From contig JBLDXI010000017.1 of NCBI GenBank assembly GCA_047495785.1, positions 558,001 through 622,000 on the forward strand: a stretch of 64,000 nucleotides of DNA. Direction: 5' to 3'. The notes beneath the pieces are model-generated. The model was given only the letters and a program-made list of their open reading frames with translations, was not told where the DNA came from and did no database searches. This document shows, piece after piece, positions 1 to 64,000 of this stretch (its first letter is position 1; every line of letters starts with the position of its first letter). Source of the DNA: Lepidodermella squamata (taxonomy: Eukaryota > Animalia > Gastrotricha). The position numbers and the translations under genes were made by a program.

Positions 1-247
1 TGATACCCTGAAGTATGTAGAATAATTCTCGTAATTAGCTTCGTAGCCTGATAACTGGAAAAATACCGGAACTTCACATTTAGGTGGGCACTTGGCAGAT
101 CCATGAAAAAAGTTATAATCAAATTTTAATTAGTGACCAATAGCCTTTTTAGCTGAGGAATTTCTTCCCTTAAAATGTTACTCTACAAAGGTCATAGAGA
201 AAAAAGTGACTCAATTTTTTCCCCTATCCCATATCGGTACCGGTTAG

Positions 248-378
248 TCGAACCAAGTCGAACTAGTTTCAGCTTGCTCGAACCTAGCCGAACCTAGCCG
301 AAGCTATTTTAGCTTGGTCGAACCTAGCCGAAGCTTTTTTAGCTTGGTCGAACCTTTCGACACCAGATGGTCGAACCT
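248..378. repeat. Degenerate tandem repeat (about 10-nt cgaacctagc and about 30-nt agcttggtcgaacctagccgaagct units) in an NCX intron
   Basis: Repeated tcgaacctagccgaa motifs with no unique spacers. Confidence 0.7.
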
Positions 379-724
379 ATAATCTAACGTCTTGAGATGT
401 GGTCAAACTTTTTCGGGCGTGGAAGAACTTGGCCGAACAATTTTCGACATATAAAAATTGCCGTCCGAATCGTTGGCCGAGCCAAGCCGAACATTTTGTT
501 CGACATTGTTCCTAGAATAGTTCTAGGAAGTCCTCCTTATGACCTAGAATAGGTTATAATCCTCACCTTATTGAGCAGCAAATAGCACGCTTAATTATAG
601 GTCCTAGGTCTATAATATCTATTAGGTTTATACGAACTTCAGTTTAGGAAGAAACCAAATAATTTTCATAATTTACCAGTCAAATAATCACTATAAATGT
701 TTATATCCTCGAATTTATTTGCAG

Positions 725-3700
725 CAACAAGAACATCACGAAGCAGACGAGAGGAAAAGCGAATATCACGACCCGAACGCGCAATACGTCGGGTTCATTG
801 AAGCGAAACACACGTGCATCGAAAGCTGCGGCGCCTACGTGCTGACAATCGAACGAACCGGCGGCGGCATCGAAGACACCGTCCTAGAGGTCGACTACAC
901 AACCGCCGATGGGACATCGATAGCTGCTAGTGATTATGAAGAAACAAAAGGCACTCTCATCTTCTCATTGGGCCAAAAAACGGCCGAAATTTCTGTCACC
1001 ATCATCGATGACGATGAATTTGAGGAGGATAAGGAATTTTATGTCCGGCTGTCGAATCCTAGGCTGACGTATAGCAAACACCCTGCAGTCACCCTACATG
1101 TCCCTGAGATGAACGGCAAGAAACGGGCGTCTCAGTCTGAAAGTAGGCGGACTTCGTCGAGCTTGAAACCATCGTCCGGTTCAAACAGCCGGCGGCCAAG
1201 TCACGCTCCATTTCCTTTCGTCGGCGAAGACCACGAATATTTCGTCAGCCTTTCAGTACCTGAAGCAACTGTGATGATACTAGACGACGACCACTGCGGC
1301 ATTTTCCACTTTGAAGGCCCCGAATCGGCGATTCCTGATAACATAGGAATCGCGCATATCAAGGTAATTAGGTCAACAGGTGCGAGGGGCCGGGTTAAAG
1401 TCCCGTTCCGGGTCAACCCTGGTACGGCTAAGGAGACGGAGGACTACATCCCGCCAACGGAACAGGAGTTAATTTTCGAAAACAACCAACCCGAAGCGTC
1501 GATTCCGGTTGAAATCGTTGATGCGAATCGGGTCGGCGAGTTGTTTACATTTTTCATCGAATTATTCGACCCGGTTATTATGACGCAACCTCCCGCTAAC
1601 CCGGCTGGCAATCCGTCCCTAGGCGATCCTAAGGTGATAAAACTCGGCATTTGTGAAGACCACGAACTGACCGAGGCCTTGGACCGGTTACTTAAAGTTG
1701 GCGATATGGCTGAGCTTATTTCATCCACAACATGGCTGGACCAGTTTAAGGAGGCGTTTCAAATATCATTCGACAGCGATAATGAAGACGGCAGCGAAGA
1801 TGAGGACGAAGAAACGCCTAGTCGTAGTGAAAACAGCGGAGAAAATGGCAAGAGCAAATGTTCGAAGTGTAGATCTCATTGCGGCAAAGTGAAAACGGTT
1901 CTACTGTGGGCGATTTCGCTGCCGTGGAAGCTGATTGCGGCGGCGTTGCCTCCAGCGCGTTACCTTGGCGGGTGGTTGGCGTTCGTTCTACTTCTTGGCC
2001 TCATGGCGTTGATCGCGGCTGTTATTGGTGACGTTGCTACGCATTTCGGGTAAGGAAAACGCAATTTATTTCCTGTCATTTTTGCGTAACGAAATTTATG
2101 CAAATGACAATTGCGCATTTTTTGATGGTTTTTTTCCCGATTAATCAATGAAATTTCAACATTAGTAATCATTTAGAAAATTGTGAGTATTTAATGAGGC
2201 TCTAATGAACCTTCTAAGATTTCAGGAATTTTTATTATAAATCTCCACAAATTCAAGTGAATTCGTGTAAATTCATTTCTGATTGTAACGAAGCTTAAAA
2301 ATTCGGTTCCAGCGAAAGATTCAGCAAAGAGCATTCATCATTATCTAACTGGATGGTTGCTGATTGCTGACAAAGTTCTTTATTATAGGCGCAATTTATA
2401 ACCGAAATGTTCGATGAGCTCTGTTTTATGGCGATTCGATGGAATTTAAGCTCATCTCTCATCTGATATACATTTTCTCATCCCAATCAATGAAGTTCGA
2501 TTTTTTATATATTTTTCAAATTTTACATCAAATTTCCAGTTATTAAGGAGTGCGCACATACTCTTCATGTAATTTGCCACCAACTGATTTATTTTTTCCT
2601 CGTATGTCATGTTTGGTCGAAGAAGTCACGGAAAAAATGGTCAACTTTGACGGTGCTCGAGGCTCGAACCACGTTCGCCTCTTGAACAGGCCGGGATAAT
2701 AGCAATCGCCACAACATTGAGTCATTACATACGATAAAGAGTCCGATAATTGAGCATTATGAGCCTAACCCATCCTTATTTTCTGGGTCAAATGAGCGAC
2801 TTTGTTCTGATTCCCGACAAGCGTCAGGGCATTTTTTGCCTTATTTATAGCTTAATTTGTCGGTCACGCAATAGGCTCGACGGCGCAGCCATAACTCGAT
2901 ATAATTATCGATGTTTGGGAAATCGTCTCAACGTGCCGCCATCCTTTTTTCCACGACTTGACCAAACAAAAAATGTACATACCTGCTATAAACTTTGGCG
3001 ATTTTTGCAACTTATTTCACTTTTGATCACTAATGATGCCCCCATGAATATACCTGTTTTAGCTAATTGCTACCCTTGGGTGTGTAGGGTATTCTTCATT
3101 TTAAGTTTCCAAGGCTGCCAATATCGGAAAAATCACTGATTCGTAAAATCGATACTTGAAATCGATATCGGCCTGAAGTAAAACTCGTAAATTGACCAAC
3201 GACATCGCAAAATACGCGTAATAGGAAGAGCTAACTGTTAGGCTTCATAAATAATATAGAAGTTCCATATATTAGGGGAAATTAACGGTGAAACCCATAT
3301 TTTTGAGTAAGAGCACCCAATTTTTCCCCCTCGAATTCCGATATTAATAATATGTTTAAACAATATTCCAGCTAAATATTTATCTTATTTATCTCATCTT
3401 AAAACTATGCATTTTTATTCCTTTATAACAGATGTACGGTTGGGATGAAAGACTCGGTGACGGCCGTCACGCTAATCGCCTTCGGCATGGGCCTGCCTGA
3501 TACGTTCGCTAGCCGGCACGCAGCCATGCATGAAAAAACAGCCGACGCAGCCATCGGCCACATCATGGGCTCGAATGCCGTCAACGTGTTCCTCGGCATC
3601 GGCCTCGCCTGGACAGTCGGAGCGTCGTACAAAAAGTTCCACGGCGAGGAGTACGAAGTGCCGCAGGGCAATTTCGGCTTCATCGTCACGGTCTATTGCT

Positions 3701-3876
3701 GTTTCGCCACCGTCGGCGTGTTGGTACTGCTTCTTCGCCGCTTGCCGCCGATTCGAGGCGAGCTGGGCGGGCCTCGCGTTCCTAAGATATTATCAGCGCT
3801 GTTTTTCATTCTTCTCTGGATTGCCTTCATCGTATTAGCCACCCTGCGTAGCTACTGCATAATACCCGGATTTTGA
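725..3876 (+). CDS. Na+/Ca2+ exchanger family protein (SLC8/NCX-like), copy 1; 5' part lies outside the window
   Basis: Exons 725-2049 and 3432-3876. Two Calx-beta domains (IIDDDEFEED, ILDDDHCG, RSTGARG), alpha-2 repeat (GMGLPDTFAS, GSNAVN), C-terminal RGELGGP...YCIIPGF. Confidence 0.93.
3121..3222. repeat. Dispersed repeat family B (aatcactgatt...aaaatcgatacttgaaatcgatatcg)
   Basis: Similar copy at about 14400-14510; inverted copies at about 47930-48045 and 59380-59410. Confidence 0.65.
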
Positions 3877-4783
3877 TCTATGATGTGGAAAAAAAACAGC
3901 TATTTTAGTTTTATTTATTTTATGCTTTTTTCAATTCATGCAATCGACTGAAAATCTGAAAATCAGACGCAATTTCACCTTTCTGAAAAATATCGTACTA
4001 TTTTGTATACTAACAAGATTCGCCTGTTTTCGATGCTTGAGATGAATTTATTTGCATCAAAAACAATAGATTATTATAACTATATTTTTTATGATCCAGA
4101 TTTTAAGAAAAATAAAATCATGGATTTTCTGAAAATTGAGAATTGAATTTGAAGGTTGACAAAACTGGGGATATTCTGCCGCAAATCAGCAAATTCGTAG
4201 CAAGGGCCGATTGACCTAAGCTCGGGTCAATTCTTAATTAATGATGCTGAGGCGTACGATGAGATAATTATATCATTATTTTCTAAAAAATAAAGTCGAT
4301 TTGTTGATGCCAATATTTCTTAGGGCGACTTTTTATCTAGGACAAAATGGCAGCAAAAGGTCAATTATGATTTCGACTAATTACCTGTGTTGATTTATTT
4401 GGTAATATTTCAATTATTACGGTAACGAATTCACGGGACAAAGCTATTAAACGCTTGAATTTTAAATTTTTAATAAATTCCCGTCTAATCAAAAAATTTC
4501 ATAGGCTAAATCACGATTTTTTCGATTTTTTGTAACGCCAACAAGCCCCGAGCGAGTTGCGCGCGCTTCCATAGCAACGCATCGACGCATCGCAACGATG
4601 AGCACCATGTATTATAAAGCCATCAATTTTTCAACGATTACTCCAAATGCCATTAATTTTTAACACCGGCCTTCGGCGCCAAAACTTCACAACAGCAGCA
4701 GGTGAAAAAACACTCAGCGCCCATCACACAAATTTTCTTTGAAATAGTGGGCGAAAAATGGTGTTTGTAGGTTAACAAGTCCG

Positions 4784-7700
4784 ATGGTTCAGAATTACTC
4801 GTATTTAAGCAACAACTCGATGCTGAGTCATGGCGTTAACGTGAGTGAAGTCGATAGCCATGACGATGAGCACTGTTCAGCCGAGGCTCATGACTGCGAA
4901 TCCGGTCTGTTTTTACCTGTATGGTACCCGCAAGGCAACAACCTAGACGCGTGGACTCGAACGTATCGAGCAGCTGTTTACCTGATTTCCCTCGCGTATT
5001 TGCTGTTCGGCATCAATATCATGACAGATCGCATGGTGTCCTGTATCGAGGTCATTATTGCGCAGAAGCGGACGGTCAAATTGAAGACGAAAACGGGCGA
5101 GATTCATACTGTCCAGGTAATTTTATTTCAACGGCAAAACTTATAAGGTCAATAAAAATTCGATTCAAGTTAAACATGTGTCCAAATCCTAATTGGCTCA
5201 TTTTAAATTACAACTCTCGACGAAAGGGTGACATTTCGAGCTATTTTTTTTTAAATACTCCTTTTTCGCCGAAATCTTTGTTCAAAAAATATTGAATTTA
5301 AAAAATTATGAAGTATTGAATTTAATTTAATTTAGTATTATAGGTATTGAATTTTTGATACAACAATGTCTGATTTCTTGTTCGATTTTCTCGAGCGATT
5401 CAGGTCAACAATCATGCATATTAATTCTGAAACTTGGCTTCCTATACTGAAAATCACTGGTTTTTTATTCTATATTCGAAAGAGAAGTGTAGCTTAAAAT
5501 GAAACGACTTACAGATATGGCAAATTTTTCGTAAAATTGAGATAAATCTAGGAAAAATGAATAATCCAAAGGTGAACTTCATATATTGAAAGAAACTAAT
5601 TAAGAAAAATTTAGAGCTGGAACTCAAATTAAGGGGGTGTGCTTAGCTTATCCTTAGCAGTTAACCTGACTGGAAACTACGCAAAGTTAGGATTCGAATT
5701 TTAACTAATTAAAAGGACCTCGGCCGAAGTTACATTTAGACACCCTATCAGATGTGGAATTTTCAAATAAACAAACTATGATCCATTGTCCTGCTTACAA
5801 TTAACTGTAGAAATTAGCGTAACGTGGGCAATAATATAGCGAATCGGGATAACTCACTGCCACGGCTAATTAGGTTACACGTGCGACGGGCGACAACATG
5901 CAAAATGGCAGATTTTTCCGAAAAGAGCGCGTCATAAAGCTAAAAATATGAAAAATTATGACTAATCAGCTTACGCATATACCCAGGCTAATACAACTTA
6001 GCAAAGGACACATTGGGTTTAGGAATGCTTGAGTTAACCATGTAGATAAGTATAAAATGGACGAGAAATTCTAGTTTCGGAAAAAAATAGTCACAGTTCA
6101 ATTTTTTGGAGATTCGTAATTTGACCCGCTGAAAAAATGTCAAGCTGGTTTACAAAATTTGCCGACTGTGTTATCGAAATATCGGTCCGCTTCAAAACGC
6201 GCGAAATCTTCCCCCGGCGAGTTTCTCGATCGTCATCCGAACAAATGCTACGTCGGCGATCGGGGCTTTCACTCAAATCCACCAAGTCCTGTAAATAACG
6301 CGATGGGATTGATACCTTCAAGTTTAAGGAATTGAATAGTTCTATTTCTTCAATAAAACTTGGAAGTTCCAGCTTTGATGAATGAATTTTATCTTATTTG
6401 CTCTAAGGCGCACAATGGAAACAGCTAATAGAATTCTCCGAGTTCATCTCTGAAACTTTGGGTACCTAGCAAAACCAGGTAGCTTTCGAAATTCTACAAG
6501 AATCAGAGAACTCTTCAAAAAGCTTCGAAAGCAGCCCGCATAACTAAAGCGAATTCATTAAAAAAGATTCCAGCTATTGATTATTGGATGTTTCAGTAAT
6601 CAGCTTTCAGTTTTAGCTTCACATCGGTAAATTAGGGCCAAAATTACATTATTCGCTTCTGGAAATTACACACAAATTTCAAGAAAAATTGAAACTATCA
6701 GGGAGAATTGTCGATATTTCCCATATCTTTTCAAATATTTGTCATCAAATTTAAATTTCGGAAAGGATATTCGCACCTAAATAAGGCCTAGCGCCTAGTT
6801 TGGCCGGGCCGGGTACGGTGACGATTATTGCCCACCTAAAGGTTTTTCATGGTTCCTGTCACTTTTTGAGGTCATTTTTGAGGTCATTATTCAAAACACC
6901 AGATTTTCAAATGAATGTGCCGAGAAAAAATTGCAAAAACTTTACCAGAAAAAGTCATATATGACAGCCCCAAGCTGTTCTTAGCTTTCGGTGCGACATA
7001 GGCTCTCAAAAAATGCAGCGGGCTACTCAAATGGGCACGAACTCAACGAAATAGGGCAATCGCGCGAATTATTGATTTGGGGCCCCATTATAACGCACCT
7101 GACTACAGTTTCACTTTTGTGGTTACAATTCGCAGGTTTTGTTTACATAGTGCGCGCACAGGTGACACTTTACATTTTGGCTACGATTTACAGGATTAAG
7201 ACTACGCAATTTATTTTAGCGCTTTTTTAAATTAAATCAAATAAATTACTAAAACCTGGCCTCATAAAGTTTGATGGCATATTCTGGAGTCTCTCCCTAT
7301 TTCATGAAGTTCGATCTAAGGCTAGGGTCCTTTTAGGTTTCGTGAGCTTCCCAACCCTATAATTTCATGTTTTTGCAGGCTAATTTGATTTGGCATCAGC
7401 CTTCTAGATGAGATATGACAGATACAGCGTAACAGATTTATAAAAAAACAAGTAAATTTCAAAATTCCTCTTACATGGCACCACTTGAGTGCTAACCCTC
7501 CAGCCTACCTGGAACCTTTTTTTTTAATTTTTTCCATGTGATAATTTTTGGTGAATAATTGACACAGTTATTTGAAAGTGTTTGAAAATGTTCGATTATG
7601 TCCGTAATTTTTATTAATCTTATTAGGTTCCAATATGGCACCCAGTCGTAGCCACGATGACAGTCTTCGTAATCGGCGCTTCAGCCGCCGAAATTTTCCT

Positions 7701-10700
7701 ACCCAGCCTCGAGTTGATTAAACACCACTTCGAATTCCACGAACTCGGACCCGCGCTGGTTTTCGGCAGCGGTGCCTATCACTTATTCCTAATCACCGGA
7801 CTTTGCCTCGTTTCAGTCAAAGGCTCAATAAGCAAGCCGATACACGATCTGCCTGTCTTCTTCGTCACAACTGGCTTCGCCATTTTCGCCTATCTTTGGA
7901 TGTACATTGTCGCCGAAGTTTTCTCGCCCGATGAAATAACACTGCTAGAGGCGCTAATTACATTAGGCCTATTTCCGGTCCTAGTTATGACGGCTTATTT
8001 CGTCGAAAAGCGACTACACCGTGTCATATGGCGGCGGTTAAGACAATGCTCGAGTGATGTCAGACCTTCGCAAGATCAGGAACATGGGGACGATATAATT
8101 GACGTGTCAAGTGGGACTATGCTTGAGGTGGAGAAGAGGCGGCGGCTGGCTGAGTTGCTGAAGGAATTGAAGGCCGCTCATCCTGAGAAGAGTGAAATTG
8201 AACTCGAAGAAATGGCACAGGTTCACATGTTGGAGAGTGTCCCAAAAGGGGCAGCTTTCTATCGCATGCAGGTGATTTAAATTAACCAGAAATATCCTGA
8301 CATCAACTGACGTTCAATTTTTTTGGAAAACTAGGCTTCAAAGGCTATTTCTGGCGGTGGCAATGTCATTTCAAAGGAGAAAATCAAGAAGAGATTGGTA
8401 AATTTTTTGAATTTGTTCGTGTTTTTTTAACGGAGTGGTTAAGAGGGGTTCTAGTATCTGATAATTAAAAAAATTTTCCCCAAAATATTCTACTTTACTG
8501 AATCAGACTCATACTTCACCTGGTTGGAAAAAAGATTCGACATTGTCCTATTTTCTTTGCAAAGTGCTGATTTTTGTTTGATGTCATCCTTACATTTGGA
8601 CCTTAAGCTTCCGGACCTTTCTGAAAGGTTCCACAGGCTTCATATCACCTAAAAAGCCATCCAATGGAATCGCTTTTTTCCAGCCACGTGAAGTATGAGC
8701 TTTACCCAGCTTCACATGTAGATTATTTTGAGTAAAAAATGGCCGATTATCCGCTACTGCGGAACCCCTTCCAAGTACGAATTACCAAGAGCGCGTACTT
8801 TTTCGTGCGAATATACCAATTCTTTTTTATTTCTTCAATATTTACAAAAGTGTCTCTTATAATTGAAGATTTCTGAATCTTTTACCTTCGCGTGATATAT
8901 TTTAAAACTGAAGATTTTACTTTCTACCTCTGTACCTTCAGATCTAGGGCTACCAAAAAGTCGTGGGCGGTGTACTGCTGTACTTGGGGGCATTATTCAA
9001 ACTTGTCAAGAACGAAAACAATGATATTTTTATGCCTGCAGGAATCGATTTTTGCAAATCGCGCGAGGGTTACTCTGGTAGCTTTGTTAAAAGGAATTTT
9101 CTGATAATTTAATATGCTTAGGTCTAATTGTCTGAAATAAAGACATATTTATGAGTAGGCTACTATTTTCGTAACAATTTCATACACTGCCGCATTAATG
9201 TTCTAAAGTGCGAAATGGGGGCCTAATACGCCAGGGGCATGACAAATCTAGGGGCGAACTTTTTGTTTCGGATCTTCGATGATTCATCATACGTTTTTTA
9301 AGGTGGGGGTTGGTGAGGGGGAGGGGCGAGATTCTTCGTAATTCGGATGAGCGTTCGGGGATTTTCTAAAAAATTCTAAATTGACAATTTTAGGCCGAGA
9401 CTAAGCATGCATACTGGGACTATTGAGATGCAACTCTAGTAAAAGAATCACGTAAGGAACCGTTACAGGTAATGAGAACAAGCTCCTTGACTACCGTTGC
9501 TATGATTTAGCGTGGGTTTCAGTTTTTCGAATTTCGCAGCCTCACCATTGCGTCGGAGGGAAAAGTCACAATAACTGAAGTTTCTTAAATTTTGATGCTC
9601 TATCCGAAAAAATTACTTCGAATGGTTCTGAAAACATGGGTTCGAATTGACATGGAATCCCCACGTGACAATAGGAAAATAAAAGGCTCTCTCAAAACAA
9701 TTCTGGGCTTGAATTAATTCAATTTGAATTGCGTAAAATTGTCTCTTTTGCTGGAACCAGGAAAGTGAACAAAAAGCAAAAGAGGCGTTGGAAAAAGCGA
9801 ATGCAATCAACCCGAACGCGCAATTGGTCGGCTTCGAGCAAACCCATCACTCCTGTATAGAATCTTGCGGCTATTTTGTCCTAACAGTTCGCCGATCCGG
9901 AGCTGGCGTCGATGATACTTACCTAACAGTCGACTACGAAACCGAGGCAGTAACAGCTATAGCAGATTCAGACTATGAAGAAACAAGCGGAACCTTAGAA
10001 TTCAAACCAGGCGTCCTAACAGCTGATATTATGGTGAAAATTCTAGACGACGACGAATTCGAGGAAGATAAGGACTTCAAAGTCGTCTTGAAAAACGCTG
10101 AATACAAACTACGAGAAAAAATGGCACCGCTTAATTTAGTCATCGAAGGCGTGGTTTTCGATCACAAAGAGGCGACCGTCCGAATTCTGGACGACGATCA
10201 CTGCGGCGTGTTCCACTTCGATTCCGCTGATTTAGCCGTGCCAGATAACATTGGGACAGCTAAGCTGAAGGTAGTTCGATCAACTGGCGCTAGGGGTCGC
10301 ATTTTGGTGCCGTACAGGGTGAAAGACGGGTCGGCTCATGAAGGGCGCGACTTCAAGGCGCCGGCTGTTCGTGAAATTGCCTTCGAAAACGACCAGCCTG
10401 AGGCCTATATCGAGATAGGAATTGAAGATTCGCAGCGAATCGGGGAGATTTTCACGTTTTCTATCGAGCTGGATGAGCCGAAAATTTTGACCCAACCGCC
10501 TCAAAATCCGGATGGTAATCCGCGGCTGGGCGAGCCGAGAAAAATCAAAGTCGGAATTTGCGAAAACAATGAACTGTCCGAAGCGCTCGATCGCCTTCTT
10601 AATTTAGGTAAATTAACTCCAGAAAAAAATCAAATTATTGTGGCTGAAAGATGATAGCTGAATTCGCTAAACGTCATTTTTTTAATTTTATCAAATTCTT

Positions 10701-11747
10701 TGAAATTTTTTGAAATTTTTGAATTTTCGAAAAATATTGAAATTTAAATTGCCAATGGATTTATTTTAATTTAATTAATCAATCAATTTCTAATTATATT
10801 TCTTGAATATTTTTTTAATTATATTTTTCTACAGGTGACATTGCTGATCTAATTTCCTCAACAAGCTGGCTCGATCAGTTCAAAGAAGCCGTAACTGTGC
10901 AATCAGGAGGCGATTCCGAAGGTGAGCATGATGAGGATGAGGACGATGATCACGCGTCCGTATCGACCGACCTTCACCACCATGACGAGTCTTCGAAATC
11001 ATGCCACTGTTGTTCTAATTTTCAAAAATATTTCCTATTCGCGATTTCTCTACCTTGGAAGCTATTAGCAGCCTGTATACCGCCGCCTGGTATCCTCCAC
11101 GGTTGGCTGGCTTTCCTACTCCTCCTCGTTGTAATGGCCTGTTTGTCGGCTCTAGTCGGCGATTTAGCCTCGGCCTTTGGCTGTACAGTTGGGTTGAAAG
11201 ACACTGTGACAGCGATAACGCTGATTTCACTCGGCATGGGTCTGCCGGATACTTTTGCGAGTCGACATGCAGCCATGCATGAAAAATCGGCAGATGCAGC
11301 TATTGGCCATATAACAGGGTCTAATGCCGTCAATATGTACCTTGGCATTGGCCTATCATGGACTGTTGGGGCTGCCTATCACGCTTATAAAGGCGAAAAA
11401 TTCAAGGTAGGTCGCCGTGAAAAAATTTTCAAAAATTTCAAAAAAATTTTAATTGCACATTTCCATAAATAATCTATCTTAATATTTATGATTTTATTAA
11501 TTTTTGTTTTTCCTATATAATTTAGCTTCATCGCAACATTAACCTTGGCTTTATCGTTGCGATCTATTGCAGTCTAGCAAGTGGAGCTATTCTAGTGCTT
11601 CTGCTGCGCCGATTGCCGCCGGTTAGAGGCGAACTCGGCGGGCCTCGAGTCGTCAAAATTCTATCCGCCCTCTTCTTCGCCGCCCTTTGGATCTCATTCA
11701 TAGCCGTGCTGTGCCTTCAGTCCTACTGCGTAATCGACGGATTCTAA
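4784..11747 (+). CDS. Na+/Ca2+ exchanger family protein (SLC8/NCX-like), copy 2
   Basis: Exons 4784-5116, 7627-8271, 8335-8397, 9761-10607, 10835-11406, 11526-11747 join in frame with GT-AG boundaries. Motifs GLFLPVW, alpha-1 GASAAE, AFYRMQA, two Calx-beta domains, alpha-2 GMGLPD. Start codon uncertain. Confidence 0.93.
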
Positions 11748-12764
11748 AGCGGGAAACACCTATACACTTTTAATTATTATTACTGTTATTTTTCTGAAGA
11801 AATAAACTTGAAGTAATAAAATTGTCCTAGTTTTTTCATTGTTTTTTTTGGTACTGGGCAAAATCAAGTGCTGTGCCGGTGAGCGTGAGAGTGCGCGGAA
11901 ATCGGAAACACATTGGAAAGTCTACAAATTACACGAAAAAAATCACGCGTCTGCATCAGTACTATGGGGTTCGTTTATATAGTTACCCAGAGGAAATAAT
12001 CGCTGAGTGCGTGATTCATAGCCGCTAATATTATCGTGTCAAAACTCAATCGATATCCCAATTTAAGACAATTTAAAAAAAATATATATATAGGATTTTC
12101 AATTAATTTTATTCCTAATCATATGACTCATGGCTGCGAAAATTTCCATAGCGACTGGTTGTAGTATTAATTTAATAAGAACTACTGTGCAGTATATATT
12201 TTAACCGGAAGTTTCAAGCATGCTACTTGGTTTATCGAATTTTTCATAACGTAAAATATTATATAGACGTCTGGATTTTATTACACTTTTTCACCTCCCT
12301 CCCATGTACTTGCGAAGCGCAGTCATAATATCCTGAATACTGCTTTTTTCCCGCATTTGAATTCCGAAAATACAGGTAATTTTATCGTCAGCGTCTAAAT
12401 CTGCGAATTCCGTGATCTGTCAATTCCTTCCCTTGATTGCCCTCCGCGGCATCGTTCCATAGAAAAAGTTGCCCGAGGCTATTTGCCTAGCTGCACCTAC
12501 AACCTATTCGCAATGCGTAGCTGAATAATTATCGAAGAACAGTCCTAATCATAATATAGGAAAAATCCCCATGGTTACGCCAACATTTTCAGGTAAAGTT
12601 ATTCACTCCTAAGCTTAAACCCAGGTGATATATTTCGAATTTTTAGGCTGAAAGCTGATTGCTGATTTTTTCTATAGATTTATTTTCGAAAATTTGTTAA
12701 TTAATTTTCTCCATTTGAAGATGATTTTCTTTGGGCTGAAAAACAACCCACCGTGATCTATCTG

Positions 12765-15700
12765 ATGTCAATAGCTGAAATAGCAGAGGAAACAACAGCT
12801 GATTTCATACTAAGCAGCTCTACATCGTACTCACCGTTGGCATCAACGCTTTTTAATTCTGGATTGAATTTATCACTAATAACAACAACTGCATTATCAT
12901 CGAATTTACTACACCGAGGCAATAGTTCGTTGAATTCAACCGCTGTTGAACACTGTGGCGGTCACGGTCACGTGTGCGCCAATGGCATTTTATTACCAGC
13001 TTGGTTGCCGCCGGTTGCTGAAGGCGACATTGGAGGCATCCTCCTTAGAGCAATAATTTACCTGTCCAGCATGCTTTACGTGCTATTTGGCGTCAATATC
13101 GTATCGGATCGCATGGTGTCGGCTATTGAGGTCATCGTGGCGCAAAAACGCAAGAGAAAGGTCAAAAATTCACGAGGCCAGGAAACAGTCGTCGAGGAAC
13201 CAATTTGGCACCAAGTCGTCGGTAAATAAAAATTGAATATTCAACATTTTAAAATTCAAAATTTAAATTAATATTGAAATTTCTAAATTTTAGTCTATAT
13301 TTTATTCAATTTTTGTTGAGAATTTTTGCTGATTTTTTTTTAAACTTGATTATTATATTAACACATCAATTTTAAAATTGTCCTCCTTAATTTTTTATTA
13401 ACGATTTTCTGATGATTTTTCGATTTTTTAGGAATCAATTTTGACGCGTTTGATCGGTTTAATGTGTTGTCCATTTCTAGGTCACTTGACGGTATACGTT
13501 ATCGGCTCTTCGGCGCCCGAGATTTTTCTTCCCCTAATCGAAGTCGCCCGGCACCATTTCGAAATCGACGAATTAGGCCCGGCGTTAATTCTAGGCAGTG
13601 GCGCCTACCATCTATTCTTCATAACCGGCGTTTGTCTCGGCAGCGTCCGCGAAAATACCGGCAAGCCAATTCGAGAACAGCGCGTATTTTTCGTCGCAAC
13701 AGCCTTTGCGATTTTCGCATATTTATGGCTGTATTTAATTTCGAAAGAAATCTCACCTGGAATTATTGAAATCTGGGAGGCCTTGCTGACATTCGCGTTC
13801 TTCCCTCTCATCGTGTTTTCAGCGTGGTTTGCGGAGAGAAGGATGCATAGGGTGATTTATAAGCGGCTCATGCGGCTAAAAGGCGGTGGTGTTTCGCCTG
13901 CTGGTGACGGGCAAAACGGCCATGGCGATGATTTCGATCAGTTGAGTGGCGACGTGGCGGAGAGTGAGCGGCGGCGGAGGTTAGGTGCTATGCTGAAAGA
14001 GCTCAAAGCGGCGAATCCTACCAAGTCTCAACTGGAGTTGGAAGGGATGGCCGAGTTGGCGCTGCTCGAGTCGGCGCCGAAAGGAGCGGCCTTCTACCGG
14101 ATGCAGGCTTCTAAAGCCATGTCAGGCGGTGGAGCTGTTATATCGAAGGAGAAAATCAAAAAGCGCTTGGTTAGTTGATAAATCGGAAGTCCTAGAATTT
14201 TTTATTAAATTTTAGATTATTAGACCGCAATATTGCGTCATAGCACTAATAATAGAGAGTCGTATCACTAAATTTTTTAATTGTTAGAATATCGAATTCT
14301 GATCGATACTTATGTCCTCCATAACCCTGGGACTTATTTTTATTAGCTAACTGGTACTCGAGTATAGAAGATTCAAGTTTTGGACTGTCGAAAAAATTCG
14401 GGATATCGGAAAAATCACTGATTTATAAAATCGATACTTGAAATCGATATCGACTCTGTAAGCCGAACTATAACTCATAAACTGGCCACCGATAGCGCAA
14501 AATATGCCTGAGATTGAGATGTATTCTCTTATTTTCAGGAAAAGGAGCAAAAAGAGAGGAATCACCATGAAAAAGGCGAAGTCGTGAATCCATATGCTCA
14601 ATATATCACATTCGAACCCGCCTATTACACGGTTATGGAGAGCGTAGGCGACGCTATGGTCACGGTCCACCGAGCAGGCTGTGGCGTTGATTGGACCGTT
14701 CTAACCCTAGATTACCGAACACTCGAAGGGTCGGCTAAATTTGTCGATGATTTCATCGAAAAATCCGGTCAACTCGAATTCGCGCCCGAACAAACCACGG
14801 CCGACATTTTCGTCACGGTCATTGACGATGATGAATTCGAGGAGGATAAGGAATTTTTCGTCGAAATTTCGAATCCTCAGGTCAAGTATAAGAAACCGCC
14901 GCCTAAACCCGCGACTAATAAGGTGTTCACGCAAAATGGAGCTGGAGGGGCGAAATCGCATCACCAGAACGGTCATGGAGGTTTACATCACCAGAATGGC
15001 CACGCTTCATTGCCGATTGAGGACAATGCCGATCATAGTAAGGACCCGGTGGCGCCTGTTATACAGGCTGCAAGGGCGACGGTGAAAATTCTCGACGACG
15101 ATCACTGCGGTGTCTTCCACTTCGAAAATTCTGATCGTAAGTTGAGAATTTGTAACCAGATCTTATTCCACTATTTATTCCAATTTTTCTCACCACAGCG
15201 AAAAATAAGCCAAAGGAAATTGAAAGTATAAAAAAATATTTCTTCATTTTAAACATTTTTTAAATGCTTGTATTTTTACTAACTAGAGCTTACTTGCTTT
15301 TTCTATCTATTTCGAGTCTTAAATAAATGAATCGCCTAGCATTAGAGTAGCTATAGCGTGTCCCAGAAGTTGCGCAACTTTTTGTAGGAAATTCAACTAA
15401 TTTTTTTAAAATTGAGCCTACCGAGATAAACGTTTCATCTTTAAACCGCGATATAACCGAAGAAATAAAACATTTACCGGAGAAAACCCGGAAAACCCCG
15501 ATGGTAACAGGTTCGGTAATTTTCGGTATTTACCCGGTTGGACCAAATTTTTCCGGACTTTTTCATCAGTGACTTACTTGGTTACTATTCTCGTGATTTT
15601 TTTAATTTTTCTAACATTTTTCTGGCCATGAGATGTGGCTTCGTCTCTCTTTTTAGAGTTTCTGAACCCTTTTCCGTCTATTTTCTTTGCTAGCGTTACT

Positions 15701-18700
15701 TATGGGACACGCTGTAATAGATAATAATTACTTAGGTAAATACTATCGCCTATATATAAAGGATAGATCTAGATTAGCCAGTAAACCGCATATGTATAAT
15801 ATATGGGATGTAAATTTGTAAAGATCGAAAAGATCAAAAAGGTCTTTTCGATTTCTTCTCAAACCCAACCAATACTCCATGTGCTCTAATATTTTCCGCT
15901 TTTGCATTCCTGCTATCAACTTTTTCCGCTGAAAAATTTCCGCCAGCATCATTTTCCGCTATATCGTCTCTTCCGCCAAGTGATTTTTCGCCAAATTCTT
16001 TCCTGCCGCGAGGCATTTTCGCTGAGGTGGCAGTTTCCGCCAAGAGGAGTTCCGTCTATTATGGGCCTGCCCGTAAATAGGGTTCCATCACTAATTTGAG
16101 GTTCAAGATTTCCTCGAAACGGGATGTTTGAAGTTTAGTCTACCTAAGCTTTTCTGTCATCAAAATCTAAACATGGATCGGACTAAGCATATTTTGAGCC
16201 TGCTGATCCGATGCCGATTTTACTAATCAGTGATGAGCTGTTTTGGGAGATAACATCGAGAATTATTCTGGAATCTTGAGGGTATGTATCAGGTAGCTAA
16301 GTTGAATTGATAAATATTCTAACAGTTGTGTGTGGAAATCCTAAAATTATAAAGGAAATAATTTTGCTATTTTCCGAAGCTGAAAAAATCGTACTATAGA
16401 TCAGAAAATGTCCCGCCTAACAGGGGCGAAAGTTAAGATTTCAGGCGTTGGATGGCATGCACTTTCTTGTAGATTACTTGAAGATTACTTGCAGCCTCAT
16501 CGAATATACTTACACCTGTACTGAATGTTTGTAGATACTCTGGAATACAATTCTTTCTGGGGGCCTGCCAACAAATGTAAGCCATGTAAAAAAATGTGCA
16601 GCTGGGTCACTTTTTCATGGTTGCTCGTGATGATCCAATTTTTTTCACAATTTTAATCATAATATTGTAGAAAATATCTCACTAATAAATTTATTTTAGT
16701 AATTTTAGTTGATCGATTATTTGTCACGTAGCAACCATGAAAAATAACAAATCGGCTGCCGTGGCTGTTCCATCCTTAAATTTTTTCAGCTCACAGTTTG
16801 AAAAATAAATTTAATAATTAGTTCAATTTTAACCAATTTTATCATTTTTTATTATTCCTAGTGCCTCTTCCTGACAATATTGGCGTCGGCAAAATTAAGG
16901 TCGTCAGGTCAACGGGTGCTCGCGGGCGCATCGAGGTGCCCTTCCGGGTGATGGACGGCTCCGCAACAGCCGGAAACGACTTCATCCCACCTCCTTACAA
17001 TTCCGTAATCTTCGAAAACGACCAATTCGAAGCTTTTATTGAGATTAAAATCGTCGACAAAAATCGCATCGGTGAAATGTTTTCGTTTTCAATCGAATTA
17101 GGCGAGCCGAACATTTTATCAAAACCCCCCGAAAATTCGGATGGCAATCCGATCTTAAGCGACCCGACGCGGGTTAAAGTCGGAATTTGCGAAGACATCG
17201 AGCTAAACGCGGCGCTGGATCGGTTGCTCAAAGTTGCCGATATTGCTGAGCTGATTTCATCGACAACATGGGCCGATCAATTTAGGGAGGCTGTTTCGTT
17301 CAGCAGCGGCGCCGATGAGACGCCCGAGTCACCCGAGGGTGACGTTGTGGGTGAGAACGGCGAGATTATTCAGACCTATACGACAGTTCGGCATAAAACC
17401 ATGCAGGCGAAGTGCAAGTCTTTCTTCAACATGGCTAAACGGTGTTTCATTTACGGCATTTCGTTACCCTGGAAATTACTAGCGGCATGTGTCCCTCCGG
17501 CGAGGTATCTTCACGGTTGGGTGGCTTTCCTGCTCCTACTCGCGCTCATGGCTCTGTTGTCCTCAATAATTGGCGATTTGGCGACACATTTTGGGTAAGG
17601 AAAAATGTATTTTTGGGCACGTTGATTGAAATTTTCAGGTTTTTTGCGTAAAATTCTCGTATCATCAGCTTTTGTTTGACATTAAATTCGAGGTTATTGG
17701 GCAAAAATCGATTTTCGGAAAAATTAGCTGGCATTGTACTCCGGATATAATATCATGACCTCCTCCCTTTTACCGCTAATTGCCTTTTAGTCGACCTAGT
17801 TTTGAAGTTGCCAAAAATCAGGTTAATTTAGGAAAATTCTTAAAATCCTCAAAAAAAATTCAGGAAAAAAACCTAGCTGGATATTATCGATTTCCTATAA
17901 TTAAACTTATTGCGAGCATCTTCTATCCTTCAACCTCAATTTCACCGAAGAAATAAACATTTAATCAAAGAAAACCGGGAAAAACCCGATAGTAGCTGCG
18001 GTTCGGTATATTTCGGTATTCTACCTGGTTGGAATAAATTTCTCGGATTTTTTTTTAATTCTATTGCCCAGTTTTGATACATAATTGCCCTTCTCATGGC
18101 ATATGGACGTTTTCTGGCCTTGAGATGACCTTTTTACACTTTTCGGTGTATTTCCTTAGTTGCCTTATGGGACACCCTGTACAAGCTCTAATTTTCGATT
18201 AATTTCTTATTTATCTGTAATTTCTAGGTGTACAGTTGGACTTCCAGATACGGTGACAGCCGTGACGCTGATTGCTTTCGGCATGGGTCTTCCAGATACT
18301 TTCGCGAGTCGGCACGCCGCCATGCATGAAATGACAGCCGACGCTGCGATTGGCCATATCACCGGCTCCAACGCCGTAAACGTATTTTTCGGCATCGGCA
18401 TGGCCTGGTCTACTGCTGCTATCTATCACTGGTCGACATCAACTAAGCTACATGTGAGTTGTGCGCGAAAAATCACAAAGATCACTAATAATAGTCAACA
18501 CCAATCCATGCAAAACGGTCAAAAAGATTTTTTCTGACGTTCTTGGAGACATATAATGTTTTGACGGCCTCAATTTTCTGATTCGTCTGATGTATGGCCT
18601 AAATACACTTTTCTGGGATACCGGAAATCGCATTCGGACGCAATCGACAATTTTTTATGTTGACCTTGTTCGTTTTATGAACGTTTACCCTCTCATTTTT

Positions 18701-18980
18701 AAGAAATTAAGATTAATCAAAAATTGTGATTTTTCAATTTCTTTTTTTTTTTAATTTTAAGATGCCGGCTGAAAGTTTTGGCTTTGGCGTCACGCTCTAC
18801 TGCGCATTCGGCGCAGCCGGTGTACTGGTGCTACTACTGCGGCGATTGCCGCCGATACGCGGAGAACTTGGCGGCCCTACCGTTGTCAAGTACCTGTCGG
18901 CCGCCTTCTTCATACTCCTCTGGGTTACATTCGTAACATTGGTCACGCTGGAAAGCTATTGCGTTATCCAAGGCTTCTAA
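12765..18980 (+). CDS. Na+/Ca2+ exchanger family protein (SLC8/NCX-like), copy 3
   Basis: Exons 12765-13221, 13481-14169, 14539-15136, 16862-17594, 18228-18453, 18762-18980 join in frame. Alpha-1 GSSAPE, two Calx-beta domains, alpha-2 GMGLPD. Confidence 0.93.
15354..15714. mobile_element. Tc1/mariner-type MITE, family A, in an NCX copy 3 intron
   Basis: TA|tagcgtgtccca ... tgggacacgctg|TA terminal inverted repeat. Internal core ggttcggtaattttcggtatt is shared with about 17945-18180, 20081-20425 and 47745-47873. Confidence 0.75.
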
Positions 18981-19393
18981 AAGCTTAGATCGAAGGAATT
19001 TATGCGAATTGAATCAAAATGACAGCGCCGTAAAACTTCGATTATAATCGATAATCGATTTTAATTATGACCACTATCAAGTACCAACGTTGAAAGATGA
19101 AATGGCCTATCAGCTGTGATTTTTTGTATGCGGAAGCCAAATGCTAGTAAAAAGAACGAATCGGTTTTCTCGACTTTTCAGGTCCCCTGATGATTGATGA
19201 TAAAACTGGACCTTGGCCAAGTTCAAGGATCCTAGGGGCATTATCGCCGATCTAGAAAGAAAAGTTCTCAGAGCAGTCAAATTTTTAGCTCTCTGGAGCC
19301 TCAATTTTTTTAAATTTATTAAACGAGAGAATATCAATATTTGAATGAGAATCAGCAGATATATAAGGATTTTTTTCGAAGTTAAGCAATTTT

Positions 19394-21489
19394 TCAAATT
19401 GTGGTAACTCTTAGGGTTGAATCGTCCTCATCAGTTGGGACATAAGGGGGCAGGGCCATGAGCCGCTGTCCCTCCTTAATCGCCTCGACTCGCGCAGCTC
19501 GGCGCTGTCCCTCCGCCTTGATACGCTGCAAATCGGCTTCTTTCGGCAGTATTTTATCAATATGATTCAGCATGCCCTTCGTGAATTCATTCTGGTCAAT
19601 GCCATTGCTGCCGTTTTTATCGAACCGATGGAACATTTCGTCGATTTCCTGATTCGAAACCTTCTCGCCAATGCTCATCATCACCATTTTTATCTCCTTC
19701 TGCTCGATACGACCGTCGCCTGTTACGTCCAGCAGCTTGAATAGGCCGATCATGAGAGTCCGCCGATCGGATGGGTCCTTCCACCGATCGAGCCAGTCGA
19801 GTCTGAAGTCTTCAAATGTGACAGTTCCGTCGTCTTTAACATAAATGCATTTTACTAAATTTAAATGTTTTGATTTAGGAAGAAGTTACCGTCGCGATCG
19901 ACCCGCTTGAACAGGCGCCTTAGCTCCTTCGGCTTATAGGTAAGTCCGAGACCCATGATCAATCGATGCTAATAAAGGGTAGTTGAACAATCGGTTTTAT
20001 AATATATTGAAATAAATACTAATGAATGTCATAAGTTTTAGCGGAACCGAATTTGCCTGTTGCGGAACCTAATTTTAATACAGCGTATCCCATAAGTAAC
20101 GCGTAACGCAAACAAATACGCAAAAGGGATCAAAAACTCTAAAATGAGAGGGGGAGTCATTGCCAGAGGAATCTTGAATAATCGAAAATGCCAAAACAAT
20201 AGTAATCTAGGATGTCTCTTTTGAATGGGATTAAAAACATCCAAAGAAATTTGATCCTACCATGTAAAACCGAAAATTACCGAACCAGTTACCACCAGGG
20301 TTTTCTCCGGTAAATTTTAAATTTCTTCGGTAAAATCGTGGACAGTTGGGTTTAAATTCAAAAAATGTCCTTAATCAATTTGCGAAATTAAACAAATGGT
20401 TGCGCGCAATTGATAGGACACGCTGTATACTGGAAGCGAAACCAAATTTTGAATTTCTCCGAATGCATCTTTTCAGGAAATTTGCGATCAATTTAACAAA
20501 ATCAACATAAATTACCATAAAATTCTGCATAAATTTTAACAATAAGGCCTGAGCATCACCCGAAGAACGCAGCTTAATCATGATTTCATAAAAAAAATTC
20601 GAAAAATGACACTTTTTCCATTTTCCAATTTTTGTGCCAATTTGAGACATTCGCTCCGCTACCAGCTAGACCATGAAGGTCCACGTACACCCCCAATTTT
20701 ATGGTTCCAGCTCTGATTTTTCAATCTTCACGTTTTCCTTCGATTCACTCTCGAATCGTTGTCATGTCTAACCGATAGTTAAACATAGCAAATAATTATT
20801 GCATAGCGGATTGCGATATAAGAAGAGCAAATTTCAAGAATCGATCAGTATCGATCAGTGAATCAGTGATTTTTGCGATGTCAACGTTGAAATGATAAAT
20901 TCTACATTTAGTTTTGATGATTCCATAAATTTAAAATAAAAAATCACAGGATAATGGGGAAGCATTGGAAAATGTTGGATTATTAGCGCTGGAACCTCAA
21001 TTTTAGTGGTGCAGATATTTCGCCCCATTAGTTGAAGTAATATTAGTCAGTTAATTTAAAAAATGAAGGAATAATTTAAATTTTAATTAATTTAAATTTT
21101 ATTAATTTTTCGAATTATACCAGTTCAGCAATGTCGACGTAGCCGTCCTGGTTGCGATCCACAGTTTCATACATTTGATGAAAAGCCGCTTCACTGCGAT
21201 TTCTCGCCTTAATCTCCTGCCGCTGTTGAGGGCTCAGTTCCTCGCCGTTCGGCCCCACCGGCCGGCGTCGTAGATGCCGCGTCAGGTAGCTGGAAACAGC
21301 GCCCCAACTCGGAGCAGCCGACGCCGATGATTTGCCGCTCGTGAAACTTCTCGGACCGCCCTTTCGCAGAATCCCGGGCGAGGCGAGGAGGAAATCAGCA
21401 GCACCCTGATCTGTGCTCGATTTCCCCTGCTCGGCATCACTATCCGCAGCTTTATCACCACCGCTTAGCCAACTACGTAAACTCGCCAT
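19394..21489 (-). CDS. Calmodulin-like four-EF-hand Ca2+-binding protein with a long N-terminal extension
   Basis: Exons 21489-21121, 19968-19890, 19833-19394. EF loops DRNQDGYVDIAE, DRDDDGTVTFED, DVTGDGRIEQKE, DKNGSNGIDQNE. Confidence 0.88.
20081..20425. mobile_element. MITE family A copy in the EF-hand gene intron
   Basis: TA|cagcgtatcc ... ggacacgctg|TA; same core as 15354-15714 in inverted orientation. Confidence 0.75.
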
Positions 21490-21948
21490 TTTTAATGGAA
21501 AAAGTCGAGAATTATTATTTCAGCTGCTGTGAATTGATATGTTTGATCTTGTTTTCCCCTCAATTAAGTGCATGGGTATTCATATTTTAATTAATTGATG
21601 GGTTCCACTGACCTTTCATTTCACCTAGCCATTCATTTTACTATGATTAAATGATTAATTACCTGATTTGCATGTCACTCGTTTCGGACGAAATAACAAT
21701 TTTTTCTGATAACAACCAGGTGGTAGAAAAAACCGCCCGTTGTCAACAACTTAATGAGCGGGAAACACCATAATTTTCACATGACTCTTATTTTTTACAG
21801 GTATATAAACCTAGCATCAACACGCTACAAAAAAACCAGTCACGAGTTGTCACGAAGTTTTGTTTGTGTCATCTTACCTATTATCATTTTTTCACTCACA
21901 ACAGCGAGTTTATAACAGCTATTTTACTATTTTTGCTTCATAGTGACA

Positions 21949-22498
21949 ATGAGTTCAATTGAATTAATTTTAACATTTCTGTCGATTTCTGCGACCTGCG
22001 TGTTCTCAGGTAATTATTACGCTTGAGTGATTTCATTAAGGTGGATTTTTTTATTTCTCAATAGGCGTGATAAAAGGCGCCACTGAGCCGCGGTGTTTTG
22101 AAGAAGTGCCAGCATCCCTGCCTGGTACTTGCGAGGCCTACTTACCCGATGTTTACTTCGACCGCACCCTTAACAAGTGCATTCAGTACATGTGGGGCGG
22201 GTGCGGCGAGGGCGGCAAAGGGTTCCGCAGCTTGGATGAGTGCCGCACCGCGTGCGCGCCATTTGCTGCGCAACGCGAGGCTGAAATGGGGCGGTTTAAA
22301 TCGAAAAACGCGATGTGTAACCAGCCGGCTGAAACCGGGCCATGCAAGGCCTATTTTCCGTCTTACTATTTTGACATGCAGAGCGGCCACTGTCTGCAAT
22401 TCGTCTACGGCGGGTGTTTAGGCAACACGAATCGATTTACGAGCCAGGATGATTGCCAGAAAAATTGCATCGAATCAACGGCGTTTGAATCAGCTTGA
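21949..22498 (+). CDS. Secreted two-domain Kunitz/BPTI protease inhibitor (K1)
   Basis: Signal-peptide exon 21949-22009 plus exon 22065-22498. Domain 2 is canonical: CNQPAETGPCKAYFP...FVYGGCLGNTNRF (P1 Lys). Confidence 0.9.
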
Positions 22499-22757
22499 AT
22501 CAGCCATTATTTTTAACATTTCTCGTCATGATTTCAAAAGTTTAATAAATAAAAGTATAGTAAGAGTCTTTTTTAATGTTGACGAAAATGACTCGGCTAG
22601 GTTTTATGTTGTCTAGACCATTATTACCTCCCGTGGTAATAAAACCCGAAAAAATAAAATTATTCAGGTAATTTTAATGACTGATGAGAACTGCGGCTGT
22701 GCAAATTACTCTTACTCTAGAGTCTCTAGAAATTTTCAGGTGGATATCATCTGAAAA

Positions 22758-23242
22758 ATGACCTATTTTTACGTTTACGTATTGGTTGTAGTAGCTTCAA
22801 TTTCTGATGTCAACTGCGCGACAACCTCGGTGAAAACAACGCCTAAAACTACGATAGCCACTGTTCGACTGACCACAGTCTTCAAAGAGGGTACGAGTTC
22901 ATAACATAATATTCGAAAATGAAAAAAAACTCCACATTACTACCAGACGCCGCTGTTGTCGGCGATTTGAAGAAGTGTACAATCAAGCCGCCAAATGATC
23001 GCAAGGTCAAATCAATAAAATGCGACAAGGGGCCGGCACAGGACGATGTTTATTACGATCGTGACCTATCTAAATGCGTCAATTTGCCCTGGACAAAATG
23101 TTTCACTGGCGAGCCTAATGGCGTTGGCGATCGACTGGGTTTCGCCGATTGGAAGGAATGCTCGACGCTTTGCGGCAATTTCTGGGCGAAACAACAGCAA
23201 ATTGAGCAACAACAGCAGCAAGAGAAAAATCAATCCGGATAA
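22758..23242 (+). CDS. Secreted divergent Kunitz-like protein with Thr-rich linker and Gln-rich tail (K2)
   Basis: Exons 22758-22890 and 22947-23242. Six Cys in Kunitz-like order (YYDRDLSKC, GFADWKECSTLC) with loop insertions. Confidence 0.7.
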
Positions 23243-23399
23243 CATTAATAATTCGATAAAAAAAGCCATAATTAAATTCAGAACTTTGTGGAACGAAATG
23301 CCGGGAGATTCGTACTTATTTTCAATAAAACCATAATTATAGCTCGCAGATTTTATTTTTATTTTATTTCACAGATTTTGAAGTGTCCCAATTTCACCT

Positions 23400-24389
23400 T
23401 CAGGCCGATTCAGATTGACGTTTCTTCAACCAAGCACTGATATTCTCGTCATCTTCGACAGTTTTGCGGAGATTTGCCAGGCCCGGATATTTACTTGTGA
23501 ATTCTTTCCATTCGATCAAAGCAGGACGCGCAGGAACTGCAATACAGAAAATTTTAAAAATCATTTTTGAAATTCTTCAAAAAACGTACAACCGGGAAAA
23601 ACTGCGTGCTCACTGCTAAAGCTTTGAAGTACAGTAGCTGTGGCGAAATCAGCGTAAGTAAACTGTTAAAAATTCGGATGAAAATTCTAGAAAAAACAGG
23701 TGATAATAATTTTGATTACCGATTCACCACCGGCTATGTATTTCGTTCCACCCGATTGATAGGTTTTTTCTAGGAACCCGAAAACCGTCGGCAGCTGGTT
23801 CGCCTTCAGACTTTCAACAAACGACGTCCTTCTCTCATCGTCAGATTCCATAGCCAATTTAGCAGCGCTACTCGTGACATCGAGCAAACTAAAATAATTC
23901 GAAAATTCTAGAGGGAAATATTAGGTCATTTTAGGGGGAAATTGACACCTTTCGTAGACTTCATCGGCGATTTGAGTCTCTTGCGGGGTTATGCCGTCGA
24001 GATGGTTCCATCGAGCGATCGATCGCAGAATTGTGCCGGTTTGGCTAATTACGCGGCGATTACCCTTCTCGTCTTCGAATTCAAATGTTGGCAATTGACC
24101 AAGAGGTGTCGCTAAAGACAATAAGTGTTCAAAAATAATTGTTCAAAAATAGAAAATGTTGGCTGTAAGATTGCTTACTCGGCTTAATTTCAGGCCATTG
24201 ATCCAGTGAAACACGGCGGTCCTCGTAAGGCACCTTTAATTGCATGACATGAAAGCCAAATTATCATGAAAATCAAATGAATGAATTCAGAAGATTCACC
24301 TTTAGGTAAGCCAAAGTCATGCGAATAGCTTCGGCTTTACCACGGCCCCAAAAGTACGTCAATCTAGCATTTTTCATGACAGCTGCCAT
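23400..24389 (-). CDS. Glutathione S-transferase (Tyr-type, sigma-like)
   Basis: Multi-exon: LTYFWGRGKAEAIR, PLGQLP, ISQTGTILR, C-terminal KYPGLANLRKTVE...AWLKKR. Confidence 0.88.
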
Positions 24390-24621
24390 GTTTATGGTTG
24401 AGAAATTATTGTTCTAATAAGCTTAATGCTTGCGAGATAAAATACCAAATTCAAATACAATTTGGCCTGGAATCAACAGACACAGAAGCCTCGTTTTAAT
24501 GAATGGAAATGCGTAAAAAAAAGTCGCGAATTAATAGGATTATTTAGCACCATTTATGCGTGTTTTATTTATGAAAAAGCAATAAAAATCAGATATAAAT
24601 TCGTGCATATGTTCCGAAGCA

Positions 24622-25070
24622 TCAGTTTTTGCATAATTTTTGGCAGTCTTCGATAGTTTGGAAATTGTTATCGTTTCCGTCGCAGCCCTAAAATAAGGAA
24701 ATTTTCGTTTAAATTACCGAATTTTCGAATTTTTTCTTACGCCGAAGTAGAATTTTTCGCATTGCTTGGTTTCAGTGTTGAAATAATATCGGCGGAGCAT
24801 AGCTCGGCACCTTCCAACTTGCTTTGGTTGTAGGCAAAATTCGTTCAATTTCTGCTTTACCGCATTGAATTTTTCATCAGGGTCGTCTGCTAGCAACGGT
24901 TCTTCTCCCATTACGAGATCTATCAATGGGCCGAGAGCTGTGAAAACGGAATGAAATCGAAATCCTCCTCATTATCAAGAATTCGAATTACCGCTAACGC
25001 CGAAACACGCGGCTGATGAATGATAGCTAACAACGAAGCAGAAAATGGCTGAAAATAGCACAATTTTCAT
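24622..25070 (-). CDS. Secreted single-domain Kunitz inhibitor (K3)
   Basis: Signal peptide MKIVLFSAIFCFVV; CLQPKQVGRCRAMLRRYYF...FYFG|GCDGNDNNF (P1 Arg); three exons. Confidence 0.88.
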
Positions 25071-26542
25071 ATTTTCCAAGTTAACGTTATTCAGAAACAA
25101 TTAATCGTTCTTTATCGCCCGTGATTGTTTCTTGCCCTTTTTCATAATTCGCACTTTATTACTGATAAGAAAATTATATTCAAAAAAACACAAAGGATAA
25201 GGTAGGGTGTTGAGATATCGAGTGAGACGTGTTACCCTTTATTTATGAATCATCGTCATCCCGATTTTTCCATGTCACAGGGTTTTCCCTTCGCTTCTGA
25301 TGCCACGGTGATGAAATCGCCCGTTCTGATCCAGGTGGAATTCACTCGTGTCAAAAATGATGAAATGACGCAATTTCCCCCATAAATTGACGATGCAGCC
25401 TTCGAGGGCGCAGAAACTCGAGCACTAACTGCGAAATGAAAAAAAAATTAATAATTCACCGATTTTACGTATATATTTTTATAGCCGACTTTAACGGGCG
25501 GAATCGATTGTAAAAATAGAAGTCCCGCCACGATCGGGCATTACCTTCTCGTCTTTTCTCGCCCGCGAAGATTAAGGGGGATATACAAAGAAACCTGGCG
25601 CGCGCAAAAGATGTCCATATTTCCGCGGAATATCCTCAAAAATAATCCTTCTGGCGCTGTTTCCACGTGACATGATTCACCATCATCATGGCTGCTGTTG
25701 TTGAAAATGTAGGTCACTCGCTGCTACATTTAGGTCACCACTACATATGACACAATAATTTTGTTACACGTGGTGCTGTGCTATTTATAAATCAATGGCG
25801 AATATTCTCGATTTATTGCACTGAAGCTGCTGCTGTCGATTTCTGGAACATTTATTTGTTTTCATGGCACTTCAAGTAAACAACGCGGCCTGCGTGCGCT
25901 TGAAATCAAGTGAGCCGTATGAGCTGCGATTTCTTCCCTTTACAACCTGACACAAAAATTATTCATTTTCTTCAGCATCAGCGCGTAGGTATTTGAGGTG
26001 GGCAATTTTTGTCCCGAGCCTGCGATGTGGGGCGATTTTTTCATGATCGAATTAATTGCTGCGGGTAATTGTAGAAGTTTCTCCACACCAGCGGGCGAGC
26101 TTCGTGCATGCTAATTAGCCATCAATTTCAGTGTCGATTAATAGACGCCACAGAACGGCGCGGAAATCATCAAGCTAGCCCGCCCGAAAAAAGCTAGACA
26201 GGCTATATAAAAGCATCGCAATGGAGTATATCACACGCCCGCGGATGCTTTGGCGTTGCTTTTCAGAAATTAGGTATACTGTCACGCATATCAATGATGA
26301 TGCGTAATTCTCCAACAATTTGAAATTCATCATCCACGCCACTCCAAAAACCGTTTCAGAGGGTAGAATTAAACATAGCGCCTAGCGGTTTATTTTTAAT
26401 CGCCTAGAATAATCTCAACCTCTAATTACCACTCCAATGCCAAAATTAAATTGATGGATTTTAACCAGGAAAAATGGCGAAAATTGAATGAAAATGGCTC
26501 ATTTTTGCCTGAATTTTTCTAGATTTTATTTCTGATTAAAAA

Positions 26543-27471
26543 ATGCTGAACTGTAAATTTGCTGCAATTTTTCAACTGCTGTCTTGCTTTCTGATCTACC
26601 AAGCTCATGCCAACAGCAACAGCGGAATATTTGATGGTGAGTCGATTTTCTTGTTAAAAAAAATCCACCTTAAATTATACAACTTTTTTATTTCACATTT
26701 TCATTTTGTTCAACACAAATTTCACCAGTGATTTTGGTCACGTGCCCAGCTTTTTCTGCCTATTCATTTTTCTCTGCTGTTTTTTGTGCAGTGGCACAAA
26801 AATTAAGAAAAAAGCAGAAGCTGTTTGGGTAAAAAACAATAAAATGAATAGGCAGAAAAAACTGGGCACGTGACCAAAATCCCTGGTGAAATTTGTTTTT
26901 AGCAAACATAAAAATGCAAAAAGCTGTAGAAAACATTTTTCTGTCGAATTTCAGGACATTTTTCAACAATTTTGCTTCTTAATAACTAAAATTTAAATCT
27001 CAATTAATTTTTAATATAGAGGATACGATTCGAGAGGGCCTCGAGAGTTTGGATAAATGCAAGCGATTTCCGATGGATCTGTCCTTCAATTTATCCTGCA
27101 TATCTACAACATCTCGAACTTTCACCGACTTTTATTTCAACAGCGTGACAGGCCAGTGCGACAACTATCCGTACACCCCAGAATGCATGCCGCATCGGAT
27201 GAATGGGAAACGCGGTTTCAAATCGCGCCGCGAGTGCAGCAAAGTTTGCCGACCCATTTGGTCGGCGATAAAAAGCACGCGGTCCGTGTGTCCGTCAAAA
27301 GTCAACTCCTACTGCAATCATCCGATCAATCTAGGCAAAGGCACGCTGCATTCGACTCGGTTTTACTACAGCACTACCTACTGTAAATGTGTTCGGTTCT
27401 CGTATTCAGGCTCCGGCGGGAATAGTAACAATTTTCTATCCCTAGACCAGTGCATGAGAGCGTGCATGTAA
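26543..27471 (+). CDS. Secreted two-domain Kunitz protein (K4); second domain lacks the Cys2-Cys4 pair
   Basis: Exons 26543-26636 and 27020-27471; FYFNSVTGQC and FSYSGSGGNSNNF motifs. Confidence 0.85.
26715..26896. mobile_element. Small MITE-like hairpin in the K4 intron
   Basis: About 55-bp near-perfect inverted arms (acaaatttcaccag...gcctattcatttt / aaaatgaataggc...ctggtgaaatttgt). Confidence 0.75.
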
Positions 27472-28177
27472 AATTTGAATATTAATCCACCTTGAAACAC
27501 GCCGAAATCTCTCTTTTATTTATATTTTTTGTCATCTCTGTTTGTCTCGGTACTTATTATGATTGTATATCTTACCGCGCGTCAGTATTGTAGAAAATTT
27601 ACCATTTTTTGTAACACGGTAAAAAAGTTGTTGAAAACAATAATAAAATGAGAGAAAAATTGAATAATAATCATCGGGCATGGTAAGAGTGCAAACTTGG
27701 ACAATAACTTTTTCATGGAATGGAATATGCACTCATCACCATCATCGTCGTCGCCGCCAAAAAATAGCTACAAGTCCTTGTAAAAGCAGAAGAACTAATG
27801 AAAAACACGCGCGCTGCAACTTTGAATCAGCGCGTGTCATGAGCAAATAAACTTTTGAAATTAACCTCAATTAAGTGGTCGAATGCAAATAGAATTTTCG
27901 AGACAAATGTATTAGGTAATCAAGACGAACAAATCCTTAAAAATCCAAGACGTTCGTGGCTTGACTTGGGGACAACAATTTGGGAGAGTGCGCTAAACAG
28001 GATTTTACCGATAATAATTTGCGATTTTGTTCCTCTTAAATTTTAGTTCCACCAAAACCAGCGGATTCGCCACTCTGATCCAGCCGATAATTTTTTAATA
28101 TGAAATGAAACACCAATTAAAATCTTGACTGTGTTCGTAATTTATGATAAAATAATTGAATTTTTATTTCCAATAAA

Positions 28178-28591
28178 ATGTTTTCAGTCGAGATCTTCGG
28201 CATTTTTTCTTTGTTAGTTTCAGCTACCTTCAGTGTAGCTATAGAAACGCCCGAAATTGAAAATCATGTTGAACACGATTTACCGATTAACAAACCAGAA
28301 ATTTGCAATATGCCGAAAGATATCGGAATCAGGTGTAGACCGTACCGAGTCATGTATTACTTTGACTCAGACGTTGGCAAATGTGCGCGATTTGCGTATC
28401 GAGTGAGACATTTTATTATTTTAATTGCGCTAAATTTTTGACTTATTTTACTCATTCAGGGCTGCGGTGGAAATCTGAATCGCTTTCATTTGCTGTCCGA
28501 ATGTTTGTCCGTATGCGATAACGCTCGCGATAGCAATATCAAGCAGGGTAAAAAAGCGAGTAGCAGTCTATCCGGCCGCGTGATTCATTGA
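28178..28591 (+). CDS. Secreted single-domain Kunitz protein (K5)
   Basis: Exons 28178-28402 and 28460-28591; CNMPKDIGIRCRPY...FAYR|GCGGNLNRF. Confidence 0.87.
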
Positions 28592-29302
28592 TAAAACCCG
28601 GCGTAGCACACATTGGACAGCACACGAGATAAAGACGACGACGGCAAAAAGTCAAACATACTACGCTATGACCTAGCTTACACAACAACATCTAACCGGA
28701 TTTAGCCTCTTAAAATCATGACACAATTGTACTTTTCCAAGCAATTTTCACGAACAAATAATAAAAATGTTAGGATTTTTTGGAATTTTTTTTCAGGTGA
28801 CCCTAGGACATTTTTGGTTAAGCATTGACGCACGAAGCGCAGATTTTGAAACGAGGATGTTTTTTCTATACTATGTTTGTGGTATAATTATACCACACAA
28901 AGTAGCCAAGCCAGCTGGAATTGGCGTCAAATGCTCACGCAAGCAGAAAGTCTTAGTAATTTTTTATTGCTAACTTGAATGTTTGCGGCGGCGTCGTGTT
29001 CATTAAGGGATCCTATTCGGCGCCATGCCATTAGTATAGCCTAATGAGTGTTGTTGGCTTAGCTGCTTTGTATGCAGTGCGCTCATTATTATTAGCATTG
29101 TTGTAATGTGTTCATGTTTCATCTCATCACGATCTTGTTAGATTACCATCAATGGAGTAGATTATCACGAGTGATATAGCTATAAAAAAATCAGTGCGAA
29201 AATTACCTGCGTATTTAACTCTTTGCCCTACTTATACGCTTATTTTTTATCACGTGTGTTGTTTATCATGAGTAGAATTTTTCATCTTTGTTATTATTCA
29301 CA

Positions 29303-29943
29303 ATGCCGGTTGAAATGTCAAGATCGCCAAATAAACGACCAAATCGACAAAAATCTGAAATTTTACCAAAAAGGTAAACAAAATTCTTTTTAAGGTGGAT
29401 TTTTCTTATAATTCTTTTTTCAGGAGATTTCAGCTTGATTTGTCTGATCTCGAGCCGGATTCTCCGGATTCCTTGTCGTCAACCTCGTCTAACTCTTCAT
29501 CATCGTCCGATCACTGCTACAGCAAATTAGCGCCACTGAATTCGAGTTACGAAGACGACGACGATCGAACCGATTCTGAGCCTGACATGTCGATATGCCA
29601 CGGCTGCTCATGCGTTTTCAAATCACCTCTCGGCCTCGACCAACACCTCCGCCATTCAACAGTTTGCGCCTCAGCGCTTGTCTGTCAAAAAATGGCTCGA
29701 ATTCAACAAGAAATCAGTCAACTACGCGGTGATATTCTGCCGACGAGTGGTTACAACCGCCGAGCACCCCAGGAACGGCGGTATTGCATTGGGTGCAAAA
29801 CCGACTACGGAACATTCACGCGACTTGCGTGTCACCTAGCCCGATCAAAAACTTGCGAACTCGCCGCAACCTATCAAGAGATTGTAGCAACAAGCAAGCG
29901 ACTTCGTGATAGTAATAGCTATTCCAAATCATTGCAAATTTAG
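29303..29943 (+). CDS. Small zinc-finger protein ZF1 (two C-x2-C-x12-H-x6-C fingers)
   Basis: Exons 29303-29373 and 29424-29943. Basic N-terminus, Ser/Asp-rich region, then CHGC...HLRHSTVC and CIGC...HLARSKTC. Confidence 0.8.
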
Positions 29944-30374
29944 CTTCTCAAATTTTGAAATGAAATTACGTAGTCTTCTTTCAGCATCATCACATTTTTT
30001 CTTTCATCGTAGTATTTTGTATAAAAAATATGAACTTCTCTGTCGAAGGACGCAATAAAATGATTCATTGATCACTCGGTAGTCGCGTTTTGGCTGTTTT
30101 CTTTTTTATTATTGCGCGCCGAGAAGGGCCGAGCTGTAATCATTATTTGAGTGCGCGGCGTGCTAATAATCTAGGTCACGACGCAGACAGGGCGCCGTGC
30201 GGCCTGAGTTGCTGTTTTTGGCTTACACACTGCTAATCATAGAACAGTAAAAAAGAGTCTTCTCATTATTATTGCTGACGTGCTTGTTGCATAACAAAAT
30301 AATTTTCCTTTTAAAAATATTTAGGCTAGAGTTTTCAAATAAATAAAATTTGAATAATTTGTTGCTGCTTTGAT

Positions 30375-30910
30375 ATGGCTGGTCTGATGGCAAACGCTAA
30401 TAATCGCCCACTGGATTGGGAAATCGGCTCGAAGAAAATGTTTGCTGACGATTTTCGATTTGAAAAATTATGCCTGTTTTTATTTTTTTTAGGAGGTTCA
30501 CGGAGTGGGAATCAGATGATTTTGCGACGAATGAAAACGACTGTTTCTCGAACTCTCCCAAGTCCTCAGTTGTCGATTTAACTCACAGCGATGAAGACGA
30601 AAAATGTTTCGAGGCCAACACGTCGCCGAAATCCGTCATTGAATGCAGCGGGTGTTCTCGTCAATTTCGAACCCGTCTCGCCCTCAATTATCACCTCGCT
30701 CGTTCTCGCGCCTGTTCTAATCACAACAATGATGTCCAGAAGAAGCAACAAACGCCGATTTACCTCACCGGTTTCGTGTGTCAGTGCTGTTTCGCCCGGT
30801 TCAGCTCATTTCAGCCGCTTGTCTATCACCTATCGACTTCGACCGAATGCGAACAAGCGCGGATCTATCAAGATCTGGTTCAAATTGCTTCGGATATAAT
30901 CTCGGCCTAA
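30375..30910 (+). CDS. Small zinc-finger protein ZF2 (two C-x2-C-x12-H-x6-C fingers)
   Basis: Probable exons 30375-30439 and 30493-30910. CSGC...HLARSRAC and CQCC...HLSTSTEC; VVDLT followed by acidic residues. Confidence 0.78.
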
Positions 30911-31076
30911 TAACAATCAACTAGTCCAGTTTTCCCGCTCAATTTTTCAAAATTAATCTGACGTGTTGTAGATTTGTTGATAATTTTTCTCCCTGCTCAA
31001 ATGCCTTGTTGTTGCCTGATTTATTTCGTATAATAAAATTTCAGTGATTGTAGATGCTTCAGTTTTGTTTTTAGAA

Positions 31077-31571
31077 ATGAATTCTCGTAATTTTGAGGAA
31101 GATCGGCTATTCGCTGTGAATGTCGCCAAGTCGCTGTTTTGTAATTGCCCTCAAGAAATAATGGTAAAAATGTCGAAAACTAGGCCAAAAATTGACTGCT
31201 TGTTTATTTTATTTCAGGAGGACTCTGAACTGTGTGACCTTTGCCTATTTTATCTCTTCGAAGAAATCGAACCAGCGCAGCCACAGATTGAAGCATTGCC
31301 GATTGCAGAACCAGTTCAAGACGATTATGCAGCTAAAAACGTCTCAGAGGAACAAGAAAATTCATCGCGTTGCAAATTTTGCGGACGATTGTCGCGCCGT
31401 CTTGAAGAACATCAGGCGAAGTGTCCGAGTAAAAACGCAGTAAAGTGCCCTCTTTGCGATCGGCAATTTGCGTCACCTATCGCCCTCAGCGGACACATTC
31501 GGAAGGCTAAAAATTGCAAAAGCTTGTTGACAGTTTCGACAGAGGTTCCATTACAACGAAACGCTGCCTGA
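31077..31571 (+). CDS. Small zinc-finger protein ZF3
   Basis: Probable intron at about 31164-31217. CKFC...HQAKC and CPLC...HIRKAKNC; extra N-terminal CNC...CDLC. Confidence 0.75.
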   Translation: MNSRNFEEDRLFAVNVAKSLFCNCPQEIMVKMSKTRPKIDCLFILFQEDSELCDLCLFYLFEEIEPAQPQIEALPIAEPVQDDYAAKNVSEEQENSSRCKFCGRLSRRLEEHQAKCPSKNAVKCPLCDRQFASPIALSGHIRKAKNCKSLLTVSTEVPLQRNAA

Positions 31572-31888
31572 TTTTTCAAACTTTTATTTATACCTTTTTT
31601 ATTTTGCTTCTCTTTGAAAATCGGTAAAATAAAATGGAATTTTAATTTAAAAAATAGCCGGAAAATCGGTGTTATTGTCCATAAATAGGCAGTTTTAGAG
31701 CGTCATTGGACCTCATTGGAATTTTTCGGGCCTAGCAACGCAGAGTAATCCATTTCGACCGAAATATCTCAGATTTTGAAAAGTCAGTAATTTTACAAAA
31801 ATTACAATAATTTACTGTCATCGATTGGCACAGTGATTATTATTGCGAACAAAATTCGAGAAAAATCACTAAAAAATACGAAATCAAA

Positions 31889-32785
31889 TCATGACGTAGA
31901 AGGCTGGCTGTTGATTGAGGCTAGAGCTGCGGCGAGTTGTTGCTGAACGGCGGCAGCAAAACTCGGCTCACCTGAAGAAAAAATCGGCAATTACTTAATT
32001 AATTTCGACTGATTAAAACTCACCTTTGTTATTGGCTGATGACATTCGCTCAATGGTCATGTCACTAGGCCGCCATTCGCCCGCGTTGTTGTAATTATTG
32101 TTGATCGATGACGAGGAAGATACAGGTGAATGATGGCCGCGGTCAGCGTCATTCGTTAGCCCTGCGATGTGGTGAGATGGCACCAGCACCGAATGGGCGC
32201 CTCTTAATAACGCCGAAGAAGCTGCGGCCTTCTTACGCTTTTTCCACTTCGCGCGACGGTTCTGGTACCAAACCTGAAATTAAAAAAAAATCCTGGTGAA
32301 AAATAAATTAGGTAGGATTTTAAATTCAATAAAAAATTAACAATTATTTTTATTTAGAATTTTTTTTAATTATGTCAAAAATTAAAAAATTGTTAAGTTT
32401 TTTTCATTATAACCTGAACTCGAGATTCAGTTAGGCCGATGCGATTAGCGAGTTCTTCGCGCATAAATACATCTGGGTAGTGCGTGCTCGAGAAGGCAGA
32501 TTCGAGTTCACTCAACTGTGACGGCGTGAACCGCGTTCGATGGCGCTTCGATTTCGAACACGTTGTCGTAGCGACTAAAACACTATTGCTCGCCGTCAAA
32601 ACTTGCTGTTGTTGCGGACTATGTTGACTTGGCGCTACTAAATTGGCGTTAAAATGTTGTGATGCAGTGAAGTGTGACGACGGCTGAGAACTAGGAGTGA
32701 AATGACTCGGGCTCGCCTGGAATGCTGATTGTTGCTGGTGGAGCTGTTGGGTATTAATACGGTCATAATTATTAAACCCACTCAT
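31889..32785 (-). CDS. otp: Orthopedia, paired-like Q50 homeobox transcription factor
   Basis: Exons 32785-32414, 32273-32024, 31971-31889. Homeodomain [45 protein letters not shown]|[15 protein letters not shown] matches the Otp signature; intron at the PRD-class 46/47 position. Confidence 0.92.
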
Positions 32786-33307
32786 TTACTGCGGAAAAAT
32801 GTGATAATAAAAGTTCCACCTTAAAAATGTCAAAATTCGCGAAAAATGTCTCGAATAATAATAATGAAATTACGCGCATTTAGTGCGAATCATTTTATAC
32901 AGTGCGTTACCTTTAAGAAATTGGGATATCTATTAAAGGTAAACAATTGGCATCCGGCGTTGTTGGCCATTATCGGGCCGTTGATTTCCGCATTCGAAAG
33001 TCATAATATAATCAGCGCGCTAATGCAGTTTTAATTGCAGCCAATTTCCGCCTCGAGCTGCTCTTCGCTTACGGATGTCGTTTAAACGCATTAAAATTGA
33101 CCTGAAAACTTCAAGCAATTTAAATAATAGTATTTCAATGGAACCAAGATTATGATAATATTATACGCAAAATGAAAGTAATATAGAATATTTATTCAAT
33201 TACGATTTTGACTCTGAGATCGGTTTCACGAATTAATTAGGTATCTTTTAATATAGCGAAGATGACAACACTAATAAAACCAGAATATTTCGAGCATTGT
33301 CTGTCTT

Positions 33308-35891
33308 TTAAGTCTTTGAGGATAGTCGCGGCCGAGGGGGTGATCGTCCGAAAAACGGCGCCAAAATCTGAATTAGAACATTTTGATTCAAAATTCTATC
33401 GCTCAATCAAATCAACTAACTTTGACCAAATAAATTAAGAAAATATTCAGGTAGCAATACGCCAGGGTGACTAGAGACACTGTTACGTGTACAGCATCTT
33501 TAGGCCATTGAACAGCGATGATCAAAACTCCGCCAGCTATTGTCACAGTTCCTATTGAAATGAAAGTAACTGCTGCCTTCAACTCATCGATTTTGTCAGC
33601 ATTCGTTCGATATCTTGCTCCAGCTTTGCATTTCTTAATACAAAAATTCATCATTAAAAATCGTAATTTTAAGGGTTAAAATCACCAGGCGGAGATCATA
33701 GCCTTTAAAACAAGCTGAAATAACTGCTAGCGTGTGAAAACTCAAAACTGCGAAGAGCAAGGCCATAGCATTGAAAATTTTGTAGTTCACGCGACATTCC
33801 AATTGATAGGGTTGATAGGCGGTTGAAGAATCCTCGGAATAGTAACGCGACAACTCAACCAAGCCAACTTCATTCAAGCCACCAATAGCGAGGAAACCAA
33901 CCACCAAAGCGATGTGTAGACTGATCCAAGTTCCAATGATTGCCATTGAATAAAAATTACGAAAACCATTGGCGTTCGATAGAATTCGAGATCCTTTGTC
34001 AAGCTTAGCGAACAACCCGGAGATGAAGCAAGCGAACCCTACGCTTATTAGGAAAGTCGAGGCTGAACAGTGGTAAGAAACACTGGAAAGTGTAGCCTCC
34101 GACATTGGCACAACTACCGGCCCGTAGCAGCACATTAAAACATTTCCTAATAGGCTCATTGAGTTTTCCGCTTTAAAAGCGGAATTTCCCTGGATATTCC
34201 AAATGAGCAACGCAACTGAAGACAAAGCAGCAACAACGGATAACGCTGAAAGAGAATTATACAAATTGTCAATCATGAAGCTGAAGTTGGGAACTGACTA
34301 ACCAAAGATCGTCCAGTAGATTGGATCACTCATTTGACTAACAAAAAATGCGATTATTTCAACGGAATCCTTAGGCGGTGATGTAGAGCCTCCATTCCAT
34401 TTCGGTCCTTTTTCGATCAAGTAGAAAGACCTATCTCCAGATCTAAAGTACGCAACGAAAACTTGTTTGGGGTTCAAGCTCTTTTCATTATTTAGCTGCA
34501 TTTGTGAAAACGCTATTGGAACGTATCCTAAGGTGTTGAGGGTGGTCTTTCGGTCAAAGTGATAAATACCCCGAAAGCCATTGACCTCCAGAGAGTAAAT
34601 TGCATCTTTCATCAATTCTGCGAAAAATCTGCTGTTCTGGCGAAATTTCTGTGAGCTTGTGGTCCAATCCATTAGGGTTGAGTTAAGCCTTTGCTTCAAA
34701 AGCTTCTCCGCCTGTTCGACAACAAATCCGGCGAATATTGTAATGCCATAGCAATCTGAGGGCCAAATCGAAAGTCCTGGCGCGTTTTTAACGCCATATA
34801 TTTTGGCATCGAGAGCTGTGGAGAATTCGGCAGCTGTTAGACCACCGCTGTCCCGGTAGTCCGGGCCGAAAAGGGTTGTCATTTCCATGAATGAAAAGTA
34901 GAGCCATCCTTGGATCGCTTCTCTCAGCATCCTCCTAGTACACCAAGATCTGACATAAGCTGGAATTTCGACAGTTTCAGGGTCGATTATGATCCAATCA
35001 CTTGCGAAGATGACGTAGCCGGTTCCGAACATGCCGTAGTAGTGAAGCCAGCATGCTAAACTAGCCGGAGAATCTGTGTTTGCTAGAATCACCCTGGGCT
35101 CCGTTTTGTGCATAGCATTGACGGCCGCTGACATCTCAGCCGCATCTTCCGACATGAAAGTTACCTTCCCCAACCAAATAACGCTGATGTTCATACTGCT
35201 CAACACTGGGAGCATGTATTTTTCCTGATCGTTGAAATAGGCGAGGTCTTCGGAGAATATGGCGAGACGTTGCCATCCGTAATGGCGCATGAAATGAGCG
35301 ACAGCATCGCAGGTGAATAGCGGAGATGGGTAGAGCTGGAAAACAGCGTCAAATCGTTTTCGGTTCTTCAAGACGGCCTCATTTTGAAAGAAAAGCGTCA
35401 GCCCGGTGATGTTGAGCTGCTTTATGGACTGGGCGACGACAGACTGACCTTGGGTCGAGCACCAACCGGAAATTACCAAGGGGATTCGGGTTTCATTGGC
35501 GTTATGAACTAACTCTCGAACGGTTTCAGATATAGCTACCGCGTCATCGCACTACATAGATGATAGCTTCATCGAAGGTCAAACTTGCTGTAGAAGAATT
35601 CCTTACCTGGTCATCGATTATCTCGATTTGAAGGTCGTAGTTTTGAAGCCACCGCTTCTCAGCCTGGAGAGTTTTAAAGCGATCCAGGGCGATTTCCATG
35701 CCTTTAGTGCACAACGGACCCACTCCGTAGCTTTGTCCCCCATAGTTGACATGAGCCAGCAGCGTTACAACTTGTTTCTTGGAAGGATTCAATTCGCTTT
35801 TAACAAATCGATCCAAGCTAGCGTTTAGATAAACCATTTCGCCTGCTGCGAAGGCTGTTAGGAACGGCAAAAGGATGAGCATTTTTCTCAT
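33308..35891 (-). CDS. Class C GPCR, GABA-B-receptor-like, copy A
   Basis: Exons 35891-35607, 35551-34303, 34245-33686, 33633-33421, 33367-33308. Signal peptide, Venus-flytrap domain (DDQC, LKNRKRF..FQLYPS, HYGWQRLA), PPKD linker, seven hydrophobic segments, no Cys-rich domain. Confidence 0.85.
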
Positions 35892-36355
35892 TATCTTTTC
35901 GAAAAATTGTATTTGAATGCAACTACTGAATCTGTGGCGGAAATCCGGCGTCTGGGGATAAACGTGACTACGCGGCGTGTTTGATTATTATCGCATGATT
36001 AACTATAGACTTTGAATTAGGCACGTTCTGCTGTCTTTTGATCACCCGATTTCAAGTTCGAAAGTATTCCCCTGATTTCATTGTTTCGGTTTTGAAAAAA
36101 ACAAGCCTCACTCGTATTTCGTACTCAAAAACCGTACCTACGCTTGATACTTGGCAGTTCGGTATGAATCGAAGCAGTACAAGGATTACTACCACAGAAA
36201 AAACAGCAGCGAGTACCATTTATTTTCAAATAACTTGAAACTTTCTCGGCCATAAGGGCGATTTCGGAATTCTGACTTTGCAAGTTCCAGCTCCGCCAAT
36301 TTTTCGAATTTTTGTGTCTCCGTTATGGAATTCTGCTTTTGGATGTTGCCTACAA

Positions 36356-36682
36356 ATCCTATGAATTCATCCGCCCAAGTGCTTAGAGCAGCATACGTGC
36401 ATCGATTTTCCCACTAGTTCCTTCCTTTGTCTGATAATTCGAAAATTCGATCTTTTGGCTTAGCTGAAAATAAATTCGATCGGGAAAGGGTTAAATATAG
36501 CCGAAAAAAATCGAATTTTCGAATTATCAGACAAAGGAAGGAACTAGTGGGAAAATCGATACATGTATGCTGCTCTAAGCACTTAGATGCGTAGTTCGCA
36601 TCTGGTTTCAATCAATTTCACTGAAAATTTCAATCGCGCTAGTTTTTGAATATATAGATTCATCCGGATGCATTCATAGGAT
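36356..36682. mobile_element. Palindromic MITE-like element upstream of receptor copy A
   Basis: About 80-bp near-perfect arms spanning 36377-36584, plus outer 18-bp inverted repeats atcctatgaa(t)tcatccg / cggatgcattcataggat. Confidence 0.75.
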
Positions 36683-36829
36683 TCCTCAGCCAGGTTACCG
36701 TTCTTGTCTTAGTCTTTCTTTCTTTCTTTCTTTCAGTTTTTACGGCATTTACGAGCGGCTTCGGCTCAAAATCACTAATAAACCGCAGAACAACACAAAT
36801 GAAAAGAATTATAACGAACATAATTCGTC

Positions 36830-39437
36830 TTCAATTCTTTGAGGAAAGCCGTGGCCGAGGCGAATGTCCAAAAAATGGCGCCAAAAGCTATGTAAAACAT
36901 ATGATCCAAAAAAATTTCACAATAAATTTTGACTCACCTTAATCAAGTAAATTATGAAAATATTTAGGTAACAGTATGCCAGGGTGATCAGAGGTACAGT
37001 CATGTGTACAGCCCATTGAATAGCGACGATTAACACCCCACCAGCTAAGGTCATGGCTTCTAATGAAATGAACGTAACCGTTGCCTTCATCTCATCGATG
37101 ATGTCAGCATTGCCTCAGCTTTGCATTTCTTAATAAAAAATTTAAAATTTAAAAATCGAGATTCTTAGGTTTAAAATAATCACCAGGCGAATGCTTGAGA
37201 GGAATAACGTTATGGAGACTCCACTCAAGGAAAATGCTGTTAACGCAAACACGAAAATCGATAATTTATCATCGAGGCAAAAAATGTGCAAAAAATGGTC
37301 GCCCACACAAATTAAATCACCATTTTTCAGCCACACACCATTACGCACTAGAAAATGACCGGTCGCAGGTAAACTGCAGCGATTTTCACCTTGTTAGACT
37401 CAATTTATTCTAAATCCAAATACATATTCGGAAAGCTCAGGTCAGCGCGATTGGATCGGCCGAAAAAAATATTTAAAAAATCGCAATATTAAAGATTGCA
37501 GCGAATAAAGATTATCTCCAGCGATTCATGGAATTCCGCTAGCGTATTGTGGAATCACTTGAGAAAATATTGGCGATTTGGCACAAATATATTAATATCT
37601 CGACACACAAGCATGATCCTAACCGTACTAATTCTAAATTCTAACCGTAAATGTAATTTCGCCTCTTTCCCTTGCCCAGATTCCCCTATTCGATCTGTCC
37701 ACGGTTGCTTAGGGGCCCCTCTTCGGGAACTTGCATTTTAAATTGAACCGTCAGAATATCTTAATGCGCTGAGTGATGCGGTATCACTCCGGGAGATCCC
37801 ACATTAAACGGAATTCAACAAAACCGATAATTTTAGTTCGCTGAAACGACAGCTTACGCTCGGAACAGAAATCGATGATACCTATAGTACTCTAATTAAA
37901 TATAGTTTCACATAACATATATGCCGAATTATTATCCCATGCTCAATTTAATTCCCCAGCCTGTTTAAGCCCCCAGTTTCCAGGTCGTTTGAAACAATAA
38001 GAACCTAAAATTGCAGCCCGCGATACAAATTTAAACGCCGCGCAAGAATATTTTGCATTGATCTTCAATTGGGTAACCCGTAAATGGTCAAAAGATCTTT
38101 TGCGAATTGGAATAGCGAGAAATAACTCATGTTATGACGAACTAAAACTTCAAAACTTTGTTCTGAAGGCGTTGAAAATTAAAAAAAAAATCTTCCTGGT
38201 CATCGAAAAGACGCGGAAGAAAATGAAAAAGAAACCGAAAAAGACTTGTACGCCGATGAAATTTGGTTTTGGATTTCATGAACTTTCAATTTCTTTTTGA
38301 TTCTGTTTGTGCTCAGCACCTTTGAACTTCAATTGAAATAAGCTCATTTTTAGACCCCAGCCTGAATAAGCCCCCTGTTGTCGGTTGCTTTCAAACAATA
38401 AGATACTCGGATATTAATTCGGCAAATGCGGCATAAATTTTCATATAGTTTCATAGTGAGGAATTTTTCTATTCAATTTTATCGGAATCCATCGAAAATA
38501 TCGAAAATGGGCTTTTTATCACGAATCGCAGACGACTTAAGCTTCGTTGGCCAGGCATAGACCGATTACGGAATAATTTTGTCACATTATGGTCAAATCG
38601 TGTTCTCAAAGTTCTCAAACAATTATCATTACTTTTGCTTTACTATTCCTGTGAAATTAAAAATGTTGACGGATGTAATCTTTACTATACTTTTTAATCT
38701 TGGTCGGAAAATTAACAACACGTAGATCAGATGAGCTCGTCAAGTCTCAATTGAGATGCGCATAAAAAGGTGAAGCTGGAGATAATCTTGATTCGCGTAA
38801 ATCGCAACTGCAATCTTTAATATTGCGATTTTTTAAATATTTTTTTTCGGCCGATCCAATCGCGCTGACCTGAGCTTTCCGAATATGTATTTGGATTTAG
38901 AATAAATTGAGTCTAACAAGGTGAAAATCGCTGCAGTTTACCTGCGACCGGTCATTTTCTAGTGCGTAATGGTGTGTGGCTGAAAAATGGTGATTTAATT
39001 TGTGTGGGCGACCATTTTTTGCACATTTTTTGCCTCGATGATAAATTATCGATTTTCGTGTTTGCGTTAACAGCATTTTCCTTGAGTGGAGTCTCCATAA
39101 CGTTATTCCTCTCAAGGAAATAAATGCTATGCCATGAAAACCCAAAACTGCGAAGAGCAAAGCCATAGCATTTGTATATTCGTAGTTAAGACGGCATTCC
39201 GATTGGAAGGGTTGGTAGGCGGTTGAAGAATCCTCAGAATAGTAACGGGTTAACTCAATCAAGCCAACTTCATTCAAGCCACCAACAGCAAGGTAACCAC
39301 ACATCAAAGATATATGTAGATTGTAGACTGTTCCAAGTCCCAATGATTGCCATTGAGTAAAAGTAACGAAAACCATTGGCGTTCGATAGAATTCGAGATC
39401 CTTTGTCAAGCTTAGCAAACAACCCGGAGACGGAGCA
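36830..39437 (-). pseudogene. Truncated third copy of the GABA-B-like receptor (TM3-TM7 region only), interrupted by a 1.9-kb element
   Basis: 36830-37193 and 39117-39437 align with the 3' exons of copies A and B (GGLNEVGLIELTRYYSEDSSTAYQPF). Frameshifting deletion near 37110; no flytrap exons. Confidence 0.85.
37194..39116. mobile_element. Non-autonomous DNA transposon with about 310-bp terminal inverted repeats
   Basis: 37194-37501 is the near-perfect reverse complement of 38808-39116. Receptor sequence resumes on both sides. No transposase ORF and no clear target-site duplication. Confidence 0.88.
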
Positions 39438-39524
39438 AAGGAGCTCGACTTCTCACTTCTCTCGAACGCAAATGGTGTTCGCTACTTTTAGTCGCTAATT
39501 GTGAAATTGTGAAAAATATCATCA

Positions 39525-39648
39525 TTTTTTGGATCATATGTTTTACATAGCGTTTGGTGCCATTTTTGGACATTCGCCTCGGCCACGGCTTTCCTCAAAG
39601 AATTGAAGGCGAATTATGTTCGTTATAATTCTTTTCATTTGTGTTGTT
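39525..39648 (+). repeat. Inverted duplicate of the pseudogene's last exon and 3' region (36790-36914)
   Basis: About 125-bp reverse-complement match with a few mismatches. Confidence 0.85.
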
Positions 39649-40380
39649 TTGACAGACCAAGGTCAAAATTGCCCGAAATTTGGTGTCAACAGAACCGCCG
39701 AGCCATGGGCCATGGCCTACATTTTGCCGTCAGGTATTTTGCCATACGACGCATCGGTGAATCGGTGACCCAAAATAAAAGAAATTTTGACAGACCCAGG
39801 ATTCGAATCCAAATATCGGATCTCGCAATCCATTTTTGGCAGTTGAAGTGTTAACAACGCTACGCATGAGAACATGAGCCGCTTTCTAACCTGGTTCTTA
39901 AAGTATCCTGATAGCCCTAATCCGCACCATTTGAAATAAGTTTTGGCCAGATGAATTAAGTCGAAACTGTAAACACGCCAAGTGCGCTAGAGGCAAGTGA
40001 TGCGCAATTTACGGGCAAGTTAGATATTTAAACCATACTTTACTGCCGAAAATCATGTCATCCTCAACTAAACGTAAGGGCAGGCGTTTTCCGATTTTGG
40101 GACCCTTTTTCTCAATGTTACTCGTTGAACCCTTGACCTTTCATCGCTGGGCCGAACATTTGCATATAAAAAAATTACATGGCTTTTTAATTCGGGCAGT
40201 ACGGTTAAATTTTTCATTCACTGGGCTCCTTTTTGTTTTTGTTGTTGGTCAAGTATTATTTTTTAGTCAATTATCAAACAATGATCCCGAGTGCGGCTAA
40301 CAGGCTATAAATACTTGGTTCACCGCTGGGTAAAGCGTTATTCACAAACAGCTCACGCTTAAAATTCCTAACTTGCTAAA

Positions 40381-40629
40381 ATGACACTTGGAGCATCGAA
40401 GCTTTTCACGGCCGTTCTATTGGCTTGCATTTTGATCGCGTTCATGTCAGAGCCCGCAGCCGCGTGTCAAAAACTGTTTTGGCATTGCGGAAGAGGTGCT
40501 CCATGCTGCGGCAGCATGTATGTTTTCTTCACAGACATAATATCAGTACTTATAGACTGTCTACTCTTATATTTATTTGTTAGGTACTGTAAGTGTATTG
40601 GAGACCTCTGTACATGCGAGTTACACTAA
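40381..40629 (+). CDS. Secreted 8-Cys inhibitor-cystine-knot (agatoxin-like) peptide precursor
   Basis: Exons 40381-40517 and 40584-40629. Signal peptide ending PAAA; mature CQKLFWHCGRGAPCCGSMYCKCIGDLCTCELH; TATAAA at about 40306. Confidence 0.82.
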   Translation: MTLGASKLFTAVLLACILIAFMSEPAAACQKLFWHCGRGAPCCGSMYVFFTDIISVLIDCLLLYLFVRYCKCIGDLCTCELH

Positions 40630-40699
40630 GCGCCGGGAGAAGCTGCGGAATTCGGGAAAACTAATATCTTCCATATTACGTCGACTCAGGCCAACATGC

Positions 40700-41450
40700 T
40701 GACGGCGACAAAACACTTTATTCTAGCCATATTGCTTTGTCGTGGCAAATTATCCACACCGTTGTACTGTCAATATCTCTCTGTAAATCCGAATAAAATG
40801 CAGGTTGACACATAAGGTCGAAAAGCTTTTGGTATTGTGCTGGTGTAAGAATCGATACAAGGCACGCTGCCAGGCTGTACAAACTTCGAAATTGTTGTTA
40901 AACTGAAAGCATTCCCTAACAATAACGAACAATGTGGCGCCGAACTGCTCCGTGCAATCCGAGGTGACCTAATTGTTCGGAACCCGATCCAGATATGATT
41001 CGTGATTTCCTGAGATACCTCAACATCAAATCAGACTTACTTTGCCATCGATACAGATCGCCTGCCAACCTTAGTTGATCGGAGCGAATTTAGTTTGGTA
41101 ACGGCCGCGCTTACCAATACAAATTGAGAAAGACCTCGCAAAACCGGTTGCTATGACCGTCCTCCATATTATTCTCTCGTTGCATACAGCCTGACAACGT
41201 TGAACTAAGACGAAAGGCGAAAAATACGGAGGAATTTAACCCCGACAGATGGTTGGATGATGACGGGAAATTGTTAAACCTCGTCGCAGTTCATGCCGTT
41301 TGGTATTGAACGCGGTGTATACTTCAATTATATCACCGCTATGCTTCGCGTCATGGCTTCACGGGTTCCGTTTTGATTCGAAAGAGCCAGTTGATATCCG
41401 CGGTGGCCTTCTCGGTATCGTTTACTCACCGCCCATATGTGAACTTTTTT
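40700..41450 (-). pseudogene. Possible highly decayed Merlin/ISXO2-like DDE transposase relic
   Basis: Fragments in the expected order: TKVGRR, IWIGF, ISKFVQPGSVPCID, LCVNLH, with frameshifts and stops. Resemblance by eye only. Confidence 0.25.
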
Positions 41451-41661
41451 TTTCGCATCGATTGATTGGCGAAATTAATTGAAAAATGATTAGGTAATTG
41501 AAAAGTAATAGCGTAATACCAACGAAACCAAGATGATTATATTATTCGCAAAATGAACGTATTTATTAAATTTTGATTTCGACTTTGAGATCGATTTTTC
41601 ATGTGAAAGCGAAGAAAATATTACTGAAAGCTGCATATTCCGATACATTACATTTTCCTGT

Positions 41662-44247
41662 TCAAGTTTTTGAGGAAAGTCGCGGCCGAGGAGGCGACCG
41701 TCCGAAAAATGGCGCCAAAATCTGTAAAAAAATTGTAATTCGAAATCGTGCGCAATTAAATAAAATACTCACCTTGATCAAATAAATAATGAAAATATTC
41801 AAGTAGCAGTAAGCAAGGGTGATTAGAGATACAGCGACATGTACAGCGTCTTTACGAGCCCATTGAACAGCGACGATCAAAACTCCGCCAGCTATTGTCA
41901 TAGCTCCTAATGAAATGAAAGTAACTGTTGCCTTCACATCATCGATTATATCAGCATTTGATCGATATCTTGCTTCAGCTTTGCATTTCTTAATACAAAA
42001 TTCATAAAATTAAAAATCGAAACTATCAGGGCTAAAATCACCAGGCGAATATCATAGCCCATGAAACAAGCTGAAATAATTGCTAGACCGTGAAACCCCA
42101 AAACTGCGAAGAGCAAGGCCGTAGTATTGAAATTTTCGTAGTTCAGACGGCATTCCAGTTGGAAGGGTTGATAGGCGGTTGAAGAATCCTCGGAATAGTA
42201 ACGTGTTAACTCAATCAAGCCAACTTCATCCAATCCGCCAATTGCAAGGAACCCACTCATCAAAGCGAAATGTAGACTGACCCATGTGCCAATGATTGCT
42301 AAGGAGTAAAAGTAGCGAACTCGAAAAGAGGTCGATAAAATTCTGGCTCCTTTGTCGAGTTTAGCGAACATCCCAGAAATGGAACAAGCAAACCCTATGC
42401 TTATTAGAAACGTCGCGGCTGAACAGTGGTTGGAAACAATGGTACTGGCAGATTCTAACATCGGAATAACTACCGGGCCGTAGCAGCATATTAAAACATT
42501 TCCGAGTAGGCTCACTGAGTTTTCGGCTTTAAACGCGGAGCTTCCCTTAAGATTCCAAATGAGTAGGGTAATTGACGAGAAAGCAGCAACAGCCGATAAA
42601 GCTGAAAGAGAATGATGAGAACAAGTTGTCAGAAGTTGTCAAGGTTGGAATCTGACTTACCAAAGATCGCCCAGTAAGCTGGATCACTCATTTGGCTAAC
42701 GAAAAATTCGATTATTACAACAGAATCCTTCGGAGGTGACGCAGCGCCTCCATTCCATTCCGGTCCTTTGTCAATCAGGTAGAAAGACCGATCTCCAGAT
42801 TTGAAGTAAGCAACGAATACTTGCCTAGGGTTCAAGCCCTTATCATTTAGCTGCATTTGTGAAAATGCTAACGGAACGTATCCTATTGTGTTGAGTGTAG
42901 TCTTCCGGTCGAAGTGATAAATCCCTCGAAAACCGTTGACCTCCAAAGAGTAAATCGCATCTTTTATCAATTCTGCGAAAAGACCACTATTCCTTCGAAA
43001 ATTCTGTGAACTTGTGGTCCAATCCATTAGGGTTGAGTTAAGCCTTTGCTTCAAAAGCTTCTCCGCCTGTTCGACAACAAATCCGGCGAATATTGTAATG
43101 CCATAGCAATCTGAGGGCCAAATCGAAAGTCCTGGCGCGTTTTTAACGCCATATATTTTGGCATCGAGAGCTGTGGAGAATTCGGCAGCTGTTAGACCAC
43201 CGCTGTCCCGGTAGTCCGGGCCGAAAAGGGTTGTCATTTCCATGAATGAAAAGTAGAGCCATCCTTGGATCGCTTCTCTCAGCATCCTCCTAGTACACCA
43301 AGATCTGACATAAGCTGGAATTTCGACAGTTTCAGGGTCGATTATGATCCAATCACTTGCGAAGATGACGTAGCCGGTTCCGAACATGCCGTAGTAGTGA
43401 AGCCAGCATGCTAAACTAGCCGGAGAATCTGTGTTTGCTAGAATCACCCTGGGCTCCGTTTTGTGCATAGCATTGACGGCCGCTGACATCTCAGCCGCAT
43501 CTTCCGACATGAAAGTTACCTTCCCCAACCAAATAACGCTGATGTTCATACTGCTCAACACTGGGAGCATGTATTTTTCCTGATCGTTGAAATAGGCGAG
43601 GTCTTCGGAGAATATGGCGAGACGTTGCCATCCGTAATGGCGCATGAAATGAGCGACAGCATCACAGGTGAATAGCGGAGATGGGTAGAGCTGGAAAACA
43701 GAGTCAAATCGTTTTCGGTTCTTCAAGACGGCCTCATTTTGAAAGAAAAGGGTCAACCCGGTGATATTGAGCTGCTTCATTGATTGGGCGACGACCGATT
43801 GACCTTGGGTCGAGCACCAACCGGAAATTACCAAGGGGATTCGGGTTTCATTGGCGTTATGAACCAATTCTCGAACAGTTTCAGAAATCGCTAAGGCGTC
43901 ATCGCACTATAAATAAGCGAAATTTTAGGAACCCTTATAGGATCCTCAGGAAACCTTACCTGGTCATCGATTATTTCGATTTGAAGGTCATAGTTTTGAA
44001 GCCACCGCTTCTCAGCCTGGAGGGTTTTAAATCGATCCAAGGCGATTTCCATGCCTTTTGTGCACAGCGGACCAACTCCATAGCTTTGTCCCCCATAGTT
44101 GACATGAGCCAGCAGGGTTATAACTTGTTTCTTGTTGGAAGGATTCAATTCGCTTTTAACAAATCGATCCAAGCTAGCGTTCAGATAAACCATTTCACTT
44201 GTTACTAATGCCGTTAGGAACGGCAAAAGGATGAGCCTTTTTGTCAT
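41662..44247 (-). CDS. Class C GPCR, GABA-B-receptor-like, copy B
   Basis: Same five-exon structure as copy A, frames intact, ends ILAPFFGRSPPRPRLSSKT. Confidence 0.85.
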
Positions 44248-45037
44248 TATAGTATTGTATTCGAATGAATCGACTGAGTCTGTGGCGGAAATCCGTCGTC
44301 TGGGGATATGCGTGACTGCGCGGCGTGTTTGCTAATATGACCGCATGATGAACCCCAGATTTTGATTTAGGCACGTTCTGCTATGTCTTTTGATCATCAG
44401 AGTTCAAGTTCGAAGGTATTCGCTTGATTTCATCCCACTGTAGGCAAAACACGTCTCATTTTATCTCATTATCCTTCTTCGTACTCAAAAACCGCACCTA
44501 AGTTCGATGCTCATCAATTTAGTCAGAATCAAAGTAGGATGATGATTGCTTTGATGCGCCTCTGTTGAAATTAGCTCAGAAAAAGCGAGTATCAGTACCT
44601 ATTTGTCACGCGCCTTGAAAAAAATAAGGCATGCTAAAGCTAATTTTGTGAAGATTTTGGACAAAGATGATCTTACAAGCCGAGCTTCGCGATCTCCTAT
44701 ATAACTTCTAGCTGGTCAAATCACCGAAAATTGCCGGCTTCAGATGTAAAATCTAAGAATGAATATGAGGAATAATTAGAAGATATAACTGAATCTGGAA
44801 ATTCTGTGAATACTCAATCTTTCCGAAAAATTAGGAAATTTTCCGGTAAGCAGGTTTTTTGTCTATTATCAAAGGTGTGCGGACGAAATTATAGCTTCAC
44901 AACTGAAAAAAATCTATCAATGTTTTTTTTTAATATTTTTTTATTCTTATGAGCTAGAGTGAAAGCACGTGTTCATTCACTAAAACAAAAGTATTTATGA
45001 ATCTTAAAAACGTTATTATTTGAAAAAAAATAAAACT

Positions 45038-46203
45038 ATGAATTCGAATTTAATGCATGGCTTTTACCTAACCCGTTTATCTCTCTTAATATCCGCCGTA
45101 GTCCTGCTAATTCTGACAACTTCACTGCTGATCGATCGCAGCGATTTGATATGGCAACTCGATTTACAACTCGGTTTACCTAGCCGATTCGATTTATTGA
45201 AGCCGTGTTTTAAATTCAACAAATGCCAGGCTATGCTTGATTGGTACGACGTTGCGCTAACAATGACCGATGATGTTTCGCTAAAATGTGGCCACAAACT
45301 CGCTGTTGGGGCGTTGAATGCTCAGAAAAGATGGGGAGGCCAGGAACCTTATTGGCTGTGTTTAGATCGACCATACCGCATCACACCTGGAAATTGCTTG
45401 GTCTACTCGTTCGGGTAAACATTTGTTAAAAATAGACAAATTTGAAATTTTAGAATTTTAGAAATTTTATAAAATCGAAGTTGAAAAATTTGAAAATTTG
45501 AAATTAAATTTGGCTGATTCTTTTATTTCAATTTATTACAATTTTTACCTAAAATTTAGAATCGAAAAAGACTGGTCATTTGATGACACCATGGCTGAGG
45601 ATTACGGATGCCGAGTTCACTCATTTGATCCGAGGTAAAAATTCCCTAGAAATTTTATTTTAATTAATTTGAAATGGATTTCTAAAGTTTAGAATTCGAT
45701 GCCCATGTCCGTGAAACTGGGGTAAATTTCTACCCCATCGGGTTCTGGCATGCAAATGACCAAATCAAGCCGCCGGCTGTTAATCGCTACGAAAATAAAA
45801 ATCCAAAAATGTGGACCATGAAAAATTTACGCGGAATCACCGAATTTCTCAATAACTCAAATGTAAATTTTACAAAAAATAGTTGAGGTCATGGTTTTTT
45901 TTCGAAAATTTGCAGGAAATGATCGATATTTTGAAACTGGACGTTGAAGAGGCTGAATTTGAAGGCTTGAACCAGGCGATGGACGATGGAATTCTGCAGA
46001 ATAGAGTCGCGACTTTGCTCATTGAATGGCACGTTTTCCCGCAAAACGCGACCGCGGCGAAATTCGAGCGAATTCACGCTATTTATCGGCGATTTCACGA
46101 CGAAACAGGATTCAAAATTTACCACACGCAACGGCGACAACTTGGAAAATTGGCGTTTTTGGTTGTCGAATCGTTAATTAACACCGATTTATATTTGAAA
46201 TAA
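45038..46203 (+). CDS. METTL24-like (FkbM/Methyltransf_22-type) type II membrane methyltransferase, copy a
   Basis: Exons 45038-45414, 45560-45634, 45688-45862, 45916-46203. N-terminal TM helix; WLCLD, CLVYSFGIEKDWSFD, CRVHSFDP, IDILKLDVEEAE, LLIEWH. Confidence 0.87.
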
Positions 46204-46362
46204 ATATTGAAAAAAACATTTTCTTCAATTTTTTTATTACTTGTTTACCGCTGCTCTTTCGAACACGTGATTAAAATCTTGCACGCGTCGAAAGGTTTTT
46301 CGAAAAAAATTGCATTGAATTTCAATTACTTTAGTTTTAAGGTATCTAAAACTTCATTTAAA

Positions 46363-47473
46363 ATGGCTACAAATCGATCCAATTTTCCTAAAATCGCGCT
46401 GATTTTACTTATTATCGGCCTAATTGCGATTACCATCACCCTGATAATCGACCGGCGATTCTACGAAGCTTCCCTGGCTAAATTTTTCCTGAAACCCGAC
46501 GACGACCAACCAATTATAACCCGACGAGATCTGCTGAAGCCTTGCTTGAATAAGGACTGTGAAAATTTGACAACCTGGTACGATGCTGCGTTGAATATGT
46601 CTGATGAAGCGACTCTACGGTGCAGATACAAACGTGGCATTGGCCTGGATGAATCAGCCAAATTGGGCTGGTACGGCCATGAACCCTACTGGCTGTGCTT
46701 TGACAGACCGTTTCGATTGACACCCGGAAATTGTTTGATTTACTCGTTCGGGTCAGTTTATTAAAAATTGAAATTTAATTGAAATTTTAAAAATTCAATT
46801 TCCAATTTTGCAGAGCTTCTCCATCTTGGAGTTTTGAAGATCGCCTGGCTCTGGAGCTCAAGTGCAGTGTTTTCACTTTTGACCCCAGGTAATTCTAGAA
46901 AATTCTAGAAAAAAATATAAAAAAATGAAATTTCGGAACTTTTTTCCGATTTTTTTAGTCAAAGCCAAGACGCTCATATTCGTCAGGAAAGTGGGGTTCG
47001 GGTAATTCCGATCGGCCTCGGAGTTCAGGACCGAGTCATCCAAGTTCACAATGCGATAAATGCCTCGACATGGACTCAAGTTTTCAAATCAATGAAGGGA
47101 ATCCTCGAATTCAACGGCGATCAAAATGTAAATAAAAAATTCCGCTTTGATTTGTTTTTTTTTCAATTTTTTTCCCCAGGAAATTATCGATGTGATGAAA
47201 ATCACAATTGGCCTGTCGGAATCTGACACTCGGGCCGAGGCGTTGACTGCAGCTTTAGATGACGGGCTTCTGCAGAAGCAAGTCGCGACGCTGTTGATAG
47301 ATTGGCACTTGTACAAATGGCAGAAGGATTTTGAGACTATTGAAACTATGACAGCCGCCTATCGCCGTCTACATGACTCGACCGGGTTCAGGTCGTTCAA
47401 CATCCAAACTCGCCAACATCACAACGCCTTCATTATTTCTGAGTCTATGATTAACACTGACCTTTACAAGTGA
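46363..47473 (+). CDS. METTL24-like protein, copy b, with degenerate motifs
   Basis: Same four-exon layout as copy a. CLIYSFGASPSWSFE, CSVFTFDP, IDVMKITIGLSE, LLIDWH. Confidence 0.85.
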
Positions 47474-48505
47474 CACAAATTATTCGCAGGTTATTTATGG
47501 GTCGAATAAAAAATAAAATAATTTGAAGGTGTAATTGTTGATTTTTTCGCCGGAAATAAACTGACTAAATGAGAGTGCACACCTTGGATTTAGGGTTCCA
47601 GCGCTAAATTACACCAAGTTAGAACTTTCGGATTTTCTAGGTCACATTTGTGTCTCGATTTTTTAAACGTTGAGAACATTTTAAATTTTTTTAAACGTTA
47701 CTTTTGGGATTAAAAAGTCCTGAGAAATTTGGTCCAACAGGGTATAATACCGAAAATTACCGAACCAGTTACCATCGGGGTTTCCTGGGTCTTCTCCGGT
47801 GAATTTAAACAAATTAGTTGAATTTCGTGCAAACAGCTGCAACAACAACTCGTTGCGCTACTTTTGGGACACACAAATTTAAATTTAAATTTTTTTTATT
47901 ATCTTACCGCCTAGCCGATAGATCTCACTAGTAGACGCATTTTTCGCTATCAGCGGTCAATTTACGAATTACACCTCAGCCTGCCGAGTCGATATCGATT
48001 TCCGATATCGATTTACGGTACCGATTTTATAAATCAGTGATGTTCGTGATTGTCGCAGTTTGGGAATTCAGCATAAAAATAGTCAAAGGTAGCTAAAATG
48101 AAAAATCCCAAGAGGCATCAGTATCGATCAAGAAAGGAACAAAACCGGAAAAACTTGTTGCTAGTACCTCAAAATTTAGCTTTGCACATATTCAGGCCCT
48201 TGATTAAAATTAAATGCACGAAAAGTGAAGCCTAGCTTTGAAACAAAATTTAGTTTTTGTTGGAATGTGTCCCTCGAAGTGTCGCACTAAATGGTATAAT
48301 CGAAAAAAAGCGCTTAAGGGAGCTTCTTAATTAATTCGATACTACCACGCCTGCCCCGCACCTAATGATTTATTCACGCGAAAAATTGCCAGGCGAATAG
48401 ATACGTCGAAGTCAATTATTTGCTAGCACTCGAACTCTATTCACAACGGAGTCATTTTTGGCTATCAACGTTGATGTGCGGGTATTATTATTTTGTAGGC
48501 ACCCT

Positions 48506-51104
48506 ATGGATACTTCAAAAGCTCAATTCCTAATTGCTATAATTTTGTTGTCAAATGTTATTTTGCAACCGATTTCAACGCAAATCATCGTGAACAAATC
48601 ATTTATTGAAAGGCCGGCTGTACTCTTAGCTGGCAGTCTCGCTTTTGAGGTTGAACCTCTTCCGGCCGAATATCAGCCATATCGTCAGTCGGTTGATACC
48701 GAAGCTGAGCACGAGGGCGATAAAGCAGTCCTGGTTCTCAGCTCGAAAGGTCTTTATTCACCGCCGAAGGAAGATGACGATGCGTCATTGAAAGTTTTAT
48801 TCCGCTATCTCAGCGAGCAGTACTACGACAAACGAATTCGACCGAGATACAGAGGTATCACAGCGTTTTAACAAATTTCAAATAAAATTTCTGAATTTTG
48901 AAATGCTGATCTCATTTCGAAATTGCTAAATTTAATTATTATTATTTTTTTGAGTATAGCCGAAACGCAGGGTACTTTGGGGCAGGAACTTCTGGACAGG
49001 CAGGAATTTTTTTGAATAGAATTCTTTGTCTCTCACCTTTGACAGCGTGATTTGAGCCAAAATTAATTTTTCAGAAAAATTATACAAGCCGCACGACTTG
49101 GTTAGCAAAGGCTTGTTAATATTAGGAAAATAGGGGAAATCATGAAATATTCATGTTCTGCGTACCCTGTACCCTCTGGCCTTACCTGGGGCCTAACCTG
49201 GGGCCTTGGGGGGCTCTCTAATAGATAAATGAATCCATTTTTATCGATTTTAAATATTTTAGAAAAATACTCAGTTGAGAGCTTGAATTGCTCATTAGGC
49301 ATGCATTAGAATTGGTTTAATGACGACATTGCTCCAAGAATGAATAATTCAAAGGCCGAATGACCTAGTTCGACTGACTGTTGACCTAAATAGCATGCTG
49401 AATGGCTAGTGACCTAAATATATTGCCCAGTCCCATTTGACCCAGTCACAGGGATAAAAAGAGTTTATTTTTATCTTGCAATTTAAACTCAAATTTATTT
49501 TCAAATTTTCGAGGGTAAAGTTCGAACATCGAAACCCAAAACACAAATACAAAAAGTAACGAAATTCCCAATGAAGTTGTAGGCAAAAATTCAAAAATTC
49601 AAATATGATATGTAGAGACGAGGAATGAAAGTTTGATCTTTTTAATTTCCAGTAAATTTTTTTCAAATTCAGGCAAGCCCGTCATTGTCGCATGTTCAAT
49701 CTACATCGGTAGCATAAGTTCAGTTTCGGAGCGTGATTTCGACTACACAATCGATTTCTACCTTCGCCAATTCTGGGACGACAACAGGCTAGCCTGGAAT
49801 TCTACACAAAATGACGACGTTACTATAGCGGCCGGCTACAACGAAGGTAGTGACCTGATGACCTAAAAAAACTCATGAGTTTGTATGAAAAAAATCAGTA
49901 ATTTGGCAGCCTGATACGTATTTCGAGAACGCCAAAGTCGCGAGTTTTCACGCGGTAACTCAAACCAACGCCTTCCTTCGAATTTCGCCCCATGGCCATA
50001 TTCGGCTAAGTATCCGGTTAACTGTCACAGCTTCATGTGCAATGGTAGAGAATTAAAAACTGTCAAAATTTTGATTAAATAAAGTTCGTAAAATATTAGG
50101 ATTTCAAGCACTTCCCAATGGACCATCAGAAGTGCTCACTGATAATTCGATCCTTTTCCCAGACCTCGAATAACATCGTCTACGTTTGGTATCGATCTAA
50201 GGACAACAGCGGCAAAAGATCGCCGTTCGTCATCGCTAAAAATGCGATTGCTTACGAGGCCAATGTCAGCTCGTTGGCTAATCTTGTCGTCACAGGATTC
50301 AGGTTATCCGAAAAATTTTACACGAGTCACGATGGTAGGAATTTTTTTAAATTAAATTATTTTCACCTGATTGATTTTCCGAATATAGGGACTAACCACT
50401 CGCTGTTGATCATGGATATTTATTTCTCGAGAAATCTTGGATTTTACGTGATTCAAGCTTACCTACCTTCATCCCTAATGGTTGTCTGTTCTTGGATCAC
50501 TTTTTGGCTACCTCGAGGTTCAATACCCGCTCGTGTCACCCTGGGTGCCAATACAGTCCTAGCCCTGATCACCCTTAATCAAGAACACATCTCACTGCCC
50601 AAAATTTCATACGTTAAAGGTTAAATTAAATTTCAAAATATTGAATATTTTGATTGGTTGATTTCAGCCATGGATGTGTATTTATTAACTTGCCTGTTGC
50701 TTTGCCTCGTTGAATTTCTCGTGCTGTCCCTGACGCTGAAATCAAGAGAGGCTAAACGATTGTCAGCAATGAGATTCCTAGAACGGTCTGCTTTCCTAGG
50801 GCTGCACAAATTCAACGCAGCATCACCTCAGGATGAGCAGATGGACGAATTTTCTTCAACTTGGTTTCCAGGTCTCAAGGTCAGAATTTTTCTGTAATTT
50901 CTGTAATTATCGGAATATTCATATAATTTATAGGATGAGACGTTTATTTTGAGTGCCGATACCGTGAAATCGAGGGTTAACATGGCTTCTCGAGGCATTT
51001 TTCCGCTGATTTTTCTTGTTTTTAACATCTGCTATTGGCATCACTATATCATTGTCCATCACGACGACGATGAAGACGATCCTGGCTACATCAAATGCTT
51101 ATAA
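48506..51104 (+). CDS. Cys-loop ligand-gated chloride channel subunit 1 (GABA-A/RDL/GlyR superfamily)
   Basis: Signal peptide, YDKRIRP, DFYLRQFW, WQPDTYF, Cys-loop CAMDFKHFPMDHQKC, M2 PARVTLG, LPKISYVK, M4 FPLIFLVFNICYW. Confidence 0.9.
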
Positions 51105-52338
51105 TAAAGTGTTTCTTAGTCTCTTCGATTGGAACTATGATGTTTGACTATGGTTGCTGTGATTTGATGAGATTAAAAATATCAAAAGAAATATAAATAA
51201 GCAATAAAATCAAAATTAGGCTATTATTTATCAAAAAAATGACGTTGAGTTTTCGCTTCGAACGACGCCGCAAATGAAGATTTTAGATATTATATTACAG
51301 GGTGGCCAAAAAATTCATATATTCTTCAGTTGCTTGGGCTTTCGATTTTTTCATCAGTGAATTTCTCTGTTTTCAGTTTTAAACAATGGGGTGAAAATAA
51401 GCAGATGGGCAGGTTGCTGACGCTAAGTTGCTGATGAAAAGCTAAATTCGCATAGGTGGCAAGGGAGATCAGGTGCGGCTGATGTAAATTGACACCTGGC
51501 TCTGATGAAAAAACATTTTATGCTGATTAGCACATGTGCAACATTTTGACGCTATGATGAAAAGCAATATTTATCGGTTCATGAAAAAGTATCCCCCGTT
51601 GCGCGCAGATTATTCAAGTGTTCTCCAGAGGTTTTAGGCGCATAATTTCCTGATTACCTAATATACTAATATTATTGCTGAGCCAAGGGATAATAATATT
51701 ATCCATGACCTAATTTTGTCCGATAATGAATTATTAAAACCATATTAGGAAAATATAGCCGTATTTCTGAAATTTTTCAGTTTTTGTCCTATCCTATATC
51801 ACTTTTCCGCCACCTTAAAACACGCCTTGACAGGATTACAGCGCGTTTCAAATCCAATTTTCACGCCTTATTAGCCGCGAATACTACATCCGGCTATATT
51901 CCTATAAATAAGTAAAAAATACAATATAACATCCTCCCTTTGCAAGAATATAATGAAGCAGTATAAAATATACTCCTTTCCTTGTTCTTACAAACAATTT
52001 TCCGTACGTTTGCCGGGCTTGTTTAAAACACCGAAAAATGTTTACTTGTCATTCCTTACAATTAGATTTAGCCAAATTGCAAGTGGAAAATTATATTTTC
52101 TCATCTCGAGCCATTTTTGATCTAAAAATCGGAAAAACAACTTAATAAATAATTCTGTCACCCACCTTAATAATGTGTCATCGATATGTTATTTACATCA
52201 AGTGTAGATGATAATAATCATTAATCAACGCTTCTTGATCGATCAATTTATTAGCCGCTATCAATTTTCAACAGCGTAAACAAACTGCGTAAACAGCATG
52301 ATATCCGGAAATCGCGCGAAAAAATATAGCAAATAAAA

Positions 52339-55221
52339 ATGGCGATTTTTTTCGCAATTTTTTCGAATTTTTTCGCAATGGCAATGGCTCAACATTTCGA
52401 AACGACTGGCTCACCTATGATGGTCGACACCCGTCTCGCGTCACCCATGGTGTCCAGCGGTTTACTCAACGACATAACCGACTCGGATTTGTTTGAATAC
52501 AGCTTTTACACGAGTCGAAATGCACCGAAAGATGGCGATTTGAACATACGATTCGTCCAACCGACGAGCGAGCCGGTTATTACGAAAAATCGAGATAAAA
52601 GTGTCGAAAATATTCGACTGTCCACGCCTGGTGTTGAGGCTAAAACCGTTCAATACACCCATTCACGAGAGGATCCTATTGAGAGTGATAATCGGGCGAA
52701 AACATTGCCTGTCATTGATATCAGTCGAATGTTGGATCGGGAACTTATGGTCTCGGAAGAGGGCGAGGTGAAATTTCCGAATATTACCCAGTTTTTTCTA
52801 CGTCTCGCTAAAAGTGGCTACGATCCGAGGGTTAGGCCTCAGTTTGGCGTGGACCCTGTCGTGGTTACCTGTTCCCTATTCATCACGAGTATCAACAGCA
52901 TTTCCGAGTCGGATATGGATTTCACGGTAGATTTCTACTTCCGGCAAACTTGGACTGATTATCGGCTGAGCTGGGAAATCGGCCATCAGGAAGACTTGTT
53001 AGAGGAAGCAATCACCCTATCTGGAAAATATTTCAATGGTAATTATAAACAAATTTCTTTAACTATTGATGAAATATTATTTTTATGTAGCGCTATGGCG
53101 GCCAGATACATTTTTTGTCAACGAAAAATCGGCATTTTTCCACATTGTCACTGGGTTCAATTCTTTTGTTCGTATAATGCCGGATGGTCACGTGACTCAA
53201 AGCATGCGAATTACTGTCAAAGCAGGGTGTTCCATGCATTTCAAATTTTATCCCGTAATTTTCATTGATTTCTTTTTTTCAAAAAAAAATAATTTTTAAT
53301 TTTGCTTTTCAGCTCGATCGCCAGCAATGTCCGCTTTACAGTGAGTGATTTTTCATTATTTTTAGTAATTTTTCCATCGTTCGGGCTTCCAGCACTTCCA
53401 GCAGATTTTCGATTTTCACCTTGAATCCGAATTTTTTATACGGAATGACTGCTCGTACATATATATGTACGCGATTTTTGCTGCTCGTACATATGATATG
53501 TACGAGATTTTGGCTGCTCGTACATATATATGTACGAGATTTTTGCTAGTCGTACATATATTCGAATGAAAACTTGGAATTTCAGCCAATTACTCAATTT
53601 CAATCCGGGCGAGTTAATTTTTTGAGGGCAAATGCCTCTAACAGGGTTCCACACACCTGCAAATTTTTACATGCCCATCGGTTATGGTTCCTGACATTAC
53701 CGACTTCGGGTAATTTCGGGTTTCAGGGTGGCTAATAATGGGTATTCACCCTATACATGCCAAACTTTGAGGGAAGGTTGGTCACGCCTCGATGCACATA
53801 TGGTTAAAATTTGGAAAATTTGCGATCTAAATTGATTAATCCAAATAATTTCAAAGTTCAGCAGAAATATTTTTGAAACATATGTACGACTAGCAAAAAT
53901 CTCGTACATATATATGTACGAGCAGCCAAAATCTCGTACATATCATATGTACGAGCAGCAAAAATCGCGTACATATATATGTACGAGCAGGGTCACTCTT
54001 TTTTATAATCAAACCTAACCTTCATTAATCTCGATAGAAAAAGGGCTAAAATCGTGAAAATCAAAATCGGAAAATCAAATCTAGGACTCATAAATTTAGG
54101 TACAAAACCTCAACTTCAGTGGTCCAAAAAATTAGACCTCGTGGAATTTTTTCCAAATTTTTTGTATTTCCAAAAATCAGCTTAATCTATTTCGTCTTCA
54201 ATTTTTTCAATTCTATCTTCAATTTTAAAATAATTTCAAAATTTGATTTTCTCTAATTTAGTTGAATCATTTTCAATGCCCTTCGATCACCTTCGTTACA
54301 AATGGGTCGGTTCGAAAGGCGATGGCAGTGGTACAACAGCAAGTAAGGACGCTGTCGCGTTCAGCGAAGAAGCAGCCGGCTTTTTACATTTCAAACTCAA
54401 CGGTTATCGAACAATTGGATCGTGGGCTGTTCGCGAAGACGGCTACAACCATTCGCGGTTGCAATTTGAAATCTACCTTGAGCGCAATATCGGCTATTAC
54501 CTCATTCAAATCTACATGCCAGCAGCTATGATTGTCATTATTTCTTGGATTTCGTTCTGGATTCCGCGAAATTCGGCCCCGGCTAGGGTCAGTTTAGGTG
54601 TGACTACTATCCTTACAATGGTCACTTTTACCAGGTGATAGCAATTAATCTTTTTGTATTTCATAAATCTATTATTTTTCGTAGTATGGGAGCAAAAGCT
54701 GGCCTGCCTAATATTTCTTACCTCAAAGCTATGGATATATATTTGGCCGCGTCTTTCTTCATGGTTTTCTTCGCTTTGATCGAGTACGCTGTCGTCAGTT
54801 ATGCAGGTAAAAATTTAATGAAAAGCCCTCCTTAACATTTTTTTAATACATTATTCTTTTTTCAGAAAAACAAGCGTCAAGAGCGCCAGCTCTAGGCCGA
54901 CTTTTGGCGTCTTCCCTCAACAGCATCAGTCTCAACAGCATTGGACATTCAAAATTCAAATCTCGGACAAGGTTAGATAGCGACGCAAGTTCGATACACT
55001 CTTATGGCCGGCGGCAGACGGTTATGGTGCTGACAAATGACGATTCAATGACATGCGAGTGTTCGGTTGAACCGTCTCTGCCAAGCCGAATCGAATGGAC
55101 ATCTCGATTCGCCTTTCCTGGATTTTTTATTCTGTTCAACCTATTTTATTGGCTGTATTTTGTCAACAAAGTCGCTAGTGAAGATCGACGCAGTACTGAC
55201 GCTGGCTTTATAGCTATGTAA
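52339..55221 (+). CDS. Cys-loop ligand-gated chloride channel subunit 2 (RDL-like)
   Basis: [23 protein letters not shown], Cys-loop CSMHFKFYP|LDRQQC, M2 [27 protein letters not shown]4 [13 protein letters not shown]. Confidence 0.9.
53449..53990. mobile_element. Foldback-like element: 111-bp inverted arms built from tandem palindromic units of about 31 bp
   Basis: 53449-53559 is the reverse complement of 53880-53990; unit ctgctcgtacatatatatgtacgagatttt. Confidence 0.85.
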
Positions 55222-55450
55222 AATTTATTAAAAAAAAATAAAAATGTCTAAAAATAAATTATTTGCAAACATGATTTTTCGTTATAACTTGACCTGGTTT
55301 TGTGACCTGGCTAGCCGGCAGGCCGGGCCATCAATTTAAAGTAGGCCACGCACTGATCGACATTTCGACTGCTGGTCTAGGTAATAAAATTCAGCCGTGT
55401 TGAAGGCCCTGTAAAGCATTCTGCGACCTATAAAGCTTATTTCCAGGTTG

Positions 55451-56201
55451 ATGGATACCTCTGAAATTAAAGCCTCAGCCGAACAGGCCAATTTACCGGT
55501 GATCGGTCCTTTGGATTTAACACCGTTCCGGGTTCACAAGACGCCGATATTTCCTCGGCAATTTATTGACGGCCTCACCTTCCCGCCTAATTATTGGCAA
55601 AATTTTTACCCGTGAGTTATTTATGAGCGGGATTATTTTTGTCATTGTTCTAATTTTCAGTCATTTTTCGTCGAATTTGAGCCAGTACCCTGCTATCGAT
55701 CCAAATAATCCGCAATACTTTGAGACAGCAAATTTCCCCGTATTCCCGTGTGACCAATGCAAATCTGAGTTTTCGTCCAGGCGGTCGCTGACCAATCACC
55801 TAGTCAAATCAAAAACCTGCCCAGCTGCCTTGGTGTACCAAAATCGATTCGCGAGATCGGACCCGGTTCTACCACCTGAACGGTACCAATGCACCCATTG
55901 CCCGGCCTCGTTTCTAGTCCGAGGCAACTTGAAACGTCATGAGTCCTGTTTCCACGCTGCCCCGGCTGATGCACCTACAGTCCCGCCAAGACGAGGCTCG
56001 CCGAGTAACCAGTGCAATTTCTGCCCTCGGGCTTACGCTACGGCCCACTACCTTCGACGACACGAGGCGCTGTACCACGGTAACAACACGATAAAATCGT
56101 ACGAAAAGCCTAAAATTGGATGCGAGTTCTGCCCGGAGAAATTTCTGAACGATTTCGCGTTGGCTAATCACGTCAGGTGGACCCATTTCCAAAAGAAATA
56201 A
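55451..56201 (+). CDS. Zinc-finger protein ZF4 (PLDLT motif, one H-x6-C finger, three C2H2 fingers)
   Basis: Exons 55451-55611 and 55661-56201 join in frame. Confidence 0.85.
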
Positions 56202-56340
56202 TCGATTAAACATGTTTCAATCTTCTTATTATTCGGGACTGTAACTTTTTGAGCAAAATAAAACTGTCAATATTTTATTCGAATTTTCAAATAATTTCAA
56301 ATAAATTTTCAAATCATCAAATTTTTCAAATAATTTCTCA

Positions 56341-57832
56341 TCACGGCTTCGATCCGCCGCCAATATTGAAAGTAACATTGCAGTTTGAAAATGTGAATTG
56401 ATGGCGGAAAAAATCCGATTTTTCCGCGATATTAACAGTTGGTTGCTTCTCCGGCATTCTCTCAAGTTCCGGGTCAGGCTGCCGAAAAGTGTCCAAGACA
56501 ACTGGGTCAATCACTTCATCCTCTGTTTGAGTCGATTTTTCTTCACAGTTCTCCCGCCGTAACGTCAACCGAATTTCTTCATTAATCGGTCGTTTTTGGC
56601 CAATTTTCGCCGCGCCTGGGAGGCCATATTTCTCCCTCAAAATCTCGTAGAAGGCTTCGATTGGTGTTTGAACAATACATTCGTTCGAGTATCGCCTGCT
56701 AACTTGGCAAAGCGCCGAGAAAAAAATCGGTATAATTGACTCGAAAATGCGGCTGTGAACTGTTTCTTCACTCGAAAATTGAACGCCTCTTTCAGGCTTC
56801 ATGAACAATTTAGGCGAGCCATCAGGTAGCAAGGCCAGGTATCGGGCTACAGCGACAAATGGGCAGTGCTTTGGGTTAATGCCAGGCAGCTGAGTTATCC
56901 CAGTTTTCGGACTGGGATTCGTTAAATTGTGCTTCAAATCGTAATAACGATGGTCCGAAGATTGCTGGCCATTTCGTAAAATCACCAATGAGTCAGGTCG
57001 CAATTTTTTTAGAAAAGCAACAAGCGATTGCTGGCCGATGGATTTTCCGAAATGGAGCAAAATAAGGAAAATAATTTCGACCTGAAAAAAAAACAATTTA
57101 GTGACGAATTCTTTTTAATTTATAAAATACCTGAAGAATGAAGGCGTTGGACCTTGTAAATGCTGCCAATATTTTTTCTAAATCGTCGGTGGAAAGCGAC
57201 CTAATCGGCACAATAACCAGCTGCTGGCCGCAATTTTCCGCATAATTTAACGCTCGACATCTCGCAAGTAGAACTCGGTTAGCCCCGGTGCCAGAAGCAA
57301 TTTGAGCCAGGTCCAATTGCTTCCCCAATCTCCCAGCTATCGAATCGAAATATCGCTGAAGGGCTGTTTTCAAGCTGAGGACAGAAACAGGGCCAAAGAG
57401 GTCGTTTGGCAGCTTTGCTTCGACGTAAAATTCGGTCAAACGGGCGGTAAGCCACCCGAAATCTTTGCATTTTGTTTGCAGATCGTTCTCGAAATCTGGC
57501 GCGTCGCCTTTTTCGATTAAAAAATCGCGAAATTGCTGCAAAATTGTAGCATCGATCGCTGATGTTGTCGGCGACCTCGGTAGGGTTAGATACGAGACAT
57601 TTTTCTTGCAATTATTGTTCAAAGTTGAATTTATCAGATTATATTTGTAAATTTCGATTTCGATGTAAGATTGAAGCTCATCGATGACCTTTTCCTCTGT
57701 GTCCAAATCGCTGGTCCTAAAATTTAAAGCAAGAATTTGAAGACATGATTAAATGTCGTTGACTAACCGGGAAATCAGTAGATGTGTAGCAGTCCTTGTG
57801 TTATTATCACTGGGTAAAGCTCTTGAAAACAT
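56341..57832 (-). CDS. Crypton-derived tyrosine-recombinase-fold protein (DUF3504-like; KIAA1958/KCTD1/ZMYM C-terminal type)
   Basis: Exons 57832-57768, 57716-57131, 57081-56341. LTEFYVEAK, SLKTALQRYF, ANRVLLARC, DLEKI...LQVEIIFLILLHFG, CPFVAVARYLALLP...LFMKP, tail FTFSNCNVTFNI. Confidence 0.78.
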
Positions 57833-58296
57833 TTTCTTGAGTGGAAAATATTTAGACAAAAAATGCCGAGAAATGGGGAAATCGATTGATTCAGAACGCG
57901 TGTTTTGGCTTGTTATCAATATTTTTAGAAATTATTCCATTTTTTATCGTCGCTTTTTCAGTCCAGCTATACCTTCCAAAAAAGGGTCAAACCAGCCTCG
58001 ATATAAAAATCGAGTGCGTAATAAAAATGAGTGATTTTAGCTCGTGTGTAGCGTTCGCGTAGTAATAAAATAATGTTAGGTCACATCGACATGTTGTGGC
58101 ACGCAAAAACACGTTGGGCAACTAATAATCACACGTAGAATCGCCACCACACTTTTTGCCATGTTGATTTCCTCAGCTGGCAATAAAAGACTGTCTAGGT
58201 CATCTCGCACCTAAAATACTTCTTATCATTAGTTCTCCATATAAAAATAATGCAACGATTTTATTTTTAAGGAGGAATTTTTATTTTTTAGATTTT

Positions 58297-59025
58297 ATGG
58301 ATTTATCAAAAAGCAATTTTACGCCGTTTAATGACGCGCCTTTGGATTTGTCGCTGAATGTTCGAGGTCAAAAATGGCTCAATGAATCATCGTCAGTAAC
58401 ATCGACCTCGAACTTGACGGCCGAAAAATTTCAGAAAATCTTGGAAAAGCGTTACCCCTGCTCATATTGTCCGAGCTCATTTTCAATGGCGACAAATCTG
58501 CGTAAACACGAGCGAAATCTGCACGGCGAGCTGCTCTCAATTCAATACTACAATGAATCACTATTTTGTAACGGATGTCGGACGCAGTTTTTATCCCGGC
58601 GGTCGCTGAATTACCATCTAAGCCAATCGACAACGTGCCAAACAGCGTTGAAGAGTCAAGGAAAATCAGCCGAAAGTCTCATGTCAGCTGCTCAAAATTG
58701 CGTTGGGGTTATCTCATGTCGCTGGTGTCCTGCCACGTTCAAATTAGCGGCTAAATTGCGAAAACACGAACGGTTGAGTCACGGCGAAAAATTGACCGAT
58801 CTGCCGTTTCAATGCAACGGATGTTTGAAGCGTTACAGCAATAAGAAAAGCATCACGCAGCACCTGAGGTGGTCTATTCGCTGCCATCAATCGTCGACGT
58901 CCGGGCAAATGAAAGGCGAGGAATTTCTCCTGAATTGTCGAACCCAGTTGCAGTTACAAGCTCAAAATCAGCCTGAAACTCCGTCGCAGCCTGCTAATTT
59001 GCCGCTCACTAAAATTACCTGGTGA
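58297..59025 (+). CDS. Zinc-finger protein ZF5 (PLDLS motif; alternating C2H2 and H-x6-C fingers)
   Basis: Single ORF: CSYC..HERNLH, CNGC..HLSQSTTC, CRWC..HERLSH, CNGC..HLRWSIRC. Confidence 0.87.
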   Translation: MDLSKSNFTPFNDAPLDLSLNVRGQKWLNESSSVTSTSNLTAEKFQKILEKRYPCSYCPSSFSMATNLRKHERNLHGELLSIQYYNESLFCNGCRTQFLSRRSLNYHLSQSTTCQTALKSQGKSAESLMSAAQNCVGVISCRWCPATFKLAAKLRKHERLSHGEKLTDLPFQCNGCLKRYSNKKSITQHLRWSIRCHQSSTSGQMKGEEFLLNCRTQLQLQAQNQPETPSQPANLPLTKITW

Positions 59026-60500
59026 TTTCTGGGTTTTTCGATATGGACTGATTTTATGAATAATTCTGCTTGATATTATAGCCATTTACTCATATTGTTG
59101 CTGTACTAAATTCTATTCATTTATCTACTTAATTAATTCGTCGACATTAACAGAAATCGATTCACTACTTTTTTCCTATCTCGTTTTTTGTGCCTTAACA
59201 TTGCTCAACAAAATAAAATGTGCAAGGTAACTGCCATATATTTTCTGTTATGAATATTTTAAGAATTAATTCCTGGCTTTGAATATGATCGATTTCGAAC
59301 TTAGAAGGGACTTGATGGAAGGGATGGTATGTGCGATTAATTTACAGAATTTCCAGATTTTGACAATTTAAGCAAATATCGATTCCTATATCGATTTTAA
59401 AAATCAGTGTATTTCGATTATAATCGAATGTTAGTTAACATAATTTGAAATTTTCTGAGGATAGCATTTAGCTGAAGTAAAAAGTTCCACGACCAGTATC
59501 GATCTAGACCAGAAATAGCCGAAATCGCAAAGAATGCCGCAATTATAATGACGTGGCATTTCATCCAAACTTTTGCCTTGTGGTTTTTCCGTAATTTTTC
59601 AAAAACAAAAAATTAATTGATTGGGAATTCTAGAAATATAGTTGTTTTTCGACCTGCAATAGTGAAGCTAACGAGGGGCTCACGAACAAATAATTCGTTA
59701 ATTTGCGCTTCTCAGTTACGCAACATTAAATTCGAGCCTGCCCGCACGAGCGCGCGCTCGCAAAAAATGCGCTGTGTTCAGAGCCTATTAACCGTCTGCT
59801 TGGGCAGGGAAAAGTGGAAAATATTAGTGCATCTGTACTATTATGGCGCTATTTTTAGCCGCTAACTCGCCGGCATGGCTCAGCGATTGTAACGCTAATT
59901 GGCGAATAAGCTTTTAAAGACCCGGGCAAACCGGCCGAGAGAATCAGTCAGACACCAATTATCTGTTCAATTCGCTTATCATTTTTCAGTCACCCTGCTT
60001 CCCATTCCCACAGCAGAACAATAGTATAAACAATTCGCAAACTTGTTGTTGATCGGCTTTCAAGTAGGAAATCGGGAATTTATTCCTAATAATTTCTTTA
60101 TTTCCCAAATTTTATGCAATATTCTTTTTTAAATTATTCGATAAAATTAGAACGGATTTCTTTTCTTTTCTTGCCGGTTCTACGTTCAAGGCACGTTCCG
60201 TCCAAAAATGCGTAATATTAGGTTTGAAATCGCACGCCCGACGTTCAGCACGACCGCCTTTATTGTTACGATGGATTCAACGCGGTGCGGCCACGGTGCG
60301 CCTTCGATCAGTTCGCGTGTCACTTTTTTACCATCAATTGAACATTTATTTTTAAACTCAAGATCCACGTGACTTTTAGTATTTTATGCGCCATAAAAAT
60401 TCGTAGTAAAAAAAGGAGAAAATTCGTGTATTTATTAAGCGTAGCATGGGGCAGACTATCGGGGCTCATTTCAAAATATTTTTAATTTTTTCAACTTGTC

Positions 60501-60983
60501 CATACGGGCGCCGTCGTTCACAAAGTCAAAAAACTAAGAAATTTTCAACACAATGGTTGCCCCCTTGAAAATTGCGATTTTGCAATAAATAACACAACCC
60601 AGTAGGTAATCGATGACGCTCTGAACTCTGGTTACCGTTTTATCTCTCAATTATCTAACCGTAACCGGCAATTAGCAAAAAATGAAAATTTTCGAATCGA
60701 AGTGATTTTCAACTCATTTCTAGGGTTAAAAAAATCGCTGATTCCGAAAATCACATTTTCAACTCTAAATTCGGCGATTTAAATTTTTTTAAGTCATTTA
60801 GGTCCAGTTTTCGACCAGTTAGACTTGAAATAAAAATCTGGAAAATTCACCAAAATGTGCGGCTCAAAAATTTACTACATAGACCTGTTTTCAGCGTTCT
60901 AGAATGATTTTTAAGGAGGGTGACCATTGTCTCAAATGACACAAATTTTGTAAAAATAATTTGTTAACGACGGCGCCCGTATG
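60501..60983. mobile_element. Non-autonomous DNA transposon with CATACGGGCG termini and a 2-bp (TC) flanking duplication; possibly CMC/CACTA-like
   Basis: tc|catacgggcgccgtcgtt ... aacgacggcgcccgtatg|tc, plus subterminal inverted motif caatgg..ccc.ctt.aaaat. Confidence 0.75.
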
Positions 60984-61059
60984 TCCGTTCATTTGAAGTT
61001 CAATATTATATTTAATTCTCAATATTTTTAGTTTCCATTTGGATTATTTTGCGATTATA

Positions 61060-61347
61060 CAGGGTGACTTTTTTATAGTGGAAATAATCTTTGTTAGCAT
61101 TAATCGGGACTAGTACTGTCTAGTATTGCGAGTACTTGCACTGCACTAAAGTCGATTTCTCCAAACTCTTCAAACTCTATCTGATAATTATCGCGTAATA
61201 CCAGGCCATTCATAAAATTTTATTGCTAGCACGAGTTCGTTAAGTTTGGAGAAATCGACATGCAAGTACTCGCCATACAAAGATGATTCAGTACTAGACG
61301 CAATTATTGCTAACATGGATTATTGCCACTATAAAAAAGTCACCCTG
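61060..61347. mobile_element. Tc1/mariner-type MITE with TA target duplication
   Basis: TA|cagggtgacttttttatagtgg ... ccactataaaaaagtcaccctg|TA; imperfect arms of about 105 bp. Confidence 0.88.
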
Positions 61348-61356
61348 TATAATAAA

Positions 61357-62425
61357 ATGTTTATTACGCACCCTGCTGTGCTTGTTCACCCTATGCCGGC
61401 CTTGGTCGATCCGATAACGGCTCAGTGTTACCTGTACCCACCCTACGTGCCCGCGGTTATTTTCAACGCCCCTGTGGCAAGCAGTGTAGCCGAGCCGTTG
61501 GATCTGAGTAACAACCACGTCAAATCGTCATCTGCCCACCCTATCGACCTCTCCTCCCGCTGCGCGTCAACATCGCCAGGCCTCGTCAACGCAAATTCGA
61601 ATTCGAAAAACAAAATCGACTCGACTTCGAATTCGGCGAGAAAGGTGTTGGGACCAGTCGATTCAGCTCAAATTCCGCAATCGGATCCGGTCAAAAATGA
61701 AGTGATTATTGTGAAGAGCGATTCTGACCCTCAAATGCCCACTCTACCTCCTGCTTTCAGTCCGTGGCTACAGGTATTAACAATTTTGAAATTTTAAGGT
61801 TAATTTTTTAATCAAAACGAATTTTAAATTTTAAAATTAAAATTTTTGAATTTAAGATTTCAAGTTTTATGAATTAAGAATTCATTTTTAGATATAATAA
61901 AAAAATTAAAATTAAAATTTGAATTTAAAGTTAAAAAATTTTGAGTTCAAATTTCAAAATATTTTTCTTAATTTTCAATATTTTTTATAGGAGTTGCAAC
62001 TTGGCAAGCAAGAAGGCGTTCGCCCTAAGGCTACTTCAACCCCTCGCCGAGCCTCGACCGGTTCAATCACCCTGCCTCAATTCTCCCCGATTTTCGCCGC
62101 CGATGACTCGGTAAAACGCCTATCAGCCTCGACCTCAAATCTCAGCCCTGCTGCACCATCATCGCAACAAAACCAGCCTAGCAAGCTGTTTCAGTGCCGA
62201 TTTTGCGATCGCACCTACACGGCTACGGCGACGGCTCGGCGCCACGAGCGGCAAAACCATCAGGAACAGCTGGCTAAACTGAACGGGTTTCACTTCAAAT
62301 GCGACTCGTGCGGGTGCATTTTCCAGACGCGGCTCAGCCTGCAAACGCATCAAATGCGAGCGCCCGATTGTTATCACAAATTTATGAGCGCCGCAGATCA
62401 GCAATCAGCATTAACTAAAAAATAA
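61357..62425 (+). CDS. Zinc-finger protein ZF6 (PLDLS and PIDLS motifs; one C2H2 and one H-x6-C finger)
   Basis: Exons 61357-61773 and 61991-62425; CRFC..HERQNH and CDSC..HQMRAPDC. Start codon uncertain. Confidence 0.83.
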
Positions 62426-64000
62426 CTGAAAAATAACAATATGACGAACCTTTGAATATATTCTACTTGTGCAATGTGCGGACATTTTCTCATGCCAAAA
62501 ATATTTGAAATCGTTCTTGAAAAGAAGACATTTTGGCAGCTAATATATTGCAATTATATGGCATGTTATTATTGTTTATGAAAGTGATTTAGCTTAATAG
62601 ATATAGGAGCACTAGTGATGGCGGTGCTTATTAGATTTTTTGTTTCATTTATTGCTAGATTTCTCCAACGATCTATATCTTGTCAATAAAATAAATTTGC
62701 ATTATTAATCTTGTTGTTTGCGGTGTTTCCAGTTCCTTGGAAAGCTTGGAAATTGAGTTTTGCGGCAGATTTTCTAGCCGAAAACAGGAGGGCGTAGCCG
62801 CTCACTTGTTAATTTTTCATCATTCAATTCTCAATGCTCGGCAATAAAAACGATAAAATGGTGGCGCATGGCATCTTTATTTATTGGTTTGACCTGACCT
62901 TTGGTTGCGCGCCAATTTTATTGAATCTCGAAAGCAATAATCTTCTTTTCTGCAAAAAAATGCCGATGACTCATCGGTCGCTCGTGTGCCATTCACAAAT
63001 CTTTAGCGAGCTTCACGCGCCAAAATTTGTCAAGATATAGCTGGCATTTTAAGGTGTCCAAATTTCTTTTGAAATGGGGTGATCTATTTATATTTATATG
63101 GAAACGCTCACGGTCACAACATGACCGAACTTCAAATTTTCATGACCTTCGCACCATGTCCGTTTGTCCGTTGCATTCCGGAAAAATACATATTCCGGTG
63201 TCGAATAATCATTTTTTTAAATTATTGCGTGATCTTAATTTTTTAAAGTCACTATTCGAAGTACCTTTTCAGTATTTTTTCAGCAGCAAGGATCATATAT
63301 ATCAGAGCTTTCATGGCTTCATCTCGGTCTAGGAATTTTGATTTTTTAAATTGAAACTGAAATGCGAACTTTTCGAAAATAGATTACTCATCAAGTTTTT
63401 TGACGGTGGAATCGAATTAAAACAGAGAATAGGGTCTTGGCGGAACTGATCGATTTTCAGTATAGATGGCTTTAAAATCGAAATGTTAAATGGCTCATCA
63501 ATAAAGAAGGATTAGCCTTTTCCAAAAGTGCCGGAATTCAAGTATTTTTATCGTCTCATTTTTGTCTCATTTTTGACAGCAAATCTCGGAATCTCTGAAC
63601 TTGAGATCAATCAGCTGATAAATGCTGGCTATCAAGGTAACTTGTAATAAAGCTTTTCTACAAAATTCAGGCTTCCTCCGAGCGAGATGGCCTATACCTT
63701 CCTCTTTCCTCATCGCCAGGTCAAGCCATAGTGTAAAAACGACTTGTTTACCAAAATACGTGTGGGGATGAGCAATGACGTCATGGATAGCTGATAATCA
63801 ATTTGTAACACAACATAAATAACGTTGAACACTGCGTATTCGTAACTGAATAACGAGATAATTTTATTAAGTAACACTCGCATGACATTGGCGATTGTTT
63901 TCACGCCTGCTGCGATGATGATGATACGGTAGCAAAACCAGTGTGGATATTTTACACAACCTGCATAACCTCATTTTAACGAAATTTTGCGATCGATAAC

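Follow-up and report, generated by a model that had tools for sequence, protein, structure and literature searches.

Few residues in animal transporters are as strongly conserved as the 12 ion ligands of Na+/Ca2+ exchangers (NCX), and the debate on how these ligands bring about a 3:1 Na+/Ca2+ stoichiometry still relies on mutants of a single archaeal protein. The window analysed here, a stretch of 64,000 nucleotides from Lepidodermella squamata, carries at 725-18980 of the plus strand three tandem spliced SLC8/NCX genes, for which a sequence-only reading had proposed a rewired ion-binding site. The question raised by this locus is whether the encoded proteins are still ordinary 3Na+:1Ca2+ exchangers.

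Gene models and family membership

The gene models of copies 1-3 (Table 1) contain 11 introns, all of them GT-AG, and no internal stops. Copies 2 and 3 encode proteins of 893 and 973 amino acids, respectively, whereas the model of copy 1 starts at an acceptor because its 5' part, alpha-1 included, is encoded further upstream, outside the window. The query that located the first exon of copy 2, P0012, is a canonical NCX from a nematode, with a loop numbered differently from that of NCX1. The residues encoded by the mini-exon of copy 2 follow those of the preceding exon without a break in copy 3.

Table 1. Exons and ion-binding motifs of the three NCX copies (positions in the window)
Feature	Position	Strand	Content and evidence
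Copy 1, first in-window exon	725..2049	+	both Calx-beta domains and TM6; acceptor AG 723-724, donor GTAAGG 2050; Pfam Calx-beta E=8.7e-40
Copy 1, last exon	3432..3876	+	alpha-2 (TM7-TM10) to stop; NCX1 8sgi residues 806-948, E=1.6e-45
Copy 2, exon 1	4784..5116	+	N-terminus with His/Cys-rich stretch, TM1; ATG 4784, donor GTAATT 5117; tblastn with P0012
Copy 2, exon 2	7627..8271	+	alpha-1 (TM2-TM5), XIP-like region; Pfam, motif scan
Copy 2, exon 3	8335..8397	+	mini-exon of 21 codons after a 63-nt intron; encodes ASKAISGGGNVISKEKIKKRL
Copy 2, exon 4	9761..10607	+	both Calx-beta domains; Pfam Calx-beta E=2.5e-41
Copy 2, exon 5	10835..11406	+	His/Cys-rich loop, TM6, alpha-2; Pfam, motif scan
Copy 2, exon 6	11526..11747	+	TM9-TM10, then stop
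Copy 3, exon 1	12765..13221	+	N-terminus with EHCGGHGHVC, TM1
Copy 3, exon 2	13481..14169	+	alpha-1, XIP-like region; NCX1 8jp0 residues 134-382, E=5.6e-47
Copy 3, exon 3	14539..15136	+	Calx-beta 1 carrying His-rich insert HHQNGHGGLHHQNGH
Copy 3, exon 4	16862..17594	+	Calx-beta 2, TM6
Copy 3, exon 5	18228..18453	+	alpha-2
Copy 3, exon 6	18762..18980	+	TM9-TM10, then stop
GASAAE (copy 2)	7675-7692	+	six-frame motif scan
GSSAPE (copy 3)	13504-13521	+	six-frame motif scan
GSGAYH (copies 2, 3)	7765-7782; 13594-13611	+	six-frame motif scan
GMGLPD (copies 1, 2, 3)	3484-3501; 11233-11250; 18280-18297	+	six-frame motif scan
GSNAVN (copies 1, 2, 3)	3568-3585; 11317-11334; 18364-18381	+	six-frame motif scan

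Contigs of run X2 (probably RNA, a nature guessed by the tool) were located on 13090-13218, within exon 1 of copy 3, and on 18902-18990, overlapping its exon 6. Another contig matched exactly from 16862 on and carried 21 unmatched letters ahead; as the match starts at the predicted acceptor, this is what is expected for a spliced transcript. The X2 pieces listed lie on exons and were counted in favour of the reading preferred below. No depth of this run was present over exon sequence in 2 of 30 depth bins, two high-copy-repeat bins being excluded.

Pfam analysis identified Na_Ca_ex, Na_Ca_ex_C and Calx-beta domains in the copies. In copies 2 and 3, PF01699 (Na_Ca_ex alpha-repeat) matched both halves, and in copy 1 the C-terminal half; PF03160 (Calx-beta) matched in two stretches, and PF16494 (Na_Ca_ex_C/XIP segment) was also matched. 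The CBD1 acidic motifs DDDEFEED and LDDDHCG are kept, and phmmer comparison of the window copies with NCX1 gave E=1e-45 to 1e-47. In the tree, the clade formed by the window copies and genes of one metagenomic animal is nested among bilaterian NCX, grouping weakly (69/90) with the canonical NCX of contig L006 from that animal and with Seison NCX. An exclusive sister relationship between the L006 canonical NCX and the clade received 98 SH-aLRT in a quick tree and 32% of the bootstrap trees in a careful one, and was not retained. Membership in CCX/NCLX (SLC8B1) was rejected, since the motifs GNGAPD and (G/S)(N/D)SxGD are not matched, two Calx-beta domains are present and NCLX chains reached only E ~5e-3. 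The same applies to CAX (H+/Ca2+), as GNxxE(H) repeats are absent, no CAX chain was among the PDB matches and the Calx-beta loop is present. By domains and tree position, the window copies belong to the SLC8/NCX family (CaCA superfamily), with an altered canonical ligand signature.

Ligand changes shared by one old clade

None of the motifs of Table 1 was found outside the sites given in a six-frame scan of the whole window. In phmmer alignments with human NCX1 (8sgi, 8jp0) and NCX_Mj, GMGLPD paired column for column with GTSVPD/GTSLPE, and GSGAYH with GSAAFN. The three motifs are homologous to one another and are no chance matches. The 12 ion-ligand positions read ASSESNATSDSN in 55 of 64 full-length canonical NCX proteins, and this canonical pattern (GSSAPE...GSAAFN, GTS(V/I/L)PD...GSNAVN) is carried by neither copy 2 (VASESHSMGDSN) nor copy 3 (VSSESHAMGDSN). 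The side-chain ligands T209, S210 and N81 are altered in both, and the T50 equivalent is altered in copy 2 as well; all acidic ligands and the equivalents of S51, S77 and S236 are retained in the window copies. The sequence-only reading had noted GMGLPD in all three copies, GSGAYH in the two copies with alpha-1 and GASAAE in copy 2, which the motif scan bears out. Its description of two lost hydroxyl ligands and an Asn turned into His, with the acidic Glu/Asp kept, agrees with the alignment and the 12-site signature. The loss of the alpha-1 proline that GASAAE represents in copy 2 had been overlooked.

The variant signature is confined to the clade described above (100/100 support), which persists in a tree built without the motif columns. 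The variant genes of the metagenomic animal also form tandem arrays, and on contig L006 a canonical NCX gene adjoins them. Copy 2 is sister to P0004 from this other animal (100/99 support), which indicates that the window paralogs are older than the split of the two animals. Twenty-two columns that are at least 90% conserved in canonical NCX are replaced clade-wide, including T135L, N143H, T810M, S811G and N834H; N96H, A140G and F142Y are further clade-wide changes. T135L affects the N73 equivalent, the residue hydrogen-bonded to T209, which is Thr in canonical NCX and Leu in every clade member, and N834H affects the N232 equivalent. T135L, N834H, N96H, A140G and F142Y had escaped the earlier reading. 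Within the clade the pocket residues are more conserved than the protein average. The pocket is not uniform, since P0002 has GTGLPD and P0004 has GMSLPD; each keeps one hydroxyl, so that the loss at the outer Na+ site (Sext) varies within the clade.

The rarity of the variant motif rests on an exhaustive representative search; it was present in 0 of about 60 canonical NCX representatives and in no named protein retrieved. Among named proteins, word-index searches run with P0004 and with a profile of the clade, which scored 8000 candidates, returned canonical NCX alone; their blanks are weak, as they failed to recover P0002 and other members already known. Only canonical NCX clusters were retrieved from the ESM Atlas, which comprises clusters of at least 50 members and says little in this respect. 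No paper in the full-text literature was found to mention GMGLPD, and none was found for N143, T810 and S811 as NCX1 residues.

The window copies are intact and share 56-59% pairwise amino-acid identity, with dN of 0.35-0.40, saturated dS (2.1-4.7) and omega of 0.08-0.18. The motif codons differ across copies only by synonymous changes (GGC/GGT, CTG/CTT, CCT/CCG/CCA, CAC/CAT, TAT/TAC). Together, the saturated dS, the low omega (about 0.1) and the synonymous-only differences argue for selection and rule out decay; the intact reading frames and the omega also led us to reject relaxed selection, and recent gene conversion is ruled out because dS is saturated. Judged from these divergence estimates, the window paralogs are old and their substitutions are held by selection. 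The earlier proposals of selection rather than decay and of a distinct lineage-restricted exchanger clade are upheld by these analyses, in which the motif is also not common.

Proposed transport consequence and its alternatives

These data suggest an offshoot of animal NCX that originated when genes were duplicated in tandem next to an ordinary NCX gene and that has since been retained under purifying selection. The full NCX architecture is preserved, with 10 TM helices, two alpha repeats, an XIP-like segment, two Calx-beta domains and the CBD1 acidic clusters, as are the Ca2+ site (TM2 Glu, TM7 Asp and backbone carbonyls) and the inner Na+ site, Sint. Sext, formed by A206, T209, S210, E54 and S77 (PMC5133943), is dismantled, since T209 becomes Met and S210 becomes Gly, with two of its five oxygen ligands lost. 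The hydrogen-bond partner of T209 (N73 equivalent, Thr) becomes Leu and the Smid Asn becomes His. Most likely, Ca2+ would still be carried by alternating access with an altered coupling: either two Na+ instead of three would be exchanged, making the transport electroneutral, or a proton on the new His would join in the exchange. An altered stoichiometry or counter-ion is reasonable to infer because two of the five Sext ligands are gone, and the offshoot probably couples Ca2+ transport to partner ions that differ in number or in kind. The reading somewhat favoured is that of three intact, expressed-looking, lineage-restricted NCX offshoot genes whose products would exchange Ca2+ with an altered coupling (fewer Na+, or H+).

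The copies might instead encode ordinary 3Na+:1Ca2+ exchangers, with substitutions that only adjust rate, affinity or regulation and a copy number that reflects tissue-specific expression. S210A and N81A hardly differ from wild-type NCX_Mj, and T209A retains 10-25% of kcat/Km (PMC4753433), which means that side-chain loss is no proof of lost Na+/Ca2+ exchange and that the changes could merely tune kinetics. The retention of all the acidic ligands, the S51, S77 and S236 equivalents, the XIP-like segment and the CBD1 acidic clusters points the same way. However, the canonical signature is near-invariant in animal NCX, both in the 64 proteins compared here and in published consensus motifs (PMC4232491), which indicates that precisely these residues are strongly constrained. 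As a substitute Met is bulky, unlike an Ala truncation, and the partner Thr is replaced by Leu throughout the clade. The clade also has a long stem branch (0.62-0.66 substitutions per site), and the metagenomic animal keeps a canonical NCX next to the variants. Ordinary exchange is considered doubtful.

A change of substrate would be a more radical outcome than the altered coupling preferred here. In general terms, the genes could encode an NCX-derived transporter with a new substrate or driving ion, for instance an H+-coupled or Zn2+/Mn2+ exchanger working through a His/Met/Glu/Asp pocket, which would have multiplied into large tandem arrays within a single invertebrate lineage that kept its ordinary NCX; this is considered unlikely. 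More specifically, another divalent metal (Zn2+, Mn2+, Cd2+ or Fe2+) might be carried, or swapped for Ca2+/H+, at a site to which the thioether of Met and the imidazole of His, along with Glu/Asp, would lend a softer character. Met and His do enter the pocket, and Met makes the NRAMP site prefer transition metals to Ca2+. The window copies are also about twofold enriched in His (3.1-3.7%, versus 1.7+/-0.5% in canonical NCX), with His-rich stretches at the N-terminus, in the CBD1 insert and before TM6. However, the other animal's clade members show no such enrichment (1.2-2.2% His). Met is not universal, as P0002 keeps Thr, and the CBD1 motifs for Ca2+ sensing are conserved along with the geometry of Ca2+ coordination. 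Transport of another metal appears quite unlikely.

Finally, transport might have been lost altogether, the proteins acting as sensors, regulators or dominant-negative partners of the canonical exchanger, or the genes being in decay. In one clade member, gene C of contig L001, Gln replaces the TM2 Glu and Gly the TM7 Asp, so that neither acidic ligand is left, and the alpha-1 proline is missing from copy 2 and its ortholog P0004, a position at which the corresponding NCX_Mj mutant P53C has about 3% activity. Such a loss is very unlikely for the window copies, which are intact and diverged, keep both acidic ligands under purifying selection (omega about 0.1), and belong to a clade with a pocket conserved above the protein average.

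The genes form a natural, old and selected family in which one Na+ site is dismantled and a His stands at Smid, while the Ca2+ site and the regulatory domains remain, and a related animal carries the unmodified parent NCX gene alongside the variants. Such genes would offer a handle on the role of the outer Na+ site in coupling, electrogenicity and ion choice, and on the need of this animal lineage for dozens of exchangers of this kind.

Comparison with known exchangers

The closest likeness is to NCX1-3 (SLC8A1-3; human NCX1 8sgi, 8jp0), with which the window copies share the domain order, the Glu/Asp pair, the TM8 motif GSNAVN and, in copy 3, the alpha-1 motif GSSAPE, at a full-length identity of about 35%. 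They differ in having GMGLPD instead of GTS(V/L/I)PD and GSGAYH instead of GSAAFN, and their genes stand in tandem, several to an array, instead of being dispersed and one to three in number. NCX_Mj of Methanocaldococcus jannaschii (PDB 3v5u), on which the 12 ligand positions are defined, shares the alpha-repeat core but lacks a regulatory loop. The window copies have Met, Gly and His in place of its T209, S210 and N81; at its E213 and D240 they carry Asp and Asn, as does every eukaryotic NCX.

NCLX (SLC8B1, CCX) provides a precedent for a CaCA member with SCa kept, Na+-site ligands lost and counter-ion use relaxed or altered. It exchanges cations for Ca2+ non-selectively and is devoid of Na+-site serines and of the Smid Asn (PMC13483046), and an NCLX_Mj chimera is electroneutral (PMC8366772). 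Its alpha-1 GNGAPD, with Gly at the serine position, mirrors the alpha-2 GMGLPD of the window copies. Nevertheless, NCLX is a different family, without Calx-beta domains and with the motifs GNGAPD and GNSxGD, and it changes the inner site (S51G, S236G), S77 and N81 (to Val), whereas the window copies change the outer site and replace N81 with His. The plant Mg2+,Zn2+/H+ exchanger MHX is also derived from NCX and had its substrate changed via few substitutions near alpha-1 (PMC3679957). In MHX the NCX1 E113 equivalent is Gln, Thr810 and Ser811 are almost fully conserved and the Calx-beta pair is absent; its changes are unrelated to those of the window copies.

Gene models of the exchanger array

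The ORF list and a Pfam scan revealed an intron-containing animal locus with three SLC8/NCX-type genes arranged head-to-tail on the + strand. Gene models were obtained by reading every junction in three frames and by tblastn with an intron-poor homolog as query (see Table). All 11 introns of the three models follow the GT-AG rule, and none of the models contains internal stops. Among the pieces listed, contigs from run X2, which the tool guessed to be RNA, covered only exons of copy 3, with zero depth in most intron bins and also in two exon bins. An exact match of one X2 piece starts at the predicted acceptor 16862. At the copy 3 exon 1/2 junction the X2 match ends 3-4 nt short on either side, which was attributed to strain differences, since many X2 contigs are only 90-95% alike. 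If X2 is RNA, as guessed, its contigs lend modest support to copy 3 being transcribed and spliced.

Very high-copy repeats, with many joints and loose ends, were visible in the introns of copy 3, where the summed contig depth of the DNA run X1 was ~1,600 to 48,000, versus ~44-117 elsewhere. These repeats are probably small mobile elements of the MITE-like type. Two adjacent class C GPCR-like genes, in each of which a ligand-binding ORF (ANF_receptor) precedes a 7tm_3 ORF, were also found in the window.

Table. Location of the features discussed and motifs of the closest homologs (window positions unless a metagenome contig, L001 or L006, is indicated)
Feature	Location	Strand	Remarks
Copy 1 exons	725-2049, 3432-3876	+	C-terminal 589 aa; 5' exons upstream of window
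Copy 2 exons	4784-5116, 7627-8271, 8335-8397, 9761-10607, 10835-11406, 11526-11747	+	893 aa
Copy 3 exons	12765-13221, 13481-14169, 14539-15136, 16862-17594, 18228-18453, 18762-18980	+	973 aa
Copy 3 intron repeats	14400-14600, 15200-15800
EF-hand pair protein	19394-19753	-	Directly downstream of exchanger array
ORF with Kunitz/BPTI profile	22067-22498	+	Profile matches two stretches
Class C GPCR-like genes	33635-35479, 41946-43867	-
ORF with Cys-loop receptor ligand-binding domain	52339-53268	+
Gene C	L001:6822-9321		Variant clade
Canonical NCX gene	L006:1256-6900		GSSAPE, GSAAYN, GTSLPD, GSNAVN; signal peptide; adjoins two variant-clade genes, same contig
P0001			GMGLPD + GSGAYH; ENA metagenome assembly
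P0002			GTGLPD + GSGAYH; ENA metagenome assembly
P0003			GMGLPD; ENA metagenome assembly
P0004			GMSLPD + GSGAYH + GASTAE; ENA metagenome assembly

Residues of the ion pocket

A six-frame scan located GMGLPD in all three copies (at about 3484, 11233 and 18280), GSGAYH twice and GSNAVN three times; the alpha-1 signature was GASAAE in copy 2 (7675-7692) and GSSAPE in copy 3, and no further occurrences of these motifs were detected elsewhere in the 64-kb window. HMMER alignment with human NCX1 (structures 8sgi and 8jp0) and the archaeal exchanger NCX_Mj placed GMGLPD against GTSVPD/GTSLPE and GSGAYH against GSAAFN. Both the motifs and their pairing thus agree with the sequence-only reading, which had called for this alignment.

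Four ion sites are described in NCX_Mj: Sext (A206, T209, S210, E54, S77), Sint (A47, T50, S51, E213, S236), SCa (E54, E213 and the T50 and T209 backbone carbonyls) and Smid (E54, N81, E213, D240), the last now thought to be water-occupied (PMC5133943). The window copies have intact SCa and Sint sites, two of the five oxygen ligands of Sext are gone (Thr to Met, Ser to Gly) and the Asn of Smid is His, so that the loss of two hydroxyl ligands with retention of the acidic ones, previously read from the motifs, holds in the ligand alignment. A column scan identified 22 columns with 90% or higher conservation in canonical NCX that are replaced throughout the variant clade; N96 is His, A140 Gly and F142 Tyr (NCX1 residue numbers are our own mapping, anchored on the alpha-repeat motifs). 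Up to three Asn to His changes occur in this clade, and the N232 equivalent is His in the window copies. NCX_Mj N73 hydrogen-bonds to T209 (PMC4753433); the canonical Thr at the corresponding position is Leu in every clade member having that region. Polar residues near Sext have thus been replaced jointly by hydrophobic ones. Copy 2 and its ortholog P0004 lack the helix-breaking alpha-1 proline retained by copy 3; the P53C mutant of NCX_Mj keeps ~3% of its activity. Several clade members from the metagenomic animal described below carry Ser or Thr where NCX_Mj has D240. The window copies also retain the acidic clusters of Calx-beta 1, CBD1 (DDDEFEED, LDDDH), along with a basic XIP-like segment; both features fit continued Ca2+ handling and Ca2+ regulation.

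Copy 3 has a His-rich insert in its Calx-beta 1 region (HHQNGHGGLHHQNGH, exon 14539-15136), and copy 2 has one immediately before TM6 (DLHHHDESSKSCHCC, exon 10835-11406). The His fraction is 3.1-3.7% in the window copies versus 1.7% in canonical NCX. This twofold enrichment, the His-rich stretches and the pocket residues Met and His might point to a transition-metal role, but the enrichment is not common to the clade members of the metagenomic animal, and we regard such a role as improbable.

Selection, rarity and origin of the variant clade

The three copies share 56-59% amino-acid identity, with dN of 0.35-0.40 and saturated dS (2.1-4.7); the NG86 omega of 0.08-0.18 is only a rough ratio given this saturation. 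Their motif codons differ at synonymous positions only. Decay and relaxed selection, including relaxation at these codons, were rejected on the basis of the stop-free models, the low omega and the synonymous motif differences, in line with the earlier proposal of selection rather than decay. Recent gene conversion between copies was rejected because dS is saturated.

The copy 1 alpha-2 exon was searched exhaustively with HMMER against 1.84 billion cluster representatives, which gave 4007 matches; of the 150 best, variant motifs were confined to the four highest-ranking (P0001-P0004). An alignment of 69 retrieved proteins plus the three window copies was read at the 12 ligand positions of NCX_Mj (A47 T50 S51 E54 S77 N81 A206 T209 S210 E213 S236 D240). 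Of the 64 canonical proteins, 55 have ASSESNATSDSN at these positions (most remaining rows being minor variants or gaps); copy 2 has VASESHSMGDSN and copy 3 has VSSESHAMGDSN. The named proteins of two further searches were all canonical, a full-text literature search found no paper containing GMGLPD, and the published NCX and NCKX consensus is G(S/G)SAPE and GTS(I/V/L)PD (PMC4232491). Hence the motif was not found to be common in characterised invertebrate NCX proteins, a possibility raised against the initial proposal. Outside the clade, P0115, an unrelated nematode NCX paralog (Caenorhabditis auriculariae, CAD6198497.1), has independently gained GMSFPD, with Thr to Met at the T209 position (TVGMSFPD), plus GTAAFN and GANCAN. 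On the sequence evidence, the window genes are a real, intact, selected and rare NCX-family variant with a rebuilt ion pocket.

Maximum-likelihood trees grouped the window copies, P0001-P0004, the homolog P0154 and two further L001 genes in one clade (SH-aLRT 100 in quick trees, 100/100 in the careful tree) on a stem of 0.62-0.66 substitutions per site. The clade was unchanged when the four motif blocks were omitted, and the distinct exchanger clade proposed beforehand is therefore upheld. From shared samples and contigs, all non-window members were judged to belong to one metagenomic animal. P0004 is the sister of copy 2 (100/99), so the split of copy 2 from copies 1 and 3 predates that of the two animals.

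The variant genes of the metagenomic animal form two clusters: four tandem genes on L001, adjoining a trypsin-sushi gene and a nuclear-receptor gene, and, on L004/L006, the P0002 and P0154 genes immediately adjacent to a canonical NCX gene. This adjacency suggests that the clade arose by tandem duplication of the lineage's own NCX, but the tree falls short of proof: the clade, the L006 canonical gene and the NCX of the rotifer Seison nebaliae grouped weakly (69/90), and the L006 gene was the exclusive sister of the clade in 32% of bootstrap trees.

Neither acidic Ca2+ ligand survives in gene C of L001 (alpha-1 PATSSQT, alpha-2 GLCLPG), which otherwise looks intact and may be a non-transporting derivative. 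Loss of transport would suit this gene but does not fit the window copies, and is very unlikely as a general explanation.

Possible transport mechanism and comparison with known exchangers

We lean slightly towards window proteins that would still move Ca2+ through an alternating-access cycle whose coupling is altered. Without Sext, no more than two Na+ would be bound, at Sint and SCa, making exchange electroneutral; alternatively, a proton could be carried by the His beside the carboxylates. The main counter-evidence comes from NCX_Mj, in which S210A and N81A resemble wild type and 10-25% of kcat/Km remains in T209A (PMC4753433). Because these mutants tolerate part of the changes, an ordinary 3:1 exchanger, merely re-tuned, retains some likelihood, although a rather low one. 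For altered coupling there is a precedent in NCLX, and the NCLX_Mj chimera is voltage-insensitive (PMC8366772).

Follow-up and report, generated by a model that had tools for sequence, protein, structure and literature searches.

This locus raises the question of whether a set of small zinc-finger genes and the gene packed among them form one silencing system, or whether two kinds of gene lie side by side. The window, that is, the whole stretch of 64,000 nucleotides from Lepidodermella squamata that we analyzed, contains six zinc-finger genes (ZF1 to ZF6), all on the plus strand and arranged as two tandem clusters. A further gene, here called the middle gene, lies on the minus strand between ZF4 and ZF5 (Table 1).

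Table 1. Features of the locus, with positions in the window.
Feature	Position	Strand	Description
ZF1-ZF3 paralogous cluster	29303-31571	+	C2HC fingers; 24 kb from ZF4-ZF6; without recombinase-like neighbor
ZF4 exon 1	55451-55611	+	PLDLT at 55508-55522; ATG, GTGAGT donor and 49-nt intron from sequence
ZF4 exon 2	55661-56201	+	One C2HC (H-x6-C) and three C2H2 fingers; Pfam zf-C2H2_4 1.8e-13, zf-C2H2 7.8e-10
Middle gene, exon 3	56341-57081	-	246 aa, then stop codon; putative DUF3504/YR-like domain, C-terminal tail; X1 contig coverage
Middle gene, intron	57082-57130	-	49 nt, GT..AG; precisely skipped in X1 contig
Middle gene, exon 2	57131-57716	-	Putative SAM-like/QRICH1-type N-terminal domain; X1 contig 57280-57692
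Middle gene, predicted exon 1	57768-57832	-	ATG 57832, GTTAGT donor, 51-nt intron 57717-57767; sequence signals only
Intergenic region, possible shared promoter	57833-58296		464 bp, head-to-head; one GTGACCTA copy
ZF5, single exon	58297-59025	+	242 aa; two C2H2 + C2HC pairs after PLDLS at 58339-58353; Pfam zf-C2H2 5.4e-11
MITE	60501-60983		24-nt terminal inverted repeats; missing from X2 allele (X2 joint 60496 to 60982)
Mariner-type MITE just 5' of ZF6	61060-61347		TA duplication, ~65-nt terminal inverted repeats; X2 joint 61057 to 61348
ZF6 exon 1	61357-61773	+	PLDLS at 61495-61509, PIDLS at 61540-61554; X1 contig over 61586-61771
ZF6 exon 2	61991-62425	+	One C2H2 and one C2HC finger; Pfam zf-C2H2_4 7.1e-5, below cutoff

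The fingers of the ZF proteins alternate between the classical C2H2 type (H-x4-H) and a C2HC variant (H-x6-C), and the window has nine C-x2-C-x12-H-x6-C fingers, all of them confined to the six ZF genes. Finger regions of the paralogs were 27 to 54% identical by tblastn, and the values of 27 to 31% across long alignments indicate that the family is old. The Pfam C2H2 models (PF00096/PF13894) scored 50.4 bits in ZF4 and 42.7 bits in ZF5, both above the gathering cutoff, and 23.6 bits in ZF6, slightly under the cutoff of 27. Canonical TGEKP linkers are absent between the fingers, so DNA binding by them is not assured.

The two exons of ZF4, once joined, gave an open frame with one stop, at its end. 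ZF5 is transcribed, as contigs of the cDNA-type run X1 span the gene, and the 217-nt GT..AG intron of ZF6 (61774-61990) was confirmed by an X1 contig that skips it. An in-frame ATG at 61315 was discarded as the start of ZF6: it falls within the mariner-type MITE, which the X2 allele lacks, and ATG 61357 is thus the likelier start. Over the other MITE, X2 depth was 900 to 3500, versus ~80 in the flanks. The ZF proteins had been described as fast-evolving, which is not borne out on a short time scale, since 12 of 12 changed codons among the ZF5 allelic differences listed are synonymous. The exact ZF5 protein had no record in the public assemblies searched.

We then examined the N-terminal peptides. 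As the original prediction had it, ZF4 carries PLDLT, ZF5 PLDLS, and ZF6 both PLDLS and PIDLS, all before the fingers. These peptides match the CtBP docking consensus (ELM LIG_CtBP_PxDLS) exactly, four times in three proteins, and are the sole feature common to the otherwise unalignable N termini of ZF4 to ZF6. In a six-frame reading of the window (~128,000 codons), P[LIVM]DL[ST] occurs nine times; four of these matches occupy the ~250 codons of the three N-terminal stretches, and five lie elsewhere. Pfam gave no domain in ZF6 exon 1 (61246-61797) or in residues 1 to 25 of ZF5.

PxDLS-containing zinc-finger proteins that recruit CtBP have several precedents (PMC2532748, PMC5612949, PMC6061687). 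In the mechanism that we propose by analogy, the fingers of ZF4 to ZF6 would contact DNA or a partner protein, the N-terminal PxDL[S/T] peptide would recruit the co-repressor CtBP, and this docking would enable the three proteins to act as transcriptional repressors in the manner of ZEB, Kruppel, Snail, FOG, and ZNF217/516. Like ZEB1/2, Kruppel, Knirps, Snail, FOG, ZNF217, and ZNF516, they have C2H2-type fingers and, elsewhere in the protein, one or two P-x-D-L-S/T peptides; FOG also mixes C2H2 and C2HC fingers. Unlike these repressors, ZF4 to ZF6 are very small (233 to 283 aa), have noncanonical finger spacing and the H-x6-C variant of the C2HC finger, and are encoded in tandem lineage-specific clusters, their CtBP binding being a prediction.

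The middle gene has three exons and encodes ~463 aa, with no zinc finger. Its second exon lacks an ATG codon, so the start must lie upstream; the predicted exon 1 provides one, at an X1 depth of ~2 that does not confirm it. The single cDNA end for this gene is at 57692, with a SMART-type oligonucleotide at the contig end. The allelic codon changes listed are synonymous in 4 of 4 and in 9 of 11 cases, and those listed for codons 90 to 158 are synonymous or conservative. X2 DNA depth is the same over the gene as over its flanks, and a search for terminal repeats around the gene gave none. The middle gene is therefore a host gene: it is single-copy, purifying selection acts on it, and it is expressed as a spliced transcript; the same features rule out an active transposon copy.

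What kind of protein the middle gene encodes was less readily answered. It had been labeled DUF3504-like, a label toward which language-model features point and which Pfam does not support, as the DUF3504 model matches neither large exon. Searched exon by exon, DUF3504 (PF12012) and Phage_integrase gave no match even at E values of up to 10, and PHROGs and NCBIfam gave none on both large exons. Comparison of the middle gene with the PDB by phmmer returned only noise, and exon 3 had no match by phmmer among 1.84 billion representative proteins; its weak tblastn matches in 50,697 phage records do not gather on integrases. Word matching against 5.8 billion clusters, within a length window that leaves out full-length proteins of ~460 aa, found no relatives of exon 2, exon 3, or ZF5. 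Single-sequence AF2 models were unusable (pLDDT of 34 for exon 3 and 48 for part of exon 2), and Foldseek of the low-confidence partial exon 2 model against the PDB gave noise.

The Atlas language-model neighbors were more informative. Exon 2 fell with QRICH1, ALOG, and Phage_int_SAM clusters at a score of 0.96, a level reached by about 1 in 100 shuffled proteins, with 170 to 175 shared features; 5 of its top 10 family matches belong to one family or clan. Exon 3 fell with Phage_integrase, DUF3504, and NDC10_II clusters at 0.90 to 0.91, and scores of ~0.9 arise by chance. Taken as nonoverlapping queries, the two exons point to two domains of the Crypton/DUF3504 architecture, in the right order. 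From these features, the middle gene probably descends, with much divergence, from a tyrosine recombinase of the Crypton type; its product would have a SAM-like domain at the N terminus and a DUF3504/YR-like domain after it. By eye, the first Arg of the catalytic tetrad seems to be replaced in a segment reading HFGKS; domesticated Crypton recombinases have lost most of the R-H-R-Y tetrad (PMC3212892). Like the domesticated Crypton genes KCTD1b, KIAA1958, and QRICH1 (PMC3212892), the middle gene is a host gene present once, expressed, and under selection, with a probable two-domain SAM-like and YR-like layout; unlike them, it has diverged beyond the reach of the DUF3504 model in Pfam, and the searches found no orthologues.

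The close spacing of the genes was as predicted. ZF4 and the middle gene are tail-to-tail, with 139 bp ("about 140 bp" in the original prediction) between the end of the ZF4 stop at 56201 and the minus-strand stop at 56343-56341, and the middle gene and ZF5 are head-to-head, with 464 bp (predicted as about 460 bp) between their ATGs at 57832 and 58297. ZF5 and the middle gene may consequently share a promoter or some co-regulation. X1 had no coverage across 57900-58299. A specific promoter word common to the seven genes was not found, the words recovered being AT-rich only. GTGACCTA occurs upstream of ZF2, of ZF4, and of the ZF5/middle-gene pair, with 12 copies in the window versus 2.9 expected; this window-wide excess marks it as a general motif, not a specific promoter element. 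An Rfam scan of the window gave no match.

The explanation that we favor, as somewhat better than an even bet, has two parts standing side by side: ZF1 to ZF6 would form a family of small zinc-finger proteins specific to this lineage, with the predicted CtBP-docking peptides of ZF4 to ZF6 in a probably domain-free N-terminal region, and the middle gene would be a single-copy gene descended from a recombinase. Each part has a competitor. The [P/V/Q]-[L/V/I]-D-L-[S/T] peptides could be SUMO-interaction motifs (SIMs) or other short linear motifs with a different partner. The SIM-like VVDLT noted earlier in ZF2 is indeed present and is followed by the acidic/serine run HSDEDE, a combination that presumably fits PIAS-type SIMs; ZF1 has a related QLDLS (QLDLSDLEPDS) and then a serine-rich run, and Pfam gives a weak, subthreshold likeness to finger pairs from the SUMO ligase ZNF451. 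Nevertheless, PLDLS, PLDLT, and PIDLS have just two hydrophobic positions, below what a SIM core needs, and the exact CtBP consensus recurs in three proteins, so we consider such an alternative partner unlikely. The second part would fail if the middle gene were a lineage-specific orphan with another fold and its language-model neighbors were spurious. All sequence- and fold-based searches were blank, and the chance level of the Atlas scores and the agreement of only half of the top exon 2 families also speak for an orphan. Against it stand the two independent exons, whose order is that of the N- and C-terminal domains to which they point within a single architecture, and the score and number of shared features of exon 2. 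Moreover, QRICH1, ALOG, and Phage_int_SAM share an evolutionary origin, although Pfam lists them separately. On balance, an orphan origin seems improbable to us, to about the same degree as a partner other than CtBP.

The original prediction went further and joined the two parts into a split ZMYM-like silencing system, in which ZF adaptors and a DUF3504-like scaffold are linked to CtBP, the ZF5/middle-gene promoter is shared, and mobile elements are perhaps the target. The components exist and seem functional. The genes are immediate neighbors, one pair of them head-to-head, and the middle gene, ZF5, and ZF6 are transcribed in one run (X1). Repression of one target of the CtBP complex requires ZNF198-like proteins (PMC2532748), and a DUF3504 protein acting with a separate zinc-finger protein has a precedent in Drosophila WOC, with ROW and HP1c (PMC9724677, PMC2662408). 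However, adjacency is the sole link at this locus, and gaps of 140 to 460 bp are usual for genes of the window; the ZF1-ZF3 cluster lacks such a partner, the strand of the middle gene is opposite to that of all six ZF genes, no specific promoter motif is shared, and the DUF3504 identity of the middle gene is itself unproven. ZMYM2/ZNF198, ZMYM3, ZMYM4, and WOC, which act in co-repressor biology, do unite zinc fingers with a Cre-like (DUF3504) domain, but in one polypeptide and with MYM fingers, whereas here the fingers are C2H2/C2HC and the genes are separate. The WOC and ROW genes are not known to be neighbors, and the partner proposed for ZF4 to ZF6 is CtBP and not HP1c. In ZNF198, the contact with LSD1-CoREST-HDAC1 is made by the MYM fingers, absent here, and not by the Cre-like domain (PMC2532748).

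We thus regard a single silencing system as very unlikely, and the position of the middle gene is most simply explained by an old insertion into the tandem array of a very compact genome, not by a functional module. KRAB-ZNF/KAP1 and ZAD-ZNF expansions offer an analogy only: they too are lineage-specific tandem ZF clusters with a short N-terminal module that recruits a co-repressor, but the family here is small, its recruiter would be a 5-residue motif and not a domain, and any link to transposons is hypothetical. A bolder extension, in which CtBP is a hub for several lineage-specific DNA-binding families that gained PxDL[S/T] independently, with the recombinase-derived protein as a dedicated partner and KRAB-ZNF/KAP1-like silencing built on a 5-residue motif, strikes us as a long shot.

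A joint module is unproven, and only with an interaction shown between the ZF proteins and the middle-gene product would either of two points change the current understanding. If the peptides do bind CtBP, ZF4 to ZF6 would represent a compact family of repressors, specific to the lineage and dependent on CtBP, in an invertebrate that has been sampled little. The middle gene would be one further independent domestication of a Crypton-type recombinase.

The gene models lie in a compact animal genome, in which window introns measure 49 to 53 nt with acceptors of the TTTTCAG type, and the other genes of the window include tandem NCX exchangers, Kunitz proteins, class-C GPCRs, and Cys-loop channels. 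A frame check found one terminal stop in each model, and all six small zinc-finger genes (ZF1 to ZF6) are on the plus strand. The original prediction placed a DUF3504-like gene (here called the middle gene) tail-to-tail with ZF4 and head-to-head with ZF5, an arrangement that was borne out, with gaps of 139 bp and 464 bp, respectively.

Coordinates of the zinc-finger genes, the middle gene, and neighboring sequence elements
Feature	Position	Strand	Description
ZF1-3	29303-31571	+	second tandem cluster, three paralogous small zinc-finger genes
ZF4	55451-55611 + 55661-56201	+	two exons, 49-nt intron
Middle gene	57832-57768, 57716-57131, 57081-56341	-	three exons, 463 codons
ZF5	58297-59025	+	single exon
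ZF6	61357-61773 + 61991-62425	+	two exons
MITE	60501-60983		upstream of ZF6, 24-nt terminal inverted repeats
MITE	61060-61347		upstream of ZF6, TA duplication, inverted repeats of ~65 nt
GTGACCT (examples of 12)	25711, 25732, 30173, 49409, 55302, 58078		first two sites form a close pair

In a six-frame scan, nine peptides of the window matched P[LIVM]DL[ST], the CtBP docking consensus, and four of them map to the N-terminal coding regions of these genes: ZF4, ZF5, and ZF6, in which PxDL(S/T) motifs had indeed been noted. All C-x2-C-x12-H-x6-C fingers of the window (9/9) and 6/7 of its C-x2-C-x12-H-x3-5-H matches fell within the six ZF genes. Since the motif is the sole stretch that aligns between the ZF N termini and the finger regions are 27 to 31% identical over long alignments (single fingers reach 54%), we are dealing with an old family that kept a short peptide. 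ZF1-3 are built almost wholly from the C-x2-C-x12-H-x6-C variant; ZF1 contains QLDLS followed by a serine/acidic tract, and ZF2 contains a PIAS-like VVDLT plus an acidic run. Judged by its sequence, this part of ZF2 looks more like a SUMO-interaction motif, and the ZF family may therefore use more than one partner.

Two public runs were compared with positions 56100 to 62099, a stretch that leaves ZF4 almost wholly outside. Run X1 was cDNA-like, with coverage over exons only, and its contigs skipped exactly the introns at 57082-57130 (49 nt) and 61774-61990 (217 nt). One X1 contig ended with a SMART-type template-switch oligo at 57692 (minus strand), a position 24 nt into exon 2 of the middle gene. 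Because exon 2 has no ATG codon, this cDNA is probably truncated, and exon 1 and the 5' end of the gene are predicted. Run X2 was genomic-DNA-like, and its depth over the middle gene was similar to that of the flanks, so that this gene is single-copy. Both MITEs upstream of ZF6 are present in the window and missing from the X2 allele, and X2 depth over their sequences was 10 to 40 times that of the flanks. The one with the TA duplication holds an upstream in-frame ATG (61315) that would lengthen ZF6 by 14 residues.

Codons were mapped for the best-supported 40 of 96 differences between the runs and the window. Among these 40, the changes in ZF5 were synonymous in 12/12 codons, including a serine codon (58477-58479) that reads TCA in the window versus AGC in X1 and differs at all three positions. 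The divergence between the alleles or strains is considerable, and the constraint on them is strong. Within the same 40, synonymous changes in the middle gene amounted to 4/4 in X1 and 9/11 in X2, the two nonsynonymous ones being K-to-R and L-to-F. About one in four random changes would be synonymous, and the excess indicates that purifying selection acts on ZF5 and the middle gene. ZF4-6 are probably CtBP-recruiting repressors. The motif, the fingers, expression, and selection on ZF5 were observed; we infer that the peptide would recruit CtBP and that the proteins would bind DNA and repress.

Pfam, PHROGs, and NCBIfam gave no match to the middle gene with either large exon as the query, and a PDB sequence search with the gene, word searches with exons 2 and 3, phmmer with exon 3 against 1.84 billion representatives, and tblastn of exon 3 against phage records were all blank. 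Single-sequence AlphaFold models of the exons yielded no usable structure, no database relatives of the locus proteins were found, and no terminal repeats flank the middle gene. The only positive evidence for a recombinase identity is provided by language-model features. Exon 2 scored 0.96, with 170 to 175 shared features, to clusters with QRICH1 (PF25561), ALOG, and Phage_int_SAM, and exon 3 scored 0.90 to 0.91 to clusters with Phage_integrase, DUF3504, and NDC10_II. In Crypton-type recombinases, and in the domesticated genes that descend from them, these neighbors correspond to the N- and C-terminal domains, respectively (PMC3212892). Both domain signals come in the correct order, from two non-overlapping queries. 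We take the segment ...CPF..A.YL..LP......LFMKPER... to be similar, by eye, to ZMYM-type DUF3504 domains. A recombinase/DUF3504 origin of the middle gene is likely. The label "DUF3504-like" agrees in part with the features of exons 2 and 3, but Pfam did not assign the exons, searched separately, to DUF3504, and the sequence searches offered no match.

The ZF proteins and the DUF3504-like protein had further been proposed to form a split, ZMYM-like silencing system. We found no evidence for such a joint system past adjacency. Spacings of 140 to 460 bp are typical in the window (ZF1-ZF2, ~430 bp; ZF2-ZF3, ~170 bp; channel gene-ZF4, ~230 bp), the ZF1-3 cluster is without a recombinase-like neighbor, and the promoter words shared by the genes are AT-rich only, none being specific. 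GTGACCT, mostly extended to GTGACCTA, occurs in 12 copies in the window versus 2.9 expected (0/100 shuffles reached 12), and those of its sites that were compared with the gene models fell in spacers upstream of genes. GTGACCTA was found upstream of ZF2, upstream of ZF4, and in the spacer between ZF5 and the middle gene; as it is window-wide, it is not specific to these promoters, and GTGACCT may serve as a widespread promoter element in the genome. Nor is the suggested bridge to LSD1-CoREST-HDAC supported by published work: the MYM fingers of ZNF198 are necessary and sufficient for LSD1-CoREST-HDAC1 binding, and its Cre-like domain lies apart from them, in the C-terminal portion (PMC2532748). 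The nearest precedent is WOC-ROW-HP1c of Drosophila, in which a DUF3504 protein works with a separately encoded zinc-finger protein (PMC9724677, PMC2662408). The most economical reading of the locus is that the ZF genes formed a tandem array on one strand, and that a recombinase-derived gene broke into this array long ago and was subsequently retained.
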